Shown here: positions 1 through 64,000 of the stretch, piece after piece | Position numbering within the stretch: the stretch's first letter is position 1 | Layout of the letters: each line of letters starts with the position of its first letter | Source: Parcubacteria group bacterium Gr01-1014_38 | GTDB lineage: Bacteria; Patescibacteriota; Andersenbacteria; UBA10190; CAIZMI01 | Length of the DNA stretch: 64,000 nucleotides | NCBI GenBank assembly: GCA_007376145.1 | Contig: VMFP01000004.1 | Span: forward strand, 6,988-70,987 | Reading direction: 5' to 3' | Notes under the pieces: generated by a model | The model's input: the letters and a program-made list of their open reading frames with translations, nothing else | Databases searched by the model: none | What the model was told of the DNA's origin: nothing | Position numbers and translations under genes: made by a program

Positions 1-1308
1 ATAGTTGGTAACCCGCCCTTCATTCGATATCAATACCTCCCAAAGGATTTTCAGCAAAGAGCAGAGGAAGTTTTTGAAAATTTGGATTTACCATTTACGA
101 AACATGCCAACGCTTGGGTACCTTTTGTTTTAGCTTCTATGGCTCTACTGCGCCCCGGTGGTCGTCTCGCAATGGTAGTGCCAGCCGAGATTATGCATAT
201 CACGCATGCTCAACCCCTAAGGTCTTATTTAGGAAAAGAATGCCGCAGACTAGTAATCGTTGATCCGGAGGAACTTTGGTTTAGCGATACACTTCAAGGC
301 GCTGTTCTTCTTCTTGCTGAAAAAAAAGGTAGTCCCGCAGACAAAGCGGAAGGTGTTGGTATTTACCCAGTTAAGCAAAAAGAATTTCTCAATACTGATC
401 CTGAAATTATTTTCTCTGCTCCTAAATCATTAAATGGCAGAACGATCGCTGGAAAATGGACTTATGCACTCTTGGATCGCTCTGCCCGTTCTTTGTTGGA
501 TAACCTATCTAAACATCCGAATGTGCATCATTTTAAGGATATTGCAGAAGTAGATGTTGGGATTGTTACAGGTGCAAATAACTATTTTCTCGTCTCCGAT
601 GAAACTGTGGAGGAATTCGGCTTATCAAAATGGGCTCATCCTATGTTCGGACGAAGCAAGCACTGCCCTGGAGTTATTTATGACGAGTATCAACACCGAA
701 TGAATAAAGAGGAGGGCAAGCCAGCAAATTTTATTTGGTTTTCGGATGATTCTGTGAGTAGATACGTTTCCGCTCAAAAATATATAGACTACGGAGAGGA
801 ACAAAATCTTCATACACGATATAAATGCCGAGTTCGTGATCCTTGGTATTCAGTCCCCTCCGTCTACACTACGGAAATCGGGATGCTCAAAAGATCGCAC
901 GATGCGCCAAGACTCATACTCAATAAAATTGGAGCTTTTACTACTGATACGGCTTACCGAATTAGTGCTCACGGCGTGGCTAATAAGCGCCTAGTGGGAT
1001 CTTTTATTAACTCTTTAACGGCACTAAGCGCTGAACTCGAGGGACGTCATTATGGAGGTGGAGTATTAGAGTTAGTGCCGTCCGAAATTGAGAAACTACT
1101 CATCCCATTACCGGAATTAGCAGTGAATCTTACAGAACTGGACAAGGATGTTAAAACTTTACCGATGGTGGATGTTTTAGAGCAACAGGATAAGAAAATT
1201 TTAAGCAGCTTAGGGCTGACAAAATCTGAGCAGAATCTACTAGTAAATAACTGGCAAAGACTCCACGACAGACGCCAGAGGGTTTCGAGCGATTCCGAAA
1301 TCGCTTAG
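1..1308 (+). CDS. N6-adenine DNA methyltransferase (gamma-class, Eco57I/TaqI-like), 5' partial at window edge
   Basis: Reading frame is open from nt 1 and translates IVGNPPF (motif IV NPPF) followed by about 430 aa consistent with a target-recognition region. Codon usage is AT-rich relative to the rest of the window. The 3' end overlaps the convergent PLD nuclease gene by 4 nt. Confidence 0.7.
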   Translation: MVGNPPFIRYQYLPKDFQQRAEEVFENLDLPFTKHANAWVPFVLASMALLRPGGRLAMVVPAEIMHITHAQPLRSYLGKECRRLVIVDPEELWFSDTLQGAVLLLAEKKGSPADKAEGVGIYPVKQKEFLNTDPEIIFSAPKSLNGRTIAGKWTYALLDRSARSLLDNLSKHPNVHHFKDIAEVDVGIVTGANNYFLVSDETVEEFGLSKWAHPMFGRSKHCPGVIYDEYQHRMNKEEGKPANFIWFSDDSVSRYVSAQKYIDYGEEQNLHTRYKCRVRDPWYSVPSVYTTEIGMLKRSHDAPRLILNKIGAFTTDTAYRISAHGVANKRLVGSFINSLTALSAELEGRHYGGGVLELVPSEIEKLLIPLPELAVNLTELDKDVKTLPMVDVLEQQDKKILSSLGLTKSEQNLLVNNWQRLHDRRQRVSSDSEIA

Positions 1309-2477
1309 TCAATCTCCAGTACAAATCGTCCCTGATCCGCCTCATCTCTATAGAGGGACAAGGTACGTCCGATCAAATCTGGACGTGAGACGTATTCGCG
1401 TATAGGACCCCAACTCAAGCGCGTCATAGCGTTTCGTTGCTGATATGTACGACTGTTCGTATCGGTGCTATGCCTAATTTGTAGTGGAAACTCTCCGTAA
1501 TATATTCCTTTGATAATTAACTGAAAACGAGCCTCCGCTTCCTCCACGCTAACCGTTGCGCGAGGGGTCCACTGAAGGTGGGCAAAAGCTGCATCGCGAA
1601 AGTAGTGTCTGTGATCTATCGCTTCATCTAAAAGACCTTTATCTAGGTTTATAGAACCAGTTGCGTGCGTGCCTCTCTCATGAGGAATATTAAGATCTCG
1701 CTCTGTTAAGGCCTTGCTTTGCCAGACAAGCTCAAGATTGGTTGCGGCTTGGGTTTGAGGTTGTCCTTGGGGAACGTGGCCAACAGCTCGGCGGATTACT
1801 GGTTCTGATCGTGCACGCCGTGACGCACGAGATAGTGGTATAACATCAAGCCGAATGCGTGAAATCGGGTCATTGGAGGGCCTTGATGCGGTAACCGCGG
1901 GGCGTGGAGGCAGAGTTTCCGCCTCGTCGAGTAGGCGGCCACTGTTTTGTAATCTATCCAGCTCTAATGCACCTCGAATTATGAAAATATGTTCAGGATA
2001 TCTTCCGGGTAATTCGGTAAACTGCTCCTGAATTTCGCTGACGAATTCGCGATCGGATTGTTCATCTAGATTCAAATCGAGAGCCAAACTAGCCTCGATG
2101 TTATTGTTCAGCCCGCCGAGGGTTAGATTAGCACTGCCAACAAGCAAGCGTGCGTGTTGCGCACCTCTTGATAAATATAGCTTCGGATGAAAAATAACAC
2201 CCCGCGCTCCAGTATCTACAACGTAAACTGAAACTCCCAGTTCTAATAATCGAGCGAGTCCTTGGCGAGAGGTTATATCATTTCGTATGCCCGAGAAAAC
2301 TTTTGTTTTTGATGCGAAAGGGCGCAGATTATTTTCAATAAGACGTACCCCGTCTTCGTTTATAAAAGCAACACTAAGAACAATCTCCTCAATATCTGGA
2401 ATCTCAATTACGTGTCTGATAGCATCAATGTGATTCCGAGTTGTAAATCCCTGAAAAATAAAATCTTTACTCGCCAT
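1305..2477 (-). CDS. PLD/HKD-family nuclease, putative restriction endonuclease (BfiI/NgoAVII-like) with extra C-terminal domain
   Basis: HKD motif 'IFHPKLYLSRGAQHARLLVGSANLT' (HxK...GSxN). Most plausible start is the ATG at 2477..2475 (MASKDFIFQG); the track ORF extends further 5' into rpsI. AT-rich like the MTase. The start lies 9 nt downstream of the rpsI stop. Confidence 0.65.
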   Translation of the reverse strand: MASKDFIFQGFTTRNHIDAIRHVIEIPDIEEIVLSVAFINEDGVRLIENNLRPFASKTKVFSGIRNDITSRQGLARLLELGVSVYVVDTGARGVIFHPKLYLSRGAQHARLLVGSANLTLGGLNNNIEASLALDLNLDEQSDREFVSEIQEQFTELPGRYPEHIFIIRGALELDRLQNSGRLLDEAETLPPRPAVTASRPSNDPISRIRLDVIPLSRASRRARSEPVIRRAVGHVPQGQPQTQAATNLELVWQSKALTERDLNIPHERGTHATGSINLDKGLLDEAIDHRHYFRDAAFAHLQWTPRATVSVEEAEARFQLIIKGIYYGEFPLQIRHSTDTNSRTYQQRNAMTRLSWGPIREYVSRPDLIGRTLSLYRDEADQGRFVLEID

Positions 2478-2485
2478 GCTATCGT

Positions 2486-2914
2486 TTACCGCTTCTGCCA
2501 CTGTGGCGCCCGGCGGGCGCGCTTGAGTCCAGGCTTTTTGCGTTCCTTTTCTCGCGGGTCGCGGGTGAGCATGTCGGTGTCGCGCAGCGGTTTGCGGAAG
2601 CCTTCTTCCTGCTTTTCGAGCGCACGGGCGATGCCGAGCTTCACGGCACCAGCCTGCGCGTGAATCCCTCCGCCGCTTACCCGTACCGACACATCGAATT
2701 TTCCCCAACTGCCGGTGATCTCAAACGGCTGGCGGACGGGAGTTTGGAGTGCGACGATCGGGAAATACTCCTCCCACGGTCGCTGATTAATAAGGAAGGT
2801 CGTGGCGTCCTTGTCCTTGCCGCCACCCAAACTTCCTGCCGGGAGGAGACGCACCCGAGCGACGGCGGTTTTCCGTCTCCCCACGCCTTCAACGTACCGA
2901 GCTTGGTCAGGCAT
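2486..2914 (-). CDS. rpsI: 30S ribosomal protein S9
   Basis: Translation ends ...KKPGLKRARRAPQWQKR, which matches the S9 family along its full length. Confidence 0.95.
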   Translation of the reverse strand: MPDQARYVEGVGRRKTAVARVRLLPAGSLGGGKDKDATTFLINQRPWEEYFPIVALQTPVRQPFEITGSWGKFDVSVRVSGGGIHAQAGAVKLGIARALEKQEEGFRKPLRDTDMLTRDPREKERKKPGLKRARRAPQWQKR

Positions 2915-3341
2915 TGGCTCCTCCTTTCTGCGCCAGGTGTGGATGCTCCGCGCCTTGGTAGAGCTTTAAGCGAAGAATCATCCGATGGCGCAGGCGGTTC
3001 TTCGGGAGCATGTTCCAAATCGCGTCCCGCACGACGGTACGCGAGTCACGCTCGAGGCGTTTACGGAGCGAGAGAATTCGGACGGCGCCGGGCTTCCGCT
3101 GCGTGTGGCGCATATAGACTTTCGTCTCTCTTTTGGTTCCCGTGACGCGAACACGGTCGGTATTCGTGACGACCACGATGGCGCCCGTATCACGGTACGG
3201 GACCCACTGGGGATGATCTTTCCCGCGAAGGGCGATGGCAACCTCGGTCGCCAGGCGCCCGAGGACGTGTTCCTCCGCGTTGTAGAACCGCCAGGGACGG
3301 TGGGCCTCTGACGGTTGGCTCGTACGCTTGGGAGCAGTCAT
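2907..3341 (-). CDS. rplM: 50S ribosomal protein L13
   Basis: L13-like sequence (…WRFYNAEEHVLGRLATEVA…). Start chosen at ATG 3341 (MTAPKRT); the track ORF extends to 3386. Confidence 0.9.
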   Translation of the reverse strand: MTAPKRTSQPSEAHRPWRFYNAEEHVLGRLATEVAIALRGKDHPQWVPYRDTGAIVVVTNTDRVRVTGTKRETKVYMRHTQRKPGAVRILSLRKRLERDSRTVVRDAIWNMLPKNRLRHRMILRLKLYQGAEHPHLAQKGGANA

Positions 3342-3345
3342 GAGA

Positions 3346-3696
3346 TTAGACGAACTCAATGAGGACTTGCGGTGCGTGATCACCACTACGGTGCGTCGGG
3401 AGTCGCGTCATGCGCGTATAGCCGCCCGGTCGGCTCCGGTACGCGTCGGCGCGTTTCAGGAGTAGCGCTGCCGCCTGGCGATTCCCGAGTGCCGCAATGA
3501 GACGTCGCCGGGACGTCAGAGTATTTGCTTTTGCGGTGGTCACGAGCGGCTCGACAAACTGCCGCACAAACTGGGCCCGTGCCGGCGTGGTGGCAATCTT
3601 TCCGTGCGTGATGAGGGCAATGCCCAGTTTCCGCGCGAGCGCTCGGCGCTCGGCAGGCGTGCGCGACAGGGTGAATTTCGCTCGACGGTGTCTCAT
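3346..3696 (-). CDS. rplQ: 50S ribosomal protein L17
   Basis: MRHRRAKFTLSRTPAERRAL… matches the L17 family; located downstream of rpoA as in the alpha operon. Confidence 0.9.
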   Translation of the reverse strand: MRHRRAKFTLSRTPAERRALARKLGIALITHGKIATTPARAQFVRQFVEPLVTTAKANTLTSRRRLIAALGNRQAAALLLKRADAYRSRPGGYTRMTRLPTHRSGDHAPQVLIEFV

Positions 3697-4775
3697 CCGG
3701 CAGAGTGTTCCTCGCGGAGGCTCACGCCGAGTTTGGTCAGCCCGCTCTCAATCTCTTCCAAGGCCTTCTCGCCAAGCCCTGGAATGCCGAGCATCTGACT
3801 CCGCGTCTTCAACACGAGCCCAGCGACGGTTTTGATACCTTCCTTCTCCAGAAGGTTCTGAATCCGGGTCGCAATGGGGAGCTCCACCACACTGGTGAGC
3901 CTGGGATCCTTCGCGAGTTCCTCCGGCGCCCGCACCGCTCCTGCAACAGCGGTCTCCACGAGACGCGCGGGCGTTTCGATCTCGGTGAGCGGCGGCACCG
4001 ATTCTCCTGGCCCTGCGGTCACAGTCAGTCGGGGGGCGACCGGTGCCTCCTCAACTGGGAGAGCTTCCCGCCGCGTGGTGAGCCGCTCGTGGACGTCGGT
4101 TGCGAGTGCTCCGAAGTGATCCTGGAGAATGGACGCGGCAGCGGACAGGGCGTCACGCGGCGTCACCGTGCCATCGGTCCGGATCGTCATGATGAGTTTG
4201 TGGTACTCCGTGATCTGGCCGACTCGCACATTTTCCACACGGAAACTTACCCGCTCTACCGGCGTAAAAATGGCGTCCACCGCAATGGTCTCTAAGGCAC
4301 GCTCTTCGTTTTCGCGCAACTCGACCGGCACGTACCCCCGACCCTGCTCAGAGGTGAGCGTCATATCCAACGTTGCCTTGTCGTCGGTGAGGTGGGCAAT
4401 CACATGGTCCGGATTCGCGATCTCCACGTTCGCGACCTTCTCAATGTCCCCCGCGGTGACCGTCCGCGCACCGGTGGCTTTGATGCGGAGCTCTACCGGA
4501 GTGTCGGTATGCAGTTTGATCCGGATGCGCTTGATGTTGAGGAGAATGCTGACGAAATCTTCCGCCACACCGGGGAGTGTGGAGAACTCGTGCTCAATTC
4601 CCTCGCAGCGGACCGCGGTAATCGCCGCCCCGGGAAGCGAGGAGAGAAGGACGCGACGCAGTGCATTGCCAACCGTCGGTCCGTATCCAGGGAAGTACGG
4701 ACTGATTTCAAACGTTGCCTCGTTCCCTTCTTCCTTCATCAGGGTGATGGTGCTGGGGAGAAGAATTTTATCCAT
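3693..4775 (-). CDS. rpoA: DNA-directed RNA polymerase subunit alpha
   Basis: N-terminal domain (…FEISPYFPGYGPTVGNALRRVLLSSLPGAA…) and C-terminal domain (…LPIATRIQNLLEKEGIKTVAGL…) typical of RpoA. Confidence 0.95.
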   Translation of the reverse strand: MDKILLPSTITLMKEEGNEATFEISPYFPGYGPTVGNALRRVLLSSLPGAAITAVRCEGIEHEFSTLPGVAEDFVSILLNIKRIRIKLHTDTPVELRIKATGARTVTAGDIEKVANVEIANPDHVIAHLTDDKATLDMTLTSEQGRGYVPVELRENEERALETIAVDAIFTPVERVSFRVENVRVGQITEYHKLIMTIRTDGTVTPRDALSAAASILQDHFGALATDVHERLTTRREALPVEEAPVAPRLTVTAGPGESVPPLTEIETPARLVETAVAGAVRAPEELAKDPRLTSVVELPIATRIQNLLEKEGIKTVAGLVLKTRSQMLGIPGLGEKALEEIESGLTKLGVSLREEHSAG

Positions 4776-4805
4776 GGTCTACGTCAGGTTTTACGGGTAA
4801 ACGGG

Positions 4806-5429
4806 TTAGCGCGAGTAGAATTCTACGACCGCGCGGAGGTCTACCGGAATCTCGGCTGGATCTGGCCGCGGAACGTCAATGACCTTCCCCGTCCACGGAT
4901 CCTCCCGCTTCAGCCAAGAAGGAAGAGTTTTCGTCGCCGTCCGCTCCGCCAGGTTGGTGAAGATCGGCTTTCCACGCTTCGCTTCCTTAATCTGAATCAC
5001 GTCATTCACCTTCACCGGGTACGAGGGGAGGTCCACCCGCCGGCCGTTCACCGCCATGAGCCCGTGGTGGACGAGTTGGCGAGCATGGGCCTGCGAGTGT
5101 GCGAAGCCGAGGCGGTACACAATCCGATCCAAGCGGGATTCCAACCGGGTAATGAGCGCATCAGCGGTCACGCCGCGTTCTGAACGTGCCTCGCGGAAGT
5201 ACCGCTGCAATTGACGCTCGCGAATGTTGTAGATAGCGCGGAGTGCTTGCTTCTCTTTCAGCTGCGCTCCGTACTCCGTCGGTGCGCGGCGCCTCTGCCC
5301 ATGGATGCCGGGCGGGTACGGACGCTGCACAATTGGACACTTCGGCGTGAAGCATTTCTCTCCCTTGAGGAAGAGCTTCGCGCCGGCGAGGCGACAACGA
5401 GCACACACGTGATCAAAGGCAATAGCCAT
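4806..5429 (-). CDS. rpsD: 30S ribosomal protein S4
   Basis: MAIAFDHVCARCRLAGAKLFLKGEKCFTPKCP… zinc-ribbon N-terminus and S4 domain. Confidence 0.95.
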   Translation of the reverse strand: MAIAFDHVCARCRLAGAKLFLKGEKCFTPKCPIVQRPYPPGIHGQRRRAPTEYGAQLKEKQALRAIYNIRERQLQRYFREARSERGVTADALITRLESRLDRIVYRLGFAHSQAHARQLVHHGLMAVNGRRVDLPSYPVKVNDVIQIKEAKRGKPIFTNLAERTATKTLPSWLKREDPWTGKVIDVPRPDPAEIPVDLRAVVEFYSR

Positions 5430-5441
5430 GGGAAAGTCCCG

Positions 5442-5909
5442 TTACACGCGACGCCGTCTCGGCGGTCGGCACCCGTTATGAGGAATGGGAGTGTTATCGC
5501 GGATGGAGGTGAGCACAAATCCACCGTGGGCGGCGAGTGTACGCACGGCCGATTCCCGTCCGCTCCCGATCCCGCGAATCACGACGGATGCTTCCTTCAC
5601 TTGGAATGGCTCGACGCGTTTCAGGAGATCGCGAACCACCTCGTTCGCAACGTACGGAGTCGACTTGCGTGCTCCTTGGTAGCCAATGCGACCGGCGCTG
5701 CTCCACGCAATGACCTTTCCCTCCGGGTCTGCAGCCGTCACGAGGGTGTTGTTGTACGTCGATTGAATGTGAATTTTGACCGTGGGAACCCGACGCCGTC
5801 CAACCTTTTTCTTACTCTCCTTGGCCGACGGTTGCTCCGCGGACGACGCAGACATCGTTGCTTCGGTGGCGGGGGTTTCCGCAGGCATGGCTACCGCTCT
5901 TTGATGCAT
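5442..5909 (-). CDS. rpsK: 30S ribosomal protein S11
   Basis: …TPIPHNGCRPPRRRRV C-terminus and S11 core. N-terminal start is uncertain (alternative ATGs at 5888 and 5855). Confidence 0.9.
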   Translation of the reverse strand: MHQRAVAMPAETPATEATMSASSAEQPSAKESKKKVGRRRVPTVKIHIQSTYNNTLVTAADPEGKVIAWSSAGRIGYQGARKSTPYVANEVVRDLLKRVEPFQVKEASVVIRGIGSGRESAVRTLAAHGGFVLTSIRDNTPIPHNGCRPPRRRRV

Positions 5910-6301
5910 TACTTCTTTTCCGGGGATGCGCGTCGGCCCGAACCTGCCGTCCGACGGATGTTCCCACGAACGGTCCGACTGTTCGTCCGCGTCCGCTGGC
6001 CGCGGACTGGCAGTCGCCGAATGTGCCGCAACCCGCGATAGCAGTGAATGTCCTTCAACCGTCGGATATTCTCGGTGACGTCACGCCGCAGCTCTCCCTC
6101 CACCGAGATACCGCGCTCGATACTCTCGCGGATGGCGCTTGCCTCTTTCTCTGTGAGATCCCGTACCTTCACCGACGGATCCACGCCGGCCTGGGCCAGG
6201 ATTTTCCCGCTCAGGCTTCGGCCAACGCCGTACAGGCGCGCCAAAGCAATTTCGACGCGCTTCTGATCCGGGAGAATCACACCGGCAATACGGATCGCCA
6301 T
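5909..6301 (-). CDS. rpsM: 30S ribosomal protein S13
   Basis: [32 protein letters not shown]… matches the S13 family. Confidence 0.95.
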
Positions 6302-6393
6302 AGGTCTGCTCAGTACTGAGTTCCGAGTTCTCAGTGGGTTACTGAAAGACTCAAACCTCGCAACTCATGACTCAGCGCTGCACTTGGCGGACA

Positions 6394-6510
6394 TTACCCC
6401 TGCCGCTGCTTGTGCTTCGGATTTGCCGGGCACACCACGAACAAGTGGCCTCGACGGCGGACTAATTTGCACTGCGCGCACCGGCGTTTTACGGAAGCAT
6501 GAACCTTCAT
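6394..6510 (-). CDS. rpmJ: 50S ribosomal protein L36
   Basis: Not in the ORF track (38 aa). Reverse-strand translation [38 protein letters not shown] has the C-x2-C…C…H pattern of L36. Sits between infA and rpsM as expected. Confidence 0.85.
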
Positions 6511-6620
6511 GAATGGTGTTCAAGATCCAAGGTCCGTGGTCACAGGACAGCCGCAGGGAGGCGGGATAAACAACCCTCGCCCGATGCTTGGGACCGCGTA
6601 CCTCGTTCCTTGATGGGTCG

Positions 6621-6845
6621 TTAGGAGCGTGCGTCGAGACGCTGGATGATTCTCCCGCGCGTGAGATCGTAGGGGGAGAGTTCGACGGTCACCCGGTCAC
6701 CGGGAAGGACTCGAATGCGGTGCACCCGCATGCGCCCGGAGATGTGCGCCAGCACTTCGTGTCCTCCCTCCGCTTCGACTCGGAACGTCGCGTTGGGAAG
6801 ATTCTCTTTCACGACCCCAGTCAGTTGGATCGTGTCCTTCGCCAC
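6621..6845 (-). CDS. infA: translation initiation factor IF-1
   Basis: [40 protein letters not shown]… S1-like IF-1. Confidence 0.95.
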
Positions 6846-7017
6846 AACAGAACGTTCAGAACGTTAGAAACTCCTGCGGAGAAGCCCGCAGCACTTCCTG
6901 GGGTGGTACTTGGAAGTAGACCGACAGGAACATGCCCAAGTGCGTGCGGAGCAGGATCACAGACGCGTTAGGATAGAGCATACGAAAGTCGGAAAGCGCT
7001 GTCAAGAGCAACGGTGA

Positions 7018-8526
7018 TCACGGTTGGGTTGCCACGTCGATGTGGATATTCCGGCGAAGCGAGGGAATGCGCTTGATCCAGACCGGCGAGAGACGAACCT
7101 CTGCGGTGCGCACGCCGGGAATCGCGCGGAGGAACGCGGCAGCATCATCCGCGGTTCTGCCTTGGAGCCGCTCACGCAGCTCATCGAAGTTGAGACGCGG
7201 GATCAGCGGGGTTTCTGAATGGAGCGAGAACTCGGTTCTCCCGTGGTCCCAGCGCACGTCGACGACCCGAAGGTCCTCAAAGGAGCTTTTCCGGACCGGA
7301 TCTTTCTCGTTCCCGATTCGCTGCTGAAGCAGATCGGTCAGAAATGCCTGGAGCGACGCAGCATCCGCGGTGAACGCCTCGCCGCGAACCGTGGTCCGAA
7401 TTCGGAAGGACTCTGCATCGGTCCCGACGGGGGGAGAGATTTCCGCCTCGCCAACGACCACGCGAGAAAGCTCCGGGCGCGAAAAGGACACCTGCTCCTG
7501 CCTCGAATGGGGCGTGGGCGCGGTACGCGCCTCACGTTGTATGAGTTCCAGGAGTTTGCGCTCGGCGTTCTCGCGAAGTGCGGTGGTACCCCGCTCAACG
7601 TCTGTGGTCGCGAGCTGGCGCACCAGCCGGTCAGTTCCGCCGTGCAGCGGACGCACGATTTCCCCGTAGAGAAGTCGACGGGATTCTGCCGGAAGCGCGG
7701 GTATGACGAGCCGCTGCGGGTCAAGATTTGCCTTGCTGCCTCCCTCCTCCGCCCGCACGGCAACCGACGCACGGCCCAAGGCTGGAACAATGACGTCGCG
7801 CTGCGTACGCACCACCACCCCCGACGTGCCCTGGAGCCGCGTGCGTGCTTTGATCCCCTGCTGGGCCGCCGTCTGGTTCACGATGTCGACCACGCCCTCG
7901 GCACGCGCTCCTTTCTCGACGGTGGTGTGAACGGGGAATTCCTCTTCGACTGCTTCCTCGATGCGGAGGAGGCGCGCGGGGTGTGTTCCGGTATCGCGTT
8001 GAGGTTCGCGCACACTCGCATCCAGTCGCAGGGTGAGATCAGCCGCAAATGGCTCGGTCGCGAGGACGAGACGGACGCGTGCCCGCGGCACCACGAACGT
8101 CACGACGCCGGTGAGAAGCATACCAGTGAGAACTGCGAAGACCGCCAGGGTCGCACGACCCCTCGGCGTCACGATGGGAAACCGCCGCCAGGGGAGCAAA
8201 GGGAGTTCACGGGGTCCTCCGGGGAGCAGGCGCCGCCTCCGGAAACTGGAAGAACCCGCCCGCTCCCGCGGCCCACGCTGATCAGCGCTGACCGTGGCGT
8301 GCCGTACTGCACGGTCAGCGAGCTGAAAGGTAATGTCCTTTCCAAAGTCTGCAGCGGTCGCTTGGAGGAGTCGGCGGACCAGCGGATCCGCCCGCAGAAC
8401 GGGATGTTGCCGGCAGTCGATTACGACGTGCGGGGCGGGAACTCGTTGGATCTTCTCCAGGATATCCGGCAGATCATCCGAGGCGGGGATGCGTAAGACG
8501 GGTGCCGTGCTCTGACTACTTGGCAT
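7018..8526 (-). CDS. hypothetical protein with a single transmembrane helix and a large C-terminal domain (possibly PilN/PilO-like)
   Basis: Long ORF with one hydrophobic helix (LAVFAVLTGMLLTGVVTFVV). The track ORF (to 8658) overlaps the upstream gene by about 140 nt; the internal ATG at 8526 was chosen to minimise overlap, so the start is uncertain. Confidence 0.4.
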   Translation of the reverse strand: MPSSQSTAPVLRIPASDDLPDILEKIQRVPAPHVVIDCRQHPVLRADPLVRRLLQATAADFGKDITFQLADRAVRHATVSADQRGPRERAGSSSFRRRRLLPGGPRELPLLPWRRFPIVTPRGRATLAVFAVLTGMLLTGVVTFVVPRARVRLVLATEPFAADLTLRLDASVREPQRDTGTHPARLLRIEEAVEEEFPVHTTVEKGARAEGVVDIVNQTAAQQGIKARTRLQGTSGVVVRTQRDVIVPALGRASVAVRAEEGGSKANLDPQRLVIPALPAESRRLLYGEIVRPLHGGTDRLVRQLATTDVERGTTALRENAERKLLELIQREARTAPTPHSRQEQVSFSRPELSRVVVGEAEISPPVGTDAESFRIRTTVRGEAFTADAASLQAFLTDLLQQRIGNEKDPVRKSSFEDLRVVDVRWDHGRTEFSLHSETPLIPRLNFDELRERLQGRTADDAAAFLRAIPGVRTAEVRLSPVWIKRIPSLRRNIHIDVATQP

Positions 8527-9709
8527 GCCACCGCAACTGGCGTTCCTGGATGGGTTGGTATACAGCGGAAGCAGCGGGTGCATGCTCGAGTCTCCGGAGC
8601 GCAATGTCGGCAAGCTGCTCGAGGAGCGCGAAAATTGTCGCCGGGATGCGCGCGGCAATCAGGCGTGACGGATCCACCGGAGTCATCACTGGGCGCGGCA
8701 AGAGCTGAACGATGCGCGGCGCTCTCGAGAGGTACAGCGTTGGATTCCGATGGAAGAAGAGTCGGTGAAGGAGCGTCGGCCAGAACCCGGCAACCACCAG
8801 TCGCACTGGCCACTCCGAGTCCGGAAGATGCGCAAAGAAGAGTCGAACGATGGTCCGAAAGAGGGGAAAGAGCGGACGAAAGACCCGGACAAGGATCCGC
8901 ACTCCCTCCGGCGAGAGCACGCTCGCGTCAGCGCGCTCGAGCAACGTGGCCGCTTCGCGCGGTGAACAGGACAGGGCGCGCACGAGCGTTCCGACGAGAA
9001 GATCACTTCCGAGCGGCGCGGTCCGCAACATCCGCAGAATGTCGCCGTCTCGTACCACAAACGTCAGATGGGACTCTTCGCTGACAAGCAAGCCAATCGG
9101 TTCGGACGTCTTTTGGAAGATTTCGCCTAAAAACACGGGGAGGAGCACCAGGTCACAGACTGGCACATCCGGCGGCGGCAAGGATTGGAACCGCGCCGGC
9201 GTTGGCGGAACGAGAAGGGATTCACCGAAGGCCGTCGGCCCTTGGAAGAGGGTGGTGACGGTCGCTTCAAGACCGTCACCACCGCGCGCTTCCTGCCAGG
9301 GACGTACCTCTTCCCGGAAGACCGCGAGATCTTCCAGCGGGCACCCAAAAAACTCTGCAGCTTCCTCGCGGAGTTGCTCCCGCGCGTGCCAGTGGGCTTG
9401 AAGCGTCAGCTCCCGAAGGTCCAGTGCGGTTCGCCCGGTGCCGGGAAGCGCGCGACCAATCGTGACGGAACCTCCCGCCAGTGCTGGCGTCGGCACAGCC
9501 AGAACGAGCGGTTCATGTGCGTGCCAGCCGAGGAGACGTTCCAGTGGCTCTCCGAGCGCCGCACCGGATTCCCAGGGAATCGTGGCGGCAGCCAGCAGCC
9601 GATGCTGACCGTCTCGACGTTCGACCCGAAGGAGATCAAGCTCTTCTCCCCGGGTACGCCCGACGACCACGCGGTGCTCACGTTTCGTTTTCGGAGAGAA
9701 CGGGGACAT
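8516..9709 (-). CDS. hypothetical protein (possibly PilM/actin-like ATPase fold)
   Basis: 397-aa ORF whose N-terminus (VVVGRTRGEELDLLRVERRDG..HRLLAAATIP) loosely resembles PilM/FtsA-type N-termini. No firm motif was recognised. Confidence 0.45.
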   Translation of the reverse strand: MSPFSPKTKREHRVVVGRTRGEELDLLRVERRDGQHRLLAAATIPWESGAALGEPLERLLGWHAHEPLVLAVPTPALAGGSVTIGRALPGTGRTALDLRELTLQAHWHAREQLREEAAEFFGCPLEDLAVFREEVRPWQEARGGDGLEATVTTLFQGPTAFGESLLVPPTPARFQSLPPPDVPVCDLVLLPVFLGEIFQKTSEPIGLLVSEESHLTFVVRDGDILRMLRTAPLGSDLLVGTLVRALSCSPREAATLLERADASVLSPEGVRILVRVFRPLFPLFRTIVRLFFAHLPDSEWPVRLVVAGFWPTLLHRLFFHRNPTLYLSRAPRIVQLLPRPVMTPVDPSRLIAARIPATIFALLEQLADIALRRLEHAPAASAVYQPIQERQLRWHAK

Positions 9710-9747
9710 ACCAACGTTTCTCGTCTTCGCGCTGGAGCGTTAAACGT

Positions 9748-11520
9748 TCACTCAACCACCGCGCGAATGCGACGAATGCCTTGGGCCAGGCCCTCCTCTT
9801 TCGTAATGTGAAAGCGCCCGATCACCCCTGTCCGCGGGACGTGGGGACCGCCACAAATCTCTTTCGAGAAATCACCGACCGTGTACACGCTCACCTGATC
9901 GCCGTACTTCTCTTCGAAAAAACCTAATGCGCCGGCAGCTTTCGCTTCCTCCGGCGTCATGACTGCGCGCGTCACGGGAAGATCTCGGCGAATCTCCTTG
10001 TTCACGAGGTCCTCTACTTTGCGGATTTCCTCGGTGGAGAGCTTCCTCGGATGGGAGAAATCAAACCGGAGCCGCTCGGGTGTAATGTTCGACCCCTTCT
10101 GCTCGACGTGCGGCCCGAGGATGCGTCGGAGTGCCTCATGGAGGAGATGGGTGGCGGTGTGCATGCGCACCGTCCGCTCGGAGTGGTCCGTAAGACCGCC
10201 AGCAAACCGCTGGGTCATGCCCGCGCGGGAGACTTGCTGGTGCTTCTGGAACTCCTCCTCAAAACCTTTGAAGTCTACCGTCACGTCCTGGGACGCACCG
10301 AGTGACCGAAGAAGATCCGGATGAATGCCGCTCTCTTGATAAATCGCGAACGCCTCTGCCCCAGAGATCCGTGTGTCACCGCGCCCCCGTACCTGTTCGA
10401 TAAACTTCCCAGCCCGCTGTTCGATAACGATGTATTTTTGGAGCTCGCCCCAGAGCTGGGTCTCCGCTTGGCTTTTGCGCTCGAAAATCTCCGGGTAGGC
10501 CTCGCCATAAATACGCGCAAGTTCGTCAACAAACCGATTACCAATATCCAGAAGGTGATGTTCTTCTGCTCCTTGGAGACGGAGAGACCGCAAGGCACGG
10601 CGGATGAGTCGCCGGAGGACATAGCCCTGTTCGACATTGCTGGGGACGATTTCGTGCGGATCGCTCAAGACGAAGACGGCGGCGCGGAGATGATCGGCAG
10701 CAATCCGGAGATGCCTCTCATCGGCACGCGGCACGCTCCCCCGAATGAGCTCCATGAGCGGGGCGAACACGTCCGTTTCGTACACGTTTGTATGACCGCA
10801 CAGAACTGCCACCGCGCGCTCCAGCCCCATGCCGGTATCCACGTTCTTCTGTTGTAGAGGAGCGAAGGTACCGTCGGAGCGCTTCTCGTATTCCATGAAG
10901 ACATCGTTCCAAATCTCAACAAAGCGTCCGGAGTCGTCGTTCGGGCGCGTGGATGCTGGCCCTCGACCAGTATCGAAGAATATTTCCGTGTCCGGACCGC
11001 AGGGACCCGCCTTCCCGGGCGGCCCCCACCAGTTCGCGCTCTTCCCAAAGAAGAACATTCGGTCTTTAGGGATTCCGAGCCGTTCCCAGATGCGCGCGGA
11101 CTCGGTATCGCGTGGCGCGTCGGCGTCACCGGCAAAGCAGGTCACCGCGAGCTTCTCCGCTGGGAGCGAGAGCCACCGATCGGAGGTCAGAAACTCAAAA
11201 CTCATTTCAATCGCTTCCTTCTTGAAATAATCACCGAGCGACCAGTTCCCGAGCATTTCAAAGAACGTCAGGTGGAAGGCATCACCAACCTCGTCAATGT
11301 CGCCCGTCCGGAGGCACTTCTGCACGTTCGCGAGTCGCTTTCCCTGCGGATGGGGTTGTCCGAGTAGATACGGCACGAGCGGCTGCATACCGGCGGCGGT
11401 AAAAAGAACAGTGGGATCGTTCTCCGGAACCAGCGATGCGGACGGAAGAATGGCGTGCCCGCGCTCGCGGAAGAATTCCAAGAACCGTTCGCGGAGCTGC
11501 GTGCTCGTGATTGCGCACAT
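9748..11520 (-). CDS. alaS: alanine--tRNA ligase, compact form lacking the C-Ala domain
   Basis: Class II catalytic core plus editing-domain zinc motifs (HTATHLLH … CGGPHV). Ends at 590 aa. Confidence 0.95.
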   Translation of the reverse strand: MCAITSTQLRERFLEFFRERGHAILPSASLVPENDPTVLFTAAGMQPLVPYLLGQPHPQGKRLANVQKCLRTGDIDEVGDAFHLTFFEMLGNWSLGDYFKKEAIEMSFEFLTSDRWLSLPAEKLAVTCFAGDADAPRDTESARIWERLGIPKDRMFFFGKSANWWGPPGKAGPCGPDTEIFFDTGRGPASTRPNDDSGRFVEIWNDVFMEYEKRSDGTFAPLQQKNVDTGMGLERAVAVLCGHTNVYETDVFAPLMELIRGSVPRADERHLRIAADHLRAAVFVLSDPHEIVPSNVEQGYVLRRLIRRALRSLRLQGAEEHHLLDIGNRFVDELARIYGEAYPEIFERKSQAETQLWGELQKYIVIEQRAGKFIEQVRGRGDTRISGAEAFAIYQESGIHPDLLRSLGASQDVTVDFKGFEEEFQKHQQVSRAGMTQRFAGGLTDHSERTVRMHTATHLLHEALRRILGPHVEQKGSNITPERLRFDFSHPRKLSTEEIRKVEDLVNKEIRRDLPVTRAVMTPEEAKAAGALGFFEEKYGDQVSVYTVGDFSKEICGGPHVPRTGVIGRFHITKEEGLAQGIRRIRAVVE

Positions 11521-11529
11521 GGCACCGAT

Positions 11530-11889
11530 TTACCGTGACCGTTGGAACGCTTCCTCGCGTAAGGAATTGACGTCGCGCTCGAGCCGCGAGATCTTCGCTT
11601 TCTGCCCTGCGACGCGGTGCTCCAATTCTTGAAGCGCCCGCTCCCGATCCCGTTGCCGTTGCTCGAGTTGCAGCATCTCCGTTTCTTTTCGCTCCCGGTC
11701 TCGCCGGATTCGCGCAACCTCCTCCTTCCGCTGTCGCTCATCACCAAGCAGACGCGAAAGAGCTTCGCGCTCTTCCGCAAGCTCTAATTCCTTTTTCTGG
11801 TACTTCGACCGACGCTCGCGCGCGGAGGGCTTTCCCCCGCGGTCTCCAAATGGAGCTTCCTCGTCCGATCCACTCCAGACCTTTGACAT
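11530..11889 (-). CDS. coiled-coil protein (Glu/Arg-rich heptad-like region)
   Basis: ATG at 11889 (MSKVWSGSDEE…), followed by a long charged coiled-coil segment (ELELAEEREALSRLLGDERQRKEEVARIRRDRERKETEMLQLEQRQRDRERALQELEHR). Confidence 0.5.
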   Translation of the reverse strand: MSKVWSGSDEEAPFGDRGGKPSARERRSKYQKKELELAEEREALSRLLGDERQRKEEVARIRRDRERKETEMLQLEQRQRDRERALQELEHRVAGQKAKISRLERDVNSLREEAFQRSR

Positions 11890-11938
11890 GAGGCTATCGT
11901 ACAGACGCTCGTTGCGAGCGTACAGAGCGCCCGACAGC

Positions 11939-12694
11939 CTAAAAAAACTTGCGCTCTTTGGATTGCTCAATAATCGGCAGTGCTTCTTCCGCGGAATCCA
12001 CGATGGTAAACACCTCGAGATCGAATGCGTCAATGAGCGGGGGATCGTGTTCGATCATGAAGGTGCGCATCCACTCCCGGAATGGTTCCCAAAACGTCTT
12101 CCCGATGCAGATGATGGAAATTTTCTCCATCTTCTTCGTCTGGACGAGCGTAGCAATTTCCGTCATTTCGTCGAGTGTGCCGAATCCCCCGGGAAAAAAT
12201 ACGTACGCCTGCGCCGACGCAGAGAGCATGACCTTCCGGGTGAAGAAGTAATCAAACGCCATTCGTTTTCGGACGTACGGATTGCGTCGCTCTCCTTCCG
12301 GAAGATTAATGTCGATACCGACAGAGCATTCTTCGACCGTTCCTTGGCACCCCTCGAGTGCGCCTTTGTTTGCTGCCTCCATGATGCCGGGACCTCCCCC
12401 GGTGATCACCGTATACCCGCGCTCGGTCAGAAGTCGCCCGAGTTTCTCCGCCTCGTGATACCAGGGATCTCCGGCCGGAATGCGCGCGCTGCCGAAAAAC
12501 GTCACCTCCCGTTTGAGCGGAAGGAGAAAGCGGAACCCCTCCACAAACTCTCGGAGAATTTCATCCAGGTGCCACGTTTCGTCGCCCTGAAATTCGTTCG
12601 GGTCCAAGCAGATGAGCGGCCGCGGGCCTTCCTGCGGCGGAGGCGGCACGGGAGGCGGTAACGGACCGATATGTTCTTGGTCTCTCGTGCCCAT
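11939..12694 (-). CDS. LOG-family (TIGR00730) Rossmann-fold nucleotide-binding protein
   Basis: Motifs GGGPGIMEAANKGA and PGGFGTLDE are typical of the LOG / lysine-decarboxylase-like family. Confidence 0.85.
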   Translation of the reverse strand: MGTRDQEHIGPLPPPVPPPPQEGPRPLICLDPNEFQGDETWHLDEILREFVEGFRFLLPLKREVTFFGSARIPAGDPWYHEAEKLGRLLTERGYTVITGGGPGIMEAANKGALEGCQGTVEECSVGIDINLPEGERRNPYVRKRMAFDYFFTRKVMLSASAQAYVFFPGGFGTLDEMTEIATLVQTKKMEKISIICIGKTFWEPFREWMRTFMIEHDPPLIDAFDLEVFTIVDSAEEALPIIEQSKERKFF

Positions 12695-12697
12695 TGC

Positions 12698-14497
12698 TTA
12701 CACGTGGAGCCCGCCAAGCGGAGGGGGTGGCAGAGGAGGGGGCTGGACGCGCACGCGGCCTGACGCGATCGGGGATCGTCCCTGCTCCGCTCCACGCGCG
12801 CCGAGCTTGAAACGCTTGCGTTCGGCACGAACAATCGCCAAACACTCCGGGCAGTACTTTTCCTTCCCAGGAACTGGCTCAAAGGGAACCTCCGTTGCCC
12901 GTCCGCACCGATCGCAGGTGATGGGGTACGCCCGCTTCAGACGCTGCGGCTCTTCCTGTCGGAGACGATCCTCGAGACTCGCGATCTGCTGACCAGACGG
13001 CGCCACGACGGCGTTCTCCAAGGCTTCAACGGGCGGGAGCGCGCGCTCGGGCGTTCGTGTGTGTGGTCGAGGAAATTCTCGACGTTCACTGTGGTCGGAA
13101 CGTTGCTGTTCTTGGCGCCGCTCGAAGGTATAGGCGGCGGATTCTTCCTCCCCGGCTTGTCGGAAGGTCTTGGAACTCCACCGACTAATCTTCTCTTCCA
13201 CAACTTCACGGGGGCGACCATGGCGCTCTCGTGAAACCCGGATGATCTTCTCCGCTTCCCCGTACCATGGGGATCGTGAGCCGAGAGGAATCGTCATCAT
13301 GGAAAACGGCTTGCTCGCGGTCCCGTCAATCATGAGCTTGATGTAGGCATTGTACTTGTCGAGGTTCACGAGATCCGTTTCCGTAAAGTGCGGAGCGAAT
13401 TCCCGCTCGAGGAACTCCGCATCGTAGGCGCCAATTCGGAAGCACAGGGTGGTTCCCACGTTCCCGAAGACGGCGTCGCGCACTTCCTCTGACATCTGGG
13501 TAATGTACTGATGCGCCATGATGATATCCAGGCGGTACTTCCGAGCTTCGCTCAAAATAGTCGCAAACGACTCCGTGGCAAAATTCTGGAACTCGTCTAC
13601 GTACAGGTAGAAATCCTGACGCTGTTCCTCGGGAAGCTGCGCGCGGTCCATGGCGGCCAGTTGAATCTTCGTAATCATCATTGCCCCGAGGAGCGCGGCG
13701 TTGTCTTCTCCAATCTTCCCTTTTGAGAGATTCATGATGAAGACTTTTTTCTGGTCCATAATCTCCCGGAGATCAATGGTGGAGTTGGGCTGACCAATGA
13801 TGTTCCGGATGATGCTGCTCGTCAGAAACTGTCCGACTTTGTTTTGGATCGGGGCAATCGCCTCCTGGCGGAACCGCTCGTTGTACTGTGCGAATTCGTC
13901 CACCCAGAATGACTTCACAACGGGATCGCGGATGTTCGAGACAATCTCCTTCCGAAAGTCCTTGTCCACGAGAATCCGCAGGATACCGAGGAGCGTGTTC
14001 CCCGGCGAGTCCAGGAGGGCCAAAATGGTATTCCGGAGAATGTATTCGAGCCGGGGTCCCCACGAATCAGCCCAGAGCTTCTTGAAGACACCGACGAGAC
14101 CCGACGTAACGAGGTTTTTCTCCTGGGCGAAACGGGAGTCCTCCGGGCGGACCGTTTCTAGGACGTTGAAGGCGACGGGGAACTCCGCGTCTGACGGATC
14201 AAAGTAAATAACGTCGTTGATGCGGTTCGGTGATACGTAGTCGAGCATCGTGGTGGCAAAGTCCCCATGGGGATCAACAACTGCCAACCCCTCGCCGTGC
14301 TGAATATCTTGGATCGCCATGTTCTCGAGGACCGTCGTCTTTCCGGACCCAGTTTTTCCAATGACGTAGAGGTGTCGGCGGCGATCATCGCGCTTAATCC
14401 CGAATGCGCGCCGGACATTACGAAAGTTGGTTTCGCCGACAACCGTGATAAGTTCTGGTGAGACGGTAGGGCTCATGTGTGCGTTCCCAGTATACAA
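12698..14497 (-). CDS. TrwB/VirD4/TraD-like (DUF87-type) P-loop ATPase with C-terminal zinc ribbon
   Basis: Walker A VIGKTGSGKTT and Walker B-like LYVDEFQNF. C-terminal C-x2-C…C-x2-C (ITCDRCGRATEV…KYCPECL) precedes a Pro-rich tail. No N-terminal TM segment. Confidence 0.8.
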   Translation of the reverse strand: MYTGNAHMSPTVSPELITVVGETNFRNVRRAFGIKRDDRRRHLYVIGKTGSGKTTVLENMAIQDIQHGEGLAVVDPHGDFATTMLDYVSPNRINDVIYFDPSDAEFPVAFNVLETVRPEDSRFAQEKNLVTSGLVGVFKKLWADSWGPRLEYILRNTILALLDSPGNTLLGILRILVDKDFRKEIVSNIRDPVVKSFWVDEFAQYNERFRQEAIAPIQNKVGQFLTSSIIRNIIGQPNSTIDLREIMDQKKVFIMNLSKGKIGEDNAALLGAMMITKIQLAAMDRAQLPEEQRQDFYLYVDEFQNFATESFATILSEARKYRLDIIMAHQYITQMSEEVRDAVFGNVGTTLCFRIGAYDAEFLEREFAPHFTETDLVNLDKYNAYIKLMIDGTASKPFSMMTIPLGSRSPWYGEAEKIIRVSRERHGRPREVVEEKISRWSSKTFRQAGEEESAAYTFERRQEQQRSDHSERREFPRPHTRTPERALPPVEALENAVVAPSGQQIASLEDRLRQEEPQRLKRAYPITCDRCGRATEVPFEPVPGKEKYCPECLAIVRAERKRFKLGARGAEQGRSPIASGRVRVQPPPLPPPPLGGLHV

Positions 14498-14500
14498 GAG

Positions 14501-15838
14501 TTAGCCCTCCTCCAGCGGAGCAAACGGAACTTCCGGCGGCGGTTCACCTTTCTTTGCACGCGCGTGCTCAAGCGTGGGTGTCCGGACGTAACTCACCGGG
14601 AAGTGGAAAATGGTCGCGAGTTCTTCCACGTTCAAAATGTATCCCTTCTCGCGAAAGTATCGCTGCTGGTACCGCCGGAGCAAGCGGCGTTTCCGGAAGC
14701 GCTGCCGCTGCGCGCTTAAGCCATAGACGGGACGGGAGGTCGTAAACCGCCCATCGGGAAACAGGGTATTCAAGTTCTGCGACCCGAACGGCCTGAAGAT
14801 ACCAAAGATCTGTGGAATGCGGGCGCGGCGGATAAACTTCCCTTTGAGACCAATGGCCAAGGTCCGGATGATGCAGCCGTACCCCGACTTGCTCACGTTC
14901 CGCTGAATGGCGCGGACGATATCCGTCTCTCCCGGGGTAAGCCGGAGCATGCCAAGGTCCAGCGCCGAGGGTCGCTTCGCTTCCACTGCCGGTCCGGGAA
15001 GAAAGATGCCAACGACTGTTCCCAGGAACCCCAGCACCCGCTGGACTCGTGAGGGCTTTTTCTTGATGGCGCTCTCCTTGCCGGCCAGTTTCAGCGCCAG
15101 CTCCTCTCCCCTTTTTTGCCAGTCGCCGCGTGCAATGCCGGGAAGCTTGAGGCTGGGAATCTCTGGTCGAAAGAGAATCTGAATCCAGATTTCCTCACCA
15201 AGATTGAGCGCGCTCACGACTTCGGTCACCGCGGCCATCGTGTCCACAAACCGACCGTCCTCCGCAAATTCGTCTTCAAAATCTACGTAGGTTCGAAGGG
15301 GATAGGCATCGGGTTTGAGGAGAATCATCTCCGTCCCCCAAAGGTCGAAGTCTTTCCCGAGATCCGAGAGGGAGAACCGTTGAGTGTAGTCCTCCGTCTC
15401 GACAATCTCCGCGTCGGGGTACTGCGCGTACACCGCACTTTCAAAAAGTTGGCGAATGGCGGTAGGAATGCGGAAGATGAACGTGACGCCTTCGGACGTT
15501 CCGCGAATCTCCAGAGAGAACCATGCATGCATATACCCGTCGAGGTAGAGGTCGTAGAGGTCGGGAGGGCGAAATGCGCCGTGGAGAACATTGAAAACTT
15601 CCTCCATGGAGCGCGGAGTGCGCGTGTTCAGCTCCGGCACCCGCACCTGGAGAAAGGTCCACGGAAACGCCGCAAGGTACTGCCGCCGAATCGTCTCCAG
15701 GTACAGGGAAAACAGGATCATCAGGAAGAGCACGAGTCCGACAGCCGGACCGATGCGGACGAGTGCGACACCCAAAAACGCCGCGAAGTTCCCGGTGGCG
15801 TTCAGCAGAGTGGCGAGGAGAAGATCGAGGAGCGGCAT
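14501..15838 (-). CDS. membrane protein (two N-terminal TM helices), partner of the adjacent ATPase
   Basis: Hydrophobic N-terminus ([21 protein letters not shown]…[14 protein letters not shown]), then a soluble domain of about 380 aa. Separated from the ATPase gene by 4 nt. Confidence 0.6.
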
Positions 15839-15862
15839 GTTGGTGTGGAGACGGCCGAGAAG

Positions 15863-17089
15863 TTACGAAGTCGGTGACGGCCTCGGCTCTGGCGACGGCT
15901 GGCGCGGCGCAGTGCGGAGCGTCTCGGCGAGCGTATAGGTTCCGTCCGGCAGGTGGTGGAAGAACGAGCGATTTACGAGACAGAGGAGCACGGTGTTGCG
16001 CTTCACGAAGCGCTGCTTCAAGACTTCCGCGACGATCTCGGACTTCGGAAGCGGCCGGTGCGCTTCTCGGAGAAGACGGATAATCACATCCGATACGCGT
16101 CCCGGCATGAAGCCCCATTCGCGGAGGGCATAGAGCCCGCGCCCAACGAGCACAAACCGGGGGTCGCGGATGAGATCGTTGTGCACCGTTCCGGCCAATG
16201 CGCGCTTCCGATCAAACCGCATGCGATTGATCTCATCGGCGACGGTGCGAAAATGGAGCGGTTTACTCTGGGCTTTCAACACGAGGTACGCCTTATCGCC
16301 GACGCTCCGAGGGACAGCCGCCCGCCACGCACGGAGACCGAAGTCCCCGAACGGATTCCGAACAATTCTCTTGGAGACAGTGAGGAACGACCGGAGCATG
16401 GCATCGGTCACGGGAACGTCGAGGATACGCCGCAGCTCGTCAAGGTACCGGGACTCGGGAGCAAGCGCTCCTTCACGCTCCAAAATCCGTTCTCCTGCCT
16501 CCAGGACCGTTTCGAGCGACGGTCCAACTGGCGTCGAACTGTCGGGTGCCGGCTCCATCCCATTCCGCGATGTGGTGCGGGCGGTGGCGATCCAGTGCGG
16601 CCGGGTTCGCTGCGTCTCCTGCGCTTCCGAGAAATCCGGGAAGGATGACAGGAGAAAGCGTACAGCGCTCCGGTCTTTCGCTTCCCCACCCCCAAGGGAG
16701 GCGAGAAGCGTCTCTTCCGTCGTCACCCCGCCGGACGATGTACAGAGCGACAGGAGAATACGGCGTGCGCGTTCGCGCGCCGTCCCTTTCGGTGGAGAAT
16801 CGGCGCGCAGTGTGTAGAGAGCACCCGCGACGATTTGCCGGATGCGCTCACGGGAAACTCCCTCTCGTTTGCCGATGTCCACGAGAGTTTTCGGACGACC
16901 GTTTCCGAGACCGAAGCGCTCGGCAAGCATGCGCTGCGGGCGCTCCGGCAGAAGGGCAAGCAATTCCTGAATGGCAGCGCGAACGGTACCTGGTTCCAAT
17001 TCTGTGGCGAGCGGTGCCAAGGCAGCAGACACCGCATTCCCCTCCTCACTCTGAAGGCGAGTACTTCGCGTCATCACGTCTGCGGTCAC
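15863..17089 (-). CDS. sigma-70 region-4-like HTH fused to a C-terminal HARE-HTH/winged-helix-like domain
   Basis: N-terminal LPERPQRMLAERFGL…KTLVDIGKREGVSRERIRQIVAGALYTL resembles sigma region 4. C-terminal …FRTVADEINRMRFD…RFVLVGRGLYALREWG resembles HARE-HTH. Confidence 0.55.
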   Translation of the reverse strand: MTADVMTRSTRLQSEEGNAVSAALAPLATELEPGTVRAAIQELLALLPERPQRMLAERFGLGNGRPKTLVDIGKREGVSRERIRQIVAGALYTLRADSPPKGTARERARRILLSLCTSSGGVTTEETLLASLGGGEAKDRSAVRFLLSSFPDFSEAQETQRTRPHWIATARTTSRNGMEPAPDSSTPVGPSLETVLEAGERILEREGALAPESRYLDELRRILDVPVTDAMLRSFLTVSKRIVRNPFGDFGLRAWRAAVPRSVGDKAYLVLKAQSKPLHFRTVADEINRMRFDRKRALAGTVHNDLIRDPRFVLVGRGLYALREWGFMPGRVSDVIIRLLREAHRPLPKSEIVAEVLKQRFVKRNTVLLCLVNRSFFHHLPDGTYTLAETLRTAPRQPSPEPRPSPTS

Positions 17090-17131
17090 GTTTCTTTATA
17101 GGCGTCAGTATGACACAGAATGTTTCGCTAG

Positions 17132-18043
17132 TCAACCAGCGGTATCGTGTGGGAGCACCACGATTTCCTTCTCGAGGGAAATACCGAACGCTTCAAGGAC
17201 CTCTCGTTCAATCTGCTTGATGAGCGCAAGAACATCCGTCGCCGTGGCGCCACCGCGGTTCACGATAAAATTTGCGTGCTTGACCGACACCTCGGCACCA
17301 CCGATCCGACGCCCCTTGAAGCCTGCCGCCTCAATGAGTGCTCCGGCTGGACGTTCTACCGACGGGTTCTTGAAGACGGAGCCGACGCTGGGAAATTCGT
17401 AGGGCTGCTTCGCCTTTCGGGCCGCGAGGTCGTCATTCACGAGACGTTCTCCTTCCTCTGGATTACCAGCATCCAAGGAAAATGTGGCGTTCCAAATGAC
17501 GTAGCCGGCCGGTTCCCGCTTGAACGTGGAGTCGCGGTAGCCAAAGGACAGTTGTTCGCGGGGAAGAACATCCTCGTGCCAACCCTCCGGAGTCAAGCGC
17601 AGCACGCCCACCTTGGAGAGGCGGTCTTTCGTCTCCACGCCAAAGGCACCGGCATTCCCTCGGACCGCTCCGCCGATCGTTCCCGGAATGCCCGCGAGGC
17701 GCTCCAGACCCCGGAAGCTACGGCGGACGGCCTCGATGACCGCAAGGCGCGTGAGCGCACCGGCGTCCGCCGTGAGTTCTCCGGTGCCCGGAACGCTCCC
17801 GGGGGTCAGGGTCACGGATCGGCTCTCGATCCTGATGACCAGACCTGGAAACCCTTCATCCCGACAGAAGAAGTTTGCTCCCCCGCCAAGGATGAACCAC
17901 GGGAGATCGCGGTCGGCTGCCCAGTTGAGCGCAGCACGGAGCACTTCAAGATCGGCAATGCGGACGAAGTACCGCGCCTCACCCCCGACGTGGAGCGTCG
18001 AATACCGCGCAAGCGAGACGTGCTCCTGGACGTCCATCGACAT
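17132..18043 (-). CDS. murB: UDP-N-acetylenolpyruvoylglucosamine reductase
   Basis: FAD-binding MurB N-terminus (YSTLHVGGEARYFV) and MurB C-terminal domain. Confidence 0.9.
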   Translation of the reverse strand: MSMDVQEHVSLARYSTLHVGGEARYFVRIADLEVLRAALNWAADRDLPWFILGGGANFFCRDEGFPGLVIRIESRSVTLTPGSVPGTGELTADAGALTRLAVIEAVRRSFRGLERLAGIPGTIGGAVRGNAGAFGVETKDRLSKVGVLRLTPEGWHEDVLPREQLSFGYRDSTFKREPAGYVIWNATFSLDAGNPEEGERLVNDDLAARKAKQPYEFPSVGSVFKNPSVERPAGALIEAAGFKGRRIGGAEVSVKHANFIVNRGGATATDVLALIKQIEREVLEAFGISLEKEIVVLPHDTAG

Positions 18044-18108
18044 CCATGATACACAAAGTCGGGGCTGTTGTTCTTTCTCACGAGGCTTTTCCTACAAAGG
18101 AGCTCTGT

Positions 18109-18561
18109 ATGAGCGTGTACGTCATCCGCGAACCGCTGGACATTCCCACAGAAGACTCTCGGGGTTCATTCCGCTTTCACTTTGACTCAAGCGTTTGGAT
18201 CTCCCAGGAGCCCGACATACCCACGGCGATCCGAGAGCTGCTAAGAACGAATGCCGAAAAGGTGTATATTTCTGATGCGTCGGAGGCGTTCCTCTTGGCG
18301 CTGCTGACTTTCGACGGGAACGGAAAAATCCGCCGGGCACTCGGAGAGTTGACTCGTATTGCGTACGACGAGACCCTCATATTCTTACCGGAACCGAAGG
18401 ATTTCCTCATCACCGTTCGAAATGTCCTTGGCTCCAGACGGAAAATGGGGAAATCGGCGACCGTCATTGCGGCAATACTGACGCTGTACAAGGCAGACGC
18501 CGAAACGGCACTCGCGGAACTCGTCCGTGAGATTGCCCGCGCCGTTCCTCACCACGTATGA
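18109..18561 (+). CDS. hypothetical protein
   Basis: ATG at 18109 preceded by AAGGAG (18097-18102). 150 aa with no recognised domain. Confidence 0.5.
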   Translation: MSVYVIREPLDIPTEDSRGSFRFHFDSSVWISQEPDIPTAIRELLRTNAEKVYISDASEAFLLALLTFDGNGKIRRALGELTRIAYDETLIFLPEPKDFLITVRNVLGSRRKMGKSATVIAAILTLYKADAETALAELVREIARAVPHHV

Positions 18562-18634
18562 TGATTCCCGAGGCGCCGTTGGGTGCCGAAACCCCCGCAG
18601 TCTCCACTGGGGGGTTTTCCTATTTACTCGGAAG

Positions 18635-20101
18635 CTACCCGCGAACAAGCCCCCGTGCCACCGAATCAATGGTGCCGGCGCCGGTAAGCAACAACACATC
18701 GTCCGGACGCGCCTGCTGTCGGAGCAGTGCTTCAACCTCCGGAAGCGTCGCCGCATAGTGTGCCTCGGTTCCCAGCGCGCGAAGCTCGTCCACCCAGCCT
18801 CTGGTCGTGACACGAAGTGCCGCATCCTCCCGGCCCGCAACGTCGTAGACTTCGGCAAGCAGGACCGCGTCGAACAGCGCCAGGGCCTTCACGAATTCGG
18901 CGTGGAAGACAGCGGTCCGCGCCCGGTGGTGCGGCTGGAAAACCATGACCAGGCGTCGCTTTGGATACCGCTGGCGCGCGGCTTGGGCGAGCGCGCGGAG
19001 TTCCGTGGGATGGTGTGCGTAATCCGAAATGACCGGAGCCCCGTTGAGATCTCCGACTCTTTCAAATCGCCGCCAGATGCCACGGAATTGCTCGAGGGCG
19101 CGACGGACATCCTCCGGCGACACGTGAAACGGAAACGTCGCGGCAATGGCCCCTGTCGCGTTCAACACCACATGCCGGCCCGGAACCGGGAGCGCGAAGA
19201 TGCCCCAGTCTGTTCCGTGCACGGTGAGACGAAACGTTTGCCGGCCATTCTCAACTATGGGTTCAGAAGCGTGGACATCAGCGTCTCGCATATCTTCCCC
19301 AACGCCGTACGTGACGAGCTGAATTCCAGGCGGGACATGCGCGCGAAGTACGAGTGCTGCAGGATCCGCGGCGGACAACACCACGGTGCCGCCTGGGCCA
19401 ACGCGCCGGAGAAAGTCCACAAACGCCGCGGAGTACTCGGCAACCGTCGGGTAGGAATCCACGTGGTCGTGATCGAGCGAGGTCACCAGCGCGACCGTCG
19501 GCGCGAGATACAAGAAATGTCCCTGGTACTCATCGGCCTCCACGACGGCGAGGTCAGACTGCCCAAGGCGAAAATTGCCTACTGCCCGCTGCCTGTTTCC
19601 TGTTGCCTGCTCCCACTGCGGAACCAAGCTGCCGACAACCACTGTGGGATCATGTTTTGCCGCTTCCAGAATAAGCCCGGCGATGGCGGTGGTCGTGGAT
19701 TTTCCATGCGACCCGGCAATGGCCACCGTCCGCAGCGGCTTTGTCAGTTCTCCTAAGAGTTCAGCATACGAACGTTCTTGAATACCACGGGTCTGCGCAG
19801 CAGCACGAATTGGATGATCCGTCGGAACCGCATCAGAGTACATGAGCAGTCCGGTGTCGGCCGGGCAGTCCTTGACCTCGCCGATGTCCACGCGGATGCC
19901 AGTGCGGGCCAGCGCCTCCGTCACGGGAGATGCCTCGCGGTCAGTGCCCGCGACCGTCCATCCTTGTGTGTGCAGCCACTGCGCCGCCGCGGAAGCTCCA
20001 ATGCCTCCGATCCCGACGATGTAGGCGTGCCGGACTTGCTTACCCTGGTCCTGCACGGAATTCCGGTGAGCCTGTGATTGCTCCAGACGCTCGGTCCCCA
20101 T
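18635..20101 (-). CDS. murC: UDP-N-acetylmuramate--L-alanine ligase
   Basis: Mur ligase motifs (IVGIGGIG…, GSHGKSTTTA). Confidence 0.9.
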   Translation of the reverse strand: MGTERLEQSQAHRNSVQDQGKQVRHAYIVGIGGIGASAAAQWLHTQGWTVAGTDREASPVTEALARTGIRVDIGEVKDCPADTGLLMYSDAVPTDHPIRAAAQTRGIQERSYAELLGELTKPLRTVAIAGSHGKSTTTAIAGLILEAAKHDPTVVVGSLVPQWEQATGNRQRAVGNFRLGQSDLAVVEADEYQGHFLYLAPTVALVTSLDHDHVDSYPTVAEYSAAFVDFLRRVGPGGTVVLSAADPAALVLRAHVPPGIQLVTYGVGEDMRDADVHASEPIVENGRQTFRLTVHGTDWGIFALPVPGRHVVLNATGAIAATFPFHVSPEDVRRALEQFRGIWRRFERVGDLNGAPVISDYAHHPTELRALAQAARQRYPKRRLVMVFQPHHRARTAVFHAEFVKALALFDAVLLAEVYDVAGREDAALRVTTRGWVDELRALGTEAHYAATLPEVEALLRQQARPDDVLLLTGAGTIDSVARGLVRG

Positions 20102-20128
20102 GGGTGGCTGAGCGTAGCAGGAAGCTCG

Positions 20129-21313
20129 TCAGCTCGCGAGTACCTGTCGCGGCACTCGGCCGCGCGTCATTTCAACGAGGATGGTGGCAAGGTCTTCCGC
20201 GGCTGTCGGCCGGTGGAGGAGTCGCACCCGCTCGGCCATGACGTGGAGATCTTGCGGGTTCGTGAGGAGGCGCTTGATGGTCGAATAAAAGACCGACGGG
20301 GTGAGGTTACTTTCGTCGAGGACGACCGCGGCCCCCTGCTCGCGGAAGAAGTAGGCGTTTTCCCACTGGTGCTGTTGCGCCGCCTCGCGGAGGGGGATGA
20401 GTACGGACGGCTTTCCTGCGGCGGCAATTTCCGCAAGAGTCGTTCCGCCTGCCCGGCTAATGACGATATCCGCCGCGGCGAACGAGCGTGCCATGTCCTG
20501 CTCGGGAAGGAACCCGACCACGTGGTAGTCCTCGACGCCGGGAAACTGCCGAAGATCCTTCAGGGTGAAATCCCGGATCGCCGCGAGGTTCTGTTCCCCG
20601 ACTTGATGGAGGATTTGAACCTCGGGGAGGAGCCGCGTGAGGTTGGTCAGGAGGACCGTGTTGATCCGCTGGGCGCCCTGACTCCCGCCCGTGACGAAGA
20701 GCACCGGTTTCCGACCGTGCAATCCTAATCGCTGCCGGGCGACATCCGAAGATTCCAGCTGCCGAAACGCCGGGCGAAGCGGCGTGCCGACCGCGAGCGC
20801 CTTTCCCGCGGGGAACGCGTTCTCTGCTTCCCGAAACCCGACCGCAATGGCCGACGCGAAGCGGGCAAAGCGCCGGTTCACGAGGCCCGGCACGATGTCG
20901 GTTTCGTGGATGAGAATCGGAATGCGGTACACCCACGCCGCGAGCATGACGGGAACCGCACCATAGCCGCCTTTACTGAAGACCACGTCCGGCATGATGA
21001 AGAAGAGCGTCCAGAGCGCGCGGAACAGTCCGACCGGCAAGCGAAACGTGAGGTCAATGACGGTCAGCGGTGCTCCGGAGAGGTACCGTCGGATCTTCCC
21101 GGACGGGACGTGGCGGTACGGAATGCCTGCAGCCTCCAGGGCCGTCCGGTCTGTCTCGGTGACGACGCCGACGTACACGAGCTCGAGCGGAGGATCGTCC
21201 GGTTCGAAATCCGGCAGCGTGCCGCGCGCCTCCCATTCCCGTAAGACTCCGCTGATCGCAAGAAGCGGCGTCAGATGGCCCCCGCTCCCACCGCCAGTGA
21301 GAACAACCCGCAT
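20129..21313 (-). CDS. murG: undecaprenyldiphospho-muramoylpentapeptide beta-N-acetylglucosaminyltransferase
   Basis: MRVVLTGGGSGGHLTPLLA… and C-terminal GT28 domain. Confidence 0.9.
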   Translation of the reverse strand: MRVVLTGGGSGGHLTPLLAISGVLREWEARGTLPDFEPDDPPLELVYVGVVTETDRTALEAAGIPYRHVPSGKIRRYLSGAPLTVIDLTFRLPVGLFRALWTLFFIMPDVVFSKGGYGAVPVMLAAWVYRIPILIHETDIVPGLVNRRFARFASAIAVGFREAENAFPAGKALAVGTPLRPAFRQLESSDVARQRLGLHGRKPVLFVTGGSQGAQRINTVLLTNLTRLLPEVQILHQVGEQNLAAIRDFTLKDLRQFPGVEDYHVVGFLPEQDMARSFAAADIVISRAGGTTLAEIAAAGKPSVLIPLREAAQQHQWENAYFFREQGAAVVLDESNLTPSVFYSTIKRLLTNPQDLHVMAERVRLLHRPTAAEDLATILVEMTRGRVPRQVLAS

Positions 21314-21386
21314 GACGTTCAGCGTACTGCGGAGTCCTCTGCGGGTACAGCCGGGCGGAAGAAACGCGAGATTTCTTCCACCCGGA

Positions 21387-22481
21387 TTACTGATGCGCGT
21401 ACTTGGAGATGTTCAGAAGAATCCCGACTCCCGCGAGTGCGACCACCAGTGCGGATCCGCCGTAGGAGATGAGCGGGAGCGGAATGCCGGTCAGGGGAAT
21501 GAGACCGGCGTTCGCCCCCATGTGAACGACGGCCTGCACAAAAAACCAGGAGGTAATGCCCACGGCGACGAGACGCCCGAAAGGATCGGCACAGGTGCGG
21601 GCGATGCGGTACCCCCGGAGAACGATGAACGCATACAGGAGGAGAAAGAGAAGCATCCGAATGAAGCCGAGCTCTTCAGCGGCGATCGCGAAGATGGCAT
21701 CCCCGGCCGGCTCCGGAAGATAGCGGAACTTCTGTCGACTCCGTCCAATCCCGAATCCCCAAAGACCCCCCGAGCCGATCGCGAGGAGAGCCTGTTGCAC
21801 CTGGTAGCCGATACCCTTCGGGTCAGTCTCGGGGCGCAAAAAGGTAATAAGTCGGGCTACCCGGTAGGGCGCGGAGCGGACGAGAACGACGAAGAGCACG
21901 GCAGCAACCATTGCCATGCTGACCAACTGCGAGAGCGGTGCTCCTGCCGCCGCGTAGGTGAGCATCGCGGCAGCGATGATGAGGACGAGCGTTCCGATGT
22001 TGGGCTGCTTGATGAGGAGGACCGCGATGAAACCGACGACCACGACGAAGGGGAGAAGCGTCTCGCGGACGTGCCCTCGGCGCACGTCCCGTCCGGCGAG
22101 GAGCGCCGCCAGGTACAGAATGAGGGCGAGCTTGGCGAGTTCGGCGGGCTGGATCGTGACTGGCCCGAGGCGGACCCACCGCGCGGCACCGCTGGAGGCG
22201 GTTTGAAAAGGGGGAATGAACACCAACACGAGCAGGACGATCACGACGAGGAGGAAGGGAATCACAATCTTGCGGAGAAACCGGTAGGGAATGTTCATCA
22301 TGACCAAAAGCGCCCCAAGCCCCGGGAGTACGCCGAAGATGATTTGGTGTTTCGCGAACGTGTACGGGTCGCCGGTCAAGTCAATGCCCAGCACGCTACT
22401 CGCGGAGGCCAGGAGGAGAATACCGAATGCCGTGACGGCAAGAACGGCGAGGAGAAGCAGGAGGTCGGGGTGTGCGCGCAT
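21387..22481 (-). CDS. ftsW: SEDS-family cell division protein FtsW/RodA
   Basis: Ten-TM SEDS pattern (…PAELAKLALILYLA…, …GIPLPLISYGGSAL…). Confidence 0.9.
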   Translation of the reverse strand: MRAHPDLLLLLAVLAVTAFGILLLASASSVLGIDLTGDPYTFAKHQIIFGVLPGLGALLVMMNIPYRFLRKIVIPFLLVVIVLLVLVFIPPFQTASSGAARWVRLGPVTIQPAELAKLALILYLAALLAGRDVRRGHVRETLLPFVVVVGFIAVLLIKQPNIGTLVLIIAAAMLTYAAAGAPLSQLVSMAMVAAVLFVVLVRSAPYRVARLITFLRPETDPKGIGYQVQQALLAIGSGGLWGFGIGRSRQKFRYLPEPAGDAIFAIAAEELGFIRMLLFLLLYAFIVLRGYRIARTCADPFGRLVAVGITSWFFVQAVVHMGANAGLIPLTGIPLPLISYGGSALVVALAGVGILLNISKYAHQ

Positions 22482-22495
22482 GCGCGGACGTGGTC

Positions 22496-23905
22496 TTATC
22501 CTAGCGCGTGAACGGCAGCACGGAATTGATCGCCGCGGTCAAACTCGTCTCGGAAGAGCTCAAAAGACGCGGCTCCGGGAGAAAGCAGGATGACATCGCC
22601 GGGCCGGGAGACTGTCCACGCCTGCTCGACGGCAGCAGACATCGTGCGAACTGCAGGAGACTCGTTTCGCAGTGGGATGTTTCCCAGCGCCGACCGGATT
22701 TTTTCAGTTGCGGACCCTTCGAGAAAAACGATCGCACGGAGATTGTCTGCGGACTGGAGGGCTCCCGCCAGGCTGCGAAAATCGAGATTCTTATCCGTTC
22801 CTCCGGCAATGAGGACGACACGCTGTGTGGGGAAGGCGTTGAGCGCCGCGATAACCGCTTCCGGGATGGTCGCCGCCGTGTCGTTTACAAAGGTCCGGCC
22901 GCTGACCGCGCCGATAATCTCAAGTCGGTTGGGAAGCCCGCGGAACGTTCGAAGGACTTCACGGACATCGGTTGGCGAGGCTCCCATCTCCAGCGCGAGC
23001 AGGGCACCCGCCAGCAGATTTCGCTTCGAGTGTTCCCCCACTCCACACAGATCCTCCCATGGAAGAAATAACTCATCGAGCTCCGGTGTGCGCCGAAGCA
23101 CAGAGTTCCCGACACGGAATAAGCCTGTGGTGTACTCATCCGTCTGCTCGGCAACACCAAACCAGACGACCCGCGCTGCTGTCTTCTTGGCAAACTTCTG
23201 TCCCCACGGATCATCTGCGGGGAGAATTGCCACGTCGTCTGCACGCTGATGCGTCACGATGGTCTCCTTCGCGGCGACATACGCTTCGAACGAGGGGTAC
23301 CGGTTCAGGTGGTCGGGGAGTATGCAGGTGAGGAGTGCCCAGTGCGGACTCATCCCAAAGGGTTCGAGTCCTTCGAGTTGCCAGCTCGAGAGTTCCAGCA
23401 CCACGGGCGTGTCCGGACGAATGCGCTCGAGGTCCGCCAGTGGCGATCGGCCGATATTCCCAGCGATGACGGTCTCCGGCCGAGCTCGACGGAGGATCTC
23501 ACCCGCGACCGCAACGGTCGTCGATTTCCCTCGCGTCCCGGTCACGCCGGCGATCGGCGCGGGGCAGAACTGGAAGAAGAGCGTGCTGTCCATGACCACG
23601 GGGATGCCACTCTCCGCGGCGATCTTCAGGAACGGGGACTCGAGAGGTACGGCAGGATTACGGACCACGAGATCGGCAGAGCGGAAATCGTCGGGTCGGT
23701 GTTGCCCAAGTATGTACGTCACCGGAAGGTCACGGAGTTCAGCGAGAGACGCCTGCAACTCCACGTCCGATTCTTGGTCCGTGACGACGACGTGCGCTCC
23801 CTGATGGACGAGCCACTTCACGACTTCCAAGCCCCCGCCTTTGGTACCAAGCCCCATGACCAAAACCCTCTTCCCTCGCACTGCGGCGGGAGACGACGGC
23901 AACAT
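22496..23905 (-). CDS. murD: UDP-N-acetylmuramoylalanine--D-glutamate ligase
   Basis: Start ATG at 23905 overlaps the mraY stop (ATGA). Motifs KRVLVMGLG, GVTGTRGKSTT. Confidence 0.9.
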   Translation of the reverse strand: MLPSSPAAVRGKRVLVMGLGTKGGGLEVVKWLVHQGAHVVVTDQESDVELQASLAELRDLPVTYILGQHRPDDFRSADLVVRNPAVPLESPFLKIAAESGIPVVMDSTLFFQFCPAPIAGVTGTRGKSTTVAVAGEILRRARPETVIAGNIGRSPLADLERIRPDTPVVLELSSWQLEGLEPFGMSPHWALLTCILPDHLNRYPSFEAYVAAKETIVTHQRADDVAILPADDPWGQKFAKKTAARVVWFGVAEQTDEYTTGLFRVGNSVLRRTPELDELFLPWEDLCGVGEHSKRNLLAGALLALEMGASPTDVREVLRTFRGLPNRLEIIGAVSGRTFVNDTAATIPEAVIAALNAFPTQRVVLIAGGTDKNLDFRSLAGALQSADNLRAIVFLEGSATEKIRSALGNIPLRNESPAVRTMSAAVEQAWTVSRPGDVILLSPGAASFELFRDEFDRGDQFRAAVHALG

Positions 23906-24972
23906 TAGAACTTCCCTGCCCCCAGGATGCCGAGGATGGTCCCGAGCGAAGCAGACACGGCAGCGAGAATCCAAAACCGCATCGTGACTTTCGTCTCCGG
24001 CCAGCCGGTTGCTTCGAAGTGGTGATGGATCGGAGTACTCAAAAAGACTTTCTTCCCACGGAGTTTCTTGGCGGCAACCTGGATAATGACAGAGAGGGAT
24101 TCGACGACGAGTGGAAAGGCAATGATCGGGAGTACGAGCGCGGAGTTCGTGAGCATCGCCATGATGCCGAGCGTGACCCCGAGACTCATGGAGCCGGTAT
24201 CACCCATGAAGAATCGTGCGGGGTACACGTTGAACCACAAAAACGCGAGGAGTGCACCGATGATCACTGCGCAGAACGCCGCGAGGTCCGTGAGCCCTTT
24301 CGTGAACGCGATCGCGGCGTAGGCGCCGAAGCAAAAGAGGAGGATGCCGCCGGCGAGCCCGTCGAGTCCGTCGGCCTCGTTGACCGAAAACGCCGTGGCG
24401 ACGACCACGAGAATGAAGAGGGGGATGTACCACCCGCCGATGACGAAATCGCCGAACGCGGGAACATGGATGCGGTCCCAGCCGAGCTTCACGAAGAACC
24501 ACCAGGCCCCGATGCTCGCAATGGCGGCGTAGAGGAAGAGGCGGTGGCGCATCCGTAAGCCACCACCGAAGGGAGAAATGCGCCGGACATCCCAGTAGTC
24601 GTCGACGAGACCGACCACGGCAGAGGCAATGAGTGCCGCCAGCGGCAGGACGGTTTCGCGCCGCGAGAGAAACGAGAGAAAATTCAGAAGCGGAGAGCTC
24701 GTCAGCGTCGCCGAAATAAGCAACCCGAAGGCAAGAAGCCCGGTCGTCGCCCAGATCAGAACGCCGCCGCCCGTCGGCGTTCCCTCTTTCTTCTTGTGGA
24801 GACTCGCGAACACCGGAACGCCGGCCGTGCGAATGCTCTTTGCGAAGCGGTACTTGTACAGCACGTGGGAAAGGAACGGTGTACCGAGCATGGCGATGAC
24901 GAAGGCGAGCGCGCCAAGACCAACCACGCGCGCAGCATCTGCGACTAAGCCGGGATCAGAGAAGCGAATCAT
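23905..24972 (-). CDS. mraY: phospho-N-acetylmuramoyl-pentapeptide-transferase
   Basis: MraY family polytopic protein (…NEADGLDGLAGG…, …FMGDTGS…). Confidence 0.95.
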   Translation of the reverse strand: MIRFSDPGLVADAARVVGLGALAFVIAMLGTPFLSHVLYKYRFAKSIRTAGVPVFASLHKKKEGTPTGGGVLIWATTGLLAFGLLISATLTSSPLLNFLSFLSRRETVLPLAALIASAVVGLVDDYWDVRRISPFGGGLRMRHRLFLYAAIASIGAWWFFVKLGWDRIHVPAFGDFVIGGWYIPLFILVVVATAFSVNEADGLDGLAGGILLFCFGAYAAIAFTKGLTDLAAFCAVIIGALLAFLWFNVYPARFFMGDTGSMSLGVTLGIMAMLTNSALVLPIIAFPLVVESLSVIIQVAAKKLRGKKVFLSTPIHHHFEATGWPETKVTMRFWILAAVSASLGTILGILGAGKF

Positions 24973-25030
24973 ACTCGGGTGGGAACCTTACGCTTCCCCC
25001 TCCGGGATCCCCGTAGGATTCGCGCTGTAT

Positions 25031-25963
25031 TCATTGATTCGACTCCTCCGGCCACTGGTACGCCCAGAACGTCCAATTGAGAAGGTTCTCCACATCCGTG
25101 AACCGGTCGGTACTGCCGAGGATCACGGTAGCCACGAGATGCCCCTCGGACGACTCCGCCATGACGGCGAGATTCTCCCCCGCCGCTTCGGTAAAGCCGG
25201 TCTTCCCTCCGAGGATGTCGGTGCGCACTCCGAGGAGACGGTTTGTGGTGCGGAGCACGTGCGGCTGCCCCGCGCGTGAGGTAATGGTAAGCTCCTCCAT
25301 CCGCAGGAAGGGACCAATGACCGGGTCTTGCCAGGCCACCGTCAGGACTGCCGCCACGTCGGACGCGGTCGAGAAGTGCGTCACGCTGTCGAACCCGGTC
25401 GCATTCACGAAGCGCGTGCGGGTAAGACCGAGCGCACGGGCTGTTTCCTCCATGCGGTCGGCAAACGTCGCTTCATCCCCGCTGACATGTTCTGCCAGCG
25501 CCACGGCCGCATCGTTCGCGGATGTGATGAGGAGCGCCGCGAGGAGATCGCGCACGGTGAAGCGCTCGCCCGCGCGCAGCTCGGCATCTGCGCCACGGCG
25601 CCCGGCGGCGATGGCCCGCGGATGTACCGTAACCTCCGCATCGAAGTCCGCGTGCCGGAGGACCGTGAGTGCGGTAAGAATTTTCGTGAGGCTTGCGACG
25701 GACCGAATAGCCGATGGTTCCCGAGCAGCGAGGACCCGCCCCGACTCGACGTCGACCACGATGAATGATACGGCGTGGAGCACCGGACCCAACGTCTCTT
25801 GGATAGGGCGGGGGCCGTCACCGGATGTCCGGGCTGCTTCGGCGAGGAGAACGCGACCTTCGGGAGCAAATTCACTCAAGACACGCCCCGGGTCATCGAG
25901 CCGCTCTGGCGGGGGCGCATTGAGAAACAGCGCGATGATGGCGGTGAGAAGATGCGCGAGCAT
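25031..25963 (-). CDS. serine-type D-Ala-D-Ala carboxypeptidase (PBP5-like)
   Basis: SxxK (ASLTKIL), SxN (ITSAND) and KTG (GGKTGFT) motifs. Confidence 0.8.
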   Translation of the reverse strand: MLAHLLTAIIALFLNAPPPERLDDPGRVLSEFAPEGRVLLAEAARTSGDGPRPIQETLGPVLHAVSFIVVDVESGRVLAAREPSAIRSVASLTKILTALTVLRHADFDAEVTVHPRAIAAGRRGADAELRAGERFTVRDLLAALLITSANDAAVALAEHVSGDEATFADRMEETARALGLTRTRFVNATGFDSVTHFSTASDVAAVLTVAWQDPVIGPFLRMEELTITSRAGQPHVLRTTNRLLGVRTDILGGKTGFTEAAGENLAVMAESSEGHLVATVILGSTDRFTDVENLLNWTFWAYQWPEESNQ

Positions 25964-26002
25964 GATGACGACGATGCGGAAGAGGCGCCGGGTGGCGGAG
26001 GA

Positions 26003-26572
26003 CTACGTCGGGGATCCGGGAGCGGACGATCCGTCTGCCGCTTCGGTAAGCGTCGTCATACCGGCGTGCGCATGGAGCTGCGCGTAGTCGGGAAGCTCGT
26101 CCACCGCAGTCACCCCGAGATGTCGGAGGAACTCCGCGCTCACCTGGTACACGAACGAGCGCCGATCCTTCGGGTGGGGCTCACGGGTGACCAGCCCGCG
26201 GAGCGCTAAGAGTCGCAAGGTGAAGGAGGAATTCACGCCCCGGATCGCCTCAATGCCGGCGCGACTGATGGGGCCCCGGTAGGCAATGAGAGCGAGCGTT
26301 TCGGCTGCCGCTGGCGTCAGCCGCTCCCGAATGCTGTGAGTGACAAATGCCTCGACTGCTTCGTGTGCCTCGGGGACGGTCACGAGCTGAACGCCTTCGG
26401 GAGAGCGAAGGAGACGAATGCCGGTGGCCGTGGCCTCGTACCGCTTCTCGAGGGCGGTCAGCGCACCGCGAAGGCCTTCCTGCGAAACATTGAACGCGCG
26501 CGCCAGCGTGAGCAACGGCACCGGCTCGCCCGCGACAAAAAGCGCTGCTTCGAGTTGCGTCGAGAGTTCCAT
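26003..26572 (-). CDS. scpB: segregation and condensation protein B
   Basis: ScpB winged-helix tandem (LEAALFVAGEPVPL…). Confidence 0.85.
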   Translation of the reverse strand: MELSTQLEAALFVAGEPVPLLTLARAFNVSQEGLRGALTALEKRYEATATGIRLLRSPEGVQLVTVPEAHEAVEAFVTHSIRERLTPAAAETLALIAYRGPISRAGIEAIRGVNSSFTLRLLALRGLVTREPHPKDRRSFVYQVSAEFLRHLGVTAVDELPDYAQLHAHAGMTTLTEAADGSSAPGSPT

Positions 26573-26575
26573 ACC

Positions 26576-27328
26576 CTATTCCGCCTGCTCCGTCGGGCGT
26601 GTCACCAGTATATCGTGAAAGGCTTGAGGCTGCTCGACCGCCACGAGACGCTGTTTCACGAGCTCGAGAAGCGCAAGAAAGGACACGATCACGTCCAACT
26701 TTGACGTGGTGGAGGACCGCACGATCTCAAACGTGATCCGCGCGTGCTCGGTCAGCCGCTGCTGGATATCCCGGATCCGCTCTTCGATGGATACCACACG
26801 GCGGAGGACGTCCTGCGGGAGGACGTCGAGCCGCGGCAGATTCTGGAGAACGGTATCCATGGCGGCTCGGAGCGACGGGAGATCAACGTTCGACGGGGGA
26901 TAAAAGGTCACGGTGAGTCCAAGAAAACTCTCGCGCGCGTAGGAAACCAGACCTTGGTTCCACCGCTGGAGAAACGTCCGAGCGGCATCGCGAAACCTCC
27001 GGTACTCGCGCAGTTGCTCTTCCAGCGATGCGATGGATGCCTCCTCTTCTTCGCTCAAGGGAAGCTCCGGGAAAAGCTTTCGGCTCTTTAAGAGCAGGAG
27101 CGTTGCCGCCACCACGAGGAACTCGGCGAGGTGCTCGGGGGGAAGGTCGCTGACGCTGCGCAGACGCGCGAGATACTGGTCCGTTACCGAGGCGAGTGAA
27201 ATGGCGTTCACGTCGAGCTTGCCCTCCTCGATGAGGGACAACAGAAGATCAAGCGGGCCGCTGAAGCCAGGGACCGAGACGGGGTGAAGCGTGTACGGAG
27301 TTTCGGGGTCCGGGAGATCGTGTTCCAT
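26576..27328 (-). CDS. scpA: segregation and condensation protein A
   Basis: ScpA/kleisin N-terminal (FSGPLDLLLSLIEEGKLDVNAISLASVTDQYL). Confidence 0.85.
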   Translation of the reverse strand: MEHDLPDPETPYTLHPVSVPGFSGPLDLLLSLIEEGKLDVNAISLASVTDQYLARLRSVSDLPPEHLAEFLVVAATLLLLKSRKLFPELPLSEEEEASIASLEEQLREYRRFRDAARTFLQRWNQGLVSYARESFLGLTVTFYPPSNVDLPSLRAAMDTVLQNLPRLDVLPQDVLRRVVSIEERIRDIQQRLTEHARITFEIVRSSTTSKLDVIVSFLALLELVKQRLVAVEQPQAFHDILVTRPTEQAE

Positions 27329-27547
27329 ACCGAACAGGATACTGCACGTGTGGCGTGGTGACGACTCGGTACCGCATACTCGGATTGTCCCTGCGGTGGA
27401 CGCTCCGGCTCACGCGCGACGCGTTCGCCCAGGCTCCACTCGCACCGCTGCGGAGGATTCTCGAGGCCGCCTCTGGGACATCTCCTCGCCTCCGCTCCTC
27501 TCTCTAAAACCGCAGGCTCGTGAAGAGCGACAGCGGCGGAAGAACCC

Positions 27548-28363
27548 TCACGGCGCACGCCGGACGGGGGCGGCTCCCTCCCACCGGTACTTCCAGAAGT
27601 ACTTCGCTCCGGACGCGATATGGATGCGGGTGATGGGGTGAAAGAGGGCGGAAAGGCCCACCTCCTGCGCGGAGGCGCGCTTGTAGTAGTGCGCGAAACG
27701 GGCGTCCGGAACATACCAGACCTCGAAGCCTTTGTCCCAGAACCGGCGACACCAGTCCATGTCTTCGAAATAGAGAAAGAACCGTCTGTCCATTGTCCCG
27801 ACCTCCGCCATCGCAGACCGACGCACGAGCATGCAGGCTCCTAAGACCCAGTCCACGCGGCGCGCGCTCGTCCGGTCGTAGTCGCGCAACAGGACGTGCC
27901 GCAGGTGTCGGCGACCGAAGGTGAGCAACCCCAGCGGCGTCCGACGGGCGAGAATCGTGAAGGGACTGTAAAAACGAAAACAGGAATCCTGCACGCTCCC
28001 ATTCGGATTGAGAAGTTGACCGGCGAGCACCGCCGCCTGTGGATGGGAATGAGCAAACTCCAGGAGCTGGTCAATCGCCGGCTCCAGCACGATGATGTCG
28101 GGATTGAGAATGAGGAGAAACTCTCCCTGCGCAGCCTCGATCCCCGCATTCACTCCCCGGGCAAATCCGAGGTTCTCCGTCTGCGGGAGAAAACGGATGT
28201 CGGGTACTTCGGTCGCCAACAGCTCCTGACTGTCATCCGGGGAAGCATTGTCCACCACGATAACCTCATACAACGCGTGGGGTGCGCTCCGCCGAATGGA
28301 TTCCACGCACGCCTTCGCCAGCCGACCGGAGCCGTAGTTGACAATAATGATGGAGAGATCCAT
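27548..28363 (-). CDS. glycosyltransferase family 2
   Basis: MDLSIIIVNYGSGRL…VIVVDNASPDDS…, DxD region, GT-A fold. Confidence 0.85.
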   Translation of the reverse strand: MDLSIIIVNYGSGRLAKACVESIRRSAPHALYEVIVVDNASPDDSQELLATEVPDIRFLPQTENLGFARGVNAGIEAAQGEFLLILNPDIIVLEPAIDQLLEFAHSHPQAAVLAGQLLNPNGSVQDSCFRFYSPFTILARRTPLGLLTFGRRHLRHVLLRDYDRTSARRVDWVLGACMLVRRSAMAEVGTMDRRFFLYFEDMDWCRRFWDKGFEVWYVPDARFAHYYKRASAQEVGLSALFHPITRIHIASGAKYFWKYRWEGAAPVRRAP

Positions 28364-28435
28364 GATCTGCTCTGCCCTTTACCACAAGACGCCTTGCACG
28401 ACAAGCAAGGCTTCTCCCCCAAGCATGAAAGGAGA

Positions 28436-28786
28436 ATGAGCGTGTACCGGTTTTACGTTTACCGAGCCCACGAACCGCCGGATCCGGATTTCACTTATGC
28501 CTCGCTGTCGAACGTGCCCCCTGAAGAGAGAAGCGAAGATGCCGAGTACTCGTCGGTGGATATCGTTGAGATTCATGAGATCTCCAGAGACGGAAAGGTT
28601 CTCAATGCATTGATGTTTCTCAGCGAGGTCCTGTCCCAAGATCCCGAACATGAAATACTGCGCTTCCTCGAGCGGATCTTCGAGCGCGGCGTTCGCACGG
28701 GAGTTTGCCATGCCGACCGCCTTCGTGGAATTCAGTTCCAGTTTGAACGCGAGGACGCGGATGCGGATGAGGATCAGAGACCATGA
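28436..28786 (+). CDS. hypothetical small acidic protein (116 aa), opposite strand to flanking GT genes
   Basis: ATG at 28436 preceded by AAAGGAG (28428-28434). Competes with the antisense ORF 28379..28849; coding status is uncertain. Confidence 0.35.
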   Translation: MSVYRFYVYRAHEPPDPDFTYASLSNVPPEERSEDAEYSSVDIVEIHEISRDGKVLNALMFLSEVLSQDPEHEILRFLERIFERGVRTGVCHADRLRGIQFQFEREDADADEDQRP

Positions 28787-28845
28787 ACAGTCCACATCAA
28801 CGGCCTTCCCGTTAGTCCCGGGAAGGCTGTTTTCTCGCGGGTTGA

Positions 28846-29796
28846 TCACGCTCTCGAGGAGAAGGTGGCACCAGCGCGGGCGAGAAGACGAGAGCGTTTC
28901 TCACTGAACGTAGGAAGAAGCCGAATCAATTCCGGCAACGCTGGCCACAGTGTGGGCGTGAACAGCCACTGGAAACCGCGGGCGGCGCTTTCAAGGGCTA
29001 TCCACGGCGCATGGCGAATGAGCACGCGCGTCGGAACGTTTTTGATAAGGACGAGAAAGTAATTCCGCCACGAGAGTCGCGCAACAGGCGGATCCTTCGC
29101 CGTATCCACCCGTACCGTGCGGACGTGGGTTGCGCGCGCATCCTGCGCGCCCACAATCTCCCAGCCTCGAAGCCTGAGCCGCCAAGACAAATCCACGTCC
29201 TCCCGGTATGCGAAAAGATCCTCATCGAACACTTCCCCATCGAGTGCGACATCGTGAAGCGCTCGTCGGCGGAGGAACGCAGCTGCCCCGGTAAACCCCC
29301 ACGGCTGCGCCAGCGACCTTGAGGGAACTGCGGAAAGCGTCTGATCCTCGTACTGGTTCACTGCCCGGAGGCTTGGCAAGAGCCGAGTGCCATAGGAGTC
29401 GATGATCGTCGCGTCTCCCTGCTCCGTACTTCCTCCTTCCTGCTTCCTGAGTAAAAGCGGCGCCACCGCTCCAACCTGCTCAGCGGAAAACCCCTTCAAG
29501 CCCTGCTCGACAAAATCAGGAGCGAGCACCACGTCAGGGTTGAGCACAATCACAACCTCAGAATTCGGCAGTGCACGGAATCCGTCATTGTGCCCACCGC
29601 TGTACCCGCGATTTGTTGTATTGGCGACAATCCGCACGGCGGGGAACTTTTCTCGAACGAATTCGACCGAACCGTCGGTTGAAGCGTTATCAATGTAGAC
29701 GACCGGCACTGACACCGTTTGCTGGAAGCAGGACCGAAGACAGGACTCGAGGTAGTGCCGGTGGTTCCGCCCCAGAACCTGAATGTGCGCCGTCAT
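28846..29796 (-). CDS. glycosyltransferase family 2
   Basis: ATG at 29796 (MTAHIQVLGRNHR…) overlaps the upstream gene's stop (ATGA). YIDNASTDGS motif. Confidence 0.8.
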   Translation of the reverse strand: MTAHIQVLGRNHRHYLESCLRSCFQQTVSVPVVYIDNASTDGSVEFVREKFPAVRIVANTTNRGYSGGHNDGFRALPNSEVVIVLNPDVVLAPDFVEQGLKGFSAEQVGAVAPLLLRKQEGGSTEQGDATIIDSYGTRLLPSLRAVNQYEDQTLSAVPSRSLAQPWGFTGAAAFLRRRALHDVALDGEVFDEDLFAYREDVDLSWRLRLRGWEIVGAQDARATHVRTVRVDTAKDPPVARLSWRNYFLVLIKNVPTRVLIRHAPWIALESAARGFQWLFTPTLWPALPELIRLLPTFSEKRSRLLARAGATFSSRA

Positions 29797-31205
29797 GACC
29801 GACTTCGTGCCCCCGCAACAAGACCTGCAAATGTCCAAAAGTAGAGGTTGGCTGGGAACATATCCGTCACATCAAGAAAGAGCCAGAGGACTGCAAGACC
29901 ACAGACTGCCGCGGTCGCGGCCACGCCAATCGCGCGAGTTTCCGGATCGGTTGCGTGCCGGAGCGCGAGGAGTCCAAGCCTCACGAGATGCGCGGCAATC
30001 CACCCGACGATAACGAGACCGATTGCGCCTTGCTCTACCCACGTCTTCACCACGCCGTTATCCACGAACGTGCGAGCTTTCGCAACTTGGACCTCCTGCG
30101 CGCCAGCCGACACGATGTCGTACAGCGAAATCTCTGCCGTGCGCTGCAACAGCGTGGTCGTATCGCCGAGCCCTTCTCCGATAACCGCGCCGACATTCGA
30201 AATTCCCACCAGTGAACCGGCAGCAATCTCGAGACGGGTCTTGTTGCTTTGGTACGCTGGATCCGCGACGGCACGGACAAACTGCCGAACGCGCGGGACA
30301 GCGAGCACGGCACTGCCGAAGAGAACCATCGTGAGAAACGCGGCTCCCACTGCCCGGGGCGCCAAGGCCACTCGCGGCAGCACTGCCGCACTGATGAGCG
30401 CAACGGGAACGGCGATCCACGCGCTGCGCGAATACGTGAGGGTAGTCGCAACAAGGCCAGCGGCGGTGAGGATCCCTGCGCCGAGCCGGAGTCCTCGCGG
30501 CAGTCCTCGGATTCCCGTTACGGCCGCCGCGAGTGCGAGCGTGAAGACGAGGTATCCTCCGAGGTGATTCGGGTGAGCGAGCACGCTGGAGACGCGCGGA
30601 ATCCAGACCTGACGTGCGGCATCAAACCGGAGGACCATGCTGTCCGGAAACTGCAGCCGCTGAATTCCTGCGAGGAGGAGAATGAGTCCCGCGGTGCCGA
30701 GGAAAACCGTGAAAAAAGTCCGCTGCCGCTCGGTGGTGTGTATCTGCCGCGCCGCAATGACGAGAAGCGGGATATAGAGGAGGAGATCGCGGAGCCGGAG
30801 AAGTCCGAGCGCGAAGGCATCCGCGCGAACGAACGTGACGAGATCCCACGCGACAAGCGCTAGCACCGGAACCCGAAGCGCGGGGGGGAGGAGCGACCCC
30901 CCTCCGCGGAGCGACTGCAGGAAGAGTGTGAGAATCACGACATCCTTCAAGACGGTGAGGGGCCCGAGAACCACCGTTGCCTTGAGGATAAGCAGAAACG
31001 GCGCGGTGGCGATCAGCAGAAGGAACGCTGGCCATGGGTATCGCCACGTCCCAACAGCCACCCAGGCGGCGGCGAGAAATAGCAGTCCAGCTTGCGCACT
31101 AAAGAACAACCCGAGGAACAGCGCCGTGGCGCCAACCCCAAGCATCGCCAGAAGTGCCGTTCCTCCGAGCGGCTGGCGGAGTGCCACGAGGAGAGAAGCG
31201 ATCAT
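29793..31205 (-). CDS. O-antigen ligase/polymerase-like (Wzy_C) polytopic membrane protein
   Basis: Multi-TM protein with a periplasmic loop containing …TYSRSAWIAVPV…. Start ATG at 31205 overlaps the upstream stop. Confidence 0.75.
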   Translation of the reverse strand: MIASLLVALRQPLGGTALLAMLGVGATALFLGLFFSAQAGLLFLAAAWVAVGTWRYPWPAFLLLIATAPFLLILKATVVLGPLTVLKDVVILTLFLQSLRGGGSLLPPALRVPVLALVAWDLVTFVRADAFALGLLRLRDLLLYIPLLVIAARQIHTTERQRTFFTVFLGTAGLILLLAGIQRLQFPDSMVLRFDAARQVWIPRVSSVLAHPNHLGGYLVFTLALAAAVTGIRGLPRGLRLGAGILTAAGLVATTLTYSRSAWIAVPVALISAAVLPRVALAPRAVGAAFLTMVLFGSAVLAVPRVRQFVRAVADPAYQSNKTRLEIAAGSLVGISNVGAVIGEGLGDTTTLLQRTAEISLYDIVSAGAQEVQVAKARTFVDNGVVKTWVEQGAIGLVIVGWIAAHLVRLGLLALRHATDPETRAIGVAATAAVCGLAVLWLFLDVTDMFPANLYFWTFAGLVAGARSRS

Positions 31206-32101
31206 ACGCGACGGACGCTCGGCGGCTTCCGTGAAAGTGAGGCGATGAGTGCCGTACCGAGGCTCACTGGCACGAGGGTGGAAAGCCCGATTGCCGCCCA
31301 CCAGCCCTGATGTTTCCACGTGTACCGAAGGGCACTGCGCGAAAACTGCCACGCGCGCCAGAGCGGAGAGACTTGGGCGAACGACGTCGCGCGATCATGG
31401 ACAACCTCCGCAGATGGCGTAAACCACGTTTCCCAGCCGGCCAACTTTGCGCGACGACAGTAGTCCACTTCCTCGAACCAAATCCAATACCCTTCGTCGA
31501 GAAGGCCAATGACGTCAACGACGCCGCGCCGGATGGCGAAGCACGCCCCCATCACTTGGTCAACCTTGGTGTCGCGGCCGTACGGAAAGTCCGCCATTTC
31601 GTAACGGCGTATTGCTGGAAAAGAAGTTTGCAGCCGCGCAAGACGGGTGAGAAGTAAGGCGAGCACGATCGGCGTCGGGAACCGACGAACCGATCGCTGC
31701 AGACTACCATCCGTATTCAGTAATTTCCCACCGACAATGCCGGCTTTCGGGTGAGTCGCAAAGAAGTTCATGAGTGCCGAAAAACTTCCGGGTCGCGGTT
31801 CTGTATCTGGGTTGAGAAGGAGAAGAATGTCGCCGCGTGCTTGCCGAAGGGCGATGTTATTTGCGCGGGCGAAGCCGACGTTTTTCGGAAGTGAAATATG
31901 AGTAAAAGGTTGGTAACTCTCGCGTGCGTGTGTCAGTGAATTATCCCGCGAGGCATTATCCACGACGAAGACTTCGTACTTGAAGGGTACGCACGTAGCT
32001 GCTCCATCCACAACCTTGAGAGCCGCGTACGGCAGCGCATCGAGACATTTCCGGAGCAGTGGTCCGGTATTCCAATTCACGATGATGATGGACAATTTCA
32101 T
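31202..32101 (-). CDS. glycosyltransferase family 2
   Basis: MKLSIIIVNWNTGPLL…VFVVDNASRDNS. Confidence 0.85.
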   Translation of the reverse strand: MKLSIIIVNWNTGPLLRKCLDALPYAALKVVDGAATCVPFKYEVFVVDNASRDNSLTHARESYQPFTHISLPKNVGFARANNIALRQARGDILLLLNPDTEPRPGSFSALMNFFATHPKAGIVGGKLLNTDGSLQRSVRRFPTPIVLALLLTRLARLQTSFPAIRRYEMADFPYGRDTKVDQVMGACFAIRRGVVDVIGLLDEGYWIWFEEVDYCRRAKLAGWETWFTPSAEVVHDRATSFAQVSPLWRAWQFSRSALRYTWKHQGWWAAIGLSTLVPVSLGTALIASLSRKPPSVRRV

Positions 32102-33198
32102 GCGCCTGCTTTTTCAATCACCTCGGCAGTCTGTTCCGCCGCTCGGTCCCACGTGAAGTGAGACGCGCGTACGTGCCCCTTCGCAACCATGTCCTGCCGG
32201 AGTGAGGAATCGCGGAGAATACGGAGGATCGCGCTCGCCATCGCCGACGGATCCGAGGGATCAACAAGAACCGCCGCATTGCCGACAACCTCTGGAAGCG
32301 AGGAAGTGTTCGAAGTAATCACCGGCGTTCCGGCCGCCATTGCTTCTAACACTGGCATACCGAAGCCCTCCGAGAAACTCGGGAGCACAAAGGCAGCAGC
32401 CATGGAGTACAAAGCTGCAAGATCGTCACGTGGAACACGTCGGAGAAGATGAATCGAATTTCGAACGGACGACGTTTCAATCCGAGCGAGAATCTGTGTT
32501 TCTTTCCACTCCCCGCCACCCGCGAAGACGAGATGCACGGCAGGCTCCGAGCGCTTCAGTTCCTCGAACGCAGTGATGAGACCAACAATGTTTTTCCGGG
32601 GTTGGAGCGCCCCAACAAACAACACATATCGCTCAGGAAGCTGGTATCGCTCCCGAATCCCTTCCCTTTCCTCGGCATTCTGAAATTGCTCTTGCGCCAC
32701 TCCGTGATGCACCACGGTGATGTCGGTCGGGGAGCGTCCATACGTACTCACTACATCGTCCTTCGTGTACTGCGAGACGGCGATGAGCTGGGTCGCGTTT
32801 CGCACCGCGTGCCGCGTGAAAAAAAGGAGGAGTGCGCGGTTCGCAAGAGTGTATGTCGCTGGATAATGGATGAACTCGAGATCATGGACCACCGCGACCG
32901 TCTTCATCGTTCGCGGTCGTATGAGAGGCAGCATCTGAATCGGCATGAACAAGACATCCGGCCGATCGCGACGAAGTGCTGCGGCAAAGAATCGCTGCGT
33001 CCAAAACGGACTTCCCGGGACCACACGAATTTCACCTACGATCGTCACTCCACGTGGCGACGCTGGAAGATATGTCGTGACCTCGTGTCCGCGGTCGCGC
33101 AACAGGCGAGAAAGCCGCGGGAGAAGCTCTCCGGCATACACGCTCGGCCCCTCGAAGCGGTCCGCCGCGAGGTCCGAGCCATCAAGCGCAATCCGCAC
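32098..33198 (-). CDS. glycosyltransferase family 4
   Basis: GT4 C-terminal motifs (…PSFSEGFGMPVLEAMAAGTPVITS…). Likely start is GTG at 33198 (VRIALDGSDL…, the typical GT4 MRIALD start); the track's TTG at 33276 is upstream. Confidence 0.8.
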   Translation of the reverse strand: MRIALDGSDLAADRFEGPSVYAGELLPRLSRLLRDRGHEVTTYLPASPRGVTIVGEIRVVPGSPFWTQRFFAAALRRDRPDVLFMPIQMLPLIRPRTMKTVAVVHDLEFIHYPATYTLANRALLLFFTRHAVRNATQLIAVSQYTKDDVVSTYGRSPTDITVVHHGVAQEQFQNAEEREGIRERYQLPERYVLFVGALQPRKNIVGLITAFEELKRSEPAVHLVFAGGGEWKETQILARIETSSVRNSIHLLRRVPRDDLAALYSMAAAFVLPSFSEGFGMPVLEAMAAGTPVITSNTSSLPEVVGNAAVLVDPSDPSAMASAILRILRDSSLRQDMVAKGHVRASHFTWDRAAEQTAEVIEKAGA

Positions 33199-33217
33199 GC
33201 GACGCAGCCTAGGTGAG
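33179..33217. repeat. direct repeat copy 1 (GT4 start region: CCATCAAGCGCAATCCGCACGCGA-N2-NAGCCTAGGNGAG)
   Basis: 39-nt segment spanning the GT4 GTG start; it recurs at 34051-34089 (3 mismatches), and its 21-nt core recurs at 35676-35696. Confidence 0.85.
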
Positions 33218-33320
33218 TTTCTTCCTTTTGACAACGGCTCTATGTGTTGAATGGGTTGAACGGGCCGAGCAACCAATTGACAAAATCCTGTCCGGCAGAT
33301 ATACTGAAAGCACTAAACGT

Positions 33321-33356
33321 GGGGCGGATATTTCGCATGTCCGCCCCGTTTTTATT
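33321..33356 (-). terminator. rho-independent terminator immediately after the NYN stop codon (bidirectional-looking)
   Basis: GGGGCGGA-N11-TCCGCCCC stem (33321-33328 / 33340-33347), flanked by an A-tract upstream and TTTTTATTT downstream on the plus strand. Confidence 0.6.
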
Positions 33357-33987
33357 TCTTGGGCTCCTCGAACCTTAAGGCTTTTTCGAGCCGAACAAAG
33401 TCTCGGAAGTTCGCACCAGCAAATTTGCGGATCTCACGTGCAGTCCTAGAACCACGTGCGAGAATAATGATTTCCTCTCTTTCCTCACGAAGATACTTAA
33501 GGACCGGAAGGAAATCTCCGTCCCCCGAGAGAATAACGGCACGATCAAAATTTTCTTTCTCTTTCATAAGCCGGAAGGCCATATCGACGTCACAATTCGC
33601 TTTGCGTTTCGTGCTGCCGTCGTCCTGGTCGTACAACTTCACGGGTTTTAAGTAGAGCTCGTACCCGAAGCTCTGGAGCTTTCGGTAAAAGCGCACTCGC
33701 TGGAGATGTCGCCCAAGAAGGAGTAATTCCGCCTCGTTGAGTTCTTTGCCTTCGTTCTTAATACGCTCAGTGAGATAGTCTTCCAAGTCTTCAAGCGGTA
33801 CCGACTCAAACGCAAGGTAATCAAACGGAAACGTGTGAATCTCAACCCCACCAAAATACAGCGCGCGGGTTACCCCGTACTTCTTGCGCAGGTACTGCAG
33901 AAGTTTTCGATAATCAATTTTCCAACCAAGACTCTTCTCGCCTCCATAGAAGAGGTTTGATGCATCGATAAACGCAAGTGTTCTCAC
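33352..33987 (-). CDS. NYN-domain (LabA-like, PIN-fold) ribonuclease
   Basis: AFIDASNL…CDVDMA…ILSGDGDF acidic motifs of the NYN family. GTG start at 33987 overlaps the stop of the upstream short ORF (GTGA). AT-rich codon usage. Confidence 0.8.
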   Translation of the reverse strand: MRTLAFIDASNLFYGGEKSLGWKIDYRKLLQYLRKKYGVTRALYFGGVEIHTFPFDYLAFESVPLEDLEDYLTERIKNEGKELNEAELLLLGRHLQRVRFYRKLQSFGYELYLKPVKLYDQDDGSTKRKANCDVDMAFRLMKEKENFDRAVILSGDGDFLPVLKYLREEREEIIILARGSRTAREIRKFAGANFRDFVRLEKALRFEEPKK

Positions 33988-34050
33988 GCCGAGAAGTGTA
34001 ACATTGCTTTGTATTTCGCGTGTGCTATGCCCGCTTCCCTAGATTGCAAC

Positions 34051-34089
34051 CCATCAAGCGCAATCCGCACGCGAGGTAGCCTAGGCGAG
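34051..34089. repeat. direct repeat copy 2 (GT4 start region)
   Basis: Matches copy 1 at 36 of 39 nt. Its in-frame GTG opens a 28-codon ORF (VRIALDGLQSREAGIAHAKYKAMLHFSA*) that is translationally coupled to the NYN gene. Confidence 0.85.
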
Positions 34090-34208
34090 GCTTGCTCTGT
34101 TGGCAACCGACGATCTTGACGTGGGCAGTCCTGCAATATATCCTCGGCGTGGTGTTGTCCTTTCTCACGCCGCAACAAGCGCGGCATAGTTCTCACGGAG
34201 TATGTCAC

Positions 34209-35171
34209 ATGCCTGACCCAAGCACGCAGCGACCACCACACCCTCTCCTAACCCGAGAACTGCGTCTGATCCGGACCTGGAAGGAGTGGAAAAAACTCTG
34301 GGACGAGGAGGTGCATCCGGAACGCCTGCTCGGCCTTCTCCACTTCGGCTTCAATGTCACAGAGTTTGACGCAGGAGAGTGGCCTGAACGAGTTCTCCTC
34401 TACCTTTCCATCGCAGATGGACATGCGTGGGAAATCTCGAAGCCAGGAACGCAGAAATATGAAATCTCCTGGTCAACCTTCGGAAAACCCACGACATGGT
34501 CAAAGGTGCGTCAGCTGATCGCCCAAAAAGCGTTCAAGGAACTCTGTCAGCACCTCTTCAAATACACCCGGTCGCATCATGATGAAGAACCGTCCTGGCT
34601 TCAGCCACTCACCCAGAACTCCTGCCAACTCTTGGATGCGGTACTCGCGTTCTTCCTCCTGCATGACACGCTCGAACCTCAGCTACGCAATCTCCCGCGA
34701 GACGACAAGAGTCATGAGTACGGACTGACCGTCTCCTTCCTCCTCAGCCTGTGTGACTTCGGATGGAAGCTTCGCACGCTCCGCGAGTATGGAGCCGATA
34801 TAGAAGTCGCGGAGAACCTCCGACAGCGCCGTCCGCAGTTCATTCGCGTACTTGCAGGTCTCAAAAGGCTCGATCTCGTGACGACGAAGAGCATGGAACT
34901 CGACGAGGCGGACTGCGACATGCTACGGAAGATCGCACTCGGCACGGAGCTCTACCTCCCCACCGAGCCGAACTGGGGAGAGAAGCACCGGCTTCCAAAA
35001 ACGCTGGAAGAAGCGGTCGCCGGCGGATCTTCTGCAGCCAGACTCCTACTCCTGCATAAGATAAAACTCCAGGAGAAAGCCCGCTTTGCGCAGCTTCGAA
35101 AACTCGCAGCCACGCAGGAAGATGCTTCTCTACAGATCGAACGACTAAAAACTTCGCAGACAAAGTCCTAA
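34209..35171 (+). CDS. hypothetical protein (320 aa), no recognisable domain
   Basis: ATG at 34209 preceded by GGAG. The frame is open from TTG 34092, which would add a hydrophobic N-terminus. Followed by a terminator. Confidence 0.55.
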   Translation: MPDPSTQRPPHPLLTRELRLIRTWKEWKKLWDEEVHPERLLGLLHFGFNVTEFDAGEWPERVLLYLSIADGHAWEISKPGTQKYEISWSTFGKPTTWSKVRQLIAQKAFKELCQHLFKYTRSHHDEEPSWLQPLTQNSCQLLDAVLAFFLLHDTLEPQLRNLPRDDKSHEYGLTVSFLLSLCDFGWKLRTLREYGADIEVAENLRQRRPQFIRVLAGLKRLDLVTTKSMELDEADCDMLRKIALGTELYLPTEPNWGEKHRLPKTLEEAVAGGSSAARLLLLHKIKLQEKARFAQLRKLAATQEDASLQIERLKTSQTKS

Positions 35172-35194
35172 ATGGAGGCACAAATGCAAATGCT

Positions 35195-35222
35195 CCCCGC
35201 CGCAATCGCGACGGGGTTTTTT
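35195..35222 (+). terminator. rho-independent terminator of the 320-aa gene
   Basis: CCCCGCCGC-AATC-GCGACGGGG followed by TTTTTT. Confidence 0.6.
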
Positions 35223-35257
35223 CTTCTCATCGTTGCAATCCTCTGCCCCCCAAAACA

Positions 35258-35297
35258 CGAGTACAAAAGAAACCGCCGCGAGGAAATCCTCGCGGCG
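35258..35297 (-). terminator. rho-independent terminator of the 96-aa minus-strand gene
   Basis: Perfect 10-bp stem CGCCGCGAGG-AAAT-CCTCGCGGCG, with a U-tract on the minus-strand RNA (plus-strand AAAAGAAA at 35264-35271). Confidence 0.55.
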
Positions 35298-35304
35298 TGG
35301 GGGT

Positions 35305-35595
35305 TCACGATTTGGGAAGTCTGACAATACGATTCCCCGCAATCACCCATGGGCTCGGGTCGAAGCGAACAACAAACGACGGGACGGGAGGCCAGGCGCG
35401 AGCAGGATCTTCTTCGATGACTGTCCCGGCAAAGTCCTGCTCGCACTCTTTCTCAACAACATGGGCACTCACCATTCGTATTCCCTTCTCCCCGTGAGGA
35501 TAGATGGCCCCAATCACCCATCCTTCCAGGAGAAGCTCGACGATAGGGGTGCCCGGGAGCACAGAGCGCTCCGCGATTCGGAAATCAATAGGCAT
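35305..35595 (-). CDS. hypothetical protein (96 aa)
   Basis: ORF flanked by a terminator and preceded by repeat copy 3 about 80 nt upstream. Confidence 0.4.
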   Translation of the reverse strand: MPIDFRIAERSVLPGTPIVELLLEGWVIGAIYPHGEKGIRMVSAHVVEKECEQDFAGTVIEEDPARAWPPVPSFVVRFDPSPWVIAGNRIVRLPKS

Positions 35596-35675
35596 CAGTC
35601 TCTCCTTTCAGTGTCTTTCGTTCTGGGGATCGAAGGTGAAATGAACAAGCTACACAAGACGCTCAAAAATCCGAA

Positions 35676-35696
35676 CCATCAAGCGCAATCCGCACG
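35676..35696. repeat. direct repeat copy 3 (21-nt core CCATCAAGCGCAATCCGCACG)
   Basis: Exact 21-nt match to the cores of copies 1 and 2. Encodes a mini-ORF VRIALDGSDF* on the minus strand. Confidence 0.8.
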
Positions 35697-35780
35697 GGCA
35701 CACTCTACGCAGAGCAGCCGTTCCTGACAAGGCACAGGAGAAGATGAAATATTCCTTCCGGCAATTCCTCATTTCCAAGA

Positions 35781-35804
35781 AAAGTGCTTTCATATAAGAG
35801 AGCA
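35781..35804. repeat. palindromic repeat A (AAAGTGCTTTCATATAAGAGAGCA) containing the TrpR-like GTG start
   Basis: Imperfect palindrome TGCTTTCAT/AAGAGAGCA. Matches 36211-36234 at 21 of 24 nt. Confidence 0.8.
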
Positions 35805-36206
35805 GTGAGCAGAACTTACCGAAGAAAACTTGATGCACCACGCGCTCTCACACTGATTGAGCAAACGTTCCACACGGCCTCCCGTCAGAAGAATTTTCGG
35901 CGCTTTCTTACGGAGTTCTTTACCGTGAACGAGCGCGACACTTTTGCTCAACGCCTCCGTATCGCCTGGTTTCTTCATGCGGGCCACAGCTTCCGACTTA
36001 TTCAAGACGAAACGGGTGCCTCGTTTCGTACCATTACGACTCTCGACCGCTGGCTGAAAAAGCAGAATCCGCGCTACCGGCGGATCATTCCGCTCCACAG
36101 ACATAGACACCGAAAGCACGCCGCCCAACGTTTTCCAGGAGACCGGCCATTGCCCGGGAGCATCAAAGCATTCACACGGAGTCTCCTCGGCACGGATATT
36201 CTCTAA
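35784..36206 (+). CDS. TrpR/YerC-YecD-like helix-turn-helix regulator
   Basis: …NERDTFAQRLRIAWFLHAGHSFRLIQDETGASFRTITTLDRWLKK… fits the TrpR-like HTH fold. GTG start lies inside the palindromic repeat. Confidence 0.55.
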   Translation: MLSYKRAVSRTYRRKLDAPRALTLIEQTFHTASRQKNFRRFLTEFFTVNERDTFAQRLRIAWFLHAGHSFRLIQDETGASFRTITTLDRWLKKQNPRYRRIIPLHRHRHRKHAAQRFPGDRPLPGSIKAFTRSLLGTDIL

Positions 36207-36210
36207 ATTC

Positions 36211-36234
36211 AAAGTGCTCTCTTACAAGAGAGCA
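36211..36234. repeat. palindromic repeat B (AAAGTGCTCTCTTACAAGAGAGCA)
   Basis: Perfect 9-bp arms TGCTCTCTT-AC-AAGAGAGCA. Re-encodes VLSYKRA, the first 7 codons of the TrpR-like gene. Confidence 0.8.
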
Positions 36235-36274
36235 CATTCAAGTTTTCTAATTCACGCTACGACCGTCGGGATCG

Positions 36275-37069
36275 CTATTTCCACGCCAGGATGGCCCGGA
36301 CGCTTCTTTCGTCTTTGAGCTTTCCGTTTGGGCTAAGTCCGCGTAGCATCCTCGCTAGTTCCTTTTCAAATATCTTTATCCTGTCTCCGAATAACTCTCT
36401 GCGAGCAAATGATGTGGAGTAGAGATTACCAATGATCTGGTGAATGTTCCGCTCCACGCGCTGTTTATAATTGTGAGTTTCAATCTTCGAAAACGAGCAT
36501 TCCATGATGATGTCCTCAAACCGACGTGTATCAGTGGGAAACGTCCCCGTGCCCGCACGGCGCTCCTCTCCGAGATACGTCTTAACGAGTTTCACGATTC
36601 CTTGCTGCCAGTCCTTATCGCTCTTCCAGATATCCTGGCGGCTCACCACCGCAAGTCCGCCACCCGGCATGAGAAGTTCATAAACCTTTGCAAGAACCTT
36701 TTTCTTCTCCATCCAATGGAGCGCGGTGCCGATCGTCACGAGTCTGAACGAGCCAGGACGGTCTACGTACTCCTCCGCCGTGCTCTTCACCCATGAGATA
36801 TCCCTCGCGCCCGCTTTCGCGGCGCGCTGCTTCCCCTCCTCGATCATATCCGCATCGGGCTCAACTGCCACCACTTCCTCAAAGTCCCTGCACAGCAGCA
36901 CGGCGAGTTCTCCCGTTCCCGTTCCTAAGTCGAGGAGTCGGCCAGTGCCGTCCAGGGAAAATTTCTTTCTGAGCAATTCAAAGAAGCTCTGTGGATACGG
37001 TACTCGATAACGGGCATAGTACCAGGCTGCCCCTCTGAAGAGTGTCTCGTCGTATACGCTCGTGCTCAT
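36275..37069 (-). CDS. class I SAM-dependent methyltransferase
   Basis: Motif I LDLGTGTGELAV and Methyltransf_11-like core. Confidence 0.85.
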   Translation of the reverse strand: MSTSVYDETLFRGAAWYYARYRVPYPQSFFELLRKKFSLDGTGRLLDLGTGTGELAVLLCRDFEEVVAVEPDADMIEEGKQRAAKAGARDISWVKSTAEEYVDRPGSFRLVTIGTALHWMEKKKVLAKVYELLMPGGGLAVVSRQDIWKSDKDWQQGIVKLVKTYLGEERRAGTGTFPTDTRRFEDIIMECSFSKIETHNYKQRVERNIHQIIGNLYSTSFARRELFGDRIKIFEKELARMLRGLSPNGKLKDERSVRAILAWK

Positions 37070-37076
37070 ATAGGGA

Positions 37077-38279
37077 CTAATCGGAAAGAAGATGTTCCAA
37101 CACAGTTACACGCATGTCCCACGTATGGCGCTTGGATTCTGCGATGCGGGCGTCCCTGCCTTCTGCGCCGCGCTCAAGCGCTTCTTGAATGCCGCGGGCG
37201 AACGCGTCCGCAGATGACGTGAGGGTCACAAGGTGGCGGTACGGCTCCAGCGACGGGAGACCAGACGCGACGATGGGTTTTCCGGCGGCGAGAAATTCCC
37301 AAAATTTGAGGGGAAAACTCGCGCGGTTATACGGGCTGTCGCGGTACGGAATGATCGCGACGTCAAACGCGTGCACGTAGCTTGGAACTTCCTCGCGCGG
37401 TTTTGGCCCGAGAAAGTGTACGTTCGAGAGCTGGCCAAGTTTTCGAACGCTTTCCGCGCCGCCGGTTCCGGAATAGTCTACTGGACCGATGAGGACGAAG
37501 TGCCACTCGGGGTGTTCACTGGCGATCTTCTGAAGCAATTCAACATCCACCTTATAGACATCGAGGGCTCCGACGGTCCCAATGCGCGGATGCGGAATGG
37601 CTGCAATATCGCGCGGCTCATGCGCGGGCCTTCCGGAAAACGCTTCAACGTCGGCGGCGTTGGGAACGAGCTGCACATTGCGATGAATTTTTGAGAATCG
37701 TTCAAGGAGTGGCGAAGTCGTCACGGAAATTACAGCCGCGCGCGCCGCAATCGCGCTCTCTTCTTTCTCAACGAGCGCCGAGTTTCTTTCTATCCCGGCT
37801 TGGACGCGATGATCATCCACACAGTCATAGACGACGCGAGACTTCGGAAAGTCATCGAGAAATTCTGCGGCTTCGGTGTCGTAGATCAAGAGGACCGGCT
37901 CTCGAAAACCGAGCTCCCACGCGTGCAAACGGACATGCCACGCATTCCACAGAACGTGATTCAGCCGTCCGACGAAGGGGATTCGGCGTGAACCGGGGAT
38001 GAGATTTGCTTGCGCCTGCACCCAGAGATTCGGCCGCACGCGCTGCGGCGCGACCTGGCGAAGAAGCCAGTGCCAGCCTCCGCCAAGGCTACGGCCGGTC
38101 TTCGACCAGCGGCCCCCGGGATACCGAAAGAGCATCCGAAGAAGAAACAGACGCGGTTCCACGTAGAGCACGCGCCAGCCGCGTTCGGCCAAACTCGTCG
38201 CAATGTGCTGGCGATTTGTCCAGAGCGGCGCGTCATAGAGCGCGCCGGCGAAGACGATGACGTCTTTCGAGTGATTCAT
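37077..38279 (-). CDS. glycosyltransferase family 4 (GT-B)
   Basis: C-terminal GT-B signature …FDVAIIPYRDSPYNRASFPLKFWEFLAAGKPIVAS…. Confidence 0.75.
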   Translation of the reverse strand: MNHSKDVIVFAGALYDAPLWTNRQHIATSLAERGWRVLYVEPRLFLLRMLFRYPGGRWSKTGRSLGGGWHWLLRQVAPQRVRPNLWVQAQANLIPGSRRIPFVGRLNHVLWNAWHVRLHAWELGFREPVLLIYDTEAAEFLDDFPKSRVVYDCVDDHRVQAGIERNSALVEKEESAIAARAAVISVTTSPLLERFSKIHRNVQLVPNAADVEAFSGRPAHEPRDIAAIPHPRIGTVGALDVYKVDVELLQKIASEHPEWHFVLIGPVDYSGTGGAESVRKLGQLSNVHFLGPKPREEVPSYVHAFDVAIIPYRDSPYNRASFPLKFWEFLAAGKPIVASGLPSLEPYRHLVTLTSSADAFARGIQEALERGAEGRDARIAESKRHTWDMRVTVLEHLLSD

Positions 38280-39703
38280 GCGGGGGAAACGAACAACCGC
38301 CGGGCGCGGTGGATCAGCACGGGAAACGCCACGACGACAATCCAGACCGCGATGCCCGCAAAGAGCGCGGCGCGCGCAGCGAGCGGTAGCGGAACAAACG
38401 CCGTCGCCGCCCCTGCCGCGATGACCGGAAGAAGCAAGGTGCGCGGGAAGAGCGAGAGGTGCATGCGGAAGGCAGAAATCCCAATTGCAGTCGCGAGCCC
38501 AACCAGAGCGCCAAGGAGCAGTCCAAGATTCGCAGCGCCTTCGGGCATCTGCCGAAGCGTAAGCATGACTCCAAGCGTCCCAACAGCCATCACGCCAAAT
38601 CCCGCGGCACGGAAGTTCGCACGACGCGCGGGAACAAACACCGTATTCGACGCGATATCCAGAAACGCAAACGCGGCGTAGGCCCAGGTCACAGCGGGAA
38701 TGAACCGGAGTGCCCCAAGATACTGCTGACCGGCGAGGATCGGCACCAGCTCGCGCGCGAACAGCACAAGGAAGAGACCACCGAGCAGCGTCACGGCACC
38801 TACGTCCTCGAGGGTACGCACCGCGAGGCGGCGGAATGCCTCACGGCTTTGGGCAAATGCTTTACTCAAGAACGCCAGGTTCACTTCACCAAGCGCCGCG
38901 GCGAGCAGCTGAAGCTTCGACCCAAAGGTTGTTGCCGCGGTGAACAGCCCGACAACCTCGGGACTCACCCACCGCCCGAGGAGGAGAATGGGCACGCGCT
39001 GCCAGACCACGGAAAGAATGCGCGCCACGTAGGTCCATGCCCCTGTATGAAGAATGTCAGCGAGTACGCCGCGGACCTCCGCCGGTGGCGGATGCGCGAG
39101 GGTCCCGCCGAGTGCCCGCCGCAGAAATAGGGCGAGGAGTGTACTAAAGATGAGCGCCGCCAGAATGACCGCCTCAAAGAATCCGTTCAGGTCTCGCCAC
39201 CAGACGAGCCCCGCAAAGATCGGCACGTTTACGACGGCCGTGATGAGTTGGAGAGCGTACAGCGTCCCGAAGGCGCGCTGCCCGGTGTACGCGCCGCCGA
39301 GAATCCCTTGCATGCCATGGAGGATGAGAATGAGGCTCATGAGACGCACCAAGTGCGGAATCTCGGGGAATGGGTAGAGCCGCGTGCCGATCCATGTTGC
39401 TGCGAGAGCGAGGAGCACCGAAATCGGCACCGTGATCAGGAGCCGAAACCACAGCGAGACCCAGAAGACCGCAGCTTTCCGCTGCGGCGTGTCGGCCACG
39501 GCGATTTCGCGGATCGCCGCATCCACCGCGCCGACGTGCTGCGAGACGCCGACGAGCGCGCCGAGGGAGATGACAATCCCAACAATTCCGTACGCTTCGG
39601 GACCGAGGAGCCGGAGGACAATCGCGGTTTGCACGATGCCGAGCGCCGCCGTCGCCACTTTGGTGAGAACCCCCCAAATTTGGACCGTCCGAATGTCAGT
39701 CAT
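38276..39703 (-). CDS. Wzx-like oligosaccharide flippase (MOP superfamily)
   Basis: About 14 predicted TM helices; N-terminal flippase-like segment. Confidence 0.75.
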   Translation of the reverse strand: MTDIRTVQIWGVLTKVATAALGIVQTAIVLRLLGPEAYGIVGIVISLGALVGVSQHVGAVDAAIREIAVADTPQRKAAVFWVSLWFRLLITVPISVLLALAATWIGTRLYPFPEIPHLVRLMSLILILHGMQGILGGAYTGQRAFGTLYALQLITAVVNVPIFAGLVWWRDLNGFFEAVILAALIFSTLLALFLRRALGGTLAHPPPAEVRGVLADILHTGAWTYVARILSVVWQRVPILLLGRWVSPEVVGLFTAATTFGSKLQLLAAALGEVNLAFLSKAFAQSREAFRRLAVRTLEDVGAVTLLGGLFLVLFARELVPILAGQQYLGALRFIPAVTWAYAAFAFLDIASNTVFVPARRANFRAAGFGVMAVGTLGVMLTLRQMPEGAANLGLLLGALVGLATAIGISAFRMHLSLFPRTLLLPVIAAGAATAFVPLPLAARAALFAGIAVWIVVVAFPVLIHRARRLFVSPA

Positions 39704-40866
39704 CGGGTCTGCTCTGTGAGCATCGCGTGAACCATTCCTTGAAACAAGAGTGCACGGCCTTTCCAGTGAAACTCCGTATCCGCGCGAGCACGCGCGGCTG
39801 CTCCGAGCCGGGCACGCCGTGCATCGTCGGTGAGAAGTTCTCGGAGAGCTCCCGCCGTCGCGTGCGCGTCCCCGGGAGCCACGAGGATTCCAGTCTTGCC
39901 ATCGAGTACCGCTTCTGGAATGCCACCGGTCCGACTGGCCACGGCCGGCTTTCCCATGGCTGCAGCCTCAATGTACACAATACCGAAACCCTCTCGGTCG
40001 TCCGGCAGGTCGAGTGGCGTGAGTGCGAACAAGTCGGCGACGGCGAGCGCGCGGCGCACGTTGTCATCTGATGCATTCCCTAACAGGGTGACTGCATCGC
40101 GCACACCGCGCTCGTTGATACGGTGTTCAAGCGCTTCTCGTTCCGGGCCCTCACCGACGAGGAAAAGGTGCACATTCGGAACGGCACGCCGGACCTCTGC
40201 GAGCGCATCCACGATAACGTGCACGCCTTTCCGCGGCACGAGACGCGTGACCGTCGCAATGACGCGCTTTCCGTCCAGCTGGTATCGAGCGCGGAAGGCT
40301 TCGAGCTCCGGCGGGACAGCAAAGTATTCTTCCCGCACCCCGGGGTAGAGTTTGACGAGACGCTCCTCGGCGACCCCAAGAGACTTTAGCAGAGCTTTCG
40401 TTTGGTCATTGATCACGACCACGCGTCCCGCCTTCCGCAGGACACTCTGGAGCTGCTGGCATGCGTGCGGGCTGCGGACCCACGTTTGAATCTCCATTGC
40501 GTACGTGCAAACCACAAACGGAATGCCGAACTCGACTTGAAGCTTTAGCGCTGCCCGTCCTTCAAAGAGCGCTTTCCCGCAGACGACCGCTTCGATACGC
40601 TCACGACGGGCCAACTCACGCACGGCCTGCCACGCTGGTCGCCACCGTGGGTACGCCCAGGCGCGCATCGGCGCGCGGACAATCCGATAGCGTCGGTGTG
40701 CATCCCACGCGCGGTCGCCGGGCTGTGGTGCAGCCACAACAGACGACTGCTGGGGAGGCAGTGCGCCCCAAATCCCAGAGAGATATGCCTGGATGCCGCC
40801 GACCGACGGCGAAAAGGTCTCGGTCAACAGCAGTAACCGGTGCGCAAACAAAGGTGAGGGGAACAA
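39700..40866 (-). CDS. glycosyltransferase family 4
   Basis: …REGFGIVYIEAAAMGKPAVASRTGGIPEAV… GT4 motif. Confidence 0.85.
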   Translation of the reverse strand: MFPSPLFAHRLLLLTETFSPSVGGIQAYLSGIWGALPPQQSSVVAAPQPGDRAWDAHRRYRIVRAPMRAWAYPRWRPAWQAVRELARRERIEAVVCGKALFEGRAALKLQVEFGIPFVVCTYAMEIQTWVRSPHACQQLQSVLRKAGRVVVINDQTKALLKSLGVAEERLVKLYPGVREEYFAVPPELEAFRARYQLDGKRVIATVTRLVPRKGVHVIVDALAEVRRAVPNVHLFLVGEGPEREALEHRINERGVRDAVTLLGNASDDNVRRALAVADLFALTPLDLPDDREGFGIVYIEAAAMGKPAVASRTGGIPEAVLDGKTGILVAPGDAHATAGALRELLTDDARRARLGAAARARADTEFHWKGRALLFQGMVHAMLTEQTR

Positions 40867-40932
40867 CGGGCCAGAAATTCCTGCGCAGCATACCGCGATT
40901 CCCGCCCGTTGGGAAGCCTCGCGAGGATGGAA

Positions 40933-42369
40933 CTAGTACGCTTTCTCGAGCTTCGCACCGGTGAAATAGTACGTAAGAATTTTTCGGTAATCCCAGTTGT
41001 CCTTGCGGGCGAAACCGACGGCGCCACGGCCACTTAAGCCGGTCCCGTGACCGACAAGCCGACTCCCGCCATGCGGATCATCCTTTTCTTGCAAGTACGG
41101 AAATCGCTTCGACCGCCAGACCTGTTCTCCGCTTCGCGTCCTTCCATCACTCTGCGAGAAGTAGAGCGACGCGATCGGTTTTCCGTCGTAGGTGAGAATG
41201 GCCCCTTTCGTTGAAATCGTCTGTTCCCGAAAGTCGGGAACACGTGCCTCGTAGTCCAACCCCGCGTACAGCTGATCGTTCGCGGTGTTTGTAATAACAA
41301 AGCCGTTGTGCGGCTGGCGGCCACCAGCATTGAGGTGGTAGAGCACGTACGTGCGCGCAAGGATTGCCAGCGCTTTGTGGAATTCCGGCGGGGCGGCATC
41401 GGTCGTTTCCGCAAGACCCCGGACATACTCTTCTGCTCGCACCTCATTGATCGCCCAGAGACCATCTCTCCGATCACTCACGCGCACTTCCAGGGTTCCC
41501 CGATAGCGATTGTACGGCCCGGACCCCGGAACGCCGCTTGGTTTTGACGTTTGCGATGCGAGCACCAGCGGTTCACCATCCATGCCGCCGAACTTCGGCG
41601 GACTCTCCAACTCGGTCGTGAAGCCGCCCGGGCCTTTCACGATATACGCATTCCCGCCCCACGAAACCGTGACGGTCTGCTCCGGGCCGTTGAAGATTTT
41701 CTTCTTCCCTTCCGGCAAGCGGATAAAAAACTTTCCTGCCCCGCTAACGCGCACGCCCTTGCCTTTCGCTTCCAGAAGACCGATACGAACAAGGGGCCCC
41801 GACTGGTGCCCCCCAAATCCGAGACCCTCATTGAATGCGATGCGTGTCGTGGTAGCGCTCTCACCGCGCGAGGCGCGCGCACAGAATTCTTCTTTCGTTC
41901 CCGACCCAACGGAAACTCCGCTGCTCTTGTGGAAACTCAGCGCACCGACCAGCGCTTTCTCTGTCGTGAGATCCTTACAGACGACGCGGTCCGTCCAGTA
42001 GCGTTTCTCTTTGTCGTTCGGCGCTCGGCTAAACACGCCCTGAAAGAGCTGCGGAACGCGACTCGCGAGTTGGTCGGAGGTCCCCTTTCCTGACCCGCTC
42101 GTCGCTTTTCCAGCGCTCTTTGCAAACCCCATGGCGCCGCGAAGTTCGGACTCAACCGGCTTGTCCTTCCGCCGACCTTCCCAGTATGCAAGCTCATCTT
42201 TGGTTGGCGCTCGACCAAAGACCTCGCGGAAGAGTTTTGCTACATCGGTGGCGGGTGCGGCAAATGCGAGAGACGCGGACAGCGCAAATCCCGCGACCGC
42301 CACCGCACCAACACCGAGAATGCCGAGTCTCCTCCGCACGTTCAGTCGCAGTATACGCCAGTCGAGCAT
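40933..42369 (-). CDS. SpoIID/LytB-domain protein with N-terminal signal/TM
   Basis: C-terminal SpoIID/LytB region (…NRYRGTLEVRV…EVRAEEYVRGLAETTDA…FSQSDGRTRSGEQVW…). Start at ATG 42369; the track shows a TTG at 42378. Confidence 0.8.
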   Translation of the reverse strand: MLDWRILRLNVRRRLGILGVGAVAVAGFALSASLAFAAPATDVAKLFREVFGRAPTKDELAYWEGRRKDKPVESELRGAMGFAKSAGKATSGSGKGTSDQLASRVPQLFQGVFSRAPNDKEKRYWTDRVVCKDLTTEKALVGALSFHKSSGVSVGSGTKEEFCARASRGESATTTRIAFNEGLGFGGHQSGPLVRIGLLEAKGKGVRVSGAGKFFIRLPEGKKKIFNGPEQTVTVSWGGNAYIVKGPGGFTTELESPPKFGGMDGEPLVLASQTSKPSGVPGSGPYNRYRGTLEVRVSDRRDGLWAINEVRAEEYVRGLAETTDAAPPEFHKALAILARTYVLYHLNAGGRQPHNGFVITNTANDQLYAGLDYEARVPDFREQTISTKGAILTYDGKPIASLYFSQSDGRTRSGEQVWRSKRFPYLQEKDDPHGGSRLVGHGTGLSGRGAVGFARKDNWDYRKILTYYFTGAKLEKAY

Positions 42370-42461
42370 CGTGGTCAAGAAAGAAAAAAAACGCGGGGGG
42401 GTACACCACGCAATAGACAGAGAGCCCCGCAGCTGCTATCGTACGCGCGCTGCGCAGATGA

Positions 42462-42595
42462 ATCCCGTTACATGTTTACCCGCCTCCCTGTCAGGCAGGA
42501 AACGTCCAGCCGGACGTTTCCTGCCCCTGCGCACAGAAAAGGCTTCGGACACCTGAGAGTCCCCTTTACTACCAACGTAAACATGTAACGGGATG
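42462..42595 (+). promoter_or_regulatory. structured 5' leader: 18-bp perfect inverted repeat enclosing a 14-bp GC hairpin, with the right arm overlapping the GT2 start codon
   Basis: ATCCCGTTACATGTTTAC (42462-42479) pairs perfectly with GTAAACATGTAACGGGAT (42577-42594), and the ATG is at 42593. Inner hairpin 42494-42525 (GGCAGGAAACGTCC-AGCC-GGACGTTTCCTGCC). Confidence 0.5.
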
Positions 42596-43579
42596 AAGCT
42601 CGTCATTCTCATCCCCGCGTTGAACGAGGCCGCGACGATCGCGCACGTCATTCAGGAGATTCCGAAGAGCTTCCTCGACATCGCGGGTCACGAAGTCGTG
42701 GTGATTGATGATGGGTCAACAGACACGACGGTGACAGAAGCGCGCGCGGCCGGCGCCACCGTCATCTCCCACGGAGCGAATCGCGGCGTCGGCGTGGCCT
42801 TCCGCACCGGGCTCACGGAAGCGCTCAAGCGCGGTGCGGACGTCATGGTCCATGTCGATGCGGATGGGCAATTCAACCCCGCAGATATTCCCGCGCTGCT
42901 CCAACCGCTCGTTGAGCACCGCGCAGACATCACGACGTGCACGCGGTTCAAGCGCCCGGAACTGCAGCCGACCATGCCGCCGATCAAGGTGTGGGGCAAC
43001 CGCATGGTCACGCGCATCGTGAATGCTGCAACCGGACAGCGCTTCACCGACGTGTCGTGCGGCTATCGCGCACTGACCCGCGAGGCTGCACTTCGCCTCA
43101 CGCTGTTTGGCCGCTTCACCTACACGCAGGAGATGTTTCTTGACGCGGCGCAGAAAGACTTGCGCATAGTCGAAGTGCCACTCCGCGTCCGCGGAGAGCG
43201 GGAAGTGGGAAGATCCCGCGTCTACACCAATGCGTGGAACTACGCCGTGCGCAGTGCCGCCATCCTCTTTCGCGCGGTGCGTGATACCAGTCCACTGCAG
43301 GTGTTTGGATTCGTTGCAGTGATCCTTGGCGGCCTCGGGATCCTCTCCGGCGGATTCGTCTTCACCCATTGGCTCCGGACAGGGCAGACCTTCCCCTACC
43401 GCTCGATGGTGACGCTGGCATCCGTCCTCGTCCTCTTGAGCGCCTTCTTCGCGACGATCGCGCTCCTCGCCGACATGCTCCGCCGGCAGCGGAAAATCCT
43501 TGAGGAGATGCTCTACTACGCCCGCCGCGAGTTCTTCGATCGGCACCGGACTCCGCCGCCCCCGCCCGCATCCTCCTGA
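42593..43579 (+). CDS. GT2 polyprenyl-phosphate hexosyltransferase (DPM1/GtrB-like) with C-terminal TM helices
   Basis: MKLVILIPALNEAATI…VVVIDDGSTDTT… and two C-terminal TM segments. Confidence 0.85.
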   Translation: MKLVILIPALNEAATIAHVIQEIPKSFLDIAGHEVVVIDDGSTDTTVTEARAAGATVISHGANRGVGVAFRTGLTEALKRGADVMVHVDADGQFNPADIPALLQPLVEHRADITTCTRFKRPELQPTMPPIKVWGNRMVTRIVNAATGQRFTDVSCGYRALTREAALRLTLFGRFTYTQEMFLDAAQKDLRIVEVPLRVRGEREVGRSRVYTNAWNYAVRSAAILFRAVRDTSPLQVFGFVAVILGGLGILSGGFVFTHWLRTGQTFPYRSMVTLASVLVLLSAFFATIALLADMLRRQRKILEEMLYYARREFFDRHRTPPPPPASS

Positions 43580-43606
43580 CGCCTCGTTGGACCAAGTCTT
43601 GGTGCT

Positions 43607-44680
43607 GTGGCAACCCCTTCAATCCTTTTTGTCACCCGAGCTTTCCCTCCCGTGGTCGGGGGCATGGAGAACCTAAGTGCAGAGTTCGTTGCCGCAGTCA
43701 GTCGAAAAACGCGAACCCGGCTCATCGCCAATCGGCACGGGAAGAAAGCGCTGCCGTGGTTTCTGCCGTGGGCAGCGTTCCAGATGACTCGCATGGCGCC
43801 GCAGGCAGACGTGATTCACCTCGGCGATCCGCTCCTCACCCTTCTCCTCCTCGCACGCCTTGGTCTCCAGAAACCGGTCACGGTGACCGTGCACGGACTG
43901 GACGTGCTCTACCCCTCCCCGCTCTACCAAGCGCTGCTCCGCCGCTCCTTCCCGCGCGTGAGCCTCGCGTTCTGCATTAGCCACTTCGTCGAACAGCGCG
44001 TGCGGGAGCGGTTCCCAGCAGTGAAAACCACCGTTCTCTCCCCCGGGCAGAGAGGCTCGTGTGCGGTTCCCGGCGCGACGAGAGCTGGCCTCGCCCGCGC
44101 CCTTGAGCGCTCCATCCCCACCGGTCCGCTCCTCCTCGCCATTGCTCGCCTCGTGCGACGGAAGGGACTCGCCTGGTTTGTCGAACGGGTTCTCCCGCAG
44201 GTCCCGAGCGCGATGCTCCTCATTATCGGGGATGGTCCGGAAAGACAGAGAATCGCCGAGTCGGCGCGACGGGCAGGCGTGCCCGAACGGGTTCTCCTGG
44301 CGGGTACCGTCCCGCGCGAGACGCTGAACATGGCGTACACGGTTTCTGATCTCCTCGTGATGCCGAATATTCCCGTCCCTGGTGACGCGGAAGGATTTGG
44401 CCTCGTGGCGCTCGAGGCCGCATCGGCGGGGCTTCCCGTAATCGCAGCCGACCTTGAAGGTATTCCCGACGCAGTTATTCCGAATGAGACGGGTATCCTC
44501 GTCCCGCCGCAGGACGCGACCGCCTGGGTTGCAGCGCTCACGCGCCTCCTCCGGGACTCGATGACCCGCCAGCAGTTGGCGAACCGCGCCCCGAAAGCCA
44601 TCCGCGAACGCTTCTCGTGGGAACAGCGCGGAGATGTCATCCTGGAAACGTTTACGCGTCTCTCCCGCCATAGACCTTGA
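43607..44680 (+). CDS. glycosyltransferase family 4
   Basis: …AEGFGLVALEAASAGLPVIAADLEGIPDAV…. Confidence 0.85.
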   Translation: MATPSILFVTRAFPPVVGGMENLSAEFVAAVSRKTRTRLIANRHGKKALPWFLPWAAFQMTRMAPQADVIHLGDPLLTLLLLARLGLQKPVTVTVHGLDVLYPSPLYQALLRRSFPRVSLAFCISHFVEQRVRERFPAVKTTVLSPGQRGSCAVPGATRAGLARALERSIPTGPLLLAIARLVRRKGLAWFVERVLPQVPSAMLLIIGDGPERQRIAESARRAGVPERVLLAGTVPRETLNMAYTVSDLLVMPNIPVPGDAEGFGLVALEAASAGLPVIAADLEGIPDAVIPNETGILVPPQDATAWVAALTRLLRDSMTRQQLANRAPKAIRERFSWEQRGDVILETFTRLSRHRP

Positions 44681-44905
44681 CATGGTTCGTGACGAAGACA
44701 CAGACTGTGGGTGTTTGAGAGGCACTCGTTCGCTCTTTCACAAAGTTCGTTAAAGTCCCTGGAACGTGGATAAACCGTGCTGGCGAGTTTGTGCGCAGCT
44801 GGTACACCACTGTGCGCACCACCATGCGGTCTATGGTGCTCGCTGGCACGGCCTTTTCTCTTCACTCGGTGGAACCCCACCGAGTTTTTCTACTTTCACG
44901 AAATG

Positions 44906-46780
44906 TTATTCAGCGGGCGGAAGGACTCGAATGCTCACCGGCCCGGACATGAAGAGAGAAGTACCGGCCCGGGGGCAGCGGGAAGTCTCCGGCCCGCAGA
45001 AGAGGTACGCCGCTCTCGGAGGAACACTCTCTCCGCTGTGAAAAAGATTCTGGACAGCCGCGAGCACCGTATCGTCCGGTGAGAGCCAGTACTCGCTCCG
45101 AACTTGGGCCCGGCCAGTAAACGCCGGGAGGGAAAGCGGCGCAACGTCTCGGTTCTTGAACACGCTCTCTGGCGCTCGGAGAAAGATACTCTCGGAAGGA
45201 GTGTGAGCTCGAATCCAGGCGAAGGCGGCGAGTTCATCCGCGGACACGACATGCGGTGGCTTCCACACAAGGATGTCGAGCGTCCCAAGCACCGACGCGG
45301 CGACAGGAAGAAGGAGAGCAAGCACCGTGAACGCTCCACCGCCCCACAGGACTACATGCTCCGCAACAGTGTGCTCCACGTGGCGCACCTGCCGCCACCA
45401 CCAATCGGCAACCCGCTGCACGACAGGAATCACGGCTGGCCACCCGAGGAGCGCAAGGAGAAACAGGAACCTCGGCGAATTCTCCGCAATGATGTCGCGT
45501 CCCGAAAAGACCAAGGTGGCGATGCCAAGCACTGGCAGGAGAACTGCGGCTGTGAGAAGACTCGGCGCGCGGTGCAGCCAGGCCGTATCCCAGAGCGCCC
45601 AGAGCACCACGAGCGCGGGAAGTGCGGCCGTGAGGAACTGCGGGACGGCCGTGTAGGCGACGTTCACGGTTCCAAGCGCGCCGGCGCCGGGCGGAAACAG
45701 GAAAAAGAGCGCCGCGAGAATTGCCGACCCAACGAGTCCCGAAAGACGATCCCGCAGCGACCAGCCCCGATTAAAGAATTGAAGGAGGTTTGACCCGATG
45801 GCGAGCGCAATCGCCGCGGTCCCGAGCACCGCGTTGCTAAAGAGGAGCACAATTGCCAGTGTCCCGACCCCGAAACGGAGTACGCGGCGTTCAACCGTCC
45901 GCTCGCTCTGATCGCGGAGAACAAGGAGAAGAATACAAAGGAAGAAGAGCCCGGTAAGAAAGGTGTGCGACTGCGGGTAGATGAAGCCCTCCCAGGTGGA
46001 GCCAAACGCCGCAAGCAAGAGCAGCGCCGACCAGAACGGAATCTTCTCCCGCCGCAGGAAGAACTGCGTTGAGAGCACGCTCACGGCAACCGTGCCGGCG
46101 ATCACGGGAATGATGAGCCACCAGGCGACGCGCGTGATATCACCACCCGTGGTGTCGAGGAGATCGGCGAGCGCACGATGGAGCAGTGTTGGGTACTCCA
46201 GCGGCCCGTTGCCCGCAAACGGATTCTCACGGAGGAGCATCGCTCCCTCCCGTGCGCCCGAAGCGTTCGTGAGCGCAAAGAGCGTCATGGTATCGCCGTT
46301 CACAAACCCGCGCGCGTGGAATGCTTCGCGACCGTCCGGCAGTCGAACGTAGCCGTTCCTCGCGTTGACCACGGCGATGCTGACCAGCACGGGGACGAAC
46401 GCCGCGACGAAGAGGAGTTCTCCGCGCGTGATGCCGCAAAGAACGCGCGACAGCTTCGTCCGCCAGAGCACGAGTGCCGACATACCGCCAAGGAGGATGC
46501 TCAGCGCAAGAAGGCAGAGGGAAAACGGCAAGCCTCCAAACACCGGCACTGCCGCGCGGAGGAGCGCCCCAAAGAGGAGCACCCCGACGCCGAAGACCAC
46601 GCTCGTTCCCATCCAGAGGAGCACGCTCATTTCGGGGATGAGGAGAAGCGCGAGAGCGGCCCCCACGCCCAGGAGAGCGGCGGTGACGGCCACGACGGGG
46701 TATCCCGTGCCGAACGCGAAACCCGCGATCGGAAGCCCGACCCCGACCACGAGCGCGAGCACCCAGGGAGAGAACCGCAT
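44906..46780 (-). CDS. polytopic membrane protein (putative GT-C-type glycosyltransferase/polymerase)
   Basis: 624 aa with more than 12 hydrophobic helices; sits within the glycan locus. Confidence 0.55.
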   Translation of the reverse strand: MRFSPWVLALVVGVGLPIAGFAFGTGYPVVAVTAALLGVGAALALLLIPEMSVLLWMGTSVVFGVGVLLFGALLRAAVPVFGGLPFSLCLLALSILLGGMSALVLWRTKLSRVLCGITRGELLFVAAFVPVLVSIAVVNARNGYVRLPDGREAFHARGFVNGDTMTLFALTNASGAREGAMLLRENPFAGNGPLEYPTLLHRALADLLDTTGGDITRVAWWLIIPVIAGTVAVSVLSTQFFLRREKIPFWSALLLLAAFGSTWEGFIYPQSHTFLTGLFFLCILLLVLRDQSERTVERRVLRFGVGTLAIVLLFSNAVLGTAAIALAIGSNLLQFFNRGWSLRDRLSGLVGSAILAALFFLFPPGAGALGTVNVAYTAVPQFLTAALPALVVLWALWDTAWLHRAPSLLTAAVLLPVLGIATLVFSGRDIIAENSPRFLFLLALLGWPAVIPVVQRVADWWWRQVRHVEHTVAEHVVLWGGGAFTVLALLLPVAASVLGTLDILVWKPPHVVSADELAAFAWIRAHTPSESIFLRAPESVFKNRDVAPLSLPAFTGRAQVRSEYWLSPDDTVLAAVQNLFHSGESVPPRAAYLFCGPETSRCPRAGTSLFMSGPVSIRVLPPAE

Positions 46781-46797
46781 CTGCGCTCATCCTACGA

Positions 46798-47562
46798 GTG
46801 CTCCATGGTATCTTGCAAAAAAGAAACACCCATGGTTTCTTTATCCCTCCAAGTCTCCGCGTGACGGTTTCGCTGGTCATCCCCGCCTATAACGAAGAGG
46901 GACGTCTGCCGACGTTCCTGGAAGAACTCGTCACGTTTGGCCGAAAGGCACCGGGCGTATTGAGGGAAGTCCTCGTGGTGGACGATGGCTCCACGGACCG
47001 TACCGCGGCGGTCGCGCGCATGTTTGCGGACCTTCTCCCTCTCCGTGTCATCCGCGTACCCGAAAACCGCGGCAAGGGTGCAGCAGTGCGGACGGGTGTC
47101 TTCGAAAGTCACGGAGAGGTGGTGGTCTTCGGAGATGCCGACGGGGCGACCGCGCCCGCAGAACTCCCGAAGCTCCTCGCCGCGCTCGAACGGGCGCCTA
47201 TTGCGGTTGGGAACCGGTGGATGCCGGGGAGCCGCGTGGAAGGACGAGAGCCGTTTCGTGCACTCAGCGGATGGATGTACCGGACGTACGTGAGCCTCTT
47301 CGGACTCCGCGACATCGATACCATGTGCGGCTTCAAAGGGTTCCGGCGCGACGTCGCCCGGACACTCTTCGAACCGCTCCGAGAAGAACGGTGGCTCTTC
47401 GACACGGAAATCATGCTTCGTGCTCGTCGCCGCGGCTACGCCATTGCGAACGTTTCCATTCACTGGACCTCAAAGCACGGGTCGAAACTCAAGCTCCCGG
47501 CTCTGATCCGCGCCGTCTTTCAGATCCCGTTCCTCGCCGCGCGTGTTGCTTCCGAGCGGTAA
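46798..47562 (+). CDS. GT2 dolichyl/polyprenyl-phosphate glycosyltransferase-like
   Basis: …VSLVIPAYNEEGRL…VLVVDDGSTDRT… Start is uncertain (GTG near 46861 is possible). Confidence 0.8.
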   Translation: MLHGILQKRNTHGFFIPPSLRVTVSLVIPAYNEEGRLPTFLEELVTFGRKAPGVLREVLVVDDGSTDRTAAVARMFADLLPLRVIRVPENRGKGAAVRTGVFESHGEVVVFGDADGATAPAELPKLLAALERAPIAVGNRWMPGSRVEGREPFRALSGWMYRTYVSLFGLRDIDTMCGFKGFRRDVARTLFEPLREERWLFDTEIMLRARRRGYAIANVSIHWTSKHGSKLKLPALIRAVFQIPFLAARVASER

Positions 47563-47565
47563 CGT

Positions 47566-48759
47566 ATGCGCGTCCTGTTTGTCGCGGCTCTTCCCCCGGA
47601 ACGCTCAAGTATGGTGGGGCGGATTCTGCCGCTCGCGCAGGAAGTGCACGCGGCCGGTCACGCCGTGGAAATTCTCACGTTGTCCGGCGCCCGTCGCGGG
47701 CCGTACACCGAGCGTCGCGACGTCGGCGGCATACGGCTGCGAACGGTGGGTCCGGCGCTCCGCGCGACAGACGAGATTCATCCGCATCCGGTCCGCACAT
47801 TCGTACGCTTTCTGATGGGACACACCGCACTCGCACGCGCCCTCGCGACGGCGAAAGCCGATGTGGTGATTCTCGAAAAACCACAACCACAAAACACGTT
47901 CCCGGCCCTGTCGTTCGCGCAGCGCGTCTCCGTCCCCCTCGTTCTTGATCTCGATGACCTCGAGGCGGAGGCGTCGCGACTCCCCGCACTGTTCCGGTGG
48001 GCATTCGCGCGCCTGGAATCCCAAGCAGTGGAGCACGCAGCAGTGGTGACGGTCGCCTCCGCGGCCCTGGCAGAGCACGTTCGCGCGCTCCGCCCCCGCG
48101 TACGGATGGAGCTCGTGCCGACAGGCGCGCGTCTTCCGCCAACGATCCCGAACGCACACCTCCGCGAACGCCTCGGCCTCCCAGCCGACGCCAAAGTCAT
48201 TCTGTACGTTGGCAGCCTCTCGATTGCTTCGGGTCATCGTGTCGATCACCTCCTGGACGCCTTTGCGAAACTCGCTCATACGATGCCTAACGTTCATCTT
48301 GTCCTTGCGGGGAACGGGCTCGACGAACAGCGCCTCCGTGCGACCGCTCGCTCCCTTCCTCCTGCCGCAAACATTCACTTCCTTGGTCGCTTCACGCCAC
48401 CGTCGGACTTCGCGCTCGCGCACGATGCCGATCTTCTCGTGGATCCTGTCGACCGGAGCCTCACGAATCAGGCCAAATCTTCGCACCGCGTGCTCTTGGC
48501 GCTCGCCACGGGCACGCCGATCGTTGCCGGAGCTGTCGGCATCCGCCCGCTGATGCTTCCTCCCGCCCTGCATGTTACGTGCCTCTACGATCCTGATGAT
48601 CCGGACGCGCTCCGTGCGGCGCTTGCGCGCGGGCTTCACGAAAGCGTCCGTGATCACTTCCGCCTGTACACGGCGGACCGCATCCATCCCTGGACGTGGC
48701 CGGTGCTTGGGCCACGGTTTGTCCATCTTCTTCAATCCGTTGCCCGCTCGACGTCCTGA
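47566..48759 (+). CDS. glycosyltransferase family 4
   Basis: GT-B two-domain pattern; MRVLFVAALPPERSSMVGRIL…. Confidence 0.8.
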   Translation: MRVLFVAALPPERSSMVGRILPLAQEVHAAGHAVEILTLSGARRGPYTERRDVGGIRLRTVGPALRATDEIHPHPVRTFVRFLMGHTALARALATAKADVVILEKPQPQNTFPALSFAQRVSVPLVLDLDDLEAEASRLPALFRWAFARLESQAVEHAAVVTVASAALAEHVRALRPRVRMELVPTGARLPPTIPNAHLRERLGLPADAKVILYVGSLSIASGHRVDHLLDAFAKLAHTMPNVHLVLAGNGLDEQRLRATARSLPPAANIHFLGRFTPPSDFALAHDADLLVDPVDRSLTNQAKSSHRVLLALATGTPIVAGAVGIRPLMLPPALHVTCLYDPDDPDALRAALARGLHESVRDHFRLYTADRIHPWTWPVLGPRFVHLLQSVARSTS

Positions 48760-51173
48760 TGCGCATTGCCTTGACCCTCGTGGCACTCACGCTTTTCCCC
48801 GGCGTTCCGCTCGCCGTCGTCCTGCTCCGCAGTGTGCGCGATGGACTTTCCTGGCTGAGCGTGGCCGGCGTTTTGGGTCTTCTCTGGTCAGCTGCCGCCA
48901 CGGTTGGACTCACGATGCTCCACGTTCCACTCTCACCGCCGAGCGTGCTGGCGATCAATCTCATCCCCGCGCTCGTTCTCCTCACACGGCGGAGCACTCG
49001 GCGTTCGGCGGTCGGAGCCATCCGGACGCTGTCGTTTCCGCCCACCACGGTGTTCCTCGTCCTCCTGGTCGTCGGCGTGCTCCTCCTTCCGTTTCTGACG
49101 GTGCATCGCGGGCTCCCCACCGGCGATGTGCAGAAAGCCATCTTCTGGGGAACCGAGATCTTGGAATCCGCGCGTCTGCCGGACTACGCGGAGGCAACGC
49201 GGTTCAACCGTGACCCCGCAGACTTTGCCACTCCCGCACTGCACACGCTGACGGCCGCCGCGATGCGCCTGTCGGGTGATCCGCTCCGCGGTCCGACGTG
49301 GCTGGCGTTCCTCTCCGGCCTGTTCCTCGCCGGGCTGGCAGCGGCCTTCGGGAGTCTCCTTGACTACCACCACCGCCTGTCCCTTCTCCCTCCGCTCGCC
49401 TTTCTCCTCGCCGCCGCGAATGCTCGTGCTCTTCGCTACACTGCCGCGCCGGGGTACCACTACCAGAATCTTTTCGGAGAGCTCTTTCTCCTCATCAGTT
49501 TCTTCGCGCTCCTGCACGCGATCGGTGGGCGTGGGAATCAGCGCGTGGTCCTCCTCACCGCCGCCGCCGCAGGCCTTCTCCCCTTCGTCCACCAGTTCAG
49601 CGCGTTCTTCGCCATGCTCCTCTTGCCCACCATCTTCCTCATACTTCTCCTGAAGTATCGGGGGGAAGTCGCCTCACTGCTCGTCAATCGCTTCGCGAAA
49701 CGCCGCTCCCTGCTCGCGGCGGGAGCGCTGCTGGCAGCCGCTCTGGTGGCCACCCTCCTCACCAACATGGCACCGAGCGTGTTCTCTCGCCTGGTCACGC
49801 CTGCGCCGCATCTCCGTGCATCTCTCATTCTTCCCTCATCGATCCCGGAACTCCTGGGACTTCCGTTCGTCCTCCTCGGGATCGCCGGGATCATCATTGC
49901 CATCGTTCGCCTCCGTCGTCAGGATCTCGAGTGGCGGTGGTCGCTCCTCCTCATCTGGATCTTCCTCCTTGCGGCTCTGTCCCAGGGACCTCGCTGGTTC
50001 CTCGATATCCCTTCAGCACGCACGTTGTTCTACATCGTCACGCCCCTCGCGGTGCTCGCCGCGCTCGCCGTTGCGCGTGCCGTGGAGCAGATTCGGACTC
50101 TCTGGCCACGCGCGGCTTCCCTCCTGATTCCGGTTGCGCTCGCACTGGCACTCGCGCCGACGGTCGGCGTCCCCCTCAACGCGGGCCTCCAGGGTTTGGA
50201 CCAGCCGACATCCGGTACCTCGGTTCTCACCGATCAGACACACCCCCACAATGCCACCTTGACGCCGGCGATGCGTGAGCTTCTCTCCTTTCTCACTGAA
50301 CATCCACCAGCGTGCGAAGCATCACGCGCCTCCTGTCGTGACGCCATTCTCGTGGATGACTGGGGACAGCGGCGGAGCACCTGGGCGTTGCTCTCTCCCT
50401 ACCGCATGGTCATGCGAGTCGGGGCGGACATCGCCGTCAGCGCGGGAGAAGCGCATCAGAGTGCGCAGCGACGCCAGCAGTACGAAACACTCTTGGATTT
50501 TGAGAAGGTCTTCTCGCTGGGAACCTCGCCGCTGATCCGTCCTCTGTTGGAACGGCACGGGATCTCTCTTCTTCTCGGCAAGAACGGATCCTCCGCTGAT
50601 GTTTTTCGGCGCAACCCATTGCTGGAACCCATCTTCCAGACGTCGGAGGCGACGCTGTTCCGGGCAAAAATGGATGTCGCTGTGCAGCGCATGCCGGTCG
50701 ACGCGCCAGACGCCGACTTTCTGCTCGCGCCCACAACGCTCGTGAACGACATCGGGGACGCGGAAGATGCCGCCCCCCACCTCCCGCTCCCGCTCTTCGC
50801 CCCCAACAGCTCTCATCCGTTGAACATCTCGGAGCAGACCATTCGTGAAATCCGGAGTCAAGAAAGCCGTATCGGAATCAATGTCGGCCGTTTCGTGCCG
50901 GAATTCTGGGATGCCGACCGCAATCGCGTGGTGGACCGTCCGCTCCACCTTCTCCTCCGCGCGCTCTCGAACGGCGCGCGCGGACGTCTCCTCGTCGAGA
51001 ACACGGTTATCGCGACGTTCGCTCTCCCCACAACGGGAGAGCTCCGGAGTATCCGTGTCACCGTTCCGGAACGACTGCTCCGCTTCAATACCAGCGGCGA
51101 AGCCTTCCTCACCCTCGCGCTTGACCGTGGTCCACTCCGCCTTGACCTCCTGGCGGTGGGCCCTCCTCACTGA
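48759..51173 (+). CDS. large polytopic membrane protein (putative GT-C-type)
   Basis: ATG at 48759 overlaps the upstream stop (TGATG). About 800 aa with an N-terminal multi-TM region and a C-terminal soluble domain. Confidence 0.55.
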   Translation: MRIALTLVALTLFPGVPLAVVLLRSVRDGLSWLSVAGVLGLLWSAAATVGLTMLHVPLSPPSVLAINLIPALVLLTRRSTRRSAVGAIRTLSFPPTTVFLVLLVVGVLLLPFLTVHRGLPTGDVQKAIFWGTEILESARLPDYAEATRFNRDPADFATPALHTLTAAAMRLSGDPLRGPTWLAFLSGLFLAGLAAAFGSLLDYHHRLSLLPPLAFLLAAANARALRYTAAPGYHYQNLFGELFLLISFFALLHAIGGRGNQRVVLLTAAAAGLLPFVHQFSAFFAMLLLPTIFLILLLKYRGEVASLLVNRFAKRRSLLAAGALLAAALVATLLTNMAPSVFSRLVTPAPHLRASLILPSSIPELLGLPFVLLGIAGIIIAIVRLRRQDLEWRWSLLLIWIFLLAALSQGPRWFLDIPSARTLFYIVTPLAVLAALAVARAVEQIRTLWPRAASLLIPVALALALAPTVGVPLNAGLQGLDQPTSGTSVLTDQTHPHNATLTPAMRELLSFLTEHPPACEASRASCRDAILVDDWGQRRSTWALLSPYRMVMRVGADIAVSAGEAHQSAQRRQQYETLLDFEKVFSLGTSPLIRPLLERHGISLLLGKNGSSADVFRRNPLLEPIFQTSEATLFRAKMDVAVQRMPVDAPDADFLLAPTTLVNDIGDAEDAAPHLPLPLFAPNSSHPLNISEQTIREIRSQESRIGINVGRFVPEFWDADRNRVVDRPLHLLLRALSNGARGRLLVENTVIATFALPTTGELRSIRVTVPERLLRFNTSGEAFLTLALDRGPLRLDLLAVGPPH

Positions 51174-51193
51174 ACCTCATCCTGCCCTCACCC

Positions 51194-52684
51194 ATGACCT
51201 CACTCTTTACTCTCCGCCGCACGAAGCGCGTGTCCGGTGCTGCCTACCTGGCGGTATCTCAAACGATCCTGGTTGCCCTCGGGTACGTCACGCATGTGCT
51301 CGTCGGAAAGATTGGCGGACCGCCGCTGTACGGTGTCTACGGCCTCGTCCTCTCCTTGATGAGCATCATCAACATGCTTCTCTCGCTCGGAATTCCCGTC
51401 GCGGCATCGAAAGAGGTTGCAGAAGATGAAGCGAACAGCGGGGGCGTGTTTGTTTCTGCCCTGCGACTCCAACTGCTGTTTGCAGTGATACTCGGGGTGG
51501 CAACGTTTCTTCTCGCCACCCCCTTCGCAGCACTCCTCGGTGACTCGCGCCTGCATCCTCTCATTCGATTCGCGGCACTCATCTTTCCCGCGACGGCCGT
51601 GTATGCGTTGTTCTCGAACTACTTCAACGGCCTGCACGCCTTTGCCGCGCAAGCGCGCCTCACGGTCCTCTACGCCGTCGTGAAACTCGCCGGATCCGTG
51701 GGGTTTCTCTTTCTTTTCCGCTCGGTGACCGCCGCGCTTTCGGGATTTATCGCCGGAGGACTCGCGGCAACCGCAGTGGGATTCCTGCAGGCTTGGCCGA
51801 CCATTCGCGGACGTATCCAGAGAACGATCCCGCCACGCCGACTGTTTGTCTTTGCCGGGTCGTTCGTGGGGATCTCCATTGCACTCCAGATTCTCATGAG
51901 TTTGGATCTCTTCCTGGTCAAGCGCTTCCTGCAGGACAACACTCTCGTCGGCTACTACAATGCGGCGACGACCGTTGCGCGCATTCCGTACTTCATCCTC
52001 CAGGGTCTGGGCTTCGTCTTCCTGCCGAGCGTCGCCCGGCTGTTCAAGGAAGACCTCACCCGCGCCCGCACCTTCATCCGGGACGTCTTCCGCTACCTGT
52101 TCCTGTTCCTCGCGCCGATTACGGCGCTCGCGGCCACGACGAGCACAGCGCTCCTGAACCTGTTTTTCTCCGCGGAGTACAACCCGGCCGCTCGCCCACT
52201 CACGCTCTTGAGTATTGCGTTCGGATTCCTCTCCGCGTTCTATCTGCTGTCCACGATCGCCGCCGGTGCGGGGAGACCGAAGATTCCTCTGCGCATCGCC
52301 TGGACGCTCATCGTGTCGGCCGGTGCGCTCGGAACGCTCCTTATTCCTCGAGCGGGTCTCGAAGGAGCGGCGATCGCCACGCTGGCGGCGGCGGGAGCGG
52401 GCGCAGCGCTTCTGGCGATCTACATGTACCGGCAGTTCCTCCTTGCCTTCCCGCTCCAGACCTTCGTTCGTGGGACCATCGCCGTGGTCATTGCCGTCCT
52501 CCCGACCTATTTTGTGACGCCGCCAGCGATGTTCCTTCCTGTCTGGTATGCGCTTCTCTTTGCGGTGTACGCACTCACCTTGATTGCTCTCGGCGAAGTG
52601 CGCCGGGAAGATTGGATGCACCTGAAGAGTCTCCTCCCGCACGGCGGGCGACGCGGCACGACTCCGACAGAGATTGCTCACTAA
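51194..52684 (+). CDS. Wzx-like oligosaccharide flippase (MOP superfamily)
   Basis: About 14 TM helices. Confidence 0.75.
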   Translation: MTSLFTLRRTKRVSGAAYLAVSQTILVALGYVTHVLVGKIGGPPLYGVYGLVLSLMSIINMLLSLGIPVAASKEVAEDEANSGGVFVSALRLQLLFAVILGVATFLLATPFAALLGDSRLHPLIRFAALIFPATAVYALFSNYFNGLHAFAAQARLTVLYAVVKLAGSVGFLFLFRSVTAALSGFIAGGLAATAVGFLQAWPTIRGRIQRTIPPRRLFVFAGSFVGISIALQILMSLDLFLVKRFLQDNTLVGYYNAATTVARIPYFILQGLGFVFLPSVARLFKEDLTRARTFIRDVFRYLFLFLAPITALAATTSTALLNLFFSAEYNPAARPLTLLSIAFGFLSAFYLLSTIAAGAGRPKIPLRIAWTLIVSAGALGTLLIPRAGLEGAAIATLAAAGAGAALLAIYMYRQFLLAFPLQTFVRGTIAVVIAVLPTYFVTPPAMFLPVWYALLFAVYALTLIALGEVRREDWMHLKSLLPHGGRRGTTPTEIAH

Positions 52685-52692
52685 GCCCCCAC

Positions 52693-53307
52693 ATGCGCCG
52701 AACGGTCGCGGCAACTCTTCTGACGGTGGGAGGTGGACTGCTGGCATTTTTCTCAAGTGACCAGTTTCCGTCCAGGGAGTACGTGCTGAACTTTTCCGAC
52801 GAGCGTGACCTCGCCGTTCTTACCTCAATCCAAGGTATCCCCTTCTCTGTCTCGGACGGGCACGTCACCGTCACCGAACCGCTCGCACAGCTCCGCCTCC
52901 CCTTCGGAAAAACCGTTCTCGGGAAGCGACTGGTGTTCCGCGCCCGATTCCGGGCGGATGCAGCCGCCGAGGTTGCCATCGGCGTGAAGAAAGGCACGTT
53001 TTGGCTCGACTACGAGCGGCAATCGTTGTTTGCCGCCGGTTCGGAGGAGCGCGGAGCGAATGCCGACTGGATCGAAGGAGAACGACAGTTTGACTTGAGC
53101 CCCGCATATCTTGCGCCTGACGGATCGCTTGAGCTGATGTTCTTCGTGAAGTATGCGGAGGAACAGCCGCGCCTTGTGCTGGACGAACTGCGGCTCCGTG
53201 TAGAATCTAGCGCACCGAATCTCCGAACGCTCGTCCACCGAGTCCGCAGCCAGGCCGCGCGCCTCATCCGGCGACCGCCGGTGACATCGCTCATCCCAGT
53301 GCCGTGA
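52693..53307 (+). CDS. hypothetical protein with N-terminal membrane anchor (204 aa)
   Basis: ATG at 52693 (MRRTVAATLLTVGGGLLAFF…). Coupled to the next ORF by a GTGA overlap. Confidence 0.5.
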   Translation: MRRTVAATLLTVGGGLLAFFSSDQFPSREYVLNFSDERDLAVLTSIQGIPFSVSDGHVTVTEPLAQLRLPFGKTVLGKRLVFRARFRADAAAEVAIGVKKGTFWLDYERQSLFAAGSEERGANADWIEGERQFDLSPAYLAPDGSLELMFFVKYAEEQPRLVLDELRLRVESSAPNLRTLVHRVRSQAARLIRRPPVTSLIPVP

Positions 53308-53633
53308 CCCTCGACCGCCACTCAACGCTCCGCGGCATCACGCTCGGCCTGTGGGTCCTGACGGGACTCGCGTTCCTCGCCGAAGCGCTACTTCCGGGGA
53401 TCGGGAGATTTCCTCTGCTCGCACCGTGGCTCCTCGCCACATCCATCGGCTGGGTTGCCCTTATCCCGAACCGCGAAAACCTTACCCGTCTCCCCGCATC
53501 ACGCGTGCTTCTCCTCGCCGGCTTCGTGCTCGCCCTCGCCACAAGCTTCGTTCTCATCCGCGATGGCGACCGCCGCTCGCTCCTCTTCGCTGGCTTCGCT
53601 AGCCTTGCGACCCTCCTCCTACACAAAAAGTAA
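53304..53633 (+). CDS. small membrane protein (3-4 TM, 109 aa)
   Basis: GTG start overlapping the upstream stop; hydrophobic throughout. Confidence 0.4.
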   Translation: MTLDRHSTLRGITLGLWVLTGLAFLAEALLPGIGRFPLLAPWLLATSIGWVALIPNRENLTRLPASRVLLLAGFVLALATSFVLIRDGDRRSLLFAGFASLATLLLHKK

Positions 53634-53711
53634 ACGTGCCTGAGCATTTAACTAAACCAATACTGCCCGCATGAGAAAGACCTTCGACCAGGCGTCGAAG
53701 GTCTTTGGGAG

Positions 53712-53930
53712 TCACTTGCGCAGCGACTCCCGGCGTGTGTCCTTTGACGGGAACACCCATCCGCTTCCGCCACACCCAGGGCAGATCGTGGTGCCCTTAC
53801 AACGAGGGCATGCCCCGCAAAGCAATTCGCGGAAGCGTTCGTGCATGGCTCCCACGGTGCCATACGGGTACTTGCTGCATTCGCAGCGGCCAGTGCCAGA
53901 ACAACCACCGCACTGAACAGGCGCGCACAT
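53712..53930 (-). CDS. small cysteine-rich protein with CxxCxGxG (DnaJ-type zinc-finger-like) repeats
   Basis: CGGCSGTG…CGACPRCKG…CPGCGGSG. GGAGG lies 7 nt upstream of the ATG at 53930. Confidence 0.45.
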   Translation of the reverse strand: MCAPVQCGGCSGTGRCECSKYPYGTVGAMHERFRELLCGACPRCKGTTICPGCGGSGWVFPSKDTRRESLRK

Positions 53931-54092
53931 AGAGCACCTCCAGAAAATGGGAAAAGGGTATTCGACAGCAGAGAGGAACGATAACGTTCCGCTTCTGCGC
54001 CGAGCAGCGCCTTATTCCCGTAAAGGTGCTCTTGGAAAGGAGCAGGATGCGATGCTAGCACGTACTTCCCGTTCTGTCAACCTCCAGGAGAC

Positions 54093-54142
54093 AACAAGAA
54101 AAAACCCCGCACTGGATTCACTTCGGTGAATCCGCTGCGGGG
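54093..54142 (-). terminator. rho-independent terminator with UUCG tetraloop, downstream of the 54164..54577 gene
   Basis: 17-bp stem CCCCGCACTGGATTCAC-TTCG-GTGAATCCGCTGCGGGG (54105-54142). Minus-strand U-tract corresponds to plus-strand A6 at 54099-54104. Confidence 0.65.
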
Positions 54143-54163
54143 CAAAAAGGAAGATGCTGCTCG

Positions 54164-54577
54164 CTACCCGACAATCGTGCAGATTCTGACGATCCGCACG
54201 CCTCGCAGGTTGCCATCGTCTGGAAAGAAACCATATTCATGGGTGCGGTCGGTCACCAAGTGGAGGTTGCCACTCTGGATCGCGTCGAGAAGAAGTTGGC
54301 GAGCCTCGTCCTCACTAACGAAGTCACCACGCTGGCGACTGTAGTAGAGGTACAAGACGGAGGCGGGTGTATCCGTCATCGGGTTCCCGACCTTGACCTT
54401 GATCTTCATGATCTCGGGCGTGTCGTCGTTCGGCGGAAAGCCATATTCGACGAAGCGATCCGTCATGATGTCGAGGTTCTCCTCTTCTACAGCCTGGCGG
54501 ACGATACGTCGCGCCTCTTCATGAGGCACGAACTTACGTTGCTTGAGGTCGAAGTACAGGGTGTGGCGCGCTGCCAT
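54164..54577 (-). CDS. hypothetical protein with internal tandem duplication
   Basis: Two about 45-aa repeats (FVPHEEARRIVRQAVEEENLDIMTDRFVEYGFPPNDD / FVSEDEARQLLLDAIQSGNLHLVTDRTHEYGFFPDDG). GGAGG RBS; followed by a terminator. Confidence 0.55.
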   Translation of the reverse strand: MAARHTLYFDLKQRKFVPHEEARRIVRQAVEEENLDIMTDRFVEYGFPPNDDTPEIMKIKVKVGNPMTDTPASVLYLYYSRQRGDFVSEDEARQLLLDAIQSGNLHLVTDRTHEYGFFPDDGNLRGVRIVRICTIVG

Positions 54578-54989
54578 ACGTCCTCCTGAGAGAGTGTTGA
54601 GGTTTAGTTGTCCAAAGAGATAAAAATCCTAGCAGTAAACAGCCTTCCTGTCAAGGTTCGCTGAAGATACGCGTCAGACGTGATACACTAGCAAGACCTC
54701 TCTCCAATGATCGAATCGAAGTTCAGTGAATTCTTTCGGAGTCCGCTCGGCGTGCTCTCGGTGATCGGCGTGATTTTTGTCGCTGGCGTTCTCGTCTTTC
54801 TTTTTGTCGCGCGCGTCTTCCGCGGCCTGATTGAACAAGCCCCGCCGGTGCTGTACTAATTCGCAAGCCAGCCCCACTTCGCCAAAAGCTCCGCGGGGCA
54901 CAACCTCTCCCCGGAGAGGCTGTGGAAAAGTGGGGGTTGACGGCGGTTCGCAGTGCGATACGCTCAGTTCAGAACAGCTTTTTCCAACT

Positions 54990-55180
54990 TTTGGCGTTCA
55001 GTCGGAGTGAAGTGGGTGAAATTCCCACGCTGTGCCGCAACGGTAATTACCCTTAAGCAGCGTCGAAGGGTAAAAGTCCGATCTTCCTCTGAACGATTCT
55101 CGTTCTCCCGAGCAGGAGTGTCGTAAAGACAACGATTGTTGGTGCGTTGCGCCCTGTTCGAGAGAACAGGATTTTTTCTT
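54990..55180 (+). promoter_or_regulatory. cobalamin (AdoCbl) riboswitch with intrinsic-terminator expression platform
   Basis: Conserved core GGTGAAATTCC (55015-55025), then …CTGTGCCGCAACGGTAAT… and a B12-box-like AGTCCGATCTTCC. Followed by terminator CCTGTTCGAGAGAACAGG+TTTTTT (55153-55177). Gene start at 55197. Confidence 0.6.
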
Positions 55181-55196
55181 AATTGTGCGCGCACAC

Positions 55197-55736
55197 ATGC
55201 CGAGCACATTCTTCGCAAAATTCCGTCGCTTCGGGCCTGAAGCGCTCTCACTCGCCCTGCTTCTTCCGCTTGTCCTCGTCCTGGGGTTCGTCCTAACGCG
55301 GTTTCCGAAGGATAGTGTCGTCACGCCGCCTGCGCCGTCCCCAACCGGTAGCATTGTCTCTCCAGCAGCCACCCCGACCAGTTCTCCGGAAGCTTCTCCG
55401 GTATTCAAAGCTCAAACACAGATCATCACCCTCGAAATTCGTGGTCCGGAGGGGTCCGCAACCTACCGGCTACCGGCGCAGGCAGAAGCATCCGTCGCGG
55501 ACCTTCTCGTTCGCGCTTCACTAGAACAGGGGCTTCGCCTGGAAACCAAAGACTACGGAGGGTCACTCGGGATCTTTGTGAAAGCACTCAACGGCTCCCG
55601 TAATGACCCGAAGCGCAAACTGTACTGGTCCTTGTACGTCAATGGGGTGTTCTCGCAACTCGGCGCTTCCAGCGCACGGGTACGCCCCGGCGACAGCGTG
55701 ACCTGGGCGTACGAGCCGATGCACGAAGAGCAATGA
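55197..55736 (+). CDS. DUF4430-domain protein (transcobalamin/intrinsic-factor beta-domain-like, putative corrinoid-binding) with N-terminal anchor and Pro/Ser/Thr linker
   Basis: …DYGGSLGIFVKALNGSRNDPKRKLYWSLYVNGVFSQLGASSARVRPGDSVTWAYE matches the DUF4430 signature (YW.YVNG…GD.[IV].W.Y). Confidence 0.7.
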   Translation: MPSTFFAKFRRFGPEALSLALLLPLVLVLGFVLTRFPKDSVVTPPAPSPTGSIVSPAATPTSSPEASPVFKAQTQIITLEIRGPEGSATYRLPAQAEASVADLLVRASLEQGLRLETKDYGGSLGIFVKALNGSRNDPKRKLYWSLYVNGVFSQLGASSARVRPGDSVTWAYEPMHEEQ

Positions 55737-57739
55737 TCCGGCGACGGTGGCACTGGTGGGGACTCGGCTGGGGCTTCGTACTTATCGCCGCAGCGGGCGC
55801 ACTCGGGCAAGGAGCCGACGGCGTTTCTGTTTCTCTCCGCATTGAAGGAAGCACGACGACCGTGTTCGAGGGCACGGTGACCGCGACGCCCTGCACCATT
55901 ACCGATACCGCGGGGAAAGAGCACGCCCTGCCCGCAGTAGCAGCCTGTGCGCTCCAGAAAGCAGCGCAAGAGCGGAAATTCGCCACAAGCTTCCAGGATT
56001 TCGGATTCGGCTTGTTCCTGAAAAAGATTGCCGGAGACGATACGCCGCCTGATTTTTCCCGATCCTGGAACTTCTGGGTGAACGACGATCCCGCCAGCGT
56101 TGGATTGGATACCTACGCGGTGACACCGAATGACCGGATTCTCCTCGCCTTTGCTCCGTATCCCGGCGTTCCGCTGCGCGTCACGGCGCCGGAGAAAGCA
56201 ATACTCGGGACTTCTCTTCCTGTCCGGGTCGAAAAGCGCGTGGGGGACTTCGACGCGCAGTTCGTCTGGCACGGACGCTGGGAGCCCGCCGCCGGCGCAA
56301 CGCTTCACGTGGGTGACGCTGCGCATCTGGTCCCGAGCGACGGCACGGTCACCCTGACGTTTCCAGAGTCAGGATCGTTCCCACTCTCCGCCGATGGATC
56401 CGGATTCGTCCGGAGCGCTCGGAGGACACTCGCCGTGGCCGCGCCCTCGCCGAGTCCCACCCCGTCTCCTTCCCCCTCCCCGACGCCAACACCAGCACCG
56501 ACGCCAACGCCGACAGCCGCGCCAAGCCCGACGCCGAGTCCGCAACCGACACCGGTGCCCGATGTCTCTCCGGAGCAGCGGCGCGAGCGCGCTCGTTCCG
56601 CGCTCCGGTATCTGCGCAGTCAGCAGCGCGACGGAGGCGACATTGACGGCGACATCGTGACCGCGTGGAGCGCGATCGCGTTCGGGGCGAATGAAGAGCG
56701 CGGCAAGACAATTCGCAGCGATCAGTCTTCCCTTCTGGACGCGCTGACACGTGGCCGACTCATCTCCGCGACAGATATCGAGCGTCACATCCTCGCGGTC
56801 CGAGCAACCGGAGCAAATCCACGCTCGTTCAACGGCAGTGATCTCCTCCAGCTCCTGCGCCAGCGCGTTCGGAACGGACAGATCGGCGAAGAAACACTGG
56901 TGAATGACGATATCTTCGGCATTCTTGCGTTCGTTGCGGCGGGGGAACCGGCAAACGATGCAGACGTTCAGAGCGCCGTGCGCACTGTCCTTCAGTACCA
57001 GGTAGGAGATGGATCGTTCGGCGGCCTTGATTTGACCGCAGCGGCGATGCAATCCCTCCACGCGTATACCGTTCGCGGCGGAAGCCAGCAGGTAAGCACC
57101 GCCCTCGACCGGGCACGCGCGCACCTCCGCTCCCGCCAGGACCGCTTCGGCGGCTTCGGAGAAAATTCTGCGACGACTGCCTGGGCACTGCAAGCACTCG
57201 TCGCAGTTGGCGAGGATCCAGCGACCTGGCGTACCACGGATGGCGCCACGCCGTGGACAGCGCTTCTCCGATACCAAAACGCGGGCGGGGGCTTCGGGTG
57301 GAAAACACGCGAGGACGTTTCGCCGTTCATGACGGCCTATGCAGTGCCGGCACTGCTTGGTGTGCCGTGGCCTGTCACACTTCTCGGCATCGAGTCCGCT
57401 TTCGCAGCTCCGGTCTCTTCCCCGACCCCAACGCCCACGGCAGCGCCGCGGCCGCGCGTCGCGGGAACCGCTGCCGGAGCGCCATCAGCAGTCACCGCGA
57501 CGGTTGCATCGCCCGCCCCGTCTCGCGCGCTGTCGTCCATGACTAACCAGTCATCCGAGACGGCAACAGCACCGACGTCCGTGCCTACCGCTGACAGCGA
57601 AATGCTCCGCACACCTCCCGGATTTGTTCCCCTCGCCTCGGTTGACCGGCAGTTCGCGCTCACGCTGTTTGGCGCTGCGAATATCGGTGTCGGGCTTTCG
57701 GTGGCACGCATCATCAGCAAACTGCGAGGCAGCCTTTAG
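55733..57739 (+). CDS. two-domain surface protein: N-terminal DUF4430 + C-terminal prenyltransferase/terpene-cyclase-like alpha/alpha-toroid repeats, PT-rich linkers, C-terminal TM anchor
   Basis: N-terminal …FGFGLFLKKIAGDD…WNFWVNDDPASVGLDTYAVTPNDRILLAF. Repeats QQRDGGDI…, VGDGSFGG…, RQDRFGGFGENSATTAWALQAL, QNAGGGFGW. PSPTPSPSPSPTPTP linker. Terminal hydrophobic helix. Confidence 0.65.
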   Translation: MIRRRWHWWGLGWGFVLIAAAGALGQGADGVSVSLRIEGSTTTVFEGTVTATPCTITDTAGKEHALPAVAACALQKAAQERKFATSFQDFGFGLFLKKIAGDDTPPDFSRSWNFWVNDDPASVGLDTYAVTPNDRILLAFAPYPGVPLRVTAPEKAILGTSLPVRVEKRVGDFDAQFVWHGRWEPAAGATLHVGDAAHLVPSDGTVTLTFPESGSFPLSADGSGFVRSARRTLAVAAPSPSPTPSPSPSPTPTPAPTPTPTAAPSPTPSPQPTPVPDVSPEQRRERARSALRYLRSQQRDGGDIDGDIVTAWSAIAFGANEERGKTIRSDQSSLLDALTRGRLISATDIERHILAVRATGANPRSFNGSDLLQLLRQRVRNGQIGEETLVNDDIFGILAFVAAGEPANDADVQSAVRTVLQYQVGDGSFGGLDLTAAAMQSLHAYTVRGGSQQVSTALDRARAHLRSRQDRFGGFGENSATTAWALQALVAVGEDPATWRTTDGATPWTALLRYQNAGGGFGWKTREDVSPFMTAYAVPALLGVPWPVTLLGIESAFAAPVSSPTPTPTAAPRPRVAGTAAGAPSAVTATVASPAPSRALSSMTNQSSETATAPTSVPTADSEMLRTPPGFVPLASVDRQFALTLFGAANIGVGLSVARIISKLRGSL

Positions 57740-57749
57740 CCTTCTGCGC

Positions 57750-58307
57750 ATGAAGCGTATCGCCGGGGGAACAATCGTGGTGTTGAGTCTCATTCTTCTC
57801 TCGGCCGCGGCTCGGCTGTTTCCACATCCGGCAAACGTTTCACCAATCGCGGCGATTGCGCTCCTCGGGGGAGCGTCACTGCATCTTCCCTGGGCGCTTG
57901 CTGCACCTGGCGCGGCGATGCTCTTGTCAGACCTCGTGATCGGGTTCGACCGCCTTCCGATTACGCTCTCCGTGTACGGATCATTCTTCGCAAGCGTTTT
58001 CCTCGGGCGGTGGCTCCGCGGTCGGTCCAGCCCGTGGCGCACGCTCGGCACCGCGCTTGCAAGTTCCATCCTGTTTTACCTCGTCACGAATGCGGCGGTG
58101 TGGTGGTTCTCGGGACTGTACGCGCAGACCTTCGATGGCTTGATGCTTTCCTACTTCTACGCCATCCCTTTCTTCCGCCACACGCTGCTGGGCGACCTTG
58201 GGTACACCGTGGCGCTCTTCTGGGCGTACGAGTACGCTCCGCGCCTTGCCATCTTCTCATTCCGCCACCAACAGAGTCCGTCGCGTCAGCACGTGTCTGT
58301 GAGGTGA
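57750..58307 (+). CDS. small polytopic membrane protein (5-6 TM), candidate corrinoid permease / ECF S-component-like
   Basis: ATG at 57750 (MKRIAGGTIVVLSLILLSAA…). Last gene of the riboswitch-led operon. Confidence 0.5.
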   Translation: MKRIAGGTIVVLSLILLSAAARLFPHPANVSPIAAIALLGGASLHLPWALAAPGAAMLLSDLVIGFDRLPITLSVYGSFFASVFLGRWLRGRSSPWRTLGTALASSILFYLVTNAAVWWFSGLYAQTFDGLMLSYFYAIPFFRHTLLGDLGYTVALFWAYEYAPRLAIFSFRHQQSPSRQHVSVR

Positions 58308-58330
58308 AACGCTCCATCCAGGCAGACGGA

Positions 58331-59410
58331 ATGGCTGGCCTGTTCCGTTTTTTTCGCCCTGTGGTACAGTCTCCTGTCATGCATCGAACAGGGGTCGCAG
58401 ACCAACCGCTCCCATCTTCGCTTGAGCGGGTGCACCAGGGCGTTCTGCGGGTACTGCACGACGTCCGTCTGCCCTCCCGGCCGACATTTTCTGAACTCCT
58501 ACGAAAAGAATGGAGTCCCGTCCCGCCCGTTGAACTCTCCGCATCCGCGCTCCACGAGGAGGAGATGAATCGCTTGTATGAACTTCGCGCCCAGCTCCTG
58601 GACTGGACAGTGGAAACCGGTTTCCTGGGGTTCTTCGATGAGAACGCCGGCCGACGATATATTTACACGCGCCGACTCGAGGTTTTTGAGGAAGTACTTC
58701 CCGATCTCCGTGGAAAGCGTGTTCTCGAGATTGGGTGCGCGGCAGGGATCGTTGCCGCCCTTCTCGCTCCATCCTGCCAAGAGTTTATCGGCATTGACGT
58801 CACGGAAACGGCGGTGCAGTTTGCTCGTCAGCTCCACCGGGAGCTTGGCATCTTCAACAGCCGGTTTTTCGTTGCCGATGCCCACGCGCTCCCATTTCCA
58901 GACCGACGGTTTGATGTTCTCGCGAGTACGGAGACATTTGAACATCTCCTCCACCCCGCGAAGGCGCTGGAAGAATTCCACCGCGTGCTCGTGCCGGGAG
59001 GAAGTATTACCCTCACAACCACGACAGCGCTCACACCCTCCGATCTTGCCGTGAAGCTCATTCGGCTCTTTAAGCGAGATTTTTACGTTGATACCGAGGA
59101 GCAATTCGACAAAAAGGCGTACCTGGCTGCCCAGGAGAAAGGCCTCGCGGTCCCTCCAGAGGTCTTCCGACGCGTGCATCGCCGATTTGGATACGCGAAT
59201 CTCGTTCGTCTCTTCCAGCGTCAGGGATTTTCTGTTGAGCGTGCGAAAGGCGCGGTCCTCGCCTTCCCGCCCGTCTACCTTGCCGTCTATCAGTTTTTTC
59301 CGCAGTCGCTGCTCCCTGTGGTACGGTGGGGAGAAGAACTCTTAAATGAGCTGGGCATTTTCAAGCGCTTTGGCTCGGTTACGACAGGGTTTCACCTCCG
59401 GCGTCTCTAA
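58331..59410 (+). CDS. class I SAM-dependent methyltransferase
   Basis: Motif I VLEIGCAAGIVAALLA and Methyltransf_11-like core. Start is ambiguous (ATG at 58331 or 58379). Confidence 0.75.
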   Translation: MAGLFRFFRPVVQSPVMHRTGVADQPLPSSLERVHQGVLRVLHDVRLPSRPTFSELLRKEWSPVPPVELSASALHEEEMNRLYELRAQLLDWTVETGFLGFFDENAGRRYIYTRRLEVFEEVLPDLRGKRVLEIGCAAGIVAALLAPSCQEFIGIDVTETAVQFARQLHRELGIFNSRFFVADAHALPFPDRRFDVLASTETFEHLLHPAKALEEFHRVLVPGGSITLTTTTALTPSDLAVKLIRLFKRDFYVDTEEQFDKKAYLAAQEKGLAVPPEVFRRVHRRFGYANLVRLFQRQGFSVERAKGAVLAFPPVYLAVYQFFPQSLLPVVRWGEELLNELGIFKRFGSVTTGFHLRRL

Positions 59411-59462
59411 CCGCATCAAGAAGAGTCGCGAGCGACGCGGACCGCTCCGCCGCGCGCTCTTC

Positions 59463-61001
59463 ATGGTGGTGTTCCCCCACCTTGGTCTCATCGGTGTTTT
59501 GGCGGTCGCCCTCGCTGCTCGCCTGATCTACCTCCGTTGGTTCAAGACCTTCCCACCGGGCGACGTTTTCAATTTCATCACGATCGCGCAAGGAATCCCT
59601 CAAGGAATCTATTCGGCAGACGAACGACGGCTTCCGTTTTATCCCTTGCTGATCCTCATGGCGCACACGGTACTCGAATGGGAATATGCCGGACTTGTTG
59701 TCGCCGTTGCCGCATCACTCGCCGGGCTTCTGGCCCTCTATACGCTGGGGCGGACACTGGGGTTTTCGAAAACCGCGCTCGTCGCCCTTCTGCTGGTCCT
59801 TCAGACGCATCCGCAGTTGATGACCGCGACTCGGGGGTATGCGGACACGACCTTGTTCGCGCTTCTTCCCGCCACATTGCTCGCACTGTTCCGTGCACGA
59901 ACCTGGAAAGGTGTGGTACTCGTTGGCGTGCTTTGCGGCGCGATGGCGCTGACTCGCTACGAGGGTCTGGCCGCTGCCGCGGTGCTTCTTCCGCTGTGGT
60001 TTCTGTTCCCGGTGGGACGCCCACGACGGTACGCCGCAATTGCCGTCCTGGTATGGATTCTTTCGCTTACCCCATACCTGCTCATTTCCGCCGCGAATAA
60101 CCGACCTCCGTTCGGCGTAGGCTACGTCGCGGACATCGAAGGACCGGAGGGCTACGGGTCCGCGAATTTCCGAGAATTCTGGGACAGCGGACGCACGATC
60201 TGGCAGCGGAACGGGCTGTTCGGCGCGTGGAAAATTCCATACGCGATCGCACGTGAGATTGCGGAAGACCCGTTTGCAACGCCGCGCATCCTTGCGGCGC
60301 GGCTCACCGCGCCGGGGGAGCCGTTGGCGCTTTTCGCGCTCCTCGGAGCACTGGTTCTTCTCCGCCGACGATGGCCGGTTCTCCTCTTTCTCCTTGCGGC
60401 TACGGCCGCAGCGAGCGCTCCGCCCGCGTGGTTCAACCCACTAAGACGGTATGATATCGTCGTCCTTCCGCTTCTCTTCCTTCTCGCGGCGAGCGGAGTA
60501 AGCGCCATCCAGAGCCTTCTGGAACGCGGTACGGCGTTCGGCGGCAGCGCCGGAAGAGCGATACGCTGGCTTGCCGGATTCGCCTTCGCTACGGTGGCGG
60601 CAGGATTCTGGACCGCGACCTACGCAGAGGAAGTCCGAAACCGCCAACTGAAGCACAACGGACGAGAGTATGCCTACTACCAGGCGATCCACGCCGCTCG
60701 TGCGCTCCAAGGCAAGATCCTCTTTGAGCGCGCGGGGATAACCGCCGAGTTTTATTTTGGTGCACGAGGAGTGTACCTCCTCGATCAGTTTATCCGCGCT
60801 GGCGTACCGCCCCAGGAAATTCTGCCCCGACTCCGGGTCGAAGGGGTACGGTACGCGGTTGTCTCTGAATCTCACGCGAAAGCATTTCCATTCCTTGATG
60901 GTCCCTCCGTGCGGGAAGTGTCTCTCTTCGAATGGCCGCGCCCAGGAGGCGATATCAGCCGCGCAACAATTTATGAGATTCTCATTGCCGAGAACCGCTA
61001 G
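59463..61001 (+). CDS. GT-C-fold glycosyltransferase (ArnT/PMT-like) polytopic membrane protein
   Basis: Multi-TM protein with a DE-containing first loop (…IYSADERRLPFYP…). ATG at 59463. Confidence 0.55.
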   Translation: MVVFPHLGLIGVLAVALAARLIYLRWFKTFPPGDVFNFITIAQGIPQGIYSADERRLPFYPLLILMAHTVLEWEYAGLVVAVAASLAGLLALYTLGRTLGFSKTALVALLLVLQTHPQLMTATRGYADTTLFALLPATLLALFRARTWKGVVLVGVLCGAMALTRYEGLAAAAVLLPLWFLFPVGRPRRYAAIAVLVWILSLTPYLLISAANNRPPFGVGYVADIEGPEGYGSANFREFWDSGRTIWQRNGLFGAWKIPYAIAREIAEDPFATPRILAARLTAPGEPLALFALLGALVLLRRRWPVLLFLLAATAAASAPPAWFNPLRRYDIVVLPLLFLLAASGVSAIQSLLERGTAFGGSAGRAIRWLAGFAFATVAAGFWTATYAEEVRNRQLKHNGREYAYYQAIHAARALQGKILFERAGITAEFYFGARGVYLLDQFIRAGVPPQEILPRLRVEGVRYAVVSESHAKAFPFLDGPSVREVSLFEWPRPGGDISRATIYEILIAENR

Positions 61002-63486
61002 CGAACGCTTCTCGCCACAATCGTACCCCGAACACAACCGCAAATGCGAGTGGGAGCACTCCGGCGAGGAGTAGATGGAGAGGCGCGTACTGCACGCGCA
61101 GCGAAAACGGACCCTTCGATACTGGGATCGCGGAAAACATGAGATCGGCGCGGAGAACAGGAGCAGAGTTGTTGTTTATCCACGCACGGAAACCAGGATA
61201 GAAGAGTTGAGAGAGCACAATCACGCCGTCACGAGGAGCCGTGCCCGCGATGTTCCATGCGCCCGGATGCGTGGACTGGGCAACTATTTTGCTACGCTCC
61301 ACCGGCCCTTCTCGCCGAGGATACGCAGTGAAGAACGCGTTGCGCGCCGATACGCCCTCGGGCCCCGCGGGAATCGGCGGAAACGCGAAATTGGCGATAC
61401 GGGATGTTTTTGCCGACGGGTACACAAGCGCGATTTTTCGCGGATGAAAGGCAGGAATGCTACCGCCAAGCAATTCGGTAACGACGCGCTCCGCATCCGC
61501 CTCGCTCCCATCAAGCAGGACGGGGTCTGCAAAAAACGCGTATGGCGCGGCGGACGGAAGCGTGTGGATGCGCACGATACGATCCCACTCCTCCTTCCAT
61601 GCGCCGCCATTGACGGCATGCGCAAGGAAATTTCCGGAAATTTCGGAGTTGCCCGGCATTGGCTCCCACAGAATCTCTTTTTCCAGCGGAAGATCCAGGC
61701 GCCGCGTCGTGACGACGTGCGTTGCGTGCGCAAGTTCGAGCAGCGTGCGCGCGAACACGGAAAATGTTCCACTCCACTCGCTCCACACACGAGCGAACGG
61801 CACCGCAACACTTCCCGGCATACCCCAAGCGAGTTCCGGCACGCCCACAACCTCCAATCCGGCGTGCGCGATGGCATCGTCAAAGCAGGGAGAAGGCCAC
61901 CGTCCATGATCGCCGATGCAGAACACGCGTCCGACATCCCCGTAGTCGCGCATGCGCGATGCAAGATACGCAATGTGCGGAAGACGACGCATATTTTCAA
62001 ACGTTTGGGTAGGTATAGAAAACCGGAGCGTCGGCTGGACGTTCGGATCATCGCTGCGGATGCCGCGAATAATGCCGGTGACACCCCAGAGCATCTCTGC
62101 GCCAAGCAGCATGCAGATGGTTGCCGTTGTCAGCAAAGCGGGCATGCGAGAAACCGTGGTAGGCGGCGACGGAAGTCGCGATGCGACGAACCTCCGCGCC
62201 TGATGCGCCATGCGGATCACCCATGCGGTGCCGATTGCGGAAAACAGCGCGCACGAGAAGAGCATCAGCACACCAAGCACGGGCCAATTCCCGGAAGGCG
62301 CCCAAAGCGGATGCAGCCGATGCAACGGACCGTAGGCAATGCCATGCGTGGCGACGTTGGCGAGAAATACGACAAGAACAAGATGCGCGCCGGGCCGGAC
62401 GGCATGTCGGAGCGTGCGTCGTTTGAGCGCAATCACGGCTCCAAGAAGCGCGAGAACAACGACGGCATCGCCGGGACTGAATGGAACACCGAAATGCGCC
62501 ACGGGTCCCTGCCTGGAAACAAACATGCGGCCCAGATCGTTCGGAAGCAGCGTGCGGAGAAACTCGCGCGCCGTAAGATCACGATCCCGCCATCCGTAAA
62601 TGCGGCCAAGACCGAATCGTGATCCCCCGGATTGCTGCGCAAAAAACTCCGACGCGGCAAGGTGCTCGGGCGCGGCGGTAAGAAATACCGACGCGACAAT
62701 AAGCGCGCCACCCGCGCAGATGCGACCGACCATGTTCCACTGCCGACGCAGTAACGCGCCGGCACAGGCCGCAACAAGAAACCAGACGACCACAAGCGTC
62801 ATCTGCGCAAACACCGTCGGCATGCTGATCGCCATAAACGCAAGAGGAATGCCGGCTGCCAGCGCGTCGGTGAACCGCATCGTGCGCAAAAAGCGGAGAA
62901 GCAATCCCCACGCAAGCGGAATCCACGCAAACCCGAAAACATAAATCGCGTGCACTTCGGGACTCAAGCGCCGGAACACCCACGGATTCCACACGAGCGC
63001 CACGCATCCGATCAGCACAGCAACGCGAGCAATACCCAACTCGCGCAACACCAGCGCGAGCGTCGCGGCCGCAAACGAGAGATGTACGAGCAGAAGAATG
63101 TTCACGCCGATATCCATGTCGCGAAACAACAGCAGCACGGATGTGAGTGGACTGAAGTATGCCGTGTAGGGATGCGCGAGCGCGGGGAGCCCGAGACTCA
63201 AATTCGAAAGCCACAACGGCGCGTGATGGGCGCGAAGAATGCTCACCCGGTAGAGCTCGAACCACGGTTTCGTCGTGATGTGGATGACCGCCTGCTGGAA
63301 TGTCTCCGTCAACGGAGAAAACAGTATGAGCATCAAGCCCCATGTCAGCGCGCCAATCAGAAGAAAAAAGGGCCACTCACGACGAATGCGCTCGCGAAAT
63401 GGTGCAAGCGCACATGCAAGCAGTACCCACGGCACCACCACCATGATGCCGAGGAACAGCCGATCAAGAACACTCGCGATCATCAT
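60982..63486 (-). CDS. YfhO-like large membrane protein (GT-C-type)
   Basis: 834 aa: N-terminal multi-TM block, a large extracytoplasmic domain, and a terminal TM helix, which is the YfhO-like topology. Confidence 0.55.
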   Translation of the reverse strand: MMIASVLDRLFLGIMVVVPWVLLACALAPFRERIRREWPFFLLIGALTWGLMLILFSPLTETFQQAVIHITTKPWFELYRVSILRAHHAPLWLSNLSLGLPALAHPYTAYFSPLTSVLLLFRDMDIGVNILLLVHLSFAAATLALVLRELGIARVAVLIGCVALVWNPWVFRRLSPEVHAIYVFGFAWIPLAWGLLLRFLRTMRFTDALAAGIPLAFMAISMPTVFAQMTLVVVWFLVAACAGALLRRQWNMVGRICAGGALIVASVFLTAAPEHLAASEFFAQQSGGSRFGLGRIYGWRDRDLTAREFLRTLLPNDLGRMFVSRQGPVAHFGVPFSPGDAVVVLALLGAVIALKRRTLRHAVRPGAHLVLVVFLANVATHGIAYGPLHRLHPLWAPSGNWPVLGVLMLFSCALFSAIGTAWVIRMAHQARRFVASRLPSPPTTVSRMPALLTTATICMLLGAEMLWGVTGIIRGIRSDDPNVQPTLRFSIPTQTFENMRRLPHIAYLASRMRDYGDVGRVFCIGDHGRWPSPCFDDAIAHAGLEVVGVPELAWGMPGSVAVPFARVWSEWSGTFSVFARTLLELAHATHVVTTRRLDLPLEKEILWEPMPGNSEISGNFLAHAVNGGAWKEEWDRIVRIHTLPSAAPYAFFADPVLLDGSEADAERVVTELLGGSIPAFHPRKIALVYPSAKTSRIANFAFPPIPAGPEGVSARNAFFTAYPRREGPVERSKIVAQSTHPGAWNIAGTAPRDGVIVLSQLFYPGFRAWINNNSAPVLRADLMFSAIPVSKGPFSLRVQYAPLHLLLAGVLPLAFAVVFGVRLWREAFASGSRQ

Positions 63487-63491
63487 GCGCG

Positions 63492-63995
63492 CTACTGTTT
63501 CTGCCGATCCCAGTCGAGCCGTAGGACAACGGTACGTTCTTCTGTTTCCCCGTTCAGTCCGTGCCGGGCGGCGTAGACACGTTCTTCCGTAACAACACCG
63601 CGCAGACGCAGCACGTCCGCAAGCTGCTTCATCAATTCTGAGTCGTCCACAATCACCCAGACAGGCCGGCGATCGGCAAGAGAGACGGCAATCTGCTGCG
63701 GGTCAGTGTTCGGATAACCAAATTCAAGAAAAATGGCGCGGAAATTCGTGAGCGACGGGAGACGAAAGACGGCGAGCGCCATGGGATAATCTTTCCGCAA
63801 GACGACGTCGCCGGATTCTCGCGCAAGCGCCCACGTGGCCTGGTACAGAGCGTAGCCGTTCCCTTGATACGAGAACACCCGGCCAACTGCGCCCGCGTAC
63901 AATCCCGAGAATTCTTCTCGTACTAAGAGCACGAGAAGCGCGAGCGTTAGAGCCGTCGATTTTCGCATAGCGCAGTAGAGTATAGCAAAGCGCAC
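63492..63995 (-). CDS. hypothetical exported protein
   Basis: Signal-like N-terminus (MRKSTALTLALLVLLV). Confidence 0.45.
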   Translation of the reverse strand: MRFAILYCAMRKSTALTLALLVLLVREEFSGLYAGAVGRVFSYQGNGYALYQATWALARESGDVVLRKDYPMALAVFRLPSLTNFRAIFLEFGYPNTDPQQIAVSLADRRPVWVIVDDSELMKQLADVLRLRGVVTEERVYAARHGLNGETEERTVVLRLDWDRQKQ

Positions 63996-64000
63996 TCCTT

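Follow-up and report, generated by a model that had tools for sequence, protein, structure and literature searches.

Three copies of a glycosyltransferase gene start mark an insertion hotspot in a Parcubacteria sugar gene cluster

Introduction

How does the start of one glycosyltransferase gene come to lie in three copies beside unrelated accessory genes? The question is raised by the window, the 64-kb stretch of Parcubacteria DNA analysed here, in which the beginning of a GT4 gene recurs twice upstream of the gene itself. The initial annotation took the repeats for the signature of repeated site-specific integration into the 5' end of GT4, or of an integron-like recombination hotspot.

Three copies of the GT4 start

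The 21-mer core CCATCAAGCGCAATCCGCACG occurs exactly 3 times in the 64 kb, where 0 occurrences are expected. Its search in 100 shuffles gave 0 matches, and none beyond the three copies was found in the window with up to 3 mismatches allowed. The repeats are, as had been proposed, exact and not due to chance. Read on the minus strand, the core is a C followed by GTG CGG ATT GCG CTT GAT GG (VRIALDG). When the copies are aligned, 1 and 2 share 24 nt exactly and 57 nt at 81% identity, a match that reaches upstream beyond the GTG. The match between copies 1 and 3 covers 27 nt, has one synonymous mismatch, and reaches into the gene (VRIALDGSD). Each copy is composed of a full sigma-70-like promoter 6-7 nt before the GTG and GT4 codons 1 to 7-9. 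The motif TTGNCA-N16-18-TANNNT-N5-8-[AG]TG has no occurrence in the window outside the three copies (0.02 expected). The repeats partition the island as first described, with the NYN gene and a terminator between copies 1 and 2, and p320 and p96 between copies 2 and 3 (Table 1).

Table 1. Features of the GT4-GT400 region, in window positions
Feature	Position	Strand	Details and basis
GT4 glycosyltransferase, live	32098..33198	-	366 aa, GTG at 33198; Pfam Glycos_transf_1/Glyco_transf_4
21-mer core, copies 1, 2, 3	33179-33199, 34051-34071, 35676-35696		exact; + strand coordinates
GTG of copies 1, 2, 3	33198, 34070, 35695		minus-strand reading
Copy 1, working GT4 promoter and start	33173..33234	-	shared core 33179-33199; sequence reading
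Copy 1 promoter	-35 TTGTCA 33229-33234; -10 TAGGCT 33206-33211		17-nt spacer; 7 nt to GTG 33198
Small-RNA-like element, convergent with NYN 3' end	33277..33357	+	consensus scan, conservation, folding
Promoter of small-RNA-like element	TTGACA 33277-33282; TATACT 33300-33305		17-nt spacer; 11/12 in consensus scan
NYN (LabA/DUF88-like)	33352..33987	-	low GC; Pfam NYN
Copy 2, orphaned GT4 promoter and start stub	33984..34106	-	sequence, motif match
Copy 2 signals	-35 TTGCCA 34101-34106; -10 TAGGCT 34078-34083; GTG 34070
Intergenic region, p320 to former GT4 start	34107..34208	.	divergent; alignment, consensus scan
p320 promoter candidate	34116-34144	+	TTGACG-17-TATCCT; consensus scan
p320	34209..35171	+	320 aa, alpha-helical-repeat-like; tiny clade-restricted family
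p96	35305..35595	-	96 aa; Shine-Dalgarno AAGGAG; own terminator 35274-35297
Copy 3, orphaned GT4 promoter and start stub	35663..35730	-	promoter scan, motif match
Copy 3 signals	-35 TTGTCA 35725-35730; -10 TAGAGT 35702-35707; GTG 35695
TrpR/YerC-like regulator	35781..36238	+	ORF 35784-36206, probable start GTG 35805; Pfam Trp_repressor
SAM-dependent methyltransferase (MTase)	36275..37069	-	Pfam Methyltransf_25/11
GT400 glycosyltransferase, other border of variable region	37077..38279	-	Pfam

The live gene and its promoter

The GT4 protein is identical (100%) to one from Parcubacteria group bacterium Gr01-1014_38, the source organism, and its orthologues all start with M/V-[RHQ]-IALDGSDLAA. The promoter-start architecture of copy 1 is also found at the GT4 start in 8 of the 9 related loci. 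In this clade, a conserved promoter (TTGYCA, 17 nt, TAGNNT) with predicted start sites would serve GT4, and the position of the -10 box so close to the GTG implies that the mRNA is probably leaderless.

In GT4, even the nearest of the sampled relatives reaches only 80% identity. Comparison with the closest relative is mosaic, with 94% identity at -38 to +110 (the copy 1 region, against locus L036) and 96% at +750 to +870, over a background of ~70-75%. Recombination tracts with an anchor in the gene would give such a pattern. The core of copies 1 and 2 is identical in the live GT4 genes of L036 and L003 and 1 nt off in L043, although these genes are 63-76% identical overall. Because of this sharing among diverged genes, and because copies 1 and 2 differ at 7/36 promoter positions and 0/24 core positions, the two resemble separate alleles more than the products of an old in-situ duplication.

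Copies 2 and 3 are orphaned starts

In copy 2, GT4 homology stops after +20 (34051), which leaves a 28-codon mini-ORF whose GTGA end overlaps the NYN start codon. Upstream, copy 2 continues into the conserved intergenic region that separates p320 from GT4 in relatives. From p320 to copy 2, the window aligns with the p320-to-GT4 region of L003 and L006 up to +20, and the intergenic part aligns more weakly with that of L005. In copy 3, GT4 homology stops after +26 (35670), and a 10-codon mini-ORF (VRIALDGSDF, then a stop) remains. The TrpR-to-copy-3 region aligns with the TrpR-to-GT4 region of L042 up to +26, including the TAGAGT -10 box and the operator palindrome. Copy 3 has the L042/L004-type promoter allele and no upstream homology to copy 1. 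Since copies 2 and 3 sit where the GT4 start of relatives adjoins p320 and TrpR, respectively, they are orphaned former GT4 starts.

The stubs differ from the live GT4 start at 0/20 and 1/26 positions, and are therefore either recent or under selection. Judged by their sequence, both are still complete promoters. The likely role of copy 3, the sole promoter candidate upstream of p96 in the consensus scan, is to drive p96, and that of copy 2 is to read into NYN by way of its mini-ORF.

Genes of the variable region

NYN has 2943 homologues, 70-84% identical across CPR, and elsewhere lies in unrelated genomic contexts. Homology to other NYN loci extends over about 33298-34004. The gene has its own extended -10 (TGTTACACT), 7 nt before its GTG. 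The small-RNA-like element belongs to the NYN module, being nearly invariant 3' of NYN in four other CPR loci, with one G-C to A-U change in the stem. Its promoter is followed by ~45 nt made up of ACTAAACGTG, a hairpin (GGGGCGGA..TCCGCCCC), and a T-run; the terminator was detected by the consensus scan. The fold has an energy of -21.2 kcal/mol (z -4.4), and no Rfam match was found for the element.

p320 is divergent from GT4 in several relatives. It was considered as a recombinase and rejected, as it is a generic alpha-helical repeat protein. p96 has a 68% identical orthologue in L003 and a family of 71 representatives, one of which is fused to a response-regulator receiver domain; no known domain was found in p96 itself. 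A 50-aa ORF at 35172-35324 is probably not a gene and spans two terminator hairpins.

The TrpR gene is flanked by two palindromes, GTGCTCTC-N6-GAGAGCAC, at 35781-35804 and 36215-36238, and is the conserved resident neighbor of GT4 in relatives. GT400 orthologues are 67-83% identical and occupy the same relative position in all relatives. The island had been called compositionally foreign, which applies to part of it. GC content drops clearly from that of the flanks (0.58-0.64) in the NYN segment (0.48-0.49) and the TrpR/MTase segment (0.475-0.55), but not in the p96/p320 segment (0.54-0.585).

An insertion hotspot among relatives

The gap between GT400 and GT4 was compared in nine related Parcubacteria loci and is hypervariable. 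Only TrpR, directly divergent from GT4, separates the two genes in L037, L042, L043, and L044. The gap holds a TrpR remnant in L004, p320 in L005, p96 and p320 in L003, TrpR, Nudix, and p320 in L006, and an unrelated 225-aa gene in L036. The locus is a real, strain-variable insertion hotspot in a Parcubacteria cell-surface sugar gene cluster. On this point the initial annotation was right, since relatives differ in gene content exactly here and include near-empty states. The empty site it predicted, GT4 abutting the MTase gene, does not exist. The simplest state is GT400-TrpR-GT4, and the MTase, absent from all nine loci by tblastn or gene tables, is an extra gene of the window. A second copy of the GT4 start was found in none of the nine loci, and in relatives with the p96/p320 module at this site, the far side of the module lacks a repeat. 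The p96/p320 block, which had been proposed to be a cassette, is thus present at the same place in relatives without the repeats, a finding that the initial annotation itself had named as counting against its reading.

Origin of the repeats

In the best reading, and a probable one, divergent alleles recombined and so brought about successive displacement or insertion. The three repeats would be three generations of one gene start. On two occasions, accessory blocks would have joined just inside the resident GT4 frame, after +26 and after +20, and each time the old promoter and the first 7-9 codons would have stayed behind as a stub. Each block would have had a whole GT4 promoter and start at its far side, so that GT4 remained intact. 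Copy 3, beside the resident TrpR-like gene, appears to be the oldest, followed by copy 2 beside p320 and by copy 1, the working start. Incoming alleles may have arrived from related strains through a homologous crossover in conserved GT4 at one end and illegitimate joining at the other. Recombination between divergent alleles is the most likely mechanism; such homology-facilitated illegitimate recombination (HFIR) would make a dedicated recombinase unnecessary. Against this, both truncations lie within the first 9 of 366 codons. Random illegitimate joins so clustered need an extra argument, either selection or the instability of longer direct repeats. A donor allele, with NYN directly upstream of a GT4 promoter or with the exact p96/p320 allele, was not found.

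In-situ duplicative insertion with later divergence is rather unlikely. A circular or linear DNA with a short homologous copy of promoter and start would have entered by a Campbell-type single crossover in the core, or ~58 nt of promoter and start would have been duplicated as the insert went in, through replication slippage or the repair of a staggered break. Both sides of the 815-nt NYN insert do have the segment from about -38 to +20, and the core, where a crossover would fall, is free of differences. However, copies 1 and 2 differ at 7/36 positions outside the core and 0/24 inside it, and if identical copies had diverged evenly at ~19%, 24 nt without a difference would have a probability of only ~0.006. 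Copy 3 matches another promoter allele, so at least that event was no simple duplication. A Campbell substrate with a truncated GT4 start also presupposes an earlier event of the same kind.

The core could instead be an att site for an integrase encoded elsewhere in the genome, with the NYN and p96-p320 blocks as tandem, integrase-less, cis-mobilisable elements that each bring a replacement GT4 promoter and start. Both parts of this proposal are unlikely. Two blocks delimited by three direct repeats with an identical core, junctions at most 6 nt apart, GT4-proximal arms that are alike (81%) as expected of related attP arms, and the lower GC of the NYN block are in its favor. Yet no integrase-like protein was found in the island by Pfam, PHROGs, or PADLOC, as the initial annotation had noted, and no integrase, transposase, or recombinase was found by Pfam among ~40 further ORFs spread over the window. 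No similarity to phage or plasmid records was found, and the 21-nt core has no dyad symmetry. Upstream of each stub lies an orthologue of the native GT4 upstream regions of relatives. In relatives with p96/p320 or other inserts here, the second core copy is absent, and whether a lineage has the exact core shows no pattern with whether it carries an insertion. In other CPR genomes, the surroundings of NYN modules are unrelated and contain no flanking repeats. Insertion at the 5' end of GT4 stands, but a site-specific or integron-like mechanism is not supported.

The repeat may also be a selected module, in which promoter, leaderless start, and short ORF co-control p96, NYN, and the GT4 operon. 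The copies would then be maintained, or spread by gene conversion, for their function and would not be passive scars. Either version is quite doubtful. A complete, correctly spaced promoter and start codon in all three copies, the nearly undecayed stubs, the place of copy 3 as the sole candidate promoter for p96, and the overlap of the copy 2 mini-ORF stop with the NYN start are consistent with it. On the other hand, no relative has more than one copy, the p96 promoter of L003 lacks the GT4 start sequence, and NYN has its own extended -10 promoter, also in other genomes. Function would account for the retention of the stubs, not for their origin, and so adds to displacement between alleles rather than replacing it.

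An assembly artefact or chimera formed at a shared k-mer has a negligible chance of being correct and is effectively refuted: 21 nt is a common minimum assembler k-mer, but the arrangement across the repeats is base-for-base identical in two other public assemblies (Logan SRR8863434 and ENA ERZ27284378, by k=31-type and k=139/141 methods), whose k-mers are longer than the exact repeat, and every copy has an orthologous, interpretable context.

Comparison with known systems

Kirchberger et al. 2017 (PMC5361080) propose HFIR as the mechanism behind orphan arrays that form as one displacement follows another. Jackson et al. 2009, as cited in PMC5361080, also describe such arrays for Rhs, CDI, and T6SS loci. 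In these effector-immunity arrays, as in the reading preferred here, a conserved gene is the homologous anchor, modules arriving from other strains displace the resident copy, truncated remnants are stacked in order beside the live gene, and content depends on the strain with no integrase involved. There, the 5' region is constant and the orphans are 3' toxin tips with immunity genes, located downstream. At GT4, the gene body is constant and the orphans are 5' promoter-start stubs with 20-26 coding nt, located upstream. The inserted genes are unrelated accessories, not variants of the displaced gene, and the setting is a polysaccharide cluster of a CPR host.

Tandem att-flanked islands and cis-mobilisable elements are integrase-less, bounded by att repeats, and known from ICE/CIME accretion in streptococci. 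They share with GT4 the three direct repeats, the two adjacent blocks at a gene end, and the regeneration of that end. The GT4 locus differs in that no integrase was found in the scanned window ORFs, relatives carry the same block without repeats, the blocks are only 0.8-1.6 kb, and the arms of the repeats have orthologues among native promoter alleles. What is targeted is a 5' end together with its promoter rather than a tRNA or a 3' end.

As in an integron (attI, Pc promoter, and attC-bounded cassettes), one site gathers small units that lack a promoter or hold a single gene, and newly inserted genes come under a promoter already resident there. Unlike an integron, the locus has no IntI and no attC-like imperfect palindromes, only terminator hairpins, and its cassettes lie in both orientations with their own promoters and terminators.

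Flexible genomic islands, replacement or additive, occur in surface-polysaccharide gene clusters. Like them, the locus has a variable segment between conserved glycosyltransferase genes that is exchanged by recombination in the conserved flanks. In contrast to them, its variable genes are mostly unrelated to glycosylation (NYN nuclease-like, TrpR-like, Nudix, and unknowns), and its junction scars are unusually legible.

Repeats of the GT4 start

The core of the repeats is the 21-mer CCATCAAGCGCAATCCGCACG, found by exact-match search at three places on the plus strand of the 64-kb window. Read on the minus strand, it is a C followed by the opening codons of GT4 from its GTG start (VRIALDG). GT4 is one of two conserved glycosyltransferase genes bordering a variable segment; the other is GT400. 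No further copy is present in the window with up to 3 mismatches allowed, and shuffled sequence gives zero matches, so the three direct repeats reported in the initial annotation are real. Copy 1 is the working promoter and start of GT4, and copies 2 and 3 are orphaned promoter and start stubs. Copies 1 and 2 have 24 exact nt in common and are 81% identical over 57 nt, a stretch that runs upstream past the start. The match between copies 1 and 3 is 27 nt with one synonymous change and reaches into the gene. The sequence across the repeats and the whole island recurs unchanged in two further public assemblies that used different k-mer sizes, which rules out an assembly artefact. A 100% protein match assigns the sequence to Parcubacteria group bacterium Gr01-1014_38.

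A sigma-70-like promoter precedes the GTG at a fixed distance in each copy. In motif scans, the pattern TTGNCA-N16-18-TANNNT-N5-8-[AG]TG matches only the three copies in the whole window (0.02 expected) and is present at the GT4 start in 8 of 9 related loci. Together with alignments A1, A4, and A5, these scans place a conserved -10 element 6-7 nt from the start codon across GT4 orthologues, with variable spacers. The orthologue N-termini all read M/V-[RHQ]-IALDGSDLAA, and this uniformity identifies the GTG as the true GT4 start. Because the -10 box lies merely 6-7 nt before the start codon, the GT4 mRNA is most likely leaderless. These comparisons would be comparative evidence for a leaderless GT4 operon in CPR bacteria; the literature on leaderless genes in CPR offered nothing useful.

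Coordinates of the features in the window and in related loci
Feature	Locus	Position	Strand	Description
Copy 1	window	21-mer from 33179; GTG 33198	minus	-35 TTGTCA, 17-nt spacer, -10 TAGGCT, 7 nt to GTG
Copy 2	window	21-mer from 34051; GTG 34070	minus	-35 TTGCCA, 17-nt spacer, -10 TAGGCT, 7 nt to GTG
Copy 3	window	21-mer from 35676; GTG 35695	minus	-35 TTGTCA, 17-nt spacer, -10 TAGAGT, 6 nt to GTG
GT4 gene	window	32098-33198	minus	glycosyltransferase
GT4 alignment	window; L036	32098-33258; 1146-2306
p96 gene	window	35305-35595	minus	96 aa
50-aa ORF	window	35172-35324	plus	probably not a gene
Flippase gene	window	38276-39703	minus	Wzx-type
L002 differences	window	38438-38617		inside flippase gene
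Small-RNA-like unit	window	33277-33357	plus
Small-RNA-like unit	L038	5634-5723	minus
Small-RNA-like unit	L039	1234-1323	minus
Small-RNA-like unit	L040	2899-2988	minus
TrpR palindrome pair	window	35781-35804, 36215-36238
TrpR palindrome pair	L006	5716-5745, 6140-6168
TrpR palindrome pair	L037	1388-1407, 1858-1882
Nudix-box protein	L006	6250-6849	minus	between TrpR and p320
Methyltransferase-like protein	window	82-1308	plus	M.Eco57I-type C-terminal domain
Nuclease-like protein	window	1305-2708	minus	PLD family
Coupling ATPase	window	12698-14497	minus	TrwB/VirD4/HerA-like, C-terminal zinc finger
Adjoining ORFs	window	14501-15838, 7018-9709		no Pfam match

The variable segment in related loci

Tracing GT4 orthologues (62-80% identical) led to nine loci; a GT4 query against the genome collection gave a single close relative, L006. 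Gene order in all nine is flippase, GT400, variable segment, GT4, GT2, Wzy. GT4 and GT400 are conserved and syntenic, and the segment between them has six different arrangements among the nine. Four loci (L037, L042, L043, and L044) have a divergent TrpR-like gene only, and L004 has a TrpR remnant with an internal deletion. L005 carries p320, a gene for a 320-aa protein, L003 carries p96 and p320, and L006 carries TrpR, a Nudix gene, and p320. The closest relative, L036 (80%), has an unrelated 225-aa gene. In the window, the segment is made up of a methyltransferase (MTase) gene, TrpR, p96, p320, and an NYN gene. The insertion hotspot initially proposed at the 5' end of GT4 is supported by this differing content at the same place in nine relatives. 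The empty site had been expected as MTase directly beside GT4, and was seen only as GT400-TrpR-GT4. A second copy of a relative's own GT4 start or of the core is found in none of the nine, with 5 mismatches in 26 nt allowed.

In L006, the Nudix-box protein adds a further unrelated accessory gene to the hotspot. The contig also encodes a protein of Parcubacteria Gr01-1014_106.

Native contexts of the copies and mosaicism of GT4

The region from TrpR to copy 3 aligns with the intergenic sequence between TrpR and GT4 in L042. Aligned positions include the palindrome where TrpR starts, CTTGTCA, and the -10 TAGAGT; homology ends after +26. Between p320 and copy 2, the window aligns with the intergenic region that is conserved between p320 and GT4 in L003 and L006, with homology ending after +20. 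The nearest match to the copy 1 promoter is that of L036. On these native upstream contexts, copy 3 is evidently a former GT4 start beside TrpR, copy 2 a former start beside p320, and copy 1 the current start. Truncated GT4 remnants, each in its former native context, are stacked beside the live copy, as in a displacement array.

Between copies 1 and 2, 7 of 36 promoter positions differ and 0 of 24 core positions. Under even divergence from identical copies, the probability of an unchanged core is ~0.006. L036 and L003 have the identical core in their live GT4, and L043 has it with 1 nt changed, in genes only 63-76% identical overall. The copies are most simply read as coming from different alleles of the locus, alike in their conserved start and differing in their promoter spacers. 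A closer match of the copy 2 promoter to the L003 allele was considered and dropped, as all promoter alleles differ at a similar 4-7 of 37 positions.

Compared with L036, the window GT4 is 94% identical from about -38 to +110, 96% identical from +750 to +870, and about 70-75% identical elsewhere. The nearest relative changes along the gene, the relatives compared being distant, and this mosaicism is suggestive of recombination tracts.

The ENA contig L002 equals the window over 12.1 kb, except for 43 differences within the last 180 nt at the contig end. Their clustering indicates that a second strain allele of the flippase begins there, another recombination boundary in the cluster.

Origin of the stubs

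Allele-derived copies, a mosaic GT4, and the failure to find a recombinase domain point to exchange between related strains. Such exchange, a one-sided recombination of the HFIR type (homology-facilitated illegitimate recombination), would pair a homologous crossover within conserved GT4 with an illegitimate join that closes the other end just inside the resident GT4 reading frame. With each insertion, the previous promoter and first codons would stay behind as a stub. Both joins lie within the first nine GT4 codons. Longer duplicated GT4 segments may have been lost by recombination between direct repeats, so that only very short stubs persist. The donor allele was not found, and the junction filler sequences match nothing in the window or in any fetched locus.

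Site-specific integration at the core, by an integrase encoded elsewhere in the genome, is unlikely, although 21-nt direct repeats bound each inserted block in the manner of attL and attR. Scans of the island proteins and of ~40 other ORFs spread over the 64-kb window find no recombinase domain. Dyad symmetry is lacking in the core, no inverted repeat lies in or around it, and across lineages an exact core shows no correlation with carrying an insertion. The p96 and p320 blocks of L003, L005, and L006 and the 225-aa block of L036 have no second core copy beside them. The repeat-bounded cassettes of the initial annotation thus hold for both window blocks, but not for p96 and p320 at the same site in relatives. 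NYN modules in four other CPR loci (L038-L041) have other neighbors and no flanking direct repeats; the gene is a member of a very large, highly conserved CPR family and elsewhere follows rplU or purD. A phage or plasmid origin was rejected, as island DNA has no match to either. As a hidden recombinase, p320 was ruled out on structure, and p96 was rejected as an excisionase-like protein, having no known domain and a relative fused to a response-regulator receiver. A family of cassettes with a common core was also discarded. A 20-mer metagenome scan gave six matches with L036 as the sole relative; the other five are chance matches in unrelated genes encoding ...VRIALDG....

It is more doubtful still that the GT4 start is a dedicated capture site of an unrecognised CPR recombination system, integrase-independent or with its recombinase elsewhere. 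Small modules would be inserted precisely behind the leaderless promoter and start, the start would be regenerated, and the old promoter would pass to the newcomer. Such a site would be functionally integron-like, akin to attI/Pc, but without IntI or attC. An integron proper is dismissed, as no IntI-type tyrosine recombinase beside a cassette array occurs in the island or the ~40 other window ORFs scanned, the inverted-repeat search and terminator scan for attC imperfect palindromes at cassette ends gave only terminator hairpins and TrpR palindromes, and the repeats themselves reproduce a gene start in direct orientation. The integrase or integron mechanism first put forward thus lacks support.

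Reading frames behind the stubs

Downstream of copy 2 is a 28-codon ORF, and its stop and the start codon of NYN overlap (GTGA). Transcription from copy 2 would run into NYN, which, here as in other genomes, also carries an extended -10 promoter of its own. Behind copy 3 come a 10-codon ORF (VRIALDGSDF, then a stop), a Shine-Dalgarno sequence, and the ATG of p96. In a consensus scan, copy 3 is the sole promoter candidate upstream of p96. The p96 gene of L003 has a promoter similarly placed, without the GT4 start sequence. Judging from this layout, the stubs are plausibly kept as donated promoters, which would also account for their lack of decay. Reuse of orphaned promoters for expressing newly acquired genes is thereby suggested.

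Two further resemblances were rejected. A TrpR operator within the copy 3 promoter amounts to a weak resemblance to a half-site, and a decayed stub upstream of the L003 p96 (TAGnnTGTG similarity) is too weak to claim.

Other features of the island and the window

Each of the five NYN loci examined has a small-RNA-like unit convergent with the NYN 3' end. The unit comprises an invariant TTGACA, a 17-nt spacer, and TAYRCT, followed over about 45 nt by a nearly invariant ACTAAACGTG, an 11-13-bp hairpin, and a T-run. Changes from G-C to A-U and G-U occur in the stem, and the fold is -21 kcal/mol (z -4.4). No Rfam family matches the unit, and a search of viral contigs did not recover the motif. Two roles are conceivable: an antisense or antitoxin-like RNA that partners the NYN nuclease-like protein, or no more than a bidirectional terminator that has a conserved promoter.

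The TrpR/YerC-like gene is bracketed by two palindrome copies in every lineage, GTGCTCTC-N6-GAGAGCAC in the window and TGTTCTC-N6-GAGAACA in relatives. The upstream palindrome overlaps a -10-like TATAAG that lies 6 nt from a downstream GTG, which suggests that the gene is leaderless and autoregulated, with an operator that co-varies between lineages.

The p96 protein (relatives P0255-P0325) belongs to a small family of roughly 95-aa proteins with 71 cluster representatives and no Pfam match. The receiver-domain fusion, in P0274, hints that p96 is an output or effector domain. The 50-aa ORF, a called gene in public annotation, spans the p320 and p96 terminator hairpins. Elsewhere in the window are a restriction-modification-like pair (82-2708) and, among housekeeping genes, a coupling ATPase gene adjoined by two ORFs.

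Comparison with known systems

The locus records legibly how accessory genes build up at a single hotspot within a cell-surface polysaccharide cluster of uncultivated Parcubacteria. Since every insertion would leave behind the earlier promoter and opening codons, the positions show their order directly. No new class of mobile element is revealed, and direct repeats flanking small islands need not mean integrase-mediated mobility, a caution for annotation. Promoter and start stubs at the 5' end in a CPR polysaccharide cluster are new; displacement scars at a recombination hotspot are a known process. Successive displacement by the same logic has been put forward to explain the orphan arrays of Rhs, CDI, and T6SS loci (PMC5361080). 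In those toxin loci, the orphan arrays lie at the 3' end, whereas the arrangement in the window is mirrored, with the stubs at the 5' end.

Follow-up and report, generated by a model that had tools for sequence, protein, structure and literature searches.

The gene for a nuclease of the NYN family in a Parcubacteria surface-glycan cluster forms, together with a predicted convergent gene for a structured RNA of ~45 nt, an autonomous cassette of two genes and ~0.8 kb. The cassette occurs in unrelated genomic contexts across lineages of the candidate phyla radiation (CPR). The real partner of the nuclease is this small RNA gene, and not the genes for a 320-aa and a 96-aa protein with which a preliminary description had joined it, possibly together with a TrpR-like regulator, as one defence or toxin–antitoxin module carried as island cargo. 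We propose, with a probability of about 0.45, that the two genes form a mobile pair, the nuclease being under the control of the RNA in a toxin–antitoxin-like manner.

Results

Setting of the locus

The genes lie in a variable slot between two glycosyltransferase genes (GT4/GT1) of the surface-glycan cluster; their positions in the window, by which we mean the whole 64,000-nt stretch of DNA that was analysed, are collected in Table 1. An independent assembly of 29664–37469 has the identical sequence, and no tRNAs were found. The content of the slot differs among the relatives L002, L005 and L006. The three ORFs of the preliminary description are present, adjacent to one another within a stretch of lower G+C; they occupy different strands and each has separate promoters and terminators. 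The convergent terminators described between the 320-aa and 96-aa genes were recovered, on the minus strand by the terminator scan and on the plus strand as a hairpin and T-run visible in the sequence at ~35195–35230.

Table 1. Positions of the features of the locus within the window.
Feature	Position	Strand	Basis or remark
Direct repeat copy 1	33179..33239	+	Start and promoter region of GT4 gene
Cassette insert, 811 nt	33240..34050	-	blastn against sister genome L006
Small RNA promoter	33277..33305	+	11/12 consensus matches
Small RNA gene (predicted)	33312..33358	+	Covariance model R1, terminator scan
NYN nuclease gene	33352..33987	-	211 aa, GTG start, Pfam PF01936
Direct repeat copy 2	34051..34111	+	81% identical to copy 1 over 57 nt
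320-aa protein gene	34209..35171	+	Uncharacterised Patescibacteria family, locus resident
Terminator of 96-aa gene	35274-35297	-	Terminator scan
96-aa protein gene	35305..35595	-	Three-member family, convergent with 320-aa gene
Shorter third copy of GT4 gene start	35670..35696	+	27 nt, 96%
TrpR/YerC-YecD-like regulator gene	35784..36206	+	Pfam PF01371, TIGR02531
SAM-dependent methyltransferase gene	36275..37069	-	Pfam Methyltransf_25/11

Insertion of the cassette and its flanking duplications

Comparison with L006 by blastn matched window positions 31008–33239 to 258–2471 of that genome, and 34051–35544 to 2411–3888. The 811-nt insert between these two segments comprises NYN with its upstream region and the small RNA with its promoter, and sites empty of NYN are found at the same place in three sister lineages (L006, L002 and L005). 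A 61-nt sequence comprising the start and promoter of the glycosyltransferase gene is duplicated, one copy lying on either side of the insert. Copy 1 is the reverse complement of the GT4 gene start (GTG at 33198, VRIALDG) and serves the intact GT4 gene; copy 2 is continuous with the ancestral intergenic sequence and the 320-aa gene promoter, and read on the minus strand it provides the start of a 28-codon remnant ORF (34070 to 33984) whose TGA overlaps the GTG of NYN as GTGA. A third copy of the GT4 start lies upstream of the 96-aa gene. The three copies are identical at 21 of 21 nt, compared with 0 expected by chance, and the window contains no other local repeats of this kind. The junction shows a GTTG microhomology, and the insert encodes no recombinase or transposase. 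Of the segments considered, only the insert is absent in relatives, bounded by repeats and atypical in composition, as expected for horizontally inserted DNA; the 320-aa and 96-aa genes do not pass this test. The data support the view that NYN and the RNA entered the window as a discrete insert with duplication of the target.

Flanking duplications were also detected at other NYN loci (126 nt at L034, 130 nt at L084 and 85 nt at L095). A scan placed 10 of 56 loci above the maximum of 150 mismatched controls; no more than roughly one locus in five shows recognizable duplications. In the window and at these three loci the inserts measure 726–970 nt and contain solely NYN and the RNA. Their ends vary, lying 29–161 nt before NYN and 16–129 nt beyond the −35 box; no terminal repeats were seen at the inserts, and inspection of the four duplicated sequences revealed no shared target motif. 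A transposon or insertion sequence was rejected on the grounds that there is no transposase, the ends vary and the duplications, at 61–130 nt, are not of fixed length. An integron cassette with an attC hairpin was likewise rejected, given promoters at both ends, the single-copy context and G·U pairs on one strand only; the NYN loci, which are single and lie among housekeeping genes, share no integrase-like family. A phage or plasmid origin was rejected too: GenBank phages gave no match and IMG/VR one, and the only plasmid relatives are distant, proteobacterial NYN proteins of 32% identity or less.

Residents of the slot

The 320-aa, 96-aa and TrpR-like genes are vertically shared residents of the slot. 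The first occupies the same glycan-cluster position, without NYN, in L002–L006, and is also found without NYN in L015 and L016. In every homologue the alignment begins at the ATG at 34209, and 34092–34208 is a conserved intergenic and promoter region common to relatives; the hydrophobic N-terminal extension from TTG 34092 that had been considered for this protein was not confirmed. A profile search of the family returned at least 804 cluster representatives, 372 of them below 1e-30, distant members sitting among gyrB, miaA, parB, nusA and tig; a genome scan for 320-aa loci that used a closer alignment as query yielded 3 loci only. The protein is predicted to be all-alpha (AF2 pLDDT 82, no fold match) and had no match in Pfam or the PDB. 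The 96-aa protein is 68% identical to its 97-aa counterpart, encoded at the equivalent position of L006, where there is no NYN, and belongs to a family of which only 3 clusters are known. Both ORFs have homologues in relatives. The 320-aa protein, for which the preliminary description reported no detectable domain, and the 96-aa protein matched nothing in Pfam, PADLOC and NCBIfam. The TrpR-like gene, correctly placed next door by that description (57 bits to its Pfam model), encodes a protein 63% identical to the copy in L002, which lacks NYN, and is bordered by 24-nt repeats/hairpins at 35781–35804 and 36211–36238. The methyltransferase gene is a lineage-specific addition to the same variable slot, with no counterpart in L002, L005 or L006.

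When all five genes were searched against PADLOC, NCBIfam and Pfam, the only domains recognized were NYN, TrpR and methyltransferase, and the methyltransferase matches PADLOC mad2 solely through its generic SAM-binding domain. The island interpretation thus holds for NYN with its RNA, which is inserted, but not for the 320-aa, 96-aa and TrpR-like genes, which are shared with relatives that lack NYN.

The NYN nuclease

The 211-aa protein matches Pfam NYN over profile positions 3–138 of 145 with 68.3 bits (E 1.4e-18), well above the gathering cut-off of 24.2. Its acidic motifs FIDASN, CDVDM and SGDGDF do not vary over 120 homologue clusters, and the motifs that hold the metal-binding residues D8, D133, D135, D155 and D157 are invariant in these clusters and in 28 sequences. 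This bears out the earlier statement that the acidic motifs are intact, and the motifs support assignment as a catalytically intact nuclease. In all, 2956 homologues of 67–84% identity were found across CPR lineages; they form a separate, tightly conserved clade, the named members of which are almost all CPR, some carrying the JGI label LabA/DUF88. Invariant residues number 72 of 211, and between-lineage identity is star-like at 67–80% among Doudna-, Wolfe- and Kuenenbacteria, Minisyncoccia and Parcubacteria.

The AT-rich codon usage ascribed to the gene is real, in that its G+C (48%) and GC3 (0.54, against 0.62–0.75 for the neighbours) are low. Nevertheless, NYN lies 2–12 points below the locus average in every lineage examined, so that the deficit is partly intrinsic to the family; G+C of the gene follows that of each host.

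In the AF2 model (pLDDT 78) an extra segment of ~55 residues forms two long helices (65–107). The nearest structures found by Foldseek were 2qip (9.4e-7) and T5 flap endonuclease D15 (5hmm, 3e-5; 1xo1, 3e-4).

The small RNA gene

The predicted RNA begins with a single-stranded, invariant 5′ tail, ACUAAAC(GU) (33312–33318), followed by a hairpin (33319–33349) of 13 bp with the pentaloop UUCGC and an invariant A-U/U·G step, and by a U-run (33350–33358). The two genes are convergent: the U-run overlaps the stop codon and last codons of NYN and is the complement of the stop region. The preliminary description had taken this gene for a terminator, and our terminator scan picked it up as well.

The hairpin is under selection as a structure. 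Its cells are paired in 97.1% of cases, as compared with 80.3% in shuffles and 33–56% in slid controls; compensatory double changes affect 9 of the 13 pairs, in 133 cells as against 35 in shuffles, and none of 500 shuffles reached the observed covariation values. The minimum free energy is −21.2 kcal/mol (z −4.6). Of the 663 paired cells, 137 are G·U, and these would be A·C mismatches on the NYN-sense strand; it follows that selection acts on the structure in its plus-strand form.

The promoter consists of TTGACA, a 17-nt spacer and TATACT, followed by 6 nt to A1 of the RNA. A TAnnnT −10 box lies exactly 6 nt 5′ of A1 in 52 of 53 distinct loci, with TG at −15/−14 in 42 of them and TTGAC(A) 16–18 nt upstream across the 53; the hexamers and their spacing are kept, while the spacer sequence is free to vary. 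In the NYN upstream region a TACACT −10 box stands 7 nt 5′ of the GTG start.

Covariance model R1 scored 68.6 bits (E 8e-11) at this site, its sole match in the window. It found exactly one copy, adjacent and antisense, in each NYN locus searched, and had no match in the loci without NYN (L002–L006 and L014–L016); by pattern, the motif is present in 89 of 91 NYN loci. Each locus has a single RNA unit, downstream and on the opposite strand, and no tandem repeats were found near NYN. Rfam gave no match to the small RNA, either with release 15 on 33100–36300 at E up to 10 or on the whole window at the gathering score, and a literature search found no description of the RNA or of the NYN–RNA pair. 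Pairing of the tail with the NYN translation start was rejected because synonymous sites there vary freely; the tail has no conserved complementarity to the NYN 5′ region, and other tail-complementary sites within the window do not exceed chance.

Distribution

Clustering all ORFs of 90 NYN loci returned only NYN itself. No other ORF family being common to these loci, they lack the conserved adjacent gene for a small protein that a type II system would have as antitoxin, and none contains a relative of the 320-aa or 96-aa protein. Neighbours differ wholly from lineage to lineage; within one lineage the context is stable, 22 Doudnabacteria contigs having the same neighbours. The neighbours of NYN at L007, L017 and L018 were sought in the window as a test of relocation, and gave no matches.

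Discussion

We infer the small RNA, its ends and any toxicity from comparison of sequences, and the following scheme is to be read in that light. NYN would be a Mg-dependent, structure-specific nuclease with a fold nearest to LabA-like VPA0982 and T5 flap endonuclease, and the small RNA would be its dedicated regulator. In the likeliest form the RNA would be an antitoxin or inhibitor that occupies the nuclease by virtue of its 5′-flap-plus-hairpin shape; alternatively, it may pair as an antisense RNA with the 3′ end of the NYN mRNA, where the two are fully complementary. The pair would thus behave as a self-contained, insulated toxin–antitoxin-like or conflict module, mobile both horizontally and within genomes. 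Against this view, NYN with its 72 invariant residues is unusually conserved for a toxin, and the tracking of host G+C is more readily explained by long residence and a role in housekeeping or otherwise of benefit to the host than by a fast-evolving selfish module.

The closest relatives by domain and catalytic Asp constellation are the LabA-like NYN proteins (PF01936). VPA0982 of Vibrio parahaemolyticus (2qip) is the best match both by sequence (4.5e-5) and by structure, but it shares only 15% identity and does not have the ~55-residue two-helix segment. To our knowledge no LabA-like protein has been described together with a small RNA of its own, and a literature search found none. The resemblance to T5 D15/FEN (probability 1.0) extends to a helical insertion over a PIN-like core, and the predicted RNA has the shape of the classic 5′-overhang hairpin substrate of FEN, although TM-scores are low (0.42–0.45) and identity is 16–18%.

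Convergent transcripts are familiar from type I toxin–antitoxin systems such as par (Fst–RNA II) of pAD1 and txpA/RatA and bsrG/SR4 of Bacillus subtilis, whose toxins are small membrane peptides. As in these, transcripts of NYN and of the predicted short antisense RNA would converge and overlap at their 3′ ends via a shared bidirectional terminator, the predicted RNA gene overlapping the stop and 3′ end of NYN in every NYN locus searched; the cassette is likewise compact, self-contained and variable in genomic location. It differs in that the protein is a 211-aa soluble nuclease and not a small hydrophobic peptide, in that the ~45-nt RNA has a strongly conserved primary sequence, more than cis-antisense action alone requires, and in that the RNA lacks conserved pairing with the site where NYN translation starts. 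With type III systems (ToxIN, CptIN, TenpIN) the cassette would share the logic of a structured RNA neutralizing an endoribonuclease encoded beside it. In type III systems the antitoxin is an array of tandem repeats that precedes the toxin gene in the same orientation, and ToxN has a Kid/MazF-like fold; here the RNA is a single unit, downstream and on the opposite strand, and the fold of the putative toxin is different. Against PADLOC-DB 2.0, NYN gave partial, domain-level matches to an NYN model (PDLC01154, 2.7e-9) and to HEC-09 (8.7e-8), over the C-terminal half of the domain (residues 99–194); the remainder of the 310-position model has no counterpart in the protein, other genes of such a system are missing from the locus, and the 320-aa, 96-aa and TrpR-like proteins had no match.

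It is rather unlikely, in our judgement, that NYN is a housekeeping enzyme, a core RNA-processing or flap nuclease of the CPR with the RNA as cis-antisense autoregulator or cofactor and its varied locations the product of rearrangement. Such a role would account for the very strong purifying selection and star-like divergence, the mirroring of host G+C, the constant neighbours in Doudnabacteria, the LabA/DUF88 names and the near absence from phages and plasmids. It sits poorly with the empty orthologous site in three sister lineages, with a discrete insert and target duplication in the window and duplications at other loci, with promoters and terminators of its own at both ends, and with neighbours that change completely between lineages. 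The same insert could be read as self-mobilizing, NYN, with or without the RNA, making staggered nicks that insert the cassette and give long, variable duplications. The duplications of 61, 85, 126 and 130 nt around inserts of only NYN and RNA, their enrichment over mismatched controls, the lack of a recombinase or transposase and the FEN-like fold are in keeping with this. We nevertheless hold it to be distinctly improbable: we know of no PIN/NYN transposase, the ends are not fixed, neither terminal repeats nor a shared target motif were seen, the invariant tail is not that of a variable guide, and Campbell-type circle recombination or microhomology-mediated events could leave the same scars, a GTTG microhomology being present at the window junction.

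It is very improbable that there is no RNA gene at all and that the hairpin only terminates transcription in both directions or insulates NYN, with promoter boxes that are incidental or drive regulatory antisense read-through. The hairpin does lie immediately past the NYN stop and is followed on the NYN strand by GUUUAGU, a weak U-tract. A terminator, however, needs neither the invariant ACUAAAC nor the invariant U·G step, and the −10 box, fixed at 6 nt from the tail in 52 of 53 loci and often with a TG extension, would be superfluous to it; moreover, the proper U-run, like the one fifth of pairs that are G·U, belongs to the antisense strand alone. We give scarcely any credence to the original proposal of NYN, the 320-aa and 96-aa proteins and possibly the TrpR-like regulator as one module. 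Adjacency within the lower-G+C stretch, the partial PADLOC matches of NYN and the variable content of the slot among relatives agree with it, but the 320-aa gene occurs without NYN in L002–L006, L015 and L016, the 96-aa gene in L006 and the TrpR-like gene in L002, 0 of 90 NYN loci have a relative of the 320-aa or 96-aa protein, neither of these two neighbours matches a PADLOC model, and the genes differ in strand and each have a promoter and terminator of their own. A toxin-like or conflict role for NYN itself is still plausible, within a nuclease–RNA pair and not a three-gene module.

More speculatively, and on present evidence unlikely, the cassettes may constitute a new class of nuclease–RNA element across the CPR, a self-moving cassette in which an arch-bearing, FEN-like NYN protein is checked or programmed by a 45-nt 5′-flap hairpin RNA dedicated to it. 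If so, a cassette of 0.7–1.0 kb leaves target duplications of 60–130 nt by a mechanism unlike those of known transposases and integrases. The CPR/Patescibacteria have tiny genomes with almost no characterized regulatory RNAs or conflict systems, and a nuclease kept 67–80% identical across the homologue clusters listed, and invariably accompanied by one and the same predicted structured RNA, is likely to matter greatly to these organisms, whether as a toxin of new fold paired with an RNA antitoxin, as a core ribonucleoprotein or as a new type of mobile element. The slot also brings to notice the 320-aa family, with more than 800 clusters but neither a Pfam model nor a structural relative. The covariation of the RNA and its defined promoter would allow it to be synthesized and tested directly against purified protein, and the long flanking duplications offer a handle on single-gene insertion into streamlined genomes.

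Results

The NYN gene and its neighbours

Exact protein matches assign the window to the CPR/Patescibacteria metagenome-assembled genome Parcubacteria group bacterium Gr01-1014_38. The NYN nuclease gene lies within an extended surface-glycan cluster on the minus strand, with GT2 genes, a Wzy-like polymerase, GT4, GT1, a flippase and SpoIID, in a window of ~60% G+C. The gene order cannot be put down to a single assembler, for window 29664–37469 is matched at 100% identity by L001, an independent assembly from Logan. The GT4–GT1 slot of the window reads GT4(-), NYN(-), 320 aa(+), 96 aa(-), TrpR-like(+), methyltransferase(-), GT1(-). Among relatives it reads GT4(-), 353 aa(+), GT1(-) in L005; GT4(-), 324 aa(+), 97 aa(-), GT1(-) in L006; and GT4(-), 323 aa(+), NUDIX(+), TrpR-like(+), GT1(-) in L002, L003 and L004. 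None of L002–L006 has NYN there. The 96-aa protein shares 68% identity with its 97-aa counterpart in L006, and the TrpR-like protein 63% with that of L002.

The preliminary description had treated the NYN, 320-aa and 96-aa genes as one candidate defence or toxin module. Its three ORFs are genuine and correctly placed, the convergent terminators of the 320-aa/96-aa pair are present, and NYN is an intact nuclease (PF01936, 68.3 bits) whose motifs FIDASN, CDVDM and SGDGDF do not vary over 120 homologue clusters. The other two proteins have, as was said, no detectable domain (no Pfam, PADLOC or NCBIfam match). An N-terminal extension of the 320-aa protein from TTG 34092 finds no support: its homologues align from ATG 34209, and 34092–34208 is conserved intergenic sequence. 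The inserted nuclease is real but was grouped with the wrong partners: the 320-aa, 96-aa/97-aa and TrpR-like genes occur without NYN at the slot in relatives, and the three genes are not one module. The true companion of NYN is a predicted small RNA gene of the opposite strand, and the pair forms a cassette widespread in CPR bacteria.

Positions of features in the window and in compared loci
Feature	Window	Other locus	Remark
NYN gene	33352–33987 (-)		211 aa
Small RNA gene	33312–33358 (+)		single match of covariance model R1 in window
320-aa gene	34209–35171 (+)		
96-aa gene	35305–35595 (-)		
TrpR-like gene	35784–36206 (+)		
24-nt repeats	35781–35804, 36211–36238		
Methyltransferase gene	36275–37069 (-)		
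Collinear block 1	31008–33239	L006 258–2471	blastn
Collinear block 2	34051–35544	L006 2411–3888	blastn
Insert	33240–34050		811 nt
GT4 remnant ORF	33984–34070 (-)		28 codons, peptide VRIALDGLQSREAGIAHAKYKAMLHFSA
Third GT4-start copy	35670–35696		27 nt, 96%
Low-G+C segment	1–3000		
320-aa family member		L015 5917–6978	
320-aa family member		L016 1286–2245	
Shortened NYN ORF		L100 1897–2280	110 aa
Direct repeats		L012 6767–6834, 7473–7541	~70 nt, 97% identical

A word-indexed search gave 14 matches to the 320-aa protein; by full profile search the family is far larger, with at least 804 cluster representatives (50% identity clusters), 372 of them below 1e-30, each ~300–360 aa and aligned over its full length. 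Conserved motifs include HPL, LLH, ADG, KAF..LC and LEEA..GGS.AA. The predicted model (pLDDT 82) is all-alpha with a long C-terminal helix; no relatives by fold or sequence were found, and the family, apparently restricted to Patescibacteria, has no Pfam model. Two distant members, in loci without NYN, are surrounded by gyrB, miaA and parB (L015) and by nusA, H+-PPase and trigger factor (L016). The window's 320-aa gene thus encodes an uncharacterised protein widespread among Patescibacteria, and it does not travel as cargo with NYN.

Repeats of 24 nt, both direct (88%) and inverted, flank the TrpR/YerC-like gene, and the downstream one forms a terminator-like hairpin; they may be operators or the scar of a further insertion. 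The methyltransferase, which only this genome has in its slot, matches the PADLOC model mad2 (2.6e-20) in its SAM-binding domain only, probably a generic domain match. The first 2–3 kb of the window, at 43–52% G+C, fall far below the rest and may be another foreign segment.

NYN homologues form 2956 clusters, the best 120 of which are 67–84% identical to NYN, with source names including Doudna-, Wolfe- and Kuenenbacteria, Minisyncoccia and Parcubacteria. Identity between lineages is star-like (67–80%), with 72 of 211 residues invariant. In the predicted model (pLDDT 78), two long inserted helices (residues 65–107) accompany a PIN-like core; the model's closest structures are LabA-like 2qip (9e-7) and T5 D15 flap endonuclease (3e-5, 3e-4). 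The AT-rich codon usage reported earlier is confirmed (48% G+C; GC3 0.54 versus 0.62–0.75 in neighbours), but NYN also lies 2–12 points under the locus average in each of five further loci from separate lineages, so that part of the low G+C is intrinsic to a Lys/Glu/Phe/Tyr-rich protein. Surroundings differ wholly between lineages (rplU/recR/dnaB in L007, PaaX-like and CTP-transferase genes in Doudnabacteria, others again in L012, L017 and L018), and clustering all ORFs of 90 loci yielded no common protein family but NYN itself.

A predicted antisense small RNA accompanies NYN

The DNA immediately 3' of NYN is conserved across all lineages. With 80 further loci fetched, a text-pattern search of 91 NYN loci found a unit of promoter and small RNA on the opposite strand in 89. 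Its -35 element, TTGAC(A), is followed by an unconserved 16–18-nt spacer and a -10 box, TAnnnT (TG-extended in 42 of 53 loci), which stands exactly 6 nt from A1 of the RNA in 52 of 53. The RNA runs from ACUAAAC(G)UG through a fixed-length hairpin to a U-run complementary to the stop codon and final Lys codons of NYN.

The 51 distinct sequences align without gaps. In the 13-bp helix 97.1% of cells are paired, as against 80.3% in shuffles and 33–56% with partners slid; nine pairs show two-sided changes (133 cells versus 35 in shuffles), and none of 500 shuffles attained the observed pairing or covariation. Pairs A17-U29 and U18.G28 are invariant. G.U accounts for 137 of the 663 paired cells; read on the NYN-sense strand these would be A.C, and it is thus the plus-strand, antisense RNA that is under selection. 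For the window copy the folding energy is -21.2 kcal/mol (z -4.6). R1 found exactly one copy per NYN locus searched, including L095, outside the text pattern, and the IMG/VR contig L100, and none in eight NYN-less loci. Rfam gave no match to the RNA, and a literature search no published description of the pair. The NYN ORF of L100, the sole IMG/VR match, is shortened (60% identity in the best segment) and keeps the adjacent antisense RNA (39.9 bits); the copy may be decaying, or the contig may belong to CPR bacteria and have been catalogued as viral.

The cassette as an insert

The two collinear blocks overlap in L006, and L006 2411–2471, comprising the first 27 nt of GT4 and its promoter region, therefore occurs twice in the window. 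The copies enclose NYN, the RNA gene, their promoters and nothing else. Copy 1 serves GT4 and copy 2 runs into the ancestral 320-aa promoter, so both host genes are intact. Copy 2 leaves a GT4 remnant ORF that ends in a TGA overlapping the NYN GTG (GTGA); coupling from the duplicated GT4 promoter is therefore conceivable, and NYN in this genome might also be translated in this way. No other local direct repeats of this kind were found in the 64-kb window. Duplications likewise flank the cassette in L034 (126 nt, 94% identical), L084 (130 nt, 88%) and L095 (85 nt, 98%), around inserts of 726–970 nt, and 10 of 56 distinct loci score above the best of 150 mismatched controls. Insert ends vary between loci, and the window junction has GTTG microhomology. 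Phage and plasmid collections are essentially devoid of the cassette.

A third GT4-start copy, upstream of the 96-aa gene, stands at the left edge of a segment absent from L006 (~35545–37117, with the TrpR-like and methyltransferase genes); no insert bounded by it could be defined. In L012 (Parcubacteria Gr01-1014_30), direct repeats flank a small gene pair (79 aa and an 86-aa DUF3175 protein) just beyond the NYN–RNA cassette, another single-cassette insertion scar adjoining NYN.

Discussion

The cassette is a new form within the theme of a nuclease with a cis-encoded RNA. Comparative sequence support for its anatomy is strong; in function it would be a nuclease restrained by RNA. The main rival makes NYN a housekeeping nuclease that has an antisense regulator of its own. 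The extreme conservation of NYN and a G+C matched to the host speak for it; the insert structure, the self-contained signals and a genomic context that is ever different speak against it. More radically, NYN could itself generate the long duplications; trivially, the hairpin could be a terminator and nothing more.

If the RNA acted as a cis-antisense alone, its primary sequence would not need to be conserved. That the tail and the A-U/U.G step are invariant and the transcription start exactly placed therefore points to recognition by a protein, NYN itself being the simplest candidate. The short 5' single strand against a duplex gives the RNA the form of a 5'-flap hairpin. It would occupy NYN, or be processed by it, and so keep the enzyme in check in the manner of type III antitoxins, in which an RNA likewise restrains an adjoining nuclease. 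As a possible second layer, the RNA could anneal to the 3' end of NYN mRNA, to which it is fully complementary, in the way known from par/Fst and txpA/RatA. Between its tail and NYN mRNAs no conserved complementarity was found.

NYN mRNAs look leaderless, to judge from a -10 box 6–8 nt before the start codon. Many cassettes (L026, L032, L025, L034, L059, L061, L081, L092 and others) open with a small hairpin and T-run, 10–40 nt upstream of NYN, that merge into a TG-extended -10 box (consensus ...GGCGRTTTTTTGGTAGAAT...) lying 6–8 nt ahead of the ATG. The arrangement resembles an upstream insulator terminator fused to the promoter of a leaderless NYN mRNA.

Follow-up and report, generated by a model that had tools for sequence, protein, structure and literature searches.

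A 28-codon leader ORF overlapping the start of a NYN nuclease gene in Parcubacteria group bacterium Gr01-1014_38 is probably an insertion scar

In type I toxin-antitoxin systems of the txpA/RatA and bsrG/SR4 kind of B. subtilis, a convergent antisense RNA lies over the 3' end of the toxin gene. Termination and reinitiation couple the translation of adjacent genes when the stop codon of one overlaps the start codon of the next in ATGA or GTGA. Integrating elements leave direct repeats of host DNA at their ends, either as the TSDs of transposons or as the gene end that is restored by an incoming island. In mycobacteria, leaderless short ORFs head polycistronic mRNAs (PMC4633059; 10.1101/834739), and in a synthetic leaderless bicistronic design for C. 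glutamicum, an SD within the fore-cistron is required for strength (PMC10367133).

The locus described here has some features in common with each of these systems. It lies in a window of 64,000 nucleotides from Parcubacteria group bacterium Gr01-1014_38 (GCA_007376145.1 VMFP01000004.1:6988-70987), which is the whole stretch of DNA that was analysed. An earlier note on this DNA had proposed that a start module captured from a glycosyltransferase gene (GT4) opens a 28-codon ORF and drives the translation of a downstream NYN nuclease gene by coupling. Our analysis suggests instead that the 28-codon ORF is probably the scar of an insertion and that the NYN gene runs from its own leaderless-type promoter. 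Loci and contigs used for comparison are given by L numbers.

The duplicated GT4 start and the 28-codon ORF

The features of the region are as follows.
32098 to 33198, minus strand: gene for the GT4 glycosyltransferase, 366 aa (Pfam Glycos_transf_1, E = 1.4e-41)
33179 to 33235, minus strand: copy 1 of the repeat, with -35 TTGTCA (33234-33229), -10 TAGGCT (33211-33206), 7 nt and GTG at 33198
33236 to 34050, minus strand: inserted segment of 815 bp, consisting of the NYN gene with its leader, a small-RNA gene and about 40 nt of filler
33352 to 33987, minus strand: gene for the NYN-domain protein, 211 aa (Pfam PF01936, E = 1.4e-18)
33984 to 34070, minus strand: 28-codon relic or leader ORF, from GTG (34070-34068) to TGA (33986-33984)
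33995 to 34003, minus strand: extended -10 of the NYN gene, TG (34003-34002), t and TACACT (34000-33995), ending 7 nt before GTG at 33987
34071 to 34107, minus strand: promoter-like part of copy 2, with -35 TTGCCA (34106-34101), a 17-nt spacer, -10 TAGGCT (34083-34078) and a 7-nt discriminator
34209 to 35171, plus strand: divergent gene for a 320-aa protein, called in L001, the ancestral neighbour of GT4
35663 to 35730, minus strand: copy 3, with TTGTCA-17-TAGAGT (35730-35702) followed by a 27-nt copy of the GT4 start (26 of 27 nt identical)

The 5' end of GT4 is duplicated in copies 1 and 2, which are alike over 57 nt with 81% identity. The window contains the 20-mer GTGCGGATTGCGCTTGATGG at three places, always on the minus strand (33198-33179, 34070-34051 and 35695-35676), against 0 occurrences expected from shuffles. 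The GTG at 33198 in copy 1 is the working start of GT4. The arrangement TTGyCA-17-TAGrCT-7-GTG is kept in four GT4 orthologs, namely copy 1, L111, L112 and L002, with amino acid identities of 70-74% (74% for L111, and 70% for L112 and L002), and the hexamers and spacings of copy 2 match those of all four. In both copies of the window, TAGGCT ends 7 nt before GTG and no SD is present. These results suggest that the repeat is a promoter-like element joined to a leaderless-type GT4 start. Only 3 of the 6 positions of TAGGCT agree with the -10 consensus of E. coli, and neither copy was reported by the consensus scan; the promoter assignment is based on conservation across four genomes, not on consensus strength. 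Over the first 32 nt of GT4, the window (33167-33198, minus strand) and L111 (2399-2430, minus strand) do not differ at all, with proteins of only 74% identity, which suggests a nucleotide-level constraint at the 5' end of a putatively leaderless GT4 mRNA.

The region upstream of copy 2 (34071-34209) aligns over its full length with the region upstream of GT4 in L002, and this alignment takes in the divergent promoter of the 320-aa gene. In L002, L111 and L112, a homolog of the 320-aa gene is directly divergent from GT4, with a single promoter and start and with no NYN gene there. Because the flank is orthologous to that of L002 and the sites of L002, L111 and L112 are empty, copy 2 is the GT4 promoter and start from which the duplicate was made, still at the ancestral position, and copy 1 is the duplicate that restores GT4. 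Contrary to what the earlier note had supposed, the start module in copy 2 was not captured. In their promoter parts, copies 1 and 2 differ from L111 at 6 and 7 of 37 nt, respectively, and from each other at 11 of 37. Copy 1 may have arrived with donor DNA, and these numbers fit equally well with divergence after duplication. For the same reason, the perfect core of copy 2 is not readable as selection.

The GTG of the GT4 start is kept in copy 2 and opens the 28-codon ORF, as had been noticed earlier; read from 34070-34068 on the minus strand, its 28 sense codons give VRIALDGLQSREAGIAHAKYKAMLHFSA. The first 20 nt of this ORF are the GT4 start (core 34070-34051) and the other codons come from the inserted DNA, the insertion point lying after GT4 nucleotide 20, at about codon 7 (between ...GATGG and CTCGG...). 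The peptide is a chimera that is unique to the Gr01-1014_38 genome and has no family match in Pfam. Contig L001 is 100% identical to the window and hence does not count as an independent strain for conservation. The predicted RNA fold of the leader is no better than that of shuffles (z = -0.2, MFE). A leader-peptide attenuator was considered and rejected, because the peptide is not conserved, its composition is not sensor-like and the fold has this z of -0.2. An 85-aa ORF at 33984-34241 was also rejected as a gene, in agreement with the earlier suspicion that it is not independent. It has no Pfam match, is not called in the public assembly and is merely the frame of the 28-codon ORF run further upstream, where its 5' part is antisense to the divergent 320-aa gene and to the ancestral intergenic region.

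Copy 3 likewise has the -10 at a leaderless distance (TAGAGT-6-GTG). It is located at +1 of the promoter of a conserved 96-aa gene, the product of which is 68% identical to the L111 protein, and opens a 10-codon ORF (VRIALDGSDF) within the leader of this gene, ahead of its SD. The 27-mer is absent from the orthologous promoter and leader in L111. A longer homology of copy 3 to GT4 was rejected, because the alignment extends over 27 nt only. Gene conversion may be the origin of copy 3, and we pose this as a question. Divergent from copy 3 is a TrpR/YerC-like gene (35784-36206, plus strand; Pfam E = 2e-15), which is bracketed by an imperfect inverted repeat of 24 nt with 83% complementarity (35781-35804 and 36215-36238). 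The public gene call for L001 at this position is a 140-aa gene on the opposite strand with no family match.

Start signals of the NYN gene and readings of the overlap

The NYN protein matches PF01936 with 68.3 bits, against a curated cut-off of 24.2 bits. It has 2956 homologs, the best 120 of which are 70-100% identical and are distributed over several CPR lineages. No named family is found for it in NCBIfam, PADLOC gives generic NYN matches only, and the sole match in PDB is a remote one to 2qip. Homologs are absent from phages, and plasmids yield only NYN proteins of about 30% identity. The NYN frame has no start codon other than the GTG at 33987, which corresponds to residue 1 in an alignment with more than 50 homologs.

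None of GGAG, GAGG and AGGA is present within 20 nt upstream of this GTG, so that the earlier observation that NYN has no SD of its own holds. An independent SD together with a promoter had been named as the finding that would speak against coupling. The SD is absent, and a promoter-like element is present, TGtTACACT placed 7 nt before GTG, as in a leaderless gene. Besides TG, this -10 matches the consensus at only 4 of 6 positions; no -35 accompanies it, and it went unreported by the consensus scan. The same placement is found in the family. Of 70 distinct regions upstream of homologs, 47 have a -10-like hexamer whose end is 5-9 nt from the start, with a peak at 6-7 nt and with TG in 31 of the 47, against about 1-3 matches at each of the other positions, and an SD core is found in just three of the 70. 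L064 (TGcTACACT-6-GTG) and L028 (TGcTACAAT-7-GTG) are near-copies of the layout in the window. The missing SD is a family trait of a leaderless-type gene and not a sign that coupling is needed, because the -10 placement is so frequent (47/70) and the SD so rare (3/70) in this family. The GT4 orthologs and the 47 of 70 NYN loci, with the -10 at 6-8 nt, suggest that at least some CPR genes use leaderless initiation.

In an ORF survey of the window, SD cores are rare before likely gene starts, and adjacent genes overlap by 4 nt at several places, for example at 32098-32101, 38276-38279 and 39700-39703. In this survey start assignment is uncertain and -10-like hexamers are only about twice as frequent as roughly expected; ortholog conservation was relied on instead, because the starts are too uncertain. 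The Gr01-1014_38 genome seems to rely little on SD-led initiation, and the sparse SD and frequent stop-start overlaps suggest that SD-free reinitiation may be routine in it.

The TGA of the 28-codon ORF overlaps the NYN GTG (33987-33985) on the same strand, in GTGA at 33987-33984, as the earlier note had seen. This TGA is supplied by the NYN start together with the second codon (AAA or AGA), and nTGA is found in 64 of 69 distinct homolog starts. The 63-nt leader between the GT4 core and the NYN start is open in just one of three frames, namely that which terminates at the NYN start. Because the TGA is intrinsic to the NYN start and only one leader frame is open, an upstream start codon at random phase gives the GTGA overlap with a probability of about 1/3. 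The repeat far exceeds what chance would produce, unlike the stop-start overlap. Upstream ORFs of at least 25 codons that end at the NYN nTGA are found at 6 of 56 homolog loci, and are not commoner than in a control frame (7 of 61). The overlap is neither conserved nor enriched among homologs; one or the other would be expected if selection maintained it. These numbers argue against taking the geometry as a sign of selection. Coupling of NYN to the relic start is possible, and is neither required nor supported by the sequences compared.

The order of events that we favour is as follows. An 815-bp cassette, carrying a leaderless NYN gene and a convergent RNA of about 45 nt, would have entered the GT4 gene, and 57 bp with the GT4 promoter and first codons would have ended up on both sides of the insert. 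The GT4 start of copy 2 would now read into the cassette and halt at the TGA supplied by the NYN start itself, and copy 1, downstream, would keep GT4 intact. NYN would be expressed like its relatives, from its own extended -10 located 7 nt before GTG, as a leaderless mRNA for which an SD is not needed. Copy 2 may well still fire, its hexamers and 23-nt core being intact. If so, the relic promoter would give a longer transcript, and termination and reinitiation at GTGA could add some NYN translation, as an accessory route and not as a designed one.

It is rather unlikely that copy 2 is instead the main driver of NYN, by way of a transcript with a 5'-terminal GUG, translation of 28 codons to the UGA in GUGA and reinitiation on the NYN GUG. 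The stop-start geometry is as this reading requires, of the three leader frames only the coupling one is open, and the hexamers of copy 2 are the same as those of the working orthologs. Other cassettes also lean on host promoters or relic starts (L098, L069/L089 and L053/L095), mycobacteria have operons that begin with a leaderless short ORF (PMC4633059; 10.1101/834739), and a leaderless fore-cistron works in C. glutamicum (PMC10367133). However, NYN has a family-typical -10 of its own at the leaderless distance, and the overlap arises with a probability of about 1/3 from an intrinsic TGA and is not enriched among homologs. The C. glutamicum fore-cistron needed an internal SD for strength, whereas none is present here, and the arrangement is found in no second genome, L001 being identical to the window.

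It is improbable that copy 2 is silent in both transcription and translation, so that the 28-codon ORF is never made. Beyond the geometry nothing argues for a function of this ORF, the peptide is without a family match and the leader has no special structure. However, copy 2 has retained its hexamers, spacing, GTG and core intact and in the same form as the working copies, and no cause of silencing is visible.

The least probable reading is that the 23-27-nt core of the three copies is a cis-regulatory element that co-regulates GT4, NYN and the 96-aa gene, with the short ORFs incidental. Such an element might act at the 5' end of the mRNA, or as an operator at +1 to which, for instance, the neighbouring TrpR-like protein would bind. 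This reading would account for a core with 100% identity between copies 1 and 2 and L111 over 20-32 nt, unlike the promoter spacers, which differ by 16-30%, and the GT4 proteins, which are only 74% identical, and also for copy 3 as a clean 27-nt copy within an otherwise orthologous promoter and leader with a TrpR-family gene divergent from it. Against this reading, the core is not palindromic, L002 and L112 differ from it at no fewer than 5 of 20 positions, and recent copying would account for its identity just as well, as would recombination requiring about 24 nt of identical sequence.

The NYN and small-RNA cassette at other loci

The second gene of the inserted segment is convergent with NYN.
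33277 to 33357, plus strand: small-RNA gene, about 45 nt, with -35 TTGACA (33277-33282) and -10 TATACT (33300-33305)
33312 to 33321, plus strand: conserved ACUAAACGUG of the small RNA
33321 to 33347, plus strand: 11-bp hairpin of the small RNA, followed by a U run that reaches the NYN stop codon

The promoter of the small RNA (TTGACA-17-TATACT) is near-consensus, with a score of 11/12, and a terminator is called. The small RNA is found beside every NYN homolog examined (80 metagenomic loci and 4 others, with 67-84% amino acid identity). Among 60 distinct sequences, 99.7% of the hairpin positions pair and compensatory changes are seen in 9 of the 11 pairs. From an invariant U.G pair, the small-RNA strand is the one on which the structure is selected. 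The hairpin comes in three sequence flavours, and ACUAAACGUG is invariant. In the homologs, the hairpin and U run lie directly against the NYN stop codon or over it. A scan of 32500-36500 against Rfam gives no match at E <= 1.

The 815-bp segment lies between copies 1 and 2. It is bounded by direct repeats of host DNA and the corresponding sites in L002, L111 and L112 are single-copy and empty, as is the case for the insertion of a mobile element. NYN is the only protein encoded in the insert, in which no recombinase is found by Pfam, NCBIfam or PADLOC, and the duplication is not of fixed length. Cassettes that are 90-99% identical in DNA are present between unrelated flanks in the pairs L092/L109, L069/L089, L087/L089, L053/L095 and L072/L080. 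At the right edge, the common DNA always ends at the -35 of the small RNA (...TTGTCAATAG). The left edge is variable, its distance upstream of the NYN start ranging from 1 to about 138 nt.

Flanking repeats in the same orientation, of 39-158 nt and with 82-99% identity, are found at 12 of 65 loci, against 2 of 100 shifted control segments. Their length is 27-158 nt across loci, and the window is a further case with 57 bp.
Loci with flanking host repeats: L045, L095, L106, L057, L065, L068, L046, L042, L098, L055, L082 and the window (33179-33235 and 34051-34107)
The target genes of the cassette differ between loci. The repeat is the 5' end of ychF in L098, the promoter regions of ychF and murI in L106 and L057, and the 3' ends of genes in L045 and L095. 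As judged from these comparisons, the cassette is mobile in an evolutionary sense. Candidates for the origin of the duplication are a staggered cut, a crossover of a circle in the 24-nt identical core, and homology-facilitated illegitimate recombination.

In L098 (2403-2500), the NYN gene comes 13 nt after a relic ychF start (MSPSIGIVGLPNAGK...) and has an N-terminal extension as well as a GAGGA SD; L100 and L107 carry NYN-cassette DNA that is identical to that of L098. The cassette of L098 appears to be expressed from this captured host start region. In the pairs L069/L089 and L053/L095, the common cassette DNA begins only 5 or 1 nt before ATG. Promoter capture appears to be a real habit of the NYN and RNA cassette, because of the relic start and SD in L098 and the edges at ATG in these two pairs.

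In L065 (1-2256), a repeated segment is present in three copies (1-152, 921-1025 and 1841-1871/2144-2252), which separate the NYN and RNA cassette from a different NYN-like gene (1191-1817) with a weak match to TIGR00288. This layout is like a cassette array and is reminiscent of the three copies in the window. The hairpin GAAGTCGGACTTC beside the cassette in L057 and L095 was considered as a terminal element and rejected, being a repeat of the L057 genome that is absent from the other loci.

It is conceivable, although we hold this view only tentatively, that the NYN gene and its RNA of about 45 nt form an undescribed, transposase-less mobile module of CPR bacteria. Such a module would insert itself, by the nuclease and/or the RNA, at promoter-proximal gene ends, make duplications of 27-158 bp and use host promoters or leaderless starts, and the 28-codon ORF would be one of its footprints. 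Among the papers accessible to the literature search, none links CPR NYN proteins with a small RNA or with mobility. The leader ORF alone is ordinary, a small curiosity that may or may not feed ribosomes to NYN. It is the cassette that makes the locus notable, with an NYN protein that is 67-84% identical across many CPR lineages. Should the cassette be capable of moving on its own, genome-reduced bacteria would harbour a new type of small element, mobile or selfish. The window provides a clean pair of filled and empty sites for the study of the cassette.

Comparison with known systems

The 28-codon ORF and NYN resemble gene pairs coupled by termination and reinitiation at ATGA or GTGA in the 4-nt GTGA overlap, in lying on the same strand and in the lack of an SD before the downstream gene. 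They differ from such pairs in that the upstream cistron is a chimera of 28 codons made by an insertion and not a gene, a promoter-like element of the downstream gene lies inside this cistron, and the overlap is neither conserved nor enriched in the NYN family.

The leaderless ORFs of mycobacteria and C. glutamicum are alike in having a -10 a few nucleotides before GTG or ATG and a short first ORF, from which the downstream gene could take the ribosomes that finish it. Those ORFs, either conserved or engineered, have sensor codons or a fore-cistron SD. In contrast, the 28-codon ORF has no SD, no sensor-like composition, no significant leader structure and no conservation.

The cassette is similar to integrating elements, both transposons with TSDs and islands that restore gene ends, in the direct repeats of host DNA, the single-copy site in relatives and the host gene that is kept whole. 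It differs from them in that the 815 bp encode no transposase or integrase, the repeat is long, diverged (81%) and of variable length (27-158 bp, and 57 bp in the window), and the targets vary by locus.

The NYN gene and its small RNA share with type I toxin-antitoxin systems a convergent small RNA with its own strong promoter that overlaps the mRNA of the protein, a terminator hairpin over the gene end, compactness, varied contexts and horizontal mobility. However, the protein is a 211-aa NYN nuclease and not a small membrane peptide, and the conserved ACUAAACGUG of the small RNA is located outside the overlap. By this analogy, the pair would resemble a type I toxin-antitoxin system in architecture only.

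Follow-up and report, generated by a model that had tools for sequence, protein, structure and literature searches.

The question raised by this locus is why a gene for a TrpR-like regulator should stand between two nearly identical palindromes, one at its start and one past its stop codon. We analysed the window, a stretch of 64,000 nucleotides, together with related loci, and comparison of these sequences indicates that the two repeats, copies A and B, are probably operators recognised by the TrpR-family repressor whose gene they flank. The repeats, the regulator gene and its immediate neighbours have the following coordinates in the window.

35781-35804: copy A, AAAGTGCTTTCATATAAGAGAGCA, a 24-mer repeat found by pattern search of the window
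35785-35804: 20-bp palindromic core of copy A, TGCTTTCATA-TAAGAGAGCA, with 8 of 10 pairs, at -20 to -1 of the conserved start, the putative main operator
36211-36234: copy B, AAAGTGCTCTCTTACAAGAGAGCA, a 24-mer repeat found by pattern search of the window
36211-36238: extended palindrome of copy B, AAAGTGCTCTCTT-AC-AAGAGAGCACATT, with 12 of 13 pairs, the inner 10 perfect
35805-36206, plus strand: gene of the TrpR-family regulator, 133 aa when read from the conserved GTG at 35805
35784-36206, plus strand: longest open reading frame (ORF) at the locus, identical to the public gene call, 140 aa, starting at GTG 35784
35784-35786, plus strand: in-frame GTG inside copy A, probably not the true start
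36214-36318, plus strand: ORF of 34 aa beginning within copy B, considered spurious
36275-37069, minus strand: convergent gene of a SAM-dependent methyltransferase (Pfam Methyltransf_25, E 1.6e-16), whose 3' end faces copy B
35670-35733, minus strand: decayed duplicate of the GT4 promoter and first codons, marking the ancestral divergent neighbour of the regulator

The bracketing repeats are real, conserved and not a product of chance. Copies A and B are identical at 21 of 24 positions and are, besides the reverse strand of copy B, the sole matches to the repeat at up to three mismatches in the window, while dinucleotide-preserving shuffles (n = 100) gave 0 such matches, which confirms the pair of repeats reported by the first-pass annotation. 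Both copies are palindromic, as had also been reported; only the 9-bp arms assigned to copy B proved too short, its core, GTGCTCTCTT-AC-AAGAGAGCAC, having 10 perfect pairs round a 2-nt centre. The two copies are also inverted repeats of one another and lie 430 bp apart from centre to centre, with copy B placed 5 nt past the regulator stop in a 68-nt gap that separates the convergent genes. A search for more copies, which had been suggested as a check, returned none elsewhere in the 64-kb window or in any of the related loci, both with patterns of up to three mismatches and with a 14/20 scan of the 20-mer core. An Rfam scan of 35000-37000 with E up to 1 gave 0 matches. The window scan for 20-bp palindromes found five in all against ~1.9 expected; three of these, distinct from A and B and with 9 of 10 pairs, are located at 42500-42519 (AAACGTCCAGCCGGACGTTT), 57339-57358 (ATGCAGTGCCGGCACTGCTT) and 61626-61645 (GGAAATTTCCGGAAATTTCG).

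The regulator was compared to protein families and structures. It matches Pfam PF01371 (Trp_repressor) over residues 25-102 with 57 bits (cut-off 27; E 2e-15), in agreement with its initial description as TrpR/YerC-like. Against TIGR02531 (YerC/YecD) it scores 41.5 bits, which is marginally below the family threshold of 42.2, with four relatives at 25-37 bits, and against TIGR01321 (the TrpR equivalog) it scores 24.4 bits, far under the cut-off of 67.25. Its best PDB match by sequence is 3KOR, a TrpR-like protein (E 2.4e-7). An AlphaFold model, for which 19 subfamily sequences were used as input, has a pLDDT of ~90 across residues 11-90; its 41 best Foldseek PDB matches are without exception TrpR or TrpR-like, at a probability of 0.99-1.00 and E-values of only ~0.01-0.7, and it superposes with TrpR-type structures at an rmsd of 1.9 A over 73 residues. 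Overall, the regulator is a member of the TrpR superfamily, scoring above the Pfam threshold and having the all-helical HTH fold, and by the family cut-offs it fits neither TrpR proper nor HisR/YerC. A C-terminal extension of ~40 aa carries a conserved RPLPGSIK..F.RSL.GT motif and has low AlphaFold confidence; this segment (36079-36206, residues ~92-133) also contains an invariant YRR, a basic stretch and a short helix predicted at 120-127, and it may be an oligomerisation or partner-binding tail. The subfamily is rare, with ~10 full-length 50%-identity representatives at E ~1e-29 or better among 1.84 billion, and below these the scores drop sharply into the general TrpR-like family. One homologue is from "Parcubacteria group bacterium Gr01-1014_106", and the host of the regulator is a candidate-phyla-radiation (Parcubacteria-like) bacterium. 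No paralogues of the regulator were found in the window by tblastn.

The palindromes were then compared across 12 independent related loci (L005, L001, L002 and L006-L014), whose proteins are 34-92% identical to that of the window; L004 was left out of the count as a duplicate of L001, and a genome scan and a metagenome contig scan yielded one additional locus apiece. The first-pass annotation had named loss of the repeats from relatives that keep the gene as evidence against its reading. Instead, the palindromes are kept: in 11 of the 12 loci the distance from the end of a 20-22 bp upstream palindrome to the start is 0-2 nt (42 nt in L008), and of the 11 loci whose 3' sequence is long enough, 10 have 1-4 copies of the same palindrome 0-250 nt past the stop, the exception being L011, which has no downstream copy in its 31-nt gap. 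The contig end of L013 falls within the apparent first six bases of a downstream copy. The clade consensus is cTGyTCTCnT-AT/AC-AnGAGArCAg, and the sequence differs among loci as follows: TGCTCTC..GAGAGCA in the window, L005 and L006; TGTTCTC..GAGAACA in L001 (full site TGTTCTCATATATGAGAACA); TGTTCT..AGAACA in L007 and L014; TGTTACCA..TGGTAACA in L008 (L008-type site TGTTACCATTGTTGGTAACA); TGTATCCG..CGGATACA in L009 (L009-type site TGTATCCGTATACGGATACA); T(G/A)CTTCC..GGAAG(C/T)A in L010; T(A/G)CTTCAG..CTGAAG in L012; and TGGTA(C/T)AG in L011 and L013.

Upstream and downstream copies resemble each other more closely within a locus (17.1 of 22 positions) than between loci (12.5 of 22; permutation p = 3e-5), and with one locus per motif class only 2 of 5040 permutations reach the observed upstream-downstream likeness. 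Independent evolution would not produce this within-locus excess, so the two copies are kept alike, either through a reader that they share or through gene conversion, and conversion between A and B could give a false impression of co-selection. The downstream arrays comprise four copies in L009 (1106-1362), three in L008 (3437-3626) and two in L014 (1982-2144), with a spacing of 71-95 bp in L008 and L009. Three of the four downstream copies in L009 are shortly preceded by the last codons of the gene (ATTACTGAAC), the repeat unit of L008 reaches ~15 nt beyond the palindrome on each side, and the arrays look like tandem duplications of the gene 3' end plus operator. The distance from A to B is ~425-490 bp in most loci and ~670 bp to distal copies, and a common helical phase is absent.

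According to the first-pass annotation, copy A holds the start codon of the regulator, and the public gene call likewise uses GTG 35784 because this codon opens the longest ORF. The related loci place the start just 3' of the palindrome. The nearest relative, L005 (92% identity), has CTG in place of GTG 35784; in L009 and L010 the palindrome contains in-frame stops, which lie between the 35784-equivalent and the conserved start; and L006, L007 and L010-L013 have no start codon at the 35784-equivalent. By comparison, GTG is found at the 35805-equivalent in the window, L005, L001, L002 and L009, an ATG stands immediately 3' of the palindrome in the seven loci L006, L007 and L010-L014, and the N-termini align as M-S/G/R-x-x when read from the conserved start. 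Since the start at 35784 is not kept in relatives while that at 35805 is, the true start is most likely GTG 35805, which would make copy A non-coding, and the gene start is corrected here to give a protein of 133 aa and not 140 aa. L002 has two upstream copies (1244-1265 and 1348-1369), of which the distal one, 104 nt further out, is a well-kept palindrome (GTGTTCTCCTCTAAGAGAACAC) and the one beside the conserved GTG is decayed, with four non-pairing positions; the gene call in L002 uses an ATG between the two copies, resulting in a 153-aa product.

The palindromes were also compared with the recognition helix of the regulator. The residues of TrpR that contact DNA are Arg69, Ile79, Ala80, Thr81, Thr83 and Arg84 (PMC9413887), and hhalign placed the ..GAS-x-x-T-I.. 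segment of the subfamily on TrpR G78-I79-A80-T81-I82. The position aligned with Arg69 is nearly invariant in the subfamily and the one aligned with Thr81 is invariant, whereas the two positions aligned with Ile79-Ala80 are variable and co-vary with the palindrome, in the following combinations of helix residues and palindrome.

FR, LR or LQ: TGYTCT
FG: TGTTACC
TK: TGTATCC
PK: TRCTTCC
PN: TGGTAYAG, in two loci with unlike neighbours
TA: TRCTTCAG

L014, which was picked for its L007-like LQ helix, carries TGTTCT..AGAACA once at the start and twice downstream, a weak check as the half-site is common to the FR/LR loci.

The reading of the palindromes as operators, with autoregulation of the enclosed gene, is well supported by these comparisons, since the palindrome is kept at the gene start and co-varies with both the downstream copy and the recognition helix. 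The proposal in the first-pass annotation of a plausible autoregulatory operator for the HTH protein is thus strengthened by comparative evidence, namely the TrpR/HisR-type 20-bp layout, the conservation and the co-variation. From the position of copy A at -20 to -1 it follows that a dimer bound there would keep transcription of the regulator gene from initiating, a form of negative autoregulation also known for trpR and hisR. The fixed place of the palindrome directly against the start codon is the one observation that suggests that the regulator message is leaderless and that the operator covers the -10 region. The centres of the upstream copies read TATAAG, TATATG, TATACT or TACACT and lie ~6-7 nt before the start. 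A search for a -35 element spaced correctly relative to copy A was negative in the window, L001, L006, L010 and L014, and no convincing sigma-70 promoter was seen in register with copy A either; the sole promoter-like match, at 35724-35753, would instead put copy A inside a leader of ~45 nt. As leader RNA, copy A folds at -9.3 kcal/mol. The strict leaderless pattern (TTGnCA-16..18-TAnnnT-6..8-start) is present in the window at the GT4 gene only and not at the regulator. The missing Shine-Dalgarno (SD) motif at the regulator says nothing in this respect, because few genes in the genome have one (4 of 42 long ORFs with an SD of at least 5 nt when any start in the first 50 codons is allowed). No targets outside the regulator's own gene were found in the window and the related loci; a second target might be the divergent glycosyltransferase promoter, which in relatives lies beside copy A.

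The role of copy B is speculative because the site, past the stop codon and between convergent genes, has no promoter to control. As an operator, it would be a second (auxiliary) binding site, and looping with copy A would aid repression; alternatively, its occupancy may block polymerases that come from the glycan genes on the minus strand, which converge on the regulator. In the regulator mRNA, copy B would form a 3' hairpin. This dual use, as an auxiliary operator (by looping or as a roadblock) plus a 3' hairpin, is the least secure part of our interpretation. Copy B RNA folds at -14.9 kcal/mol on the plus strand (z -5.5) and at -15.4 on the minus strand (z -3.3), and homologous downstream copies fold at -13.6 to -19.7 kcal/mol. 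On the minus strand, copy B passes a terminator scan, and on the plus strand GUUUUCU follows 7 nt beyond the stem; a U-tract is absent at most homologous downstream copies. Arm mismatches at the B sites are 11 G-T vs 2 A-C (p = 0.02, post hoc), G-T being wobble-compatible on the plus strand, while those at the A sites are 6 G-T vs 3 A-C, without a wobble bias. Because the mismatches are biased towards G-T at B and not at A, they suggest selection at the RNA level on B, in that copy B may also be kept as a hairpin in the regulator mRNA. A more far-reaching version, which we consider rather unlikely, is that the regulator and its bracketing operators constitute a self-contained, ligand-switchable insulator lying antisense within a minus-strand glycan operon. 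Protein on the downstream copy or array would then halt polymerases from upstream glycan genes, the downstream element as RNA would terminate the regulator's own message, and protein and operator specificity would diversify fast against cross-talk, comparable to phage immunity and C-protein systems.

An alternative explanation for the palindromes is that they are RNA hairpins only, where A masks the start codon, B is an intrinsic and possibly bidirectional terminator, and the regulator binds neither. The stable folding of copy B on both strands, like that of the homologous downstream copies, the minus-strand match in the terminator scan, the skew of B mismatches to plus-strand G-U (11 vs 2) and the location of copy B at the place expected for a terminator are all consistent with this. 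However, pairing alone suffices for hairpins, yet the sequence of A and B is the same within a genome and different between genomes, and it follows the recognition helix. Moreover, the U-tract is missing at most downstream copies, the wobble bias is absent at the A sites, terminators would not usually come in arrays of 3-4 copies (L008, L009), and canonical GC-rich U-tract terminators are present elsewhere in the loci (e.g., L001 4908-4942). We therefore regard hairpins without protein binding as unlikely and retain the operators, to which a hairpin function of copy B may be added.

The surroundings of the gene bear on whether it could be part of an invertible element. In six syntenic loci (window, L001, L005, L006, L007 and L014), the regulator opposes a minus-strand glycan cluster and diverges from one GT4 gene, which is intact and directly divergent in L005, L006, L007 and L014. 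The convergent downstream neighbour is a glycosyltransferase gene in L001, L006 and L007, a methyltransferase gene in the window and L005 (followed by a GT4 gene in the window) and a gene without a domain call in L014, with Wzy_C, GT2 and Polysacc_synt genes further out in the cluster. Distant members adjoin NeuB, UDP-glucose dehydrogenase, TyrRS or ATP synthase genes. The glycan-gene link is frequent and not universal, and the sole constant is the bracketing of the regulator gene. No trp/aro genes were present among the called neighbours, which are glycosyltransferase, Wzy_C, NYN and methyltransferase genes. As each copy is an inverted repeat of the other and the 430-bp segment lies within a polysaccharide cluster (GT4, GT2, Wzy_C, Polysacc_synt) that is a typical inverton setting, the repeats might be the ends of an invertible or recombining segment acting as a phase-variation switch. 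This is very unlikely, given that the orientation of the gene relative to its flanks is constant in all six syntenic loci, that the genes called in L003, which reach from 10 kb upstream to 2.4 kb downstream of the regulator gene, include no recombinase, that every repeat is self-palindromic, that the downstream copy number ranges from 1 to 4, and that changes in the motif go along with changes in the HTH of the protein encoded between the repeats. An insertion sequence or mobile cassette was also considered and rejected: the enclosed protein has an HTH domain only, and GT4 synteny is kept in the same six loci.

Other elements were observed upstream of the regulator. GT4-start repeats occur three times on the minus strand (33173-33235, 34045-34107 and 35670-35733) and consist of the GT4 promoter and the first seven codons, TTGTCA-17 nt-TAGGCT-7 nt-GTG CGG ATT GCG CTT GAT GG (MRIALDG); this leaderless geometry (TTGTCA-17-TAGGCT-7-GTG) is textbook and is conserved in L005, L006 and L014. 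Copies 2 and 3 are located ~60-75 nt upstream of an NYN gene and of a 96-aa ORF, respectively. L005 is without either inserted block, which leaves GT4 directly divergent from the regulator there. A terminator-like hairpin on the minus strand at 35274-35297 (CGCCGCGAGGATTTCCTCGCGGCG then GTTTCTTTTG) lies just past the 96-aa ORF (35305-35595), and the presence of such a strong hairpin directly after the ORF suggests that the latter is a real gene. A gene of ~320 aa without a Pfam match is found upstream of the regulator in the window (34092-35171), L001 (3296-4267) and L002 (198-1151) and is missing from L005, L006, L007 and L014, making it a variable companion gene.

It is also conceivable that another factor binds the palindromes and that their placement around the gene is incidental, as the sites are tied to the regulator by comparison only. 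Yet the copies are found only beside the regulator gene in every locus and follow the recognition helix of its product, and we consider a different reader highly improbable. As for copy B, the first-pass annotation had seen in it a second captured-start event. It had correctly reported that copy B repeats the first seven codons, VLSYKRA, followed by a short ORF. This 34-aa ORF runs antisense over the 3' end of the methyltransferase gene; the downstream copies of L001, L006, L007, L010 and L012 are without a start codon, and downstream copies in relatives begin with CTG or CTA and have no conserved ORF after them. The shared codons and the ORF merely follow from the repeat sequence itself. That copy B is a functionless duplicate of the gene 5' end, like the nearby GT4-start repeats, is scarcely credible, for although direct repeats stand on both sides of the gene, encode seven identical codons and have a separate family of duplicated gene starts within 2.6 kb, the pair persists, with changing sequence, in 12 loci and with proteins as little as 34% identical, a decaying remnant is unlikely to be the better palindrome, as B is, the repeat does not include the conserved start codon, and the downstream copies of relatives have neither start codons nor a conserved ORF.

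With the palindromes read as operators, the system can be set beside known TrpR-family regulators. TrpR and HisR (YerC) bind 20-bp palindromes that are lineage-specific in sequence, and hisR is autoregulated and preceded by its own site in 183 genomes (PMC9413887). Binding of HisR with histidine as co-repressor has been shown in vitro, and the reported motifs are TGTAcTnGTnnACnAgTACA for TrpR and, upstream of his genes, cacTTTAnnnnnnTAAAgtg for the HisR operator consensus or TGTAnTArnnnnyTnTTACA for its proteobacterial form (PMC9413887). Similar to E. coli TrpR, with which it has the fold and Pfam family in common, the window regulator is associated with 20-bp palindromes that have the outer TGT..ACA frame of the TrpR operator, and it keeps the residues aligned with Arg69 and Thr81 while varying those aligned with Ile79 and Ala80. 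The E. coli trpR operator also covers the regulator's own initiation region, as proposed here for copy A. Unlike E. coli TrpR, the window regulator has a C-terminal extension of ~40 aa with RPLPGSIK, no nearby trp genes, and extra palindrome copies past its stop codon.

HisR (YerC/YecD) is the closest family by sequence (TIGR02531 41.5 bits; 3KOR) and is similar in its 20-bp palindromic, lineage-specific operators and frequent autoregulation. However, its operator differs from the motif found here, TGYTCTCnTAnAnGAGArCA, which occurs only around the regulator gene; HisR is ~100 aa long without the C-terminal extension, its context is his genes whereas that of the regulator is glycan biosynthesis, and downstream operator copies are not described for it. 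The regulator system thus departs from both TrpR and HisR by its C-terminal extension, its context, the operator abutting the start and the operator copies past the stop. Repressors with auxiliary operators downstream of the promoter are known from lac, where O1 and O2 are ~400 bp apart, and from gal (OE-OI). The arrangement here likewise pairs a site at the promoter with a similar one a few hundred bp downstream, a distance compatible with looping; it differs in the protein family and in the position of the proposed auxiliary site, which follows the stop codon of the gene for the regulator itself.

Overall, a palindromic operator with autoregulation is a textbook mechanism, which is here extended to a poorly known bacterial group. 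Candidate-phyla-radiation bacteria cannot be grown alone, and hardly any of their pairs of transcription factor and operator are known. The ~12 natural protein-operator pairs, with two changing helix residues, provide a ready-made specificity series for the TrpR fold, and because its gene is found in surface-glycan clusters, the regulator may be relevant to the control of the cell surface in these episymbionts.
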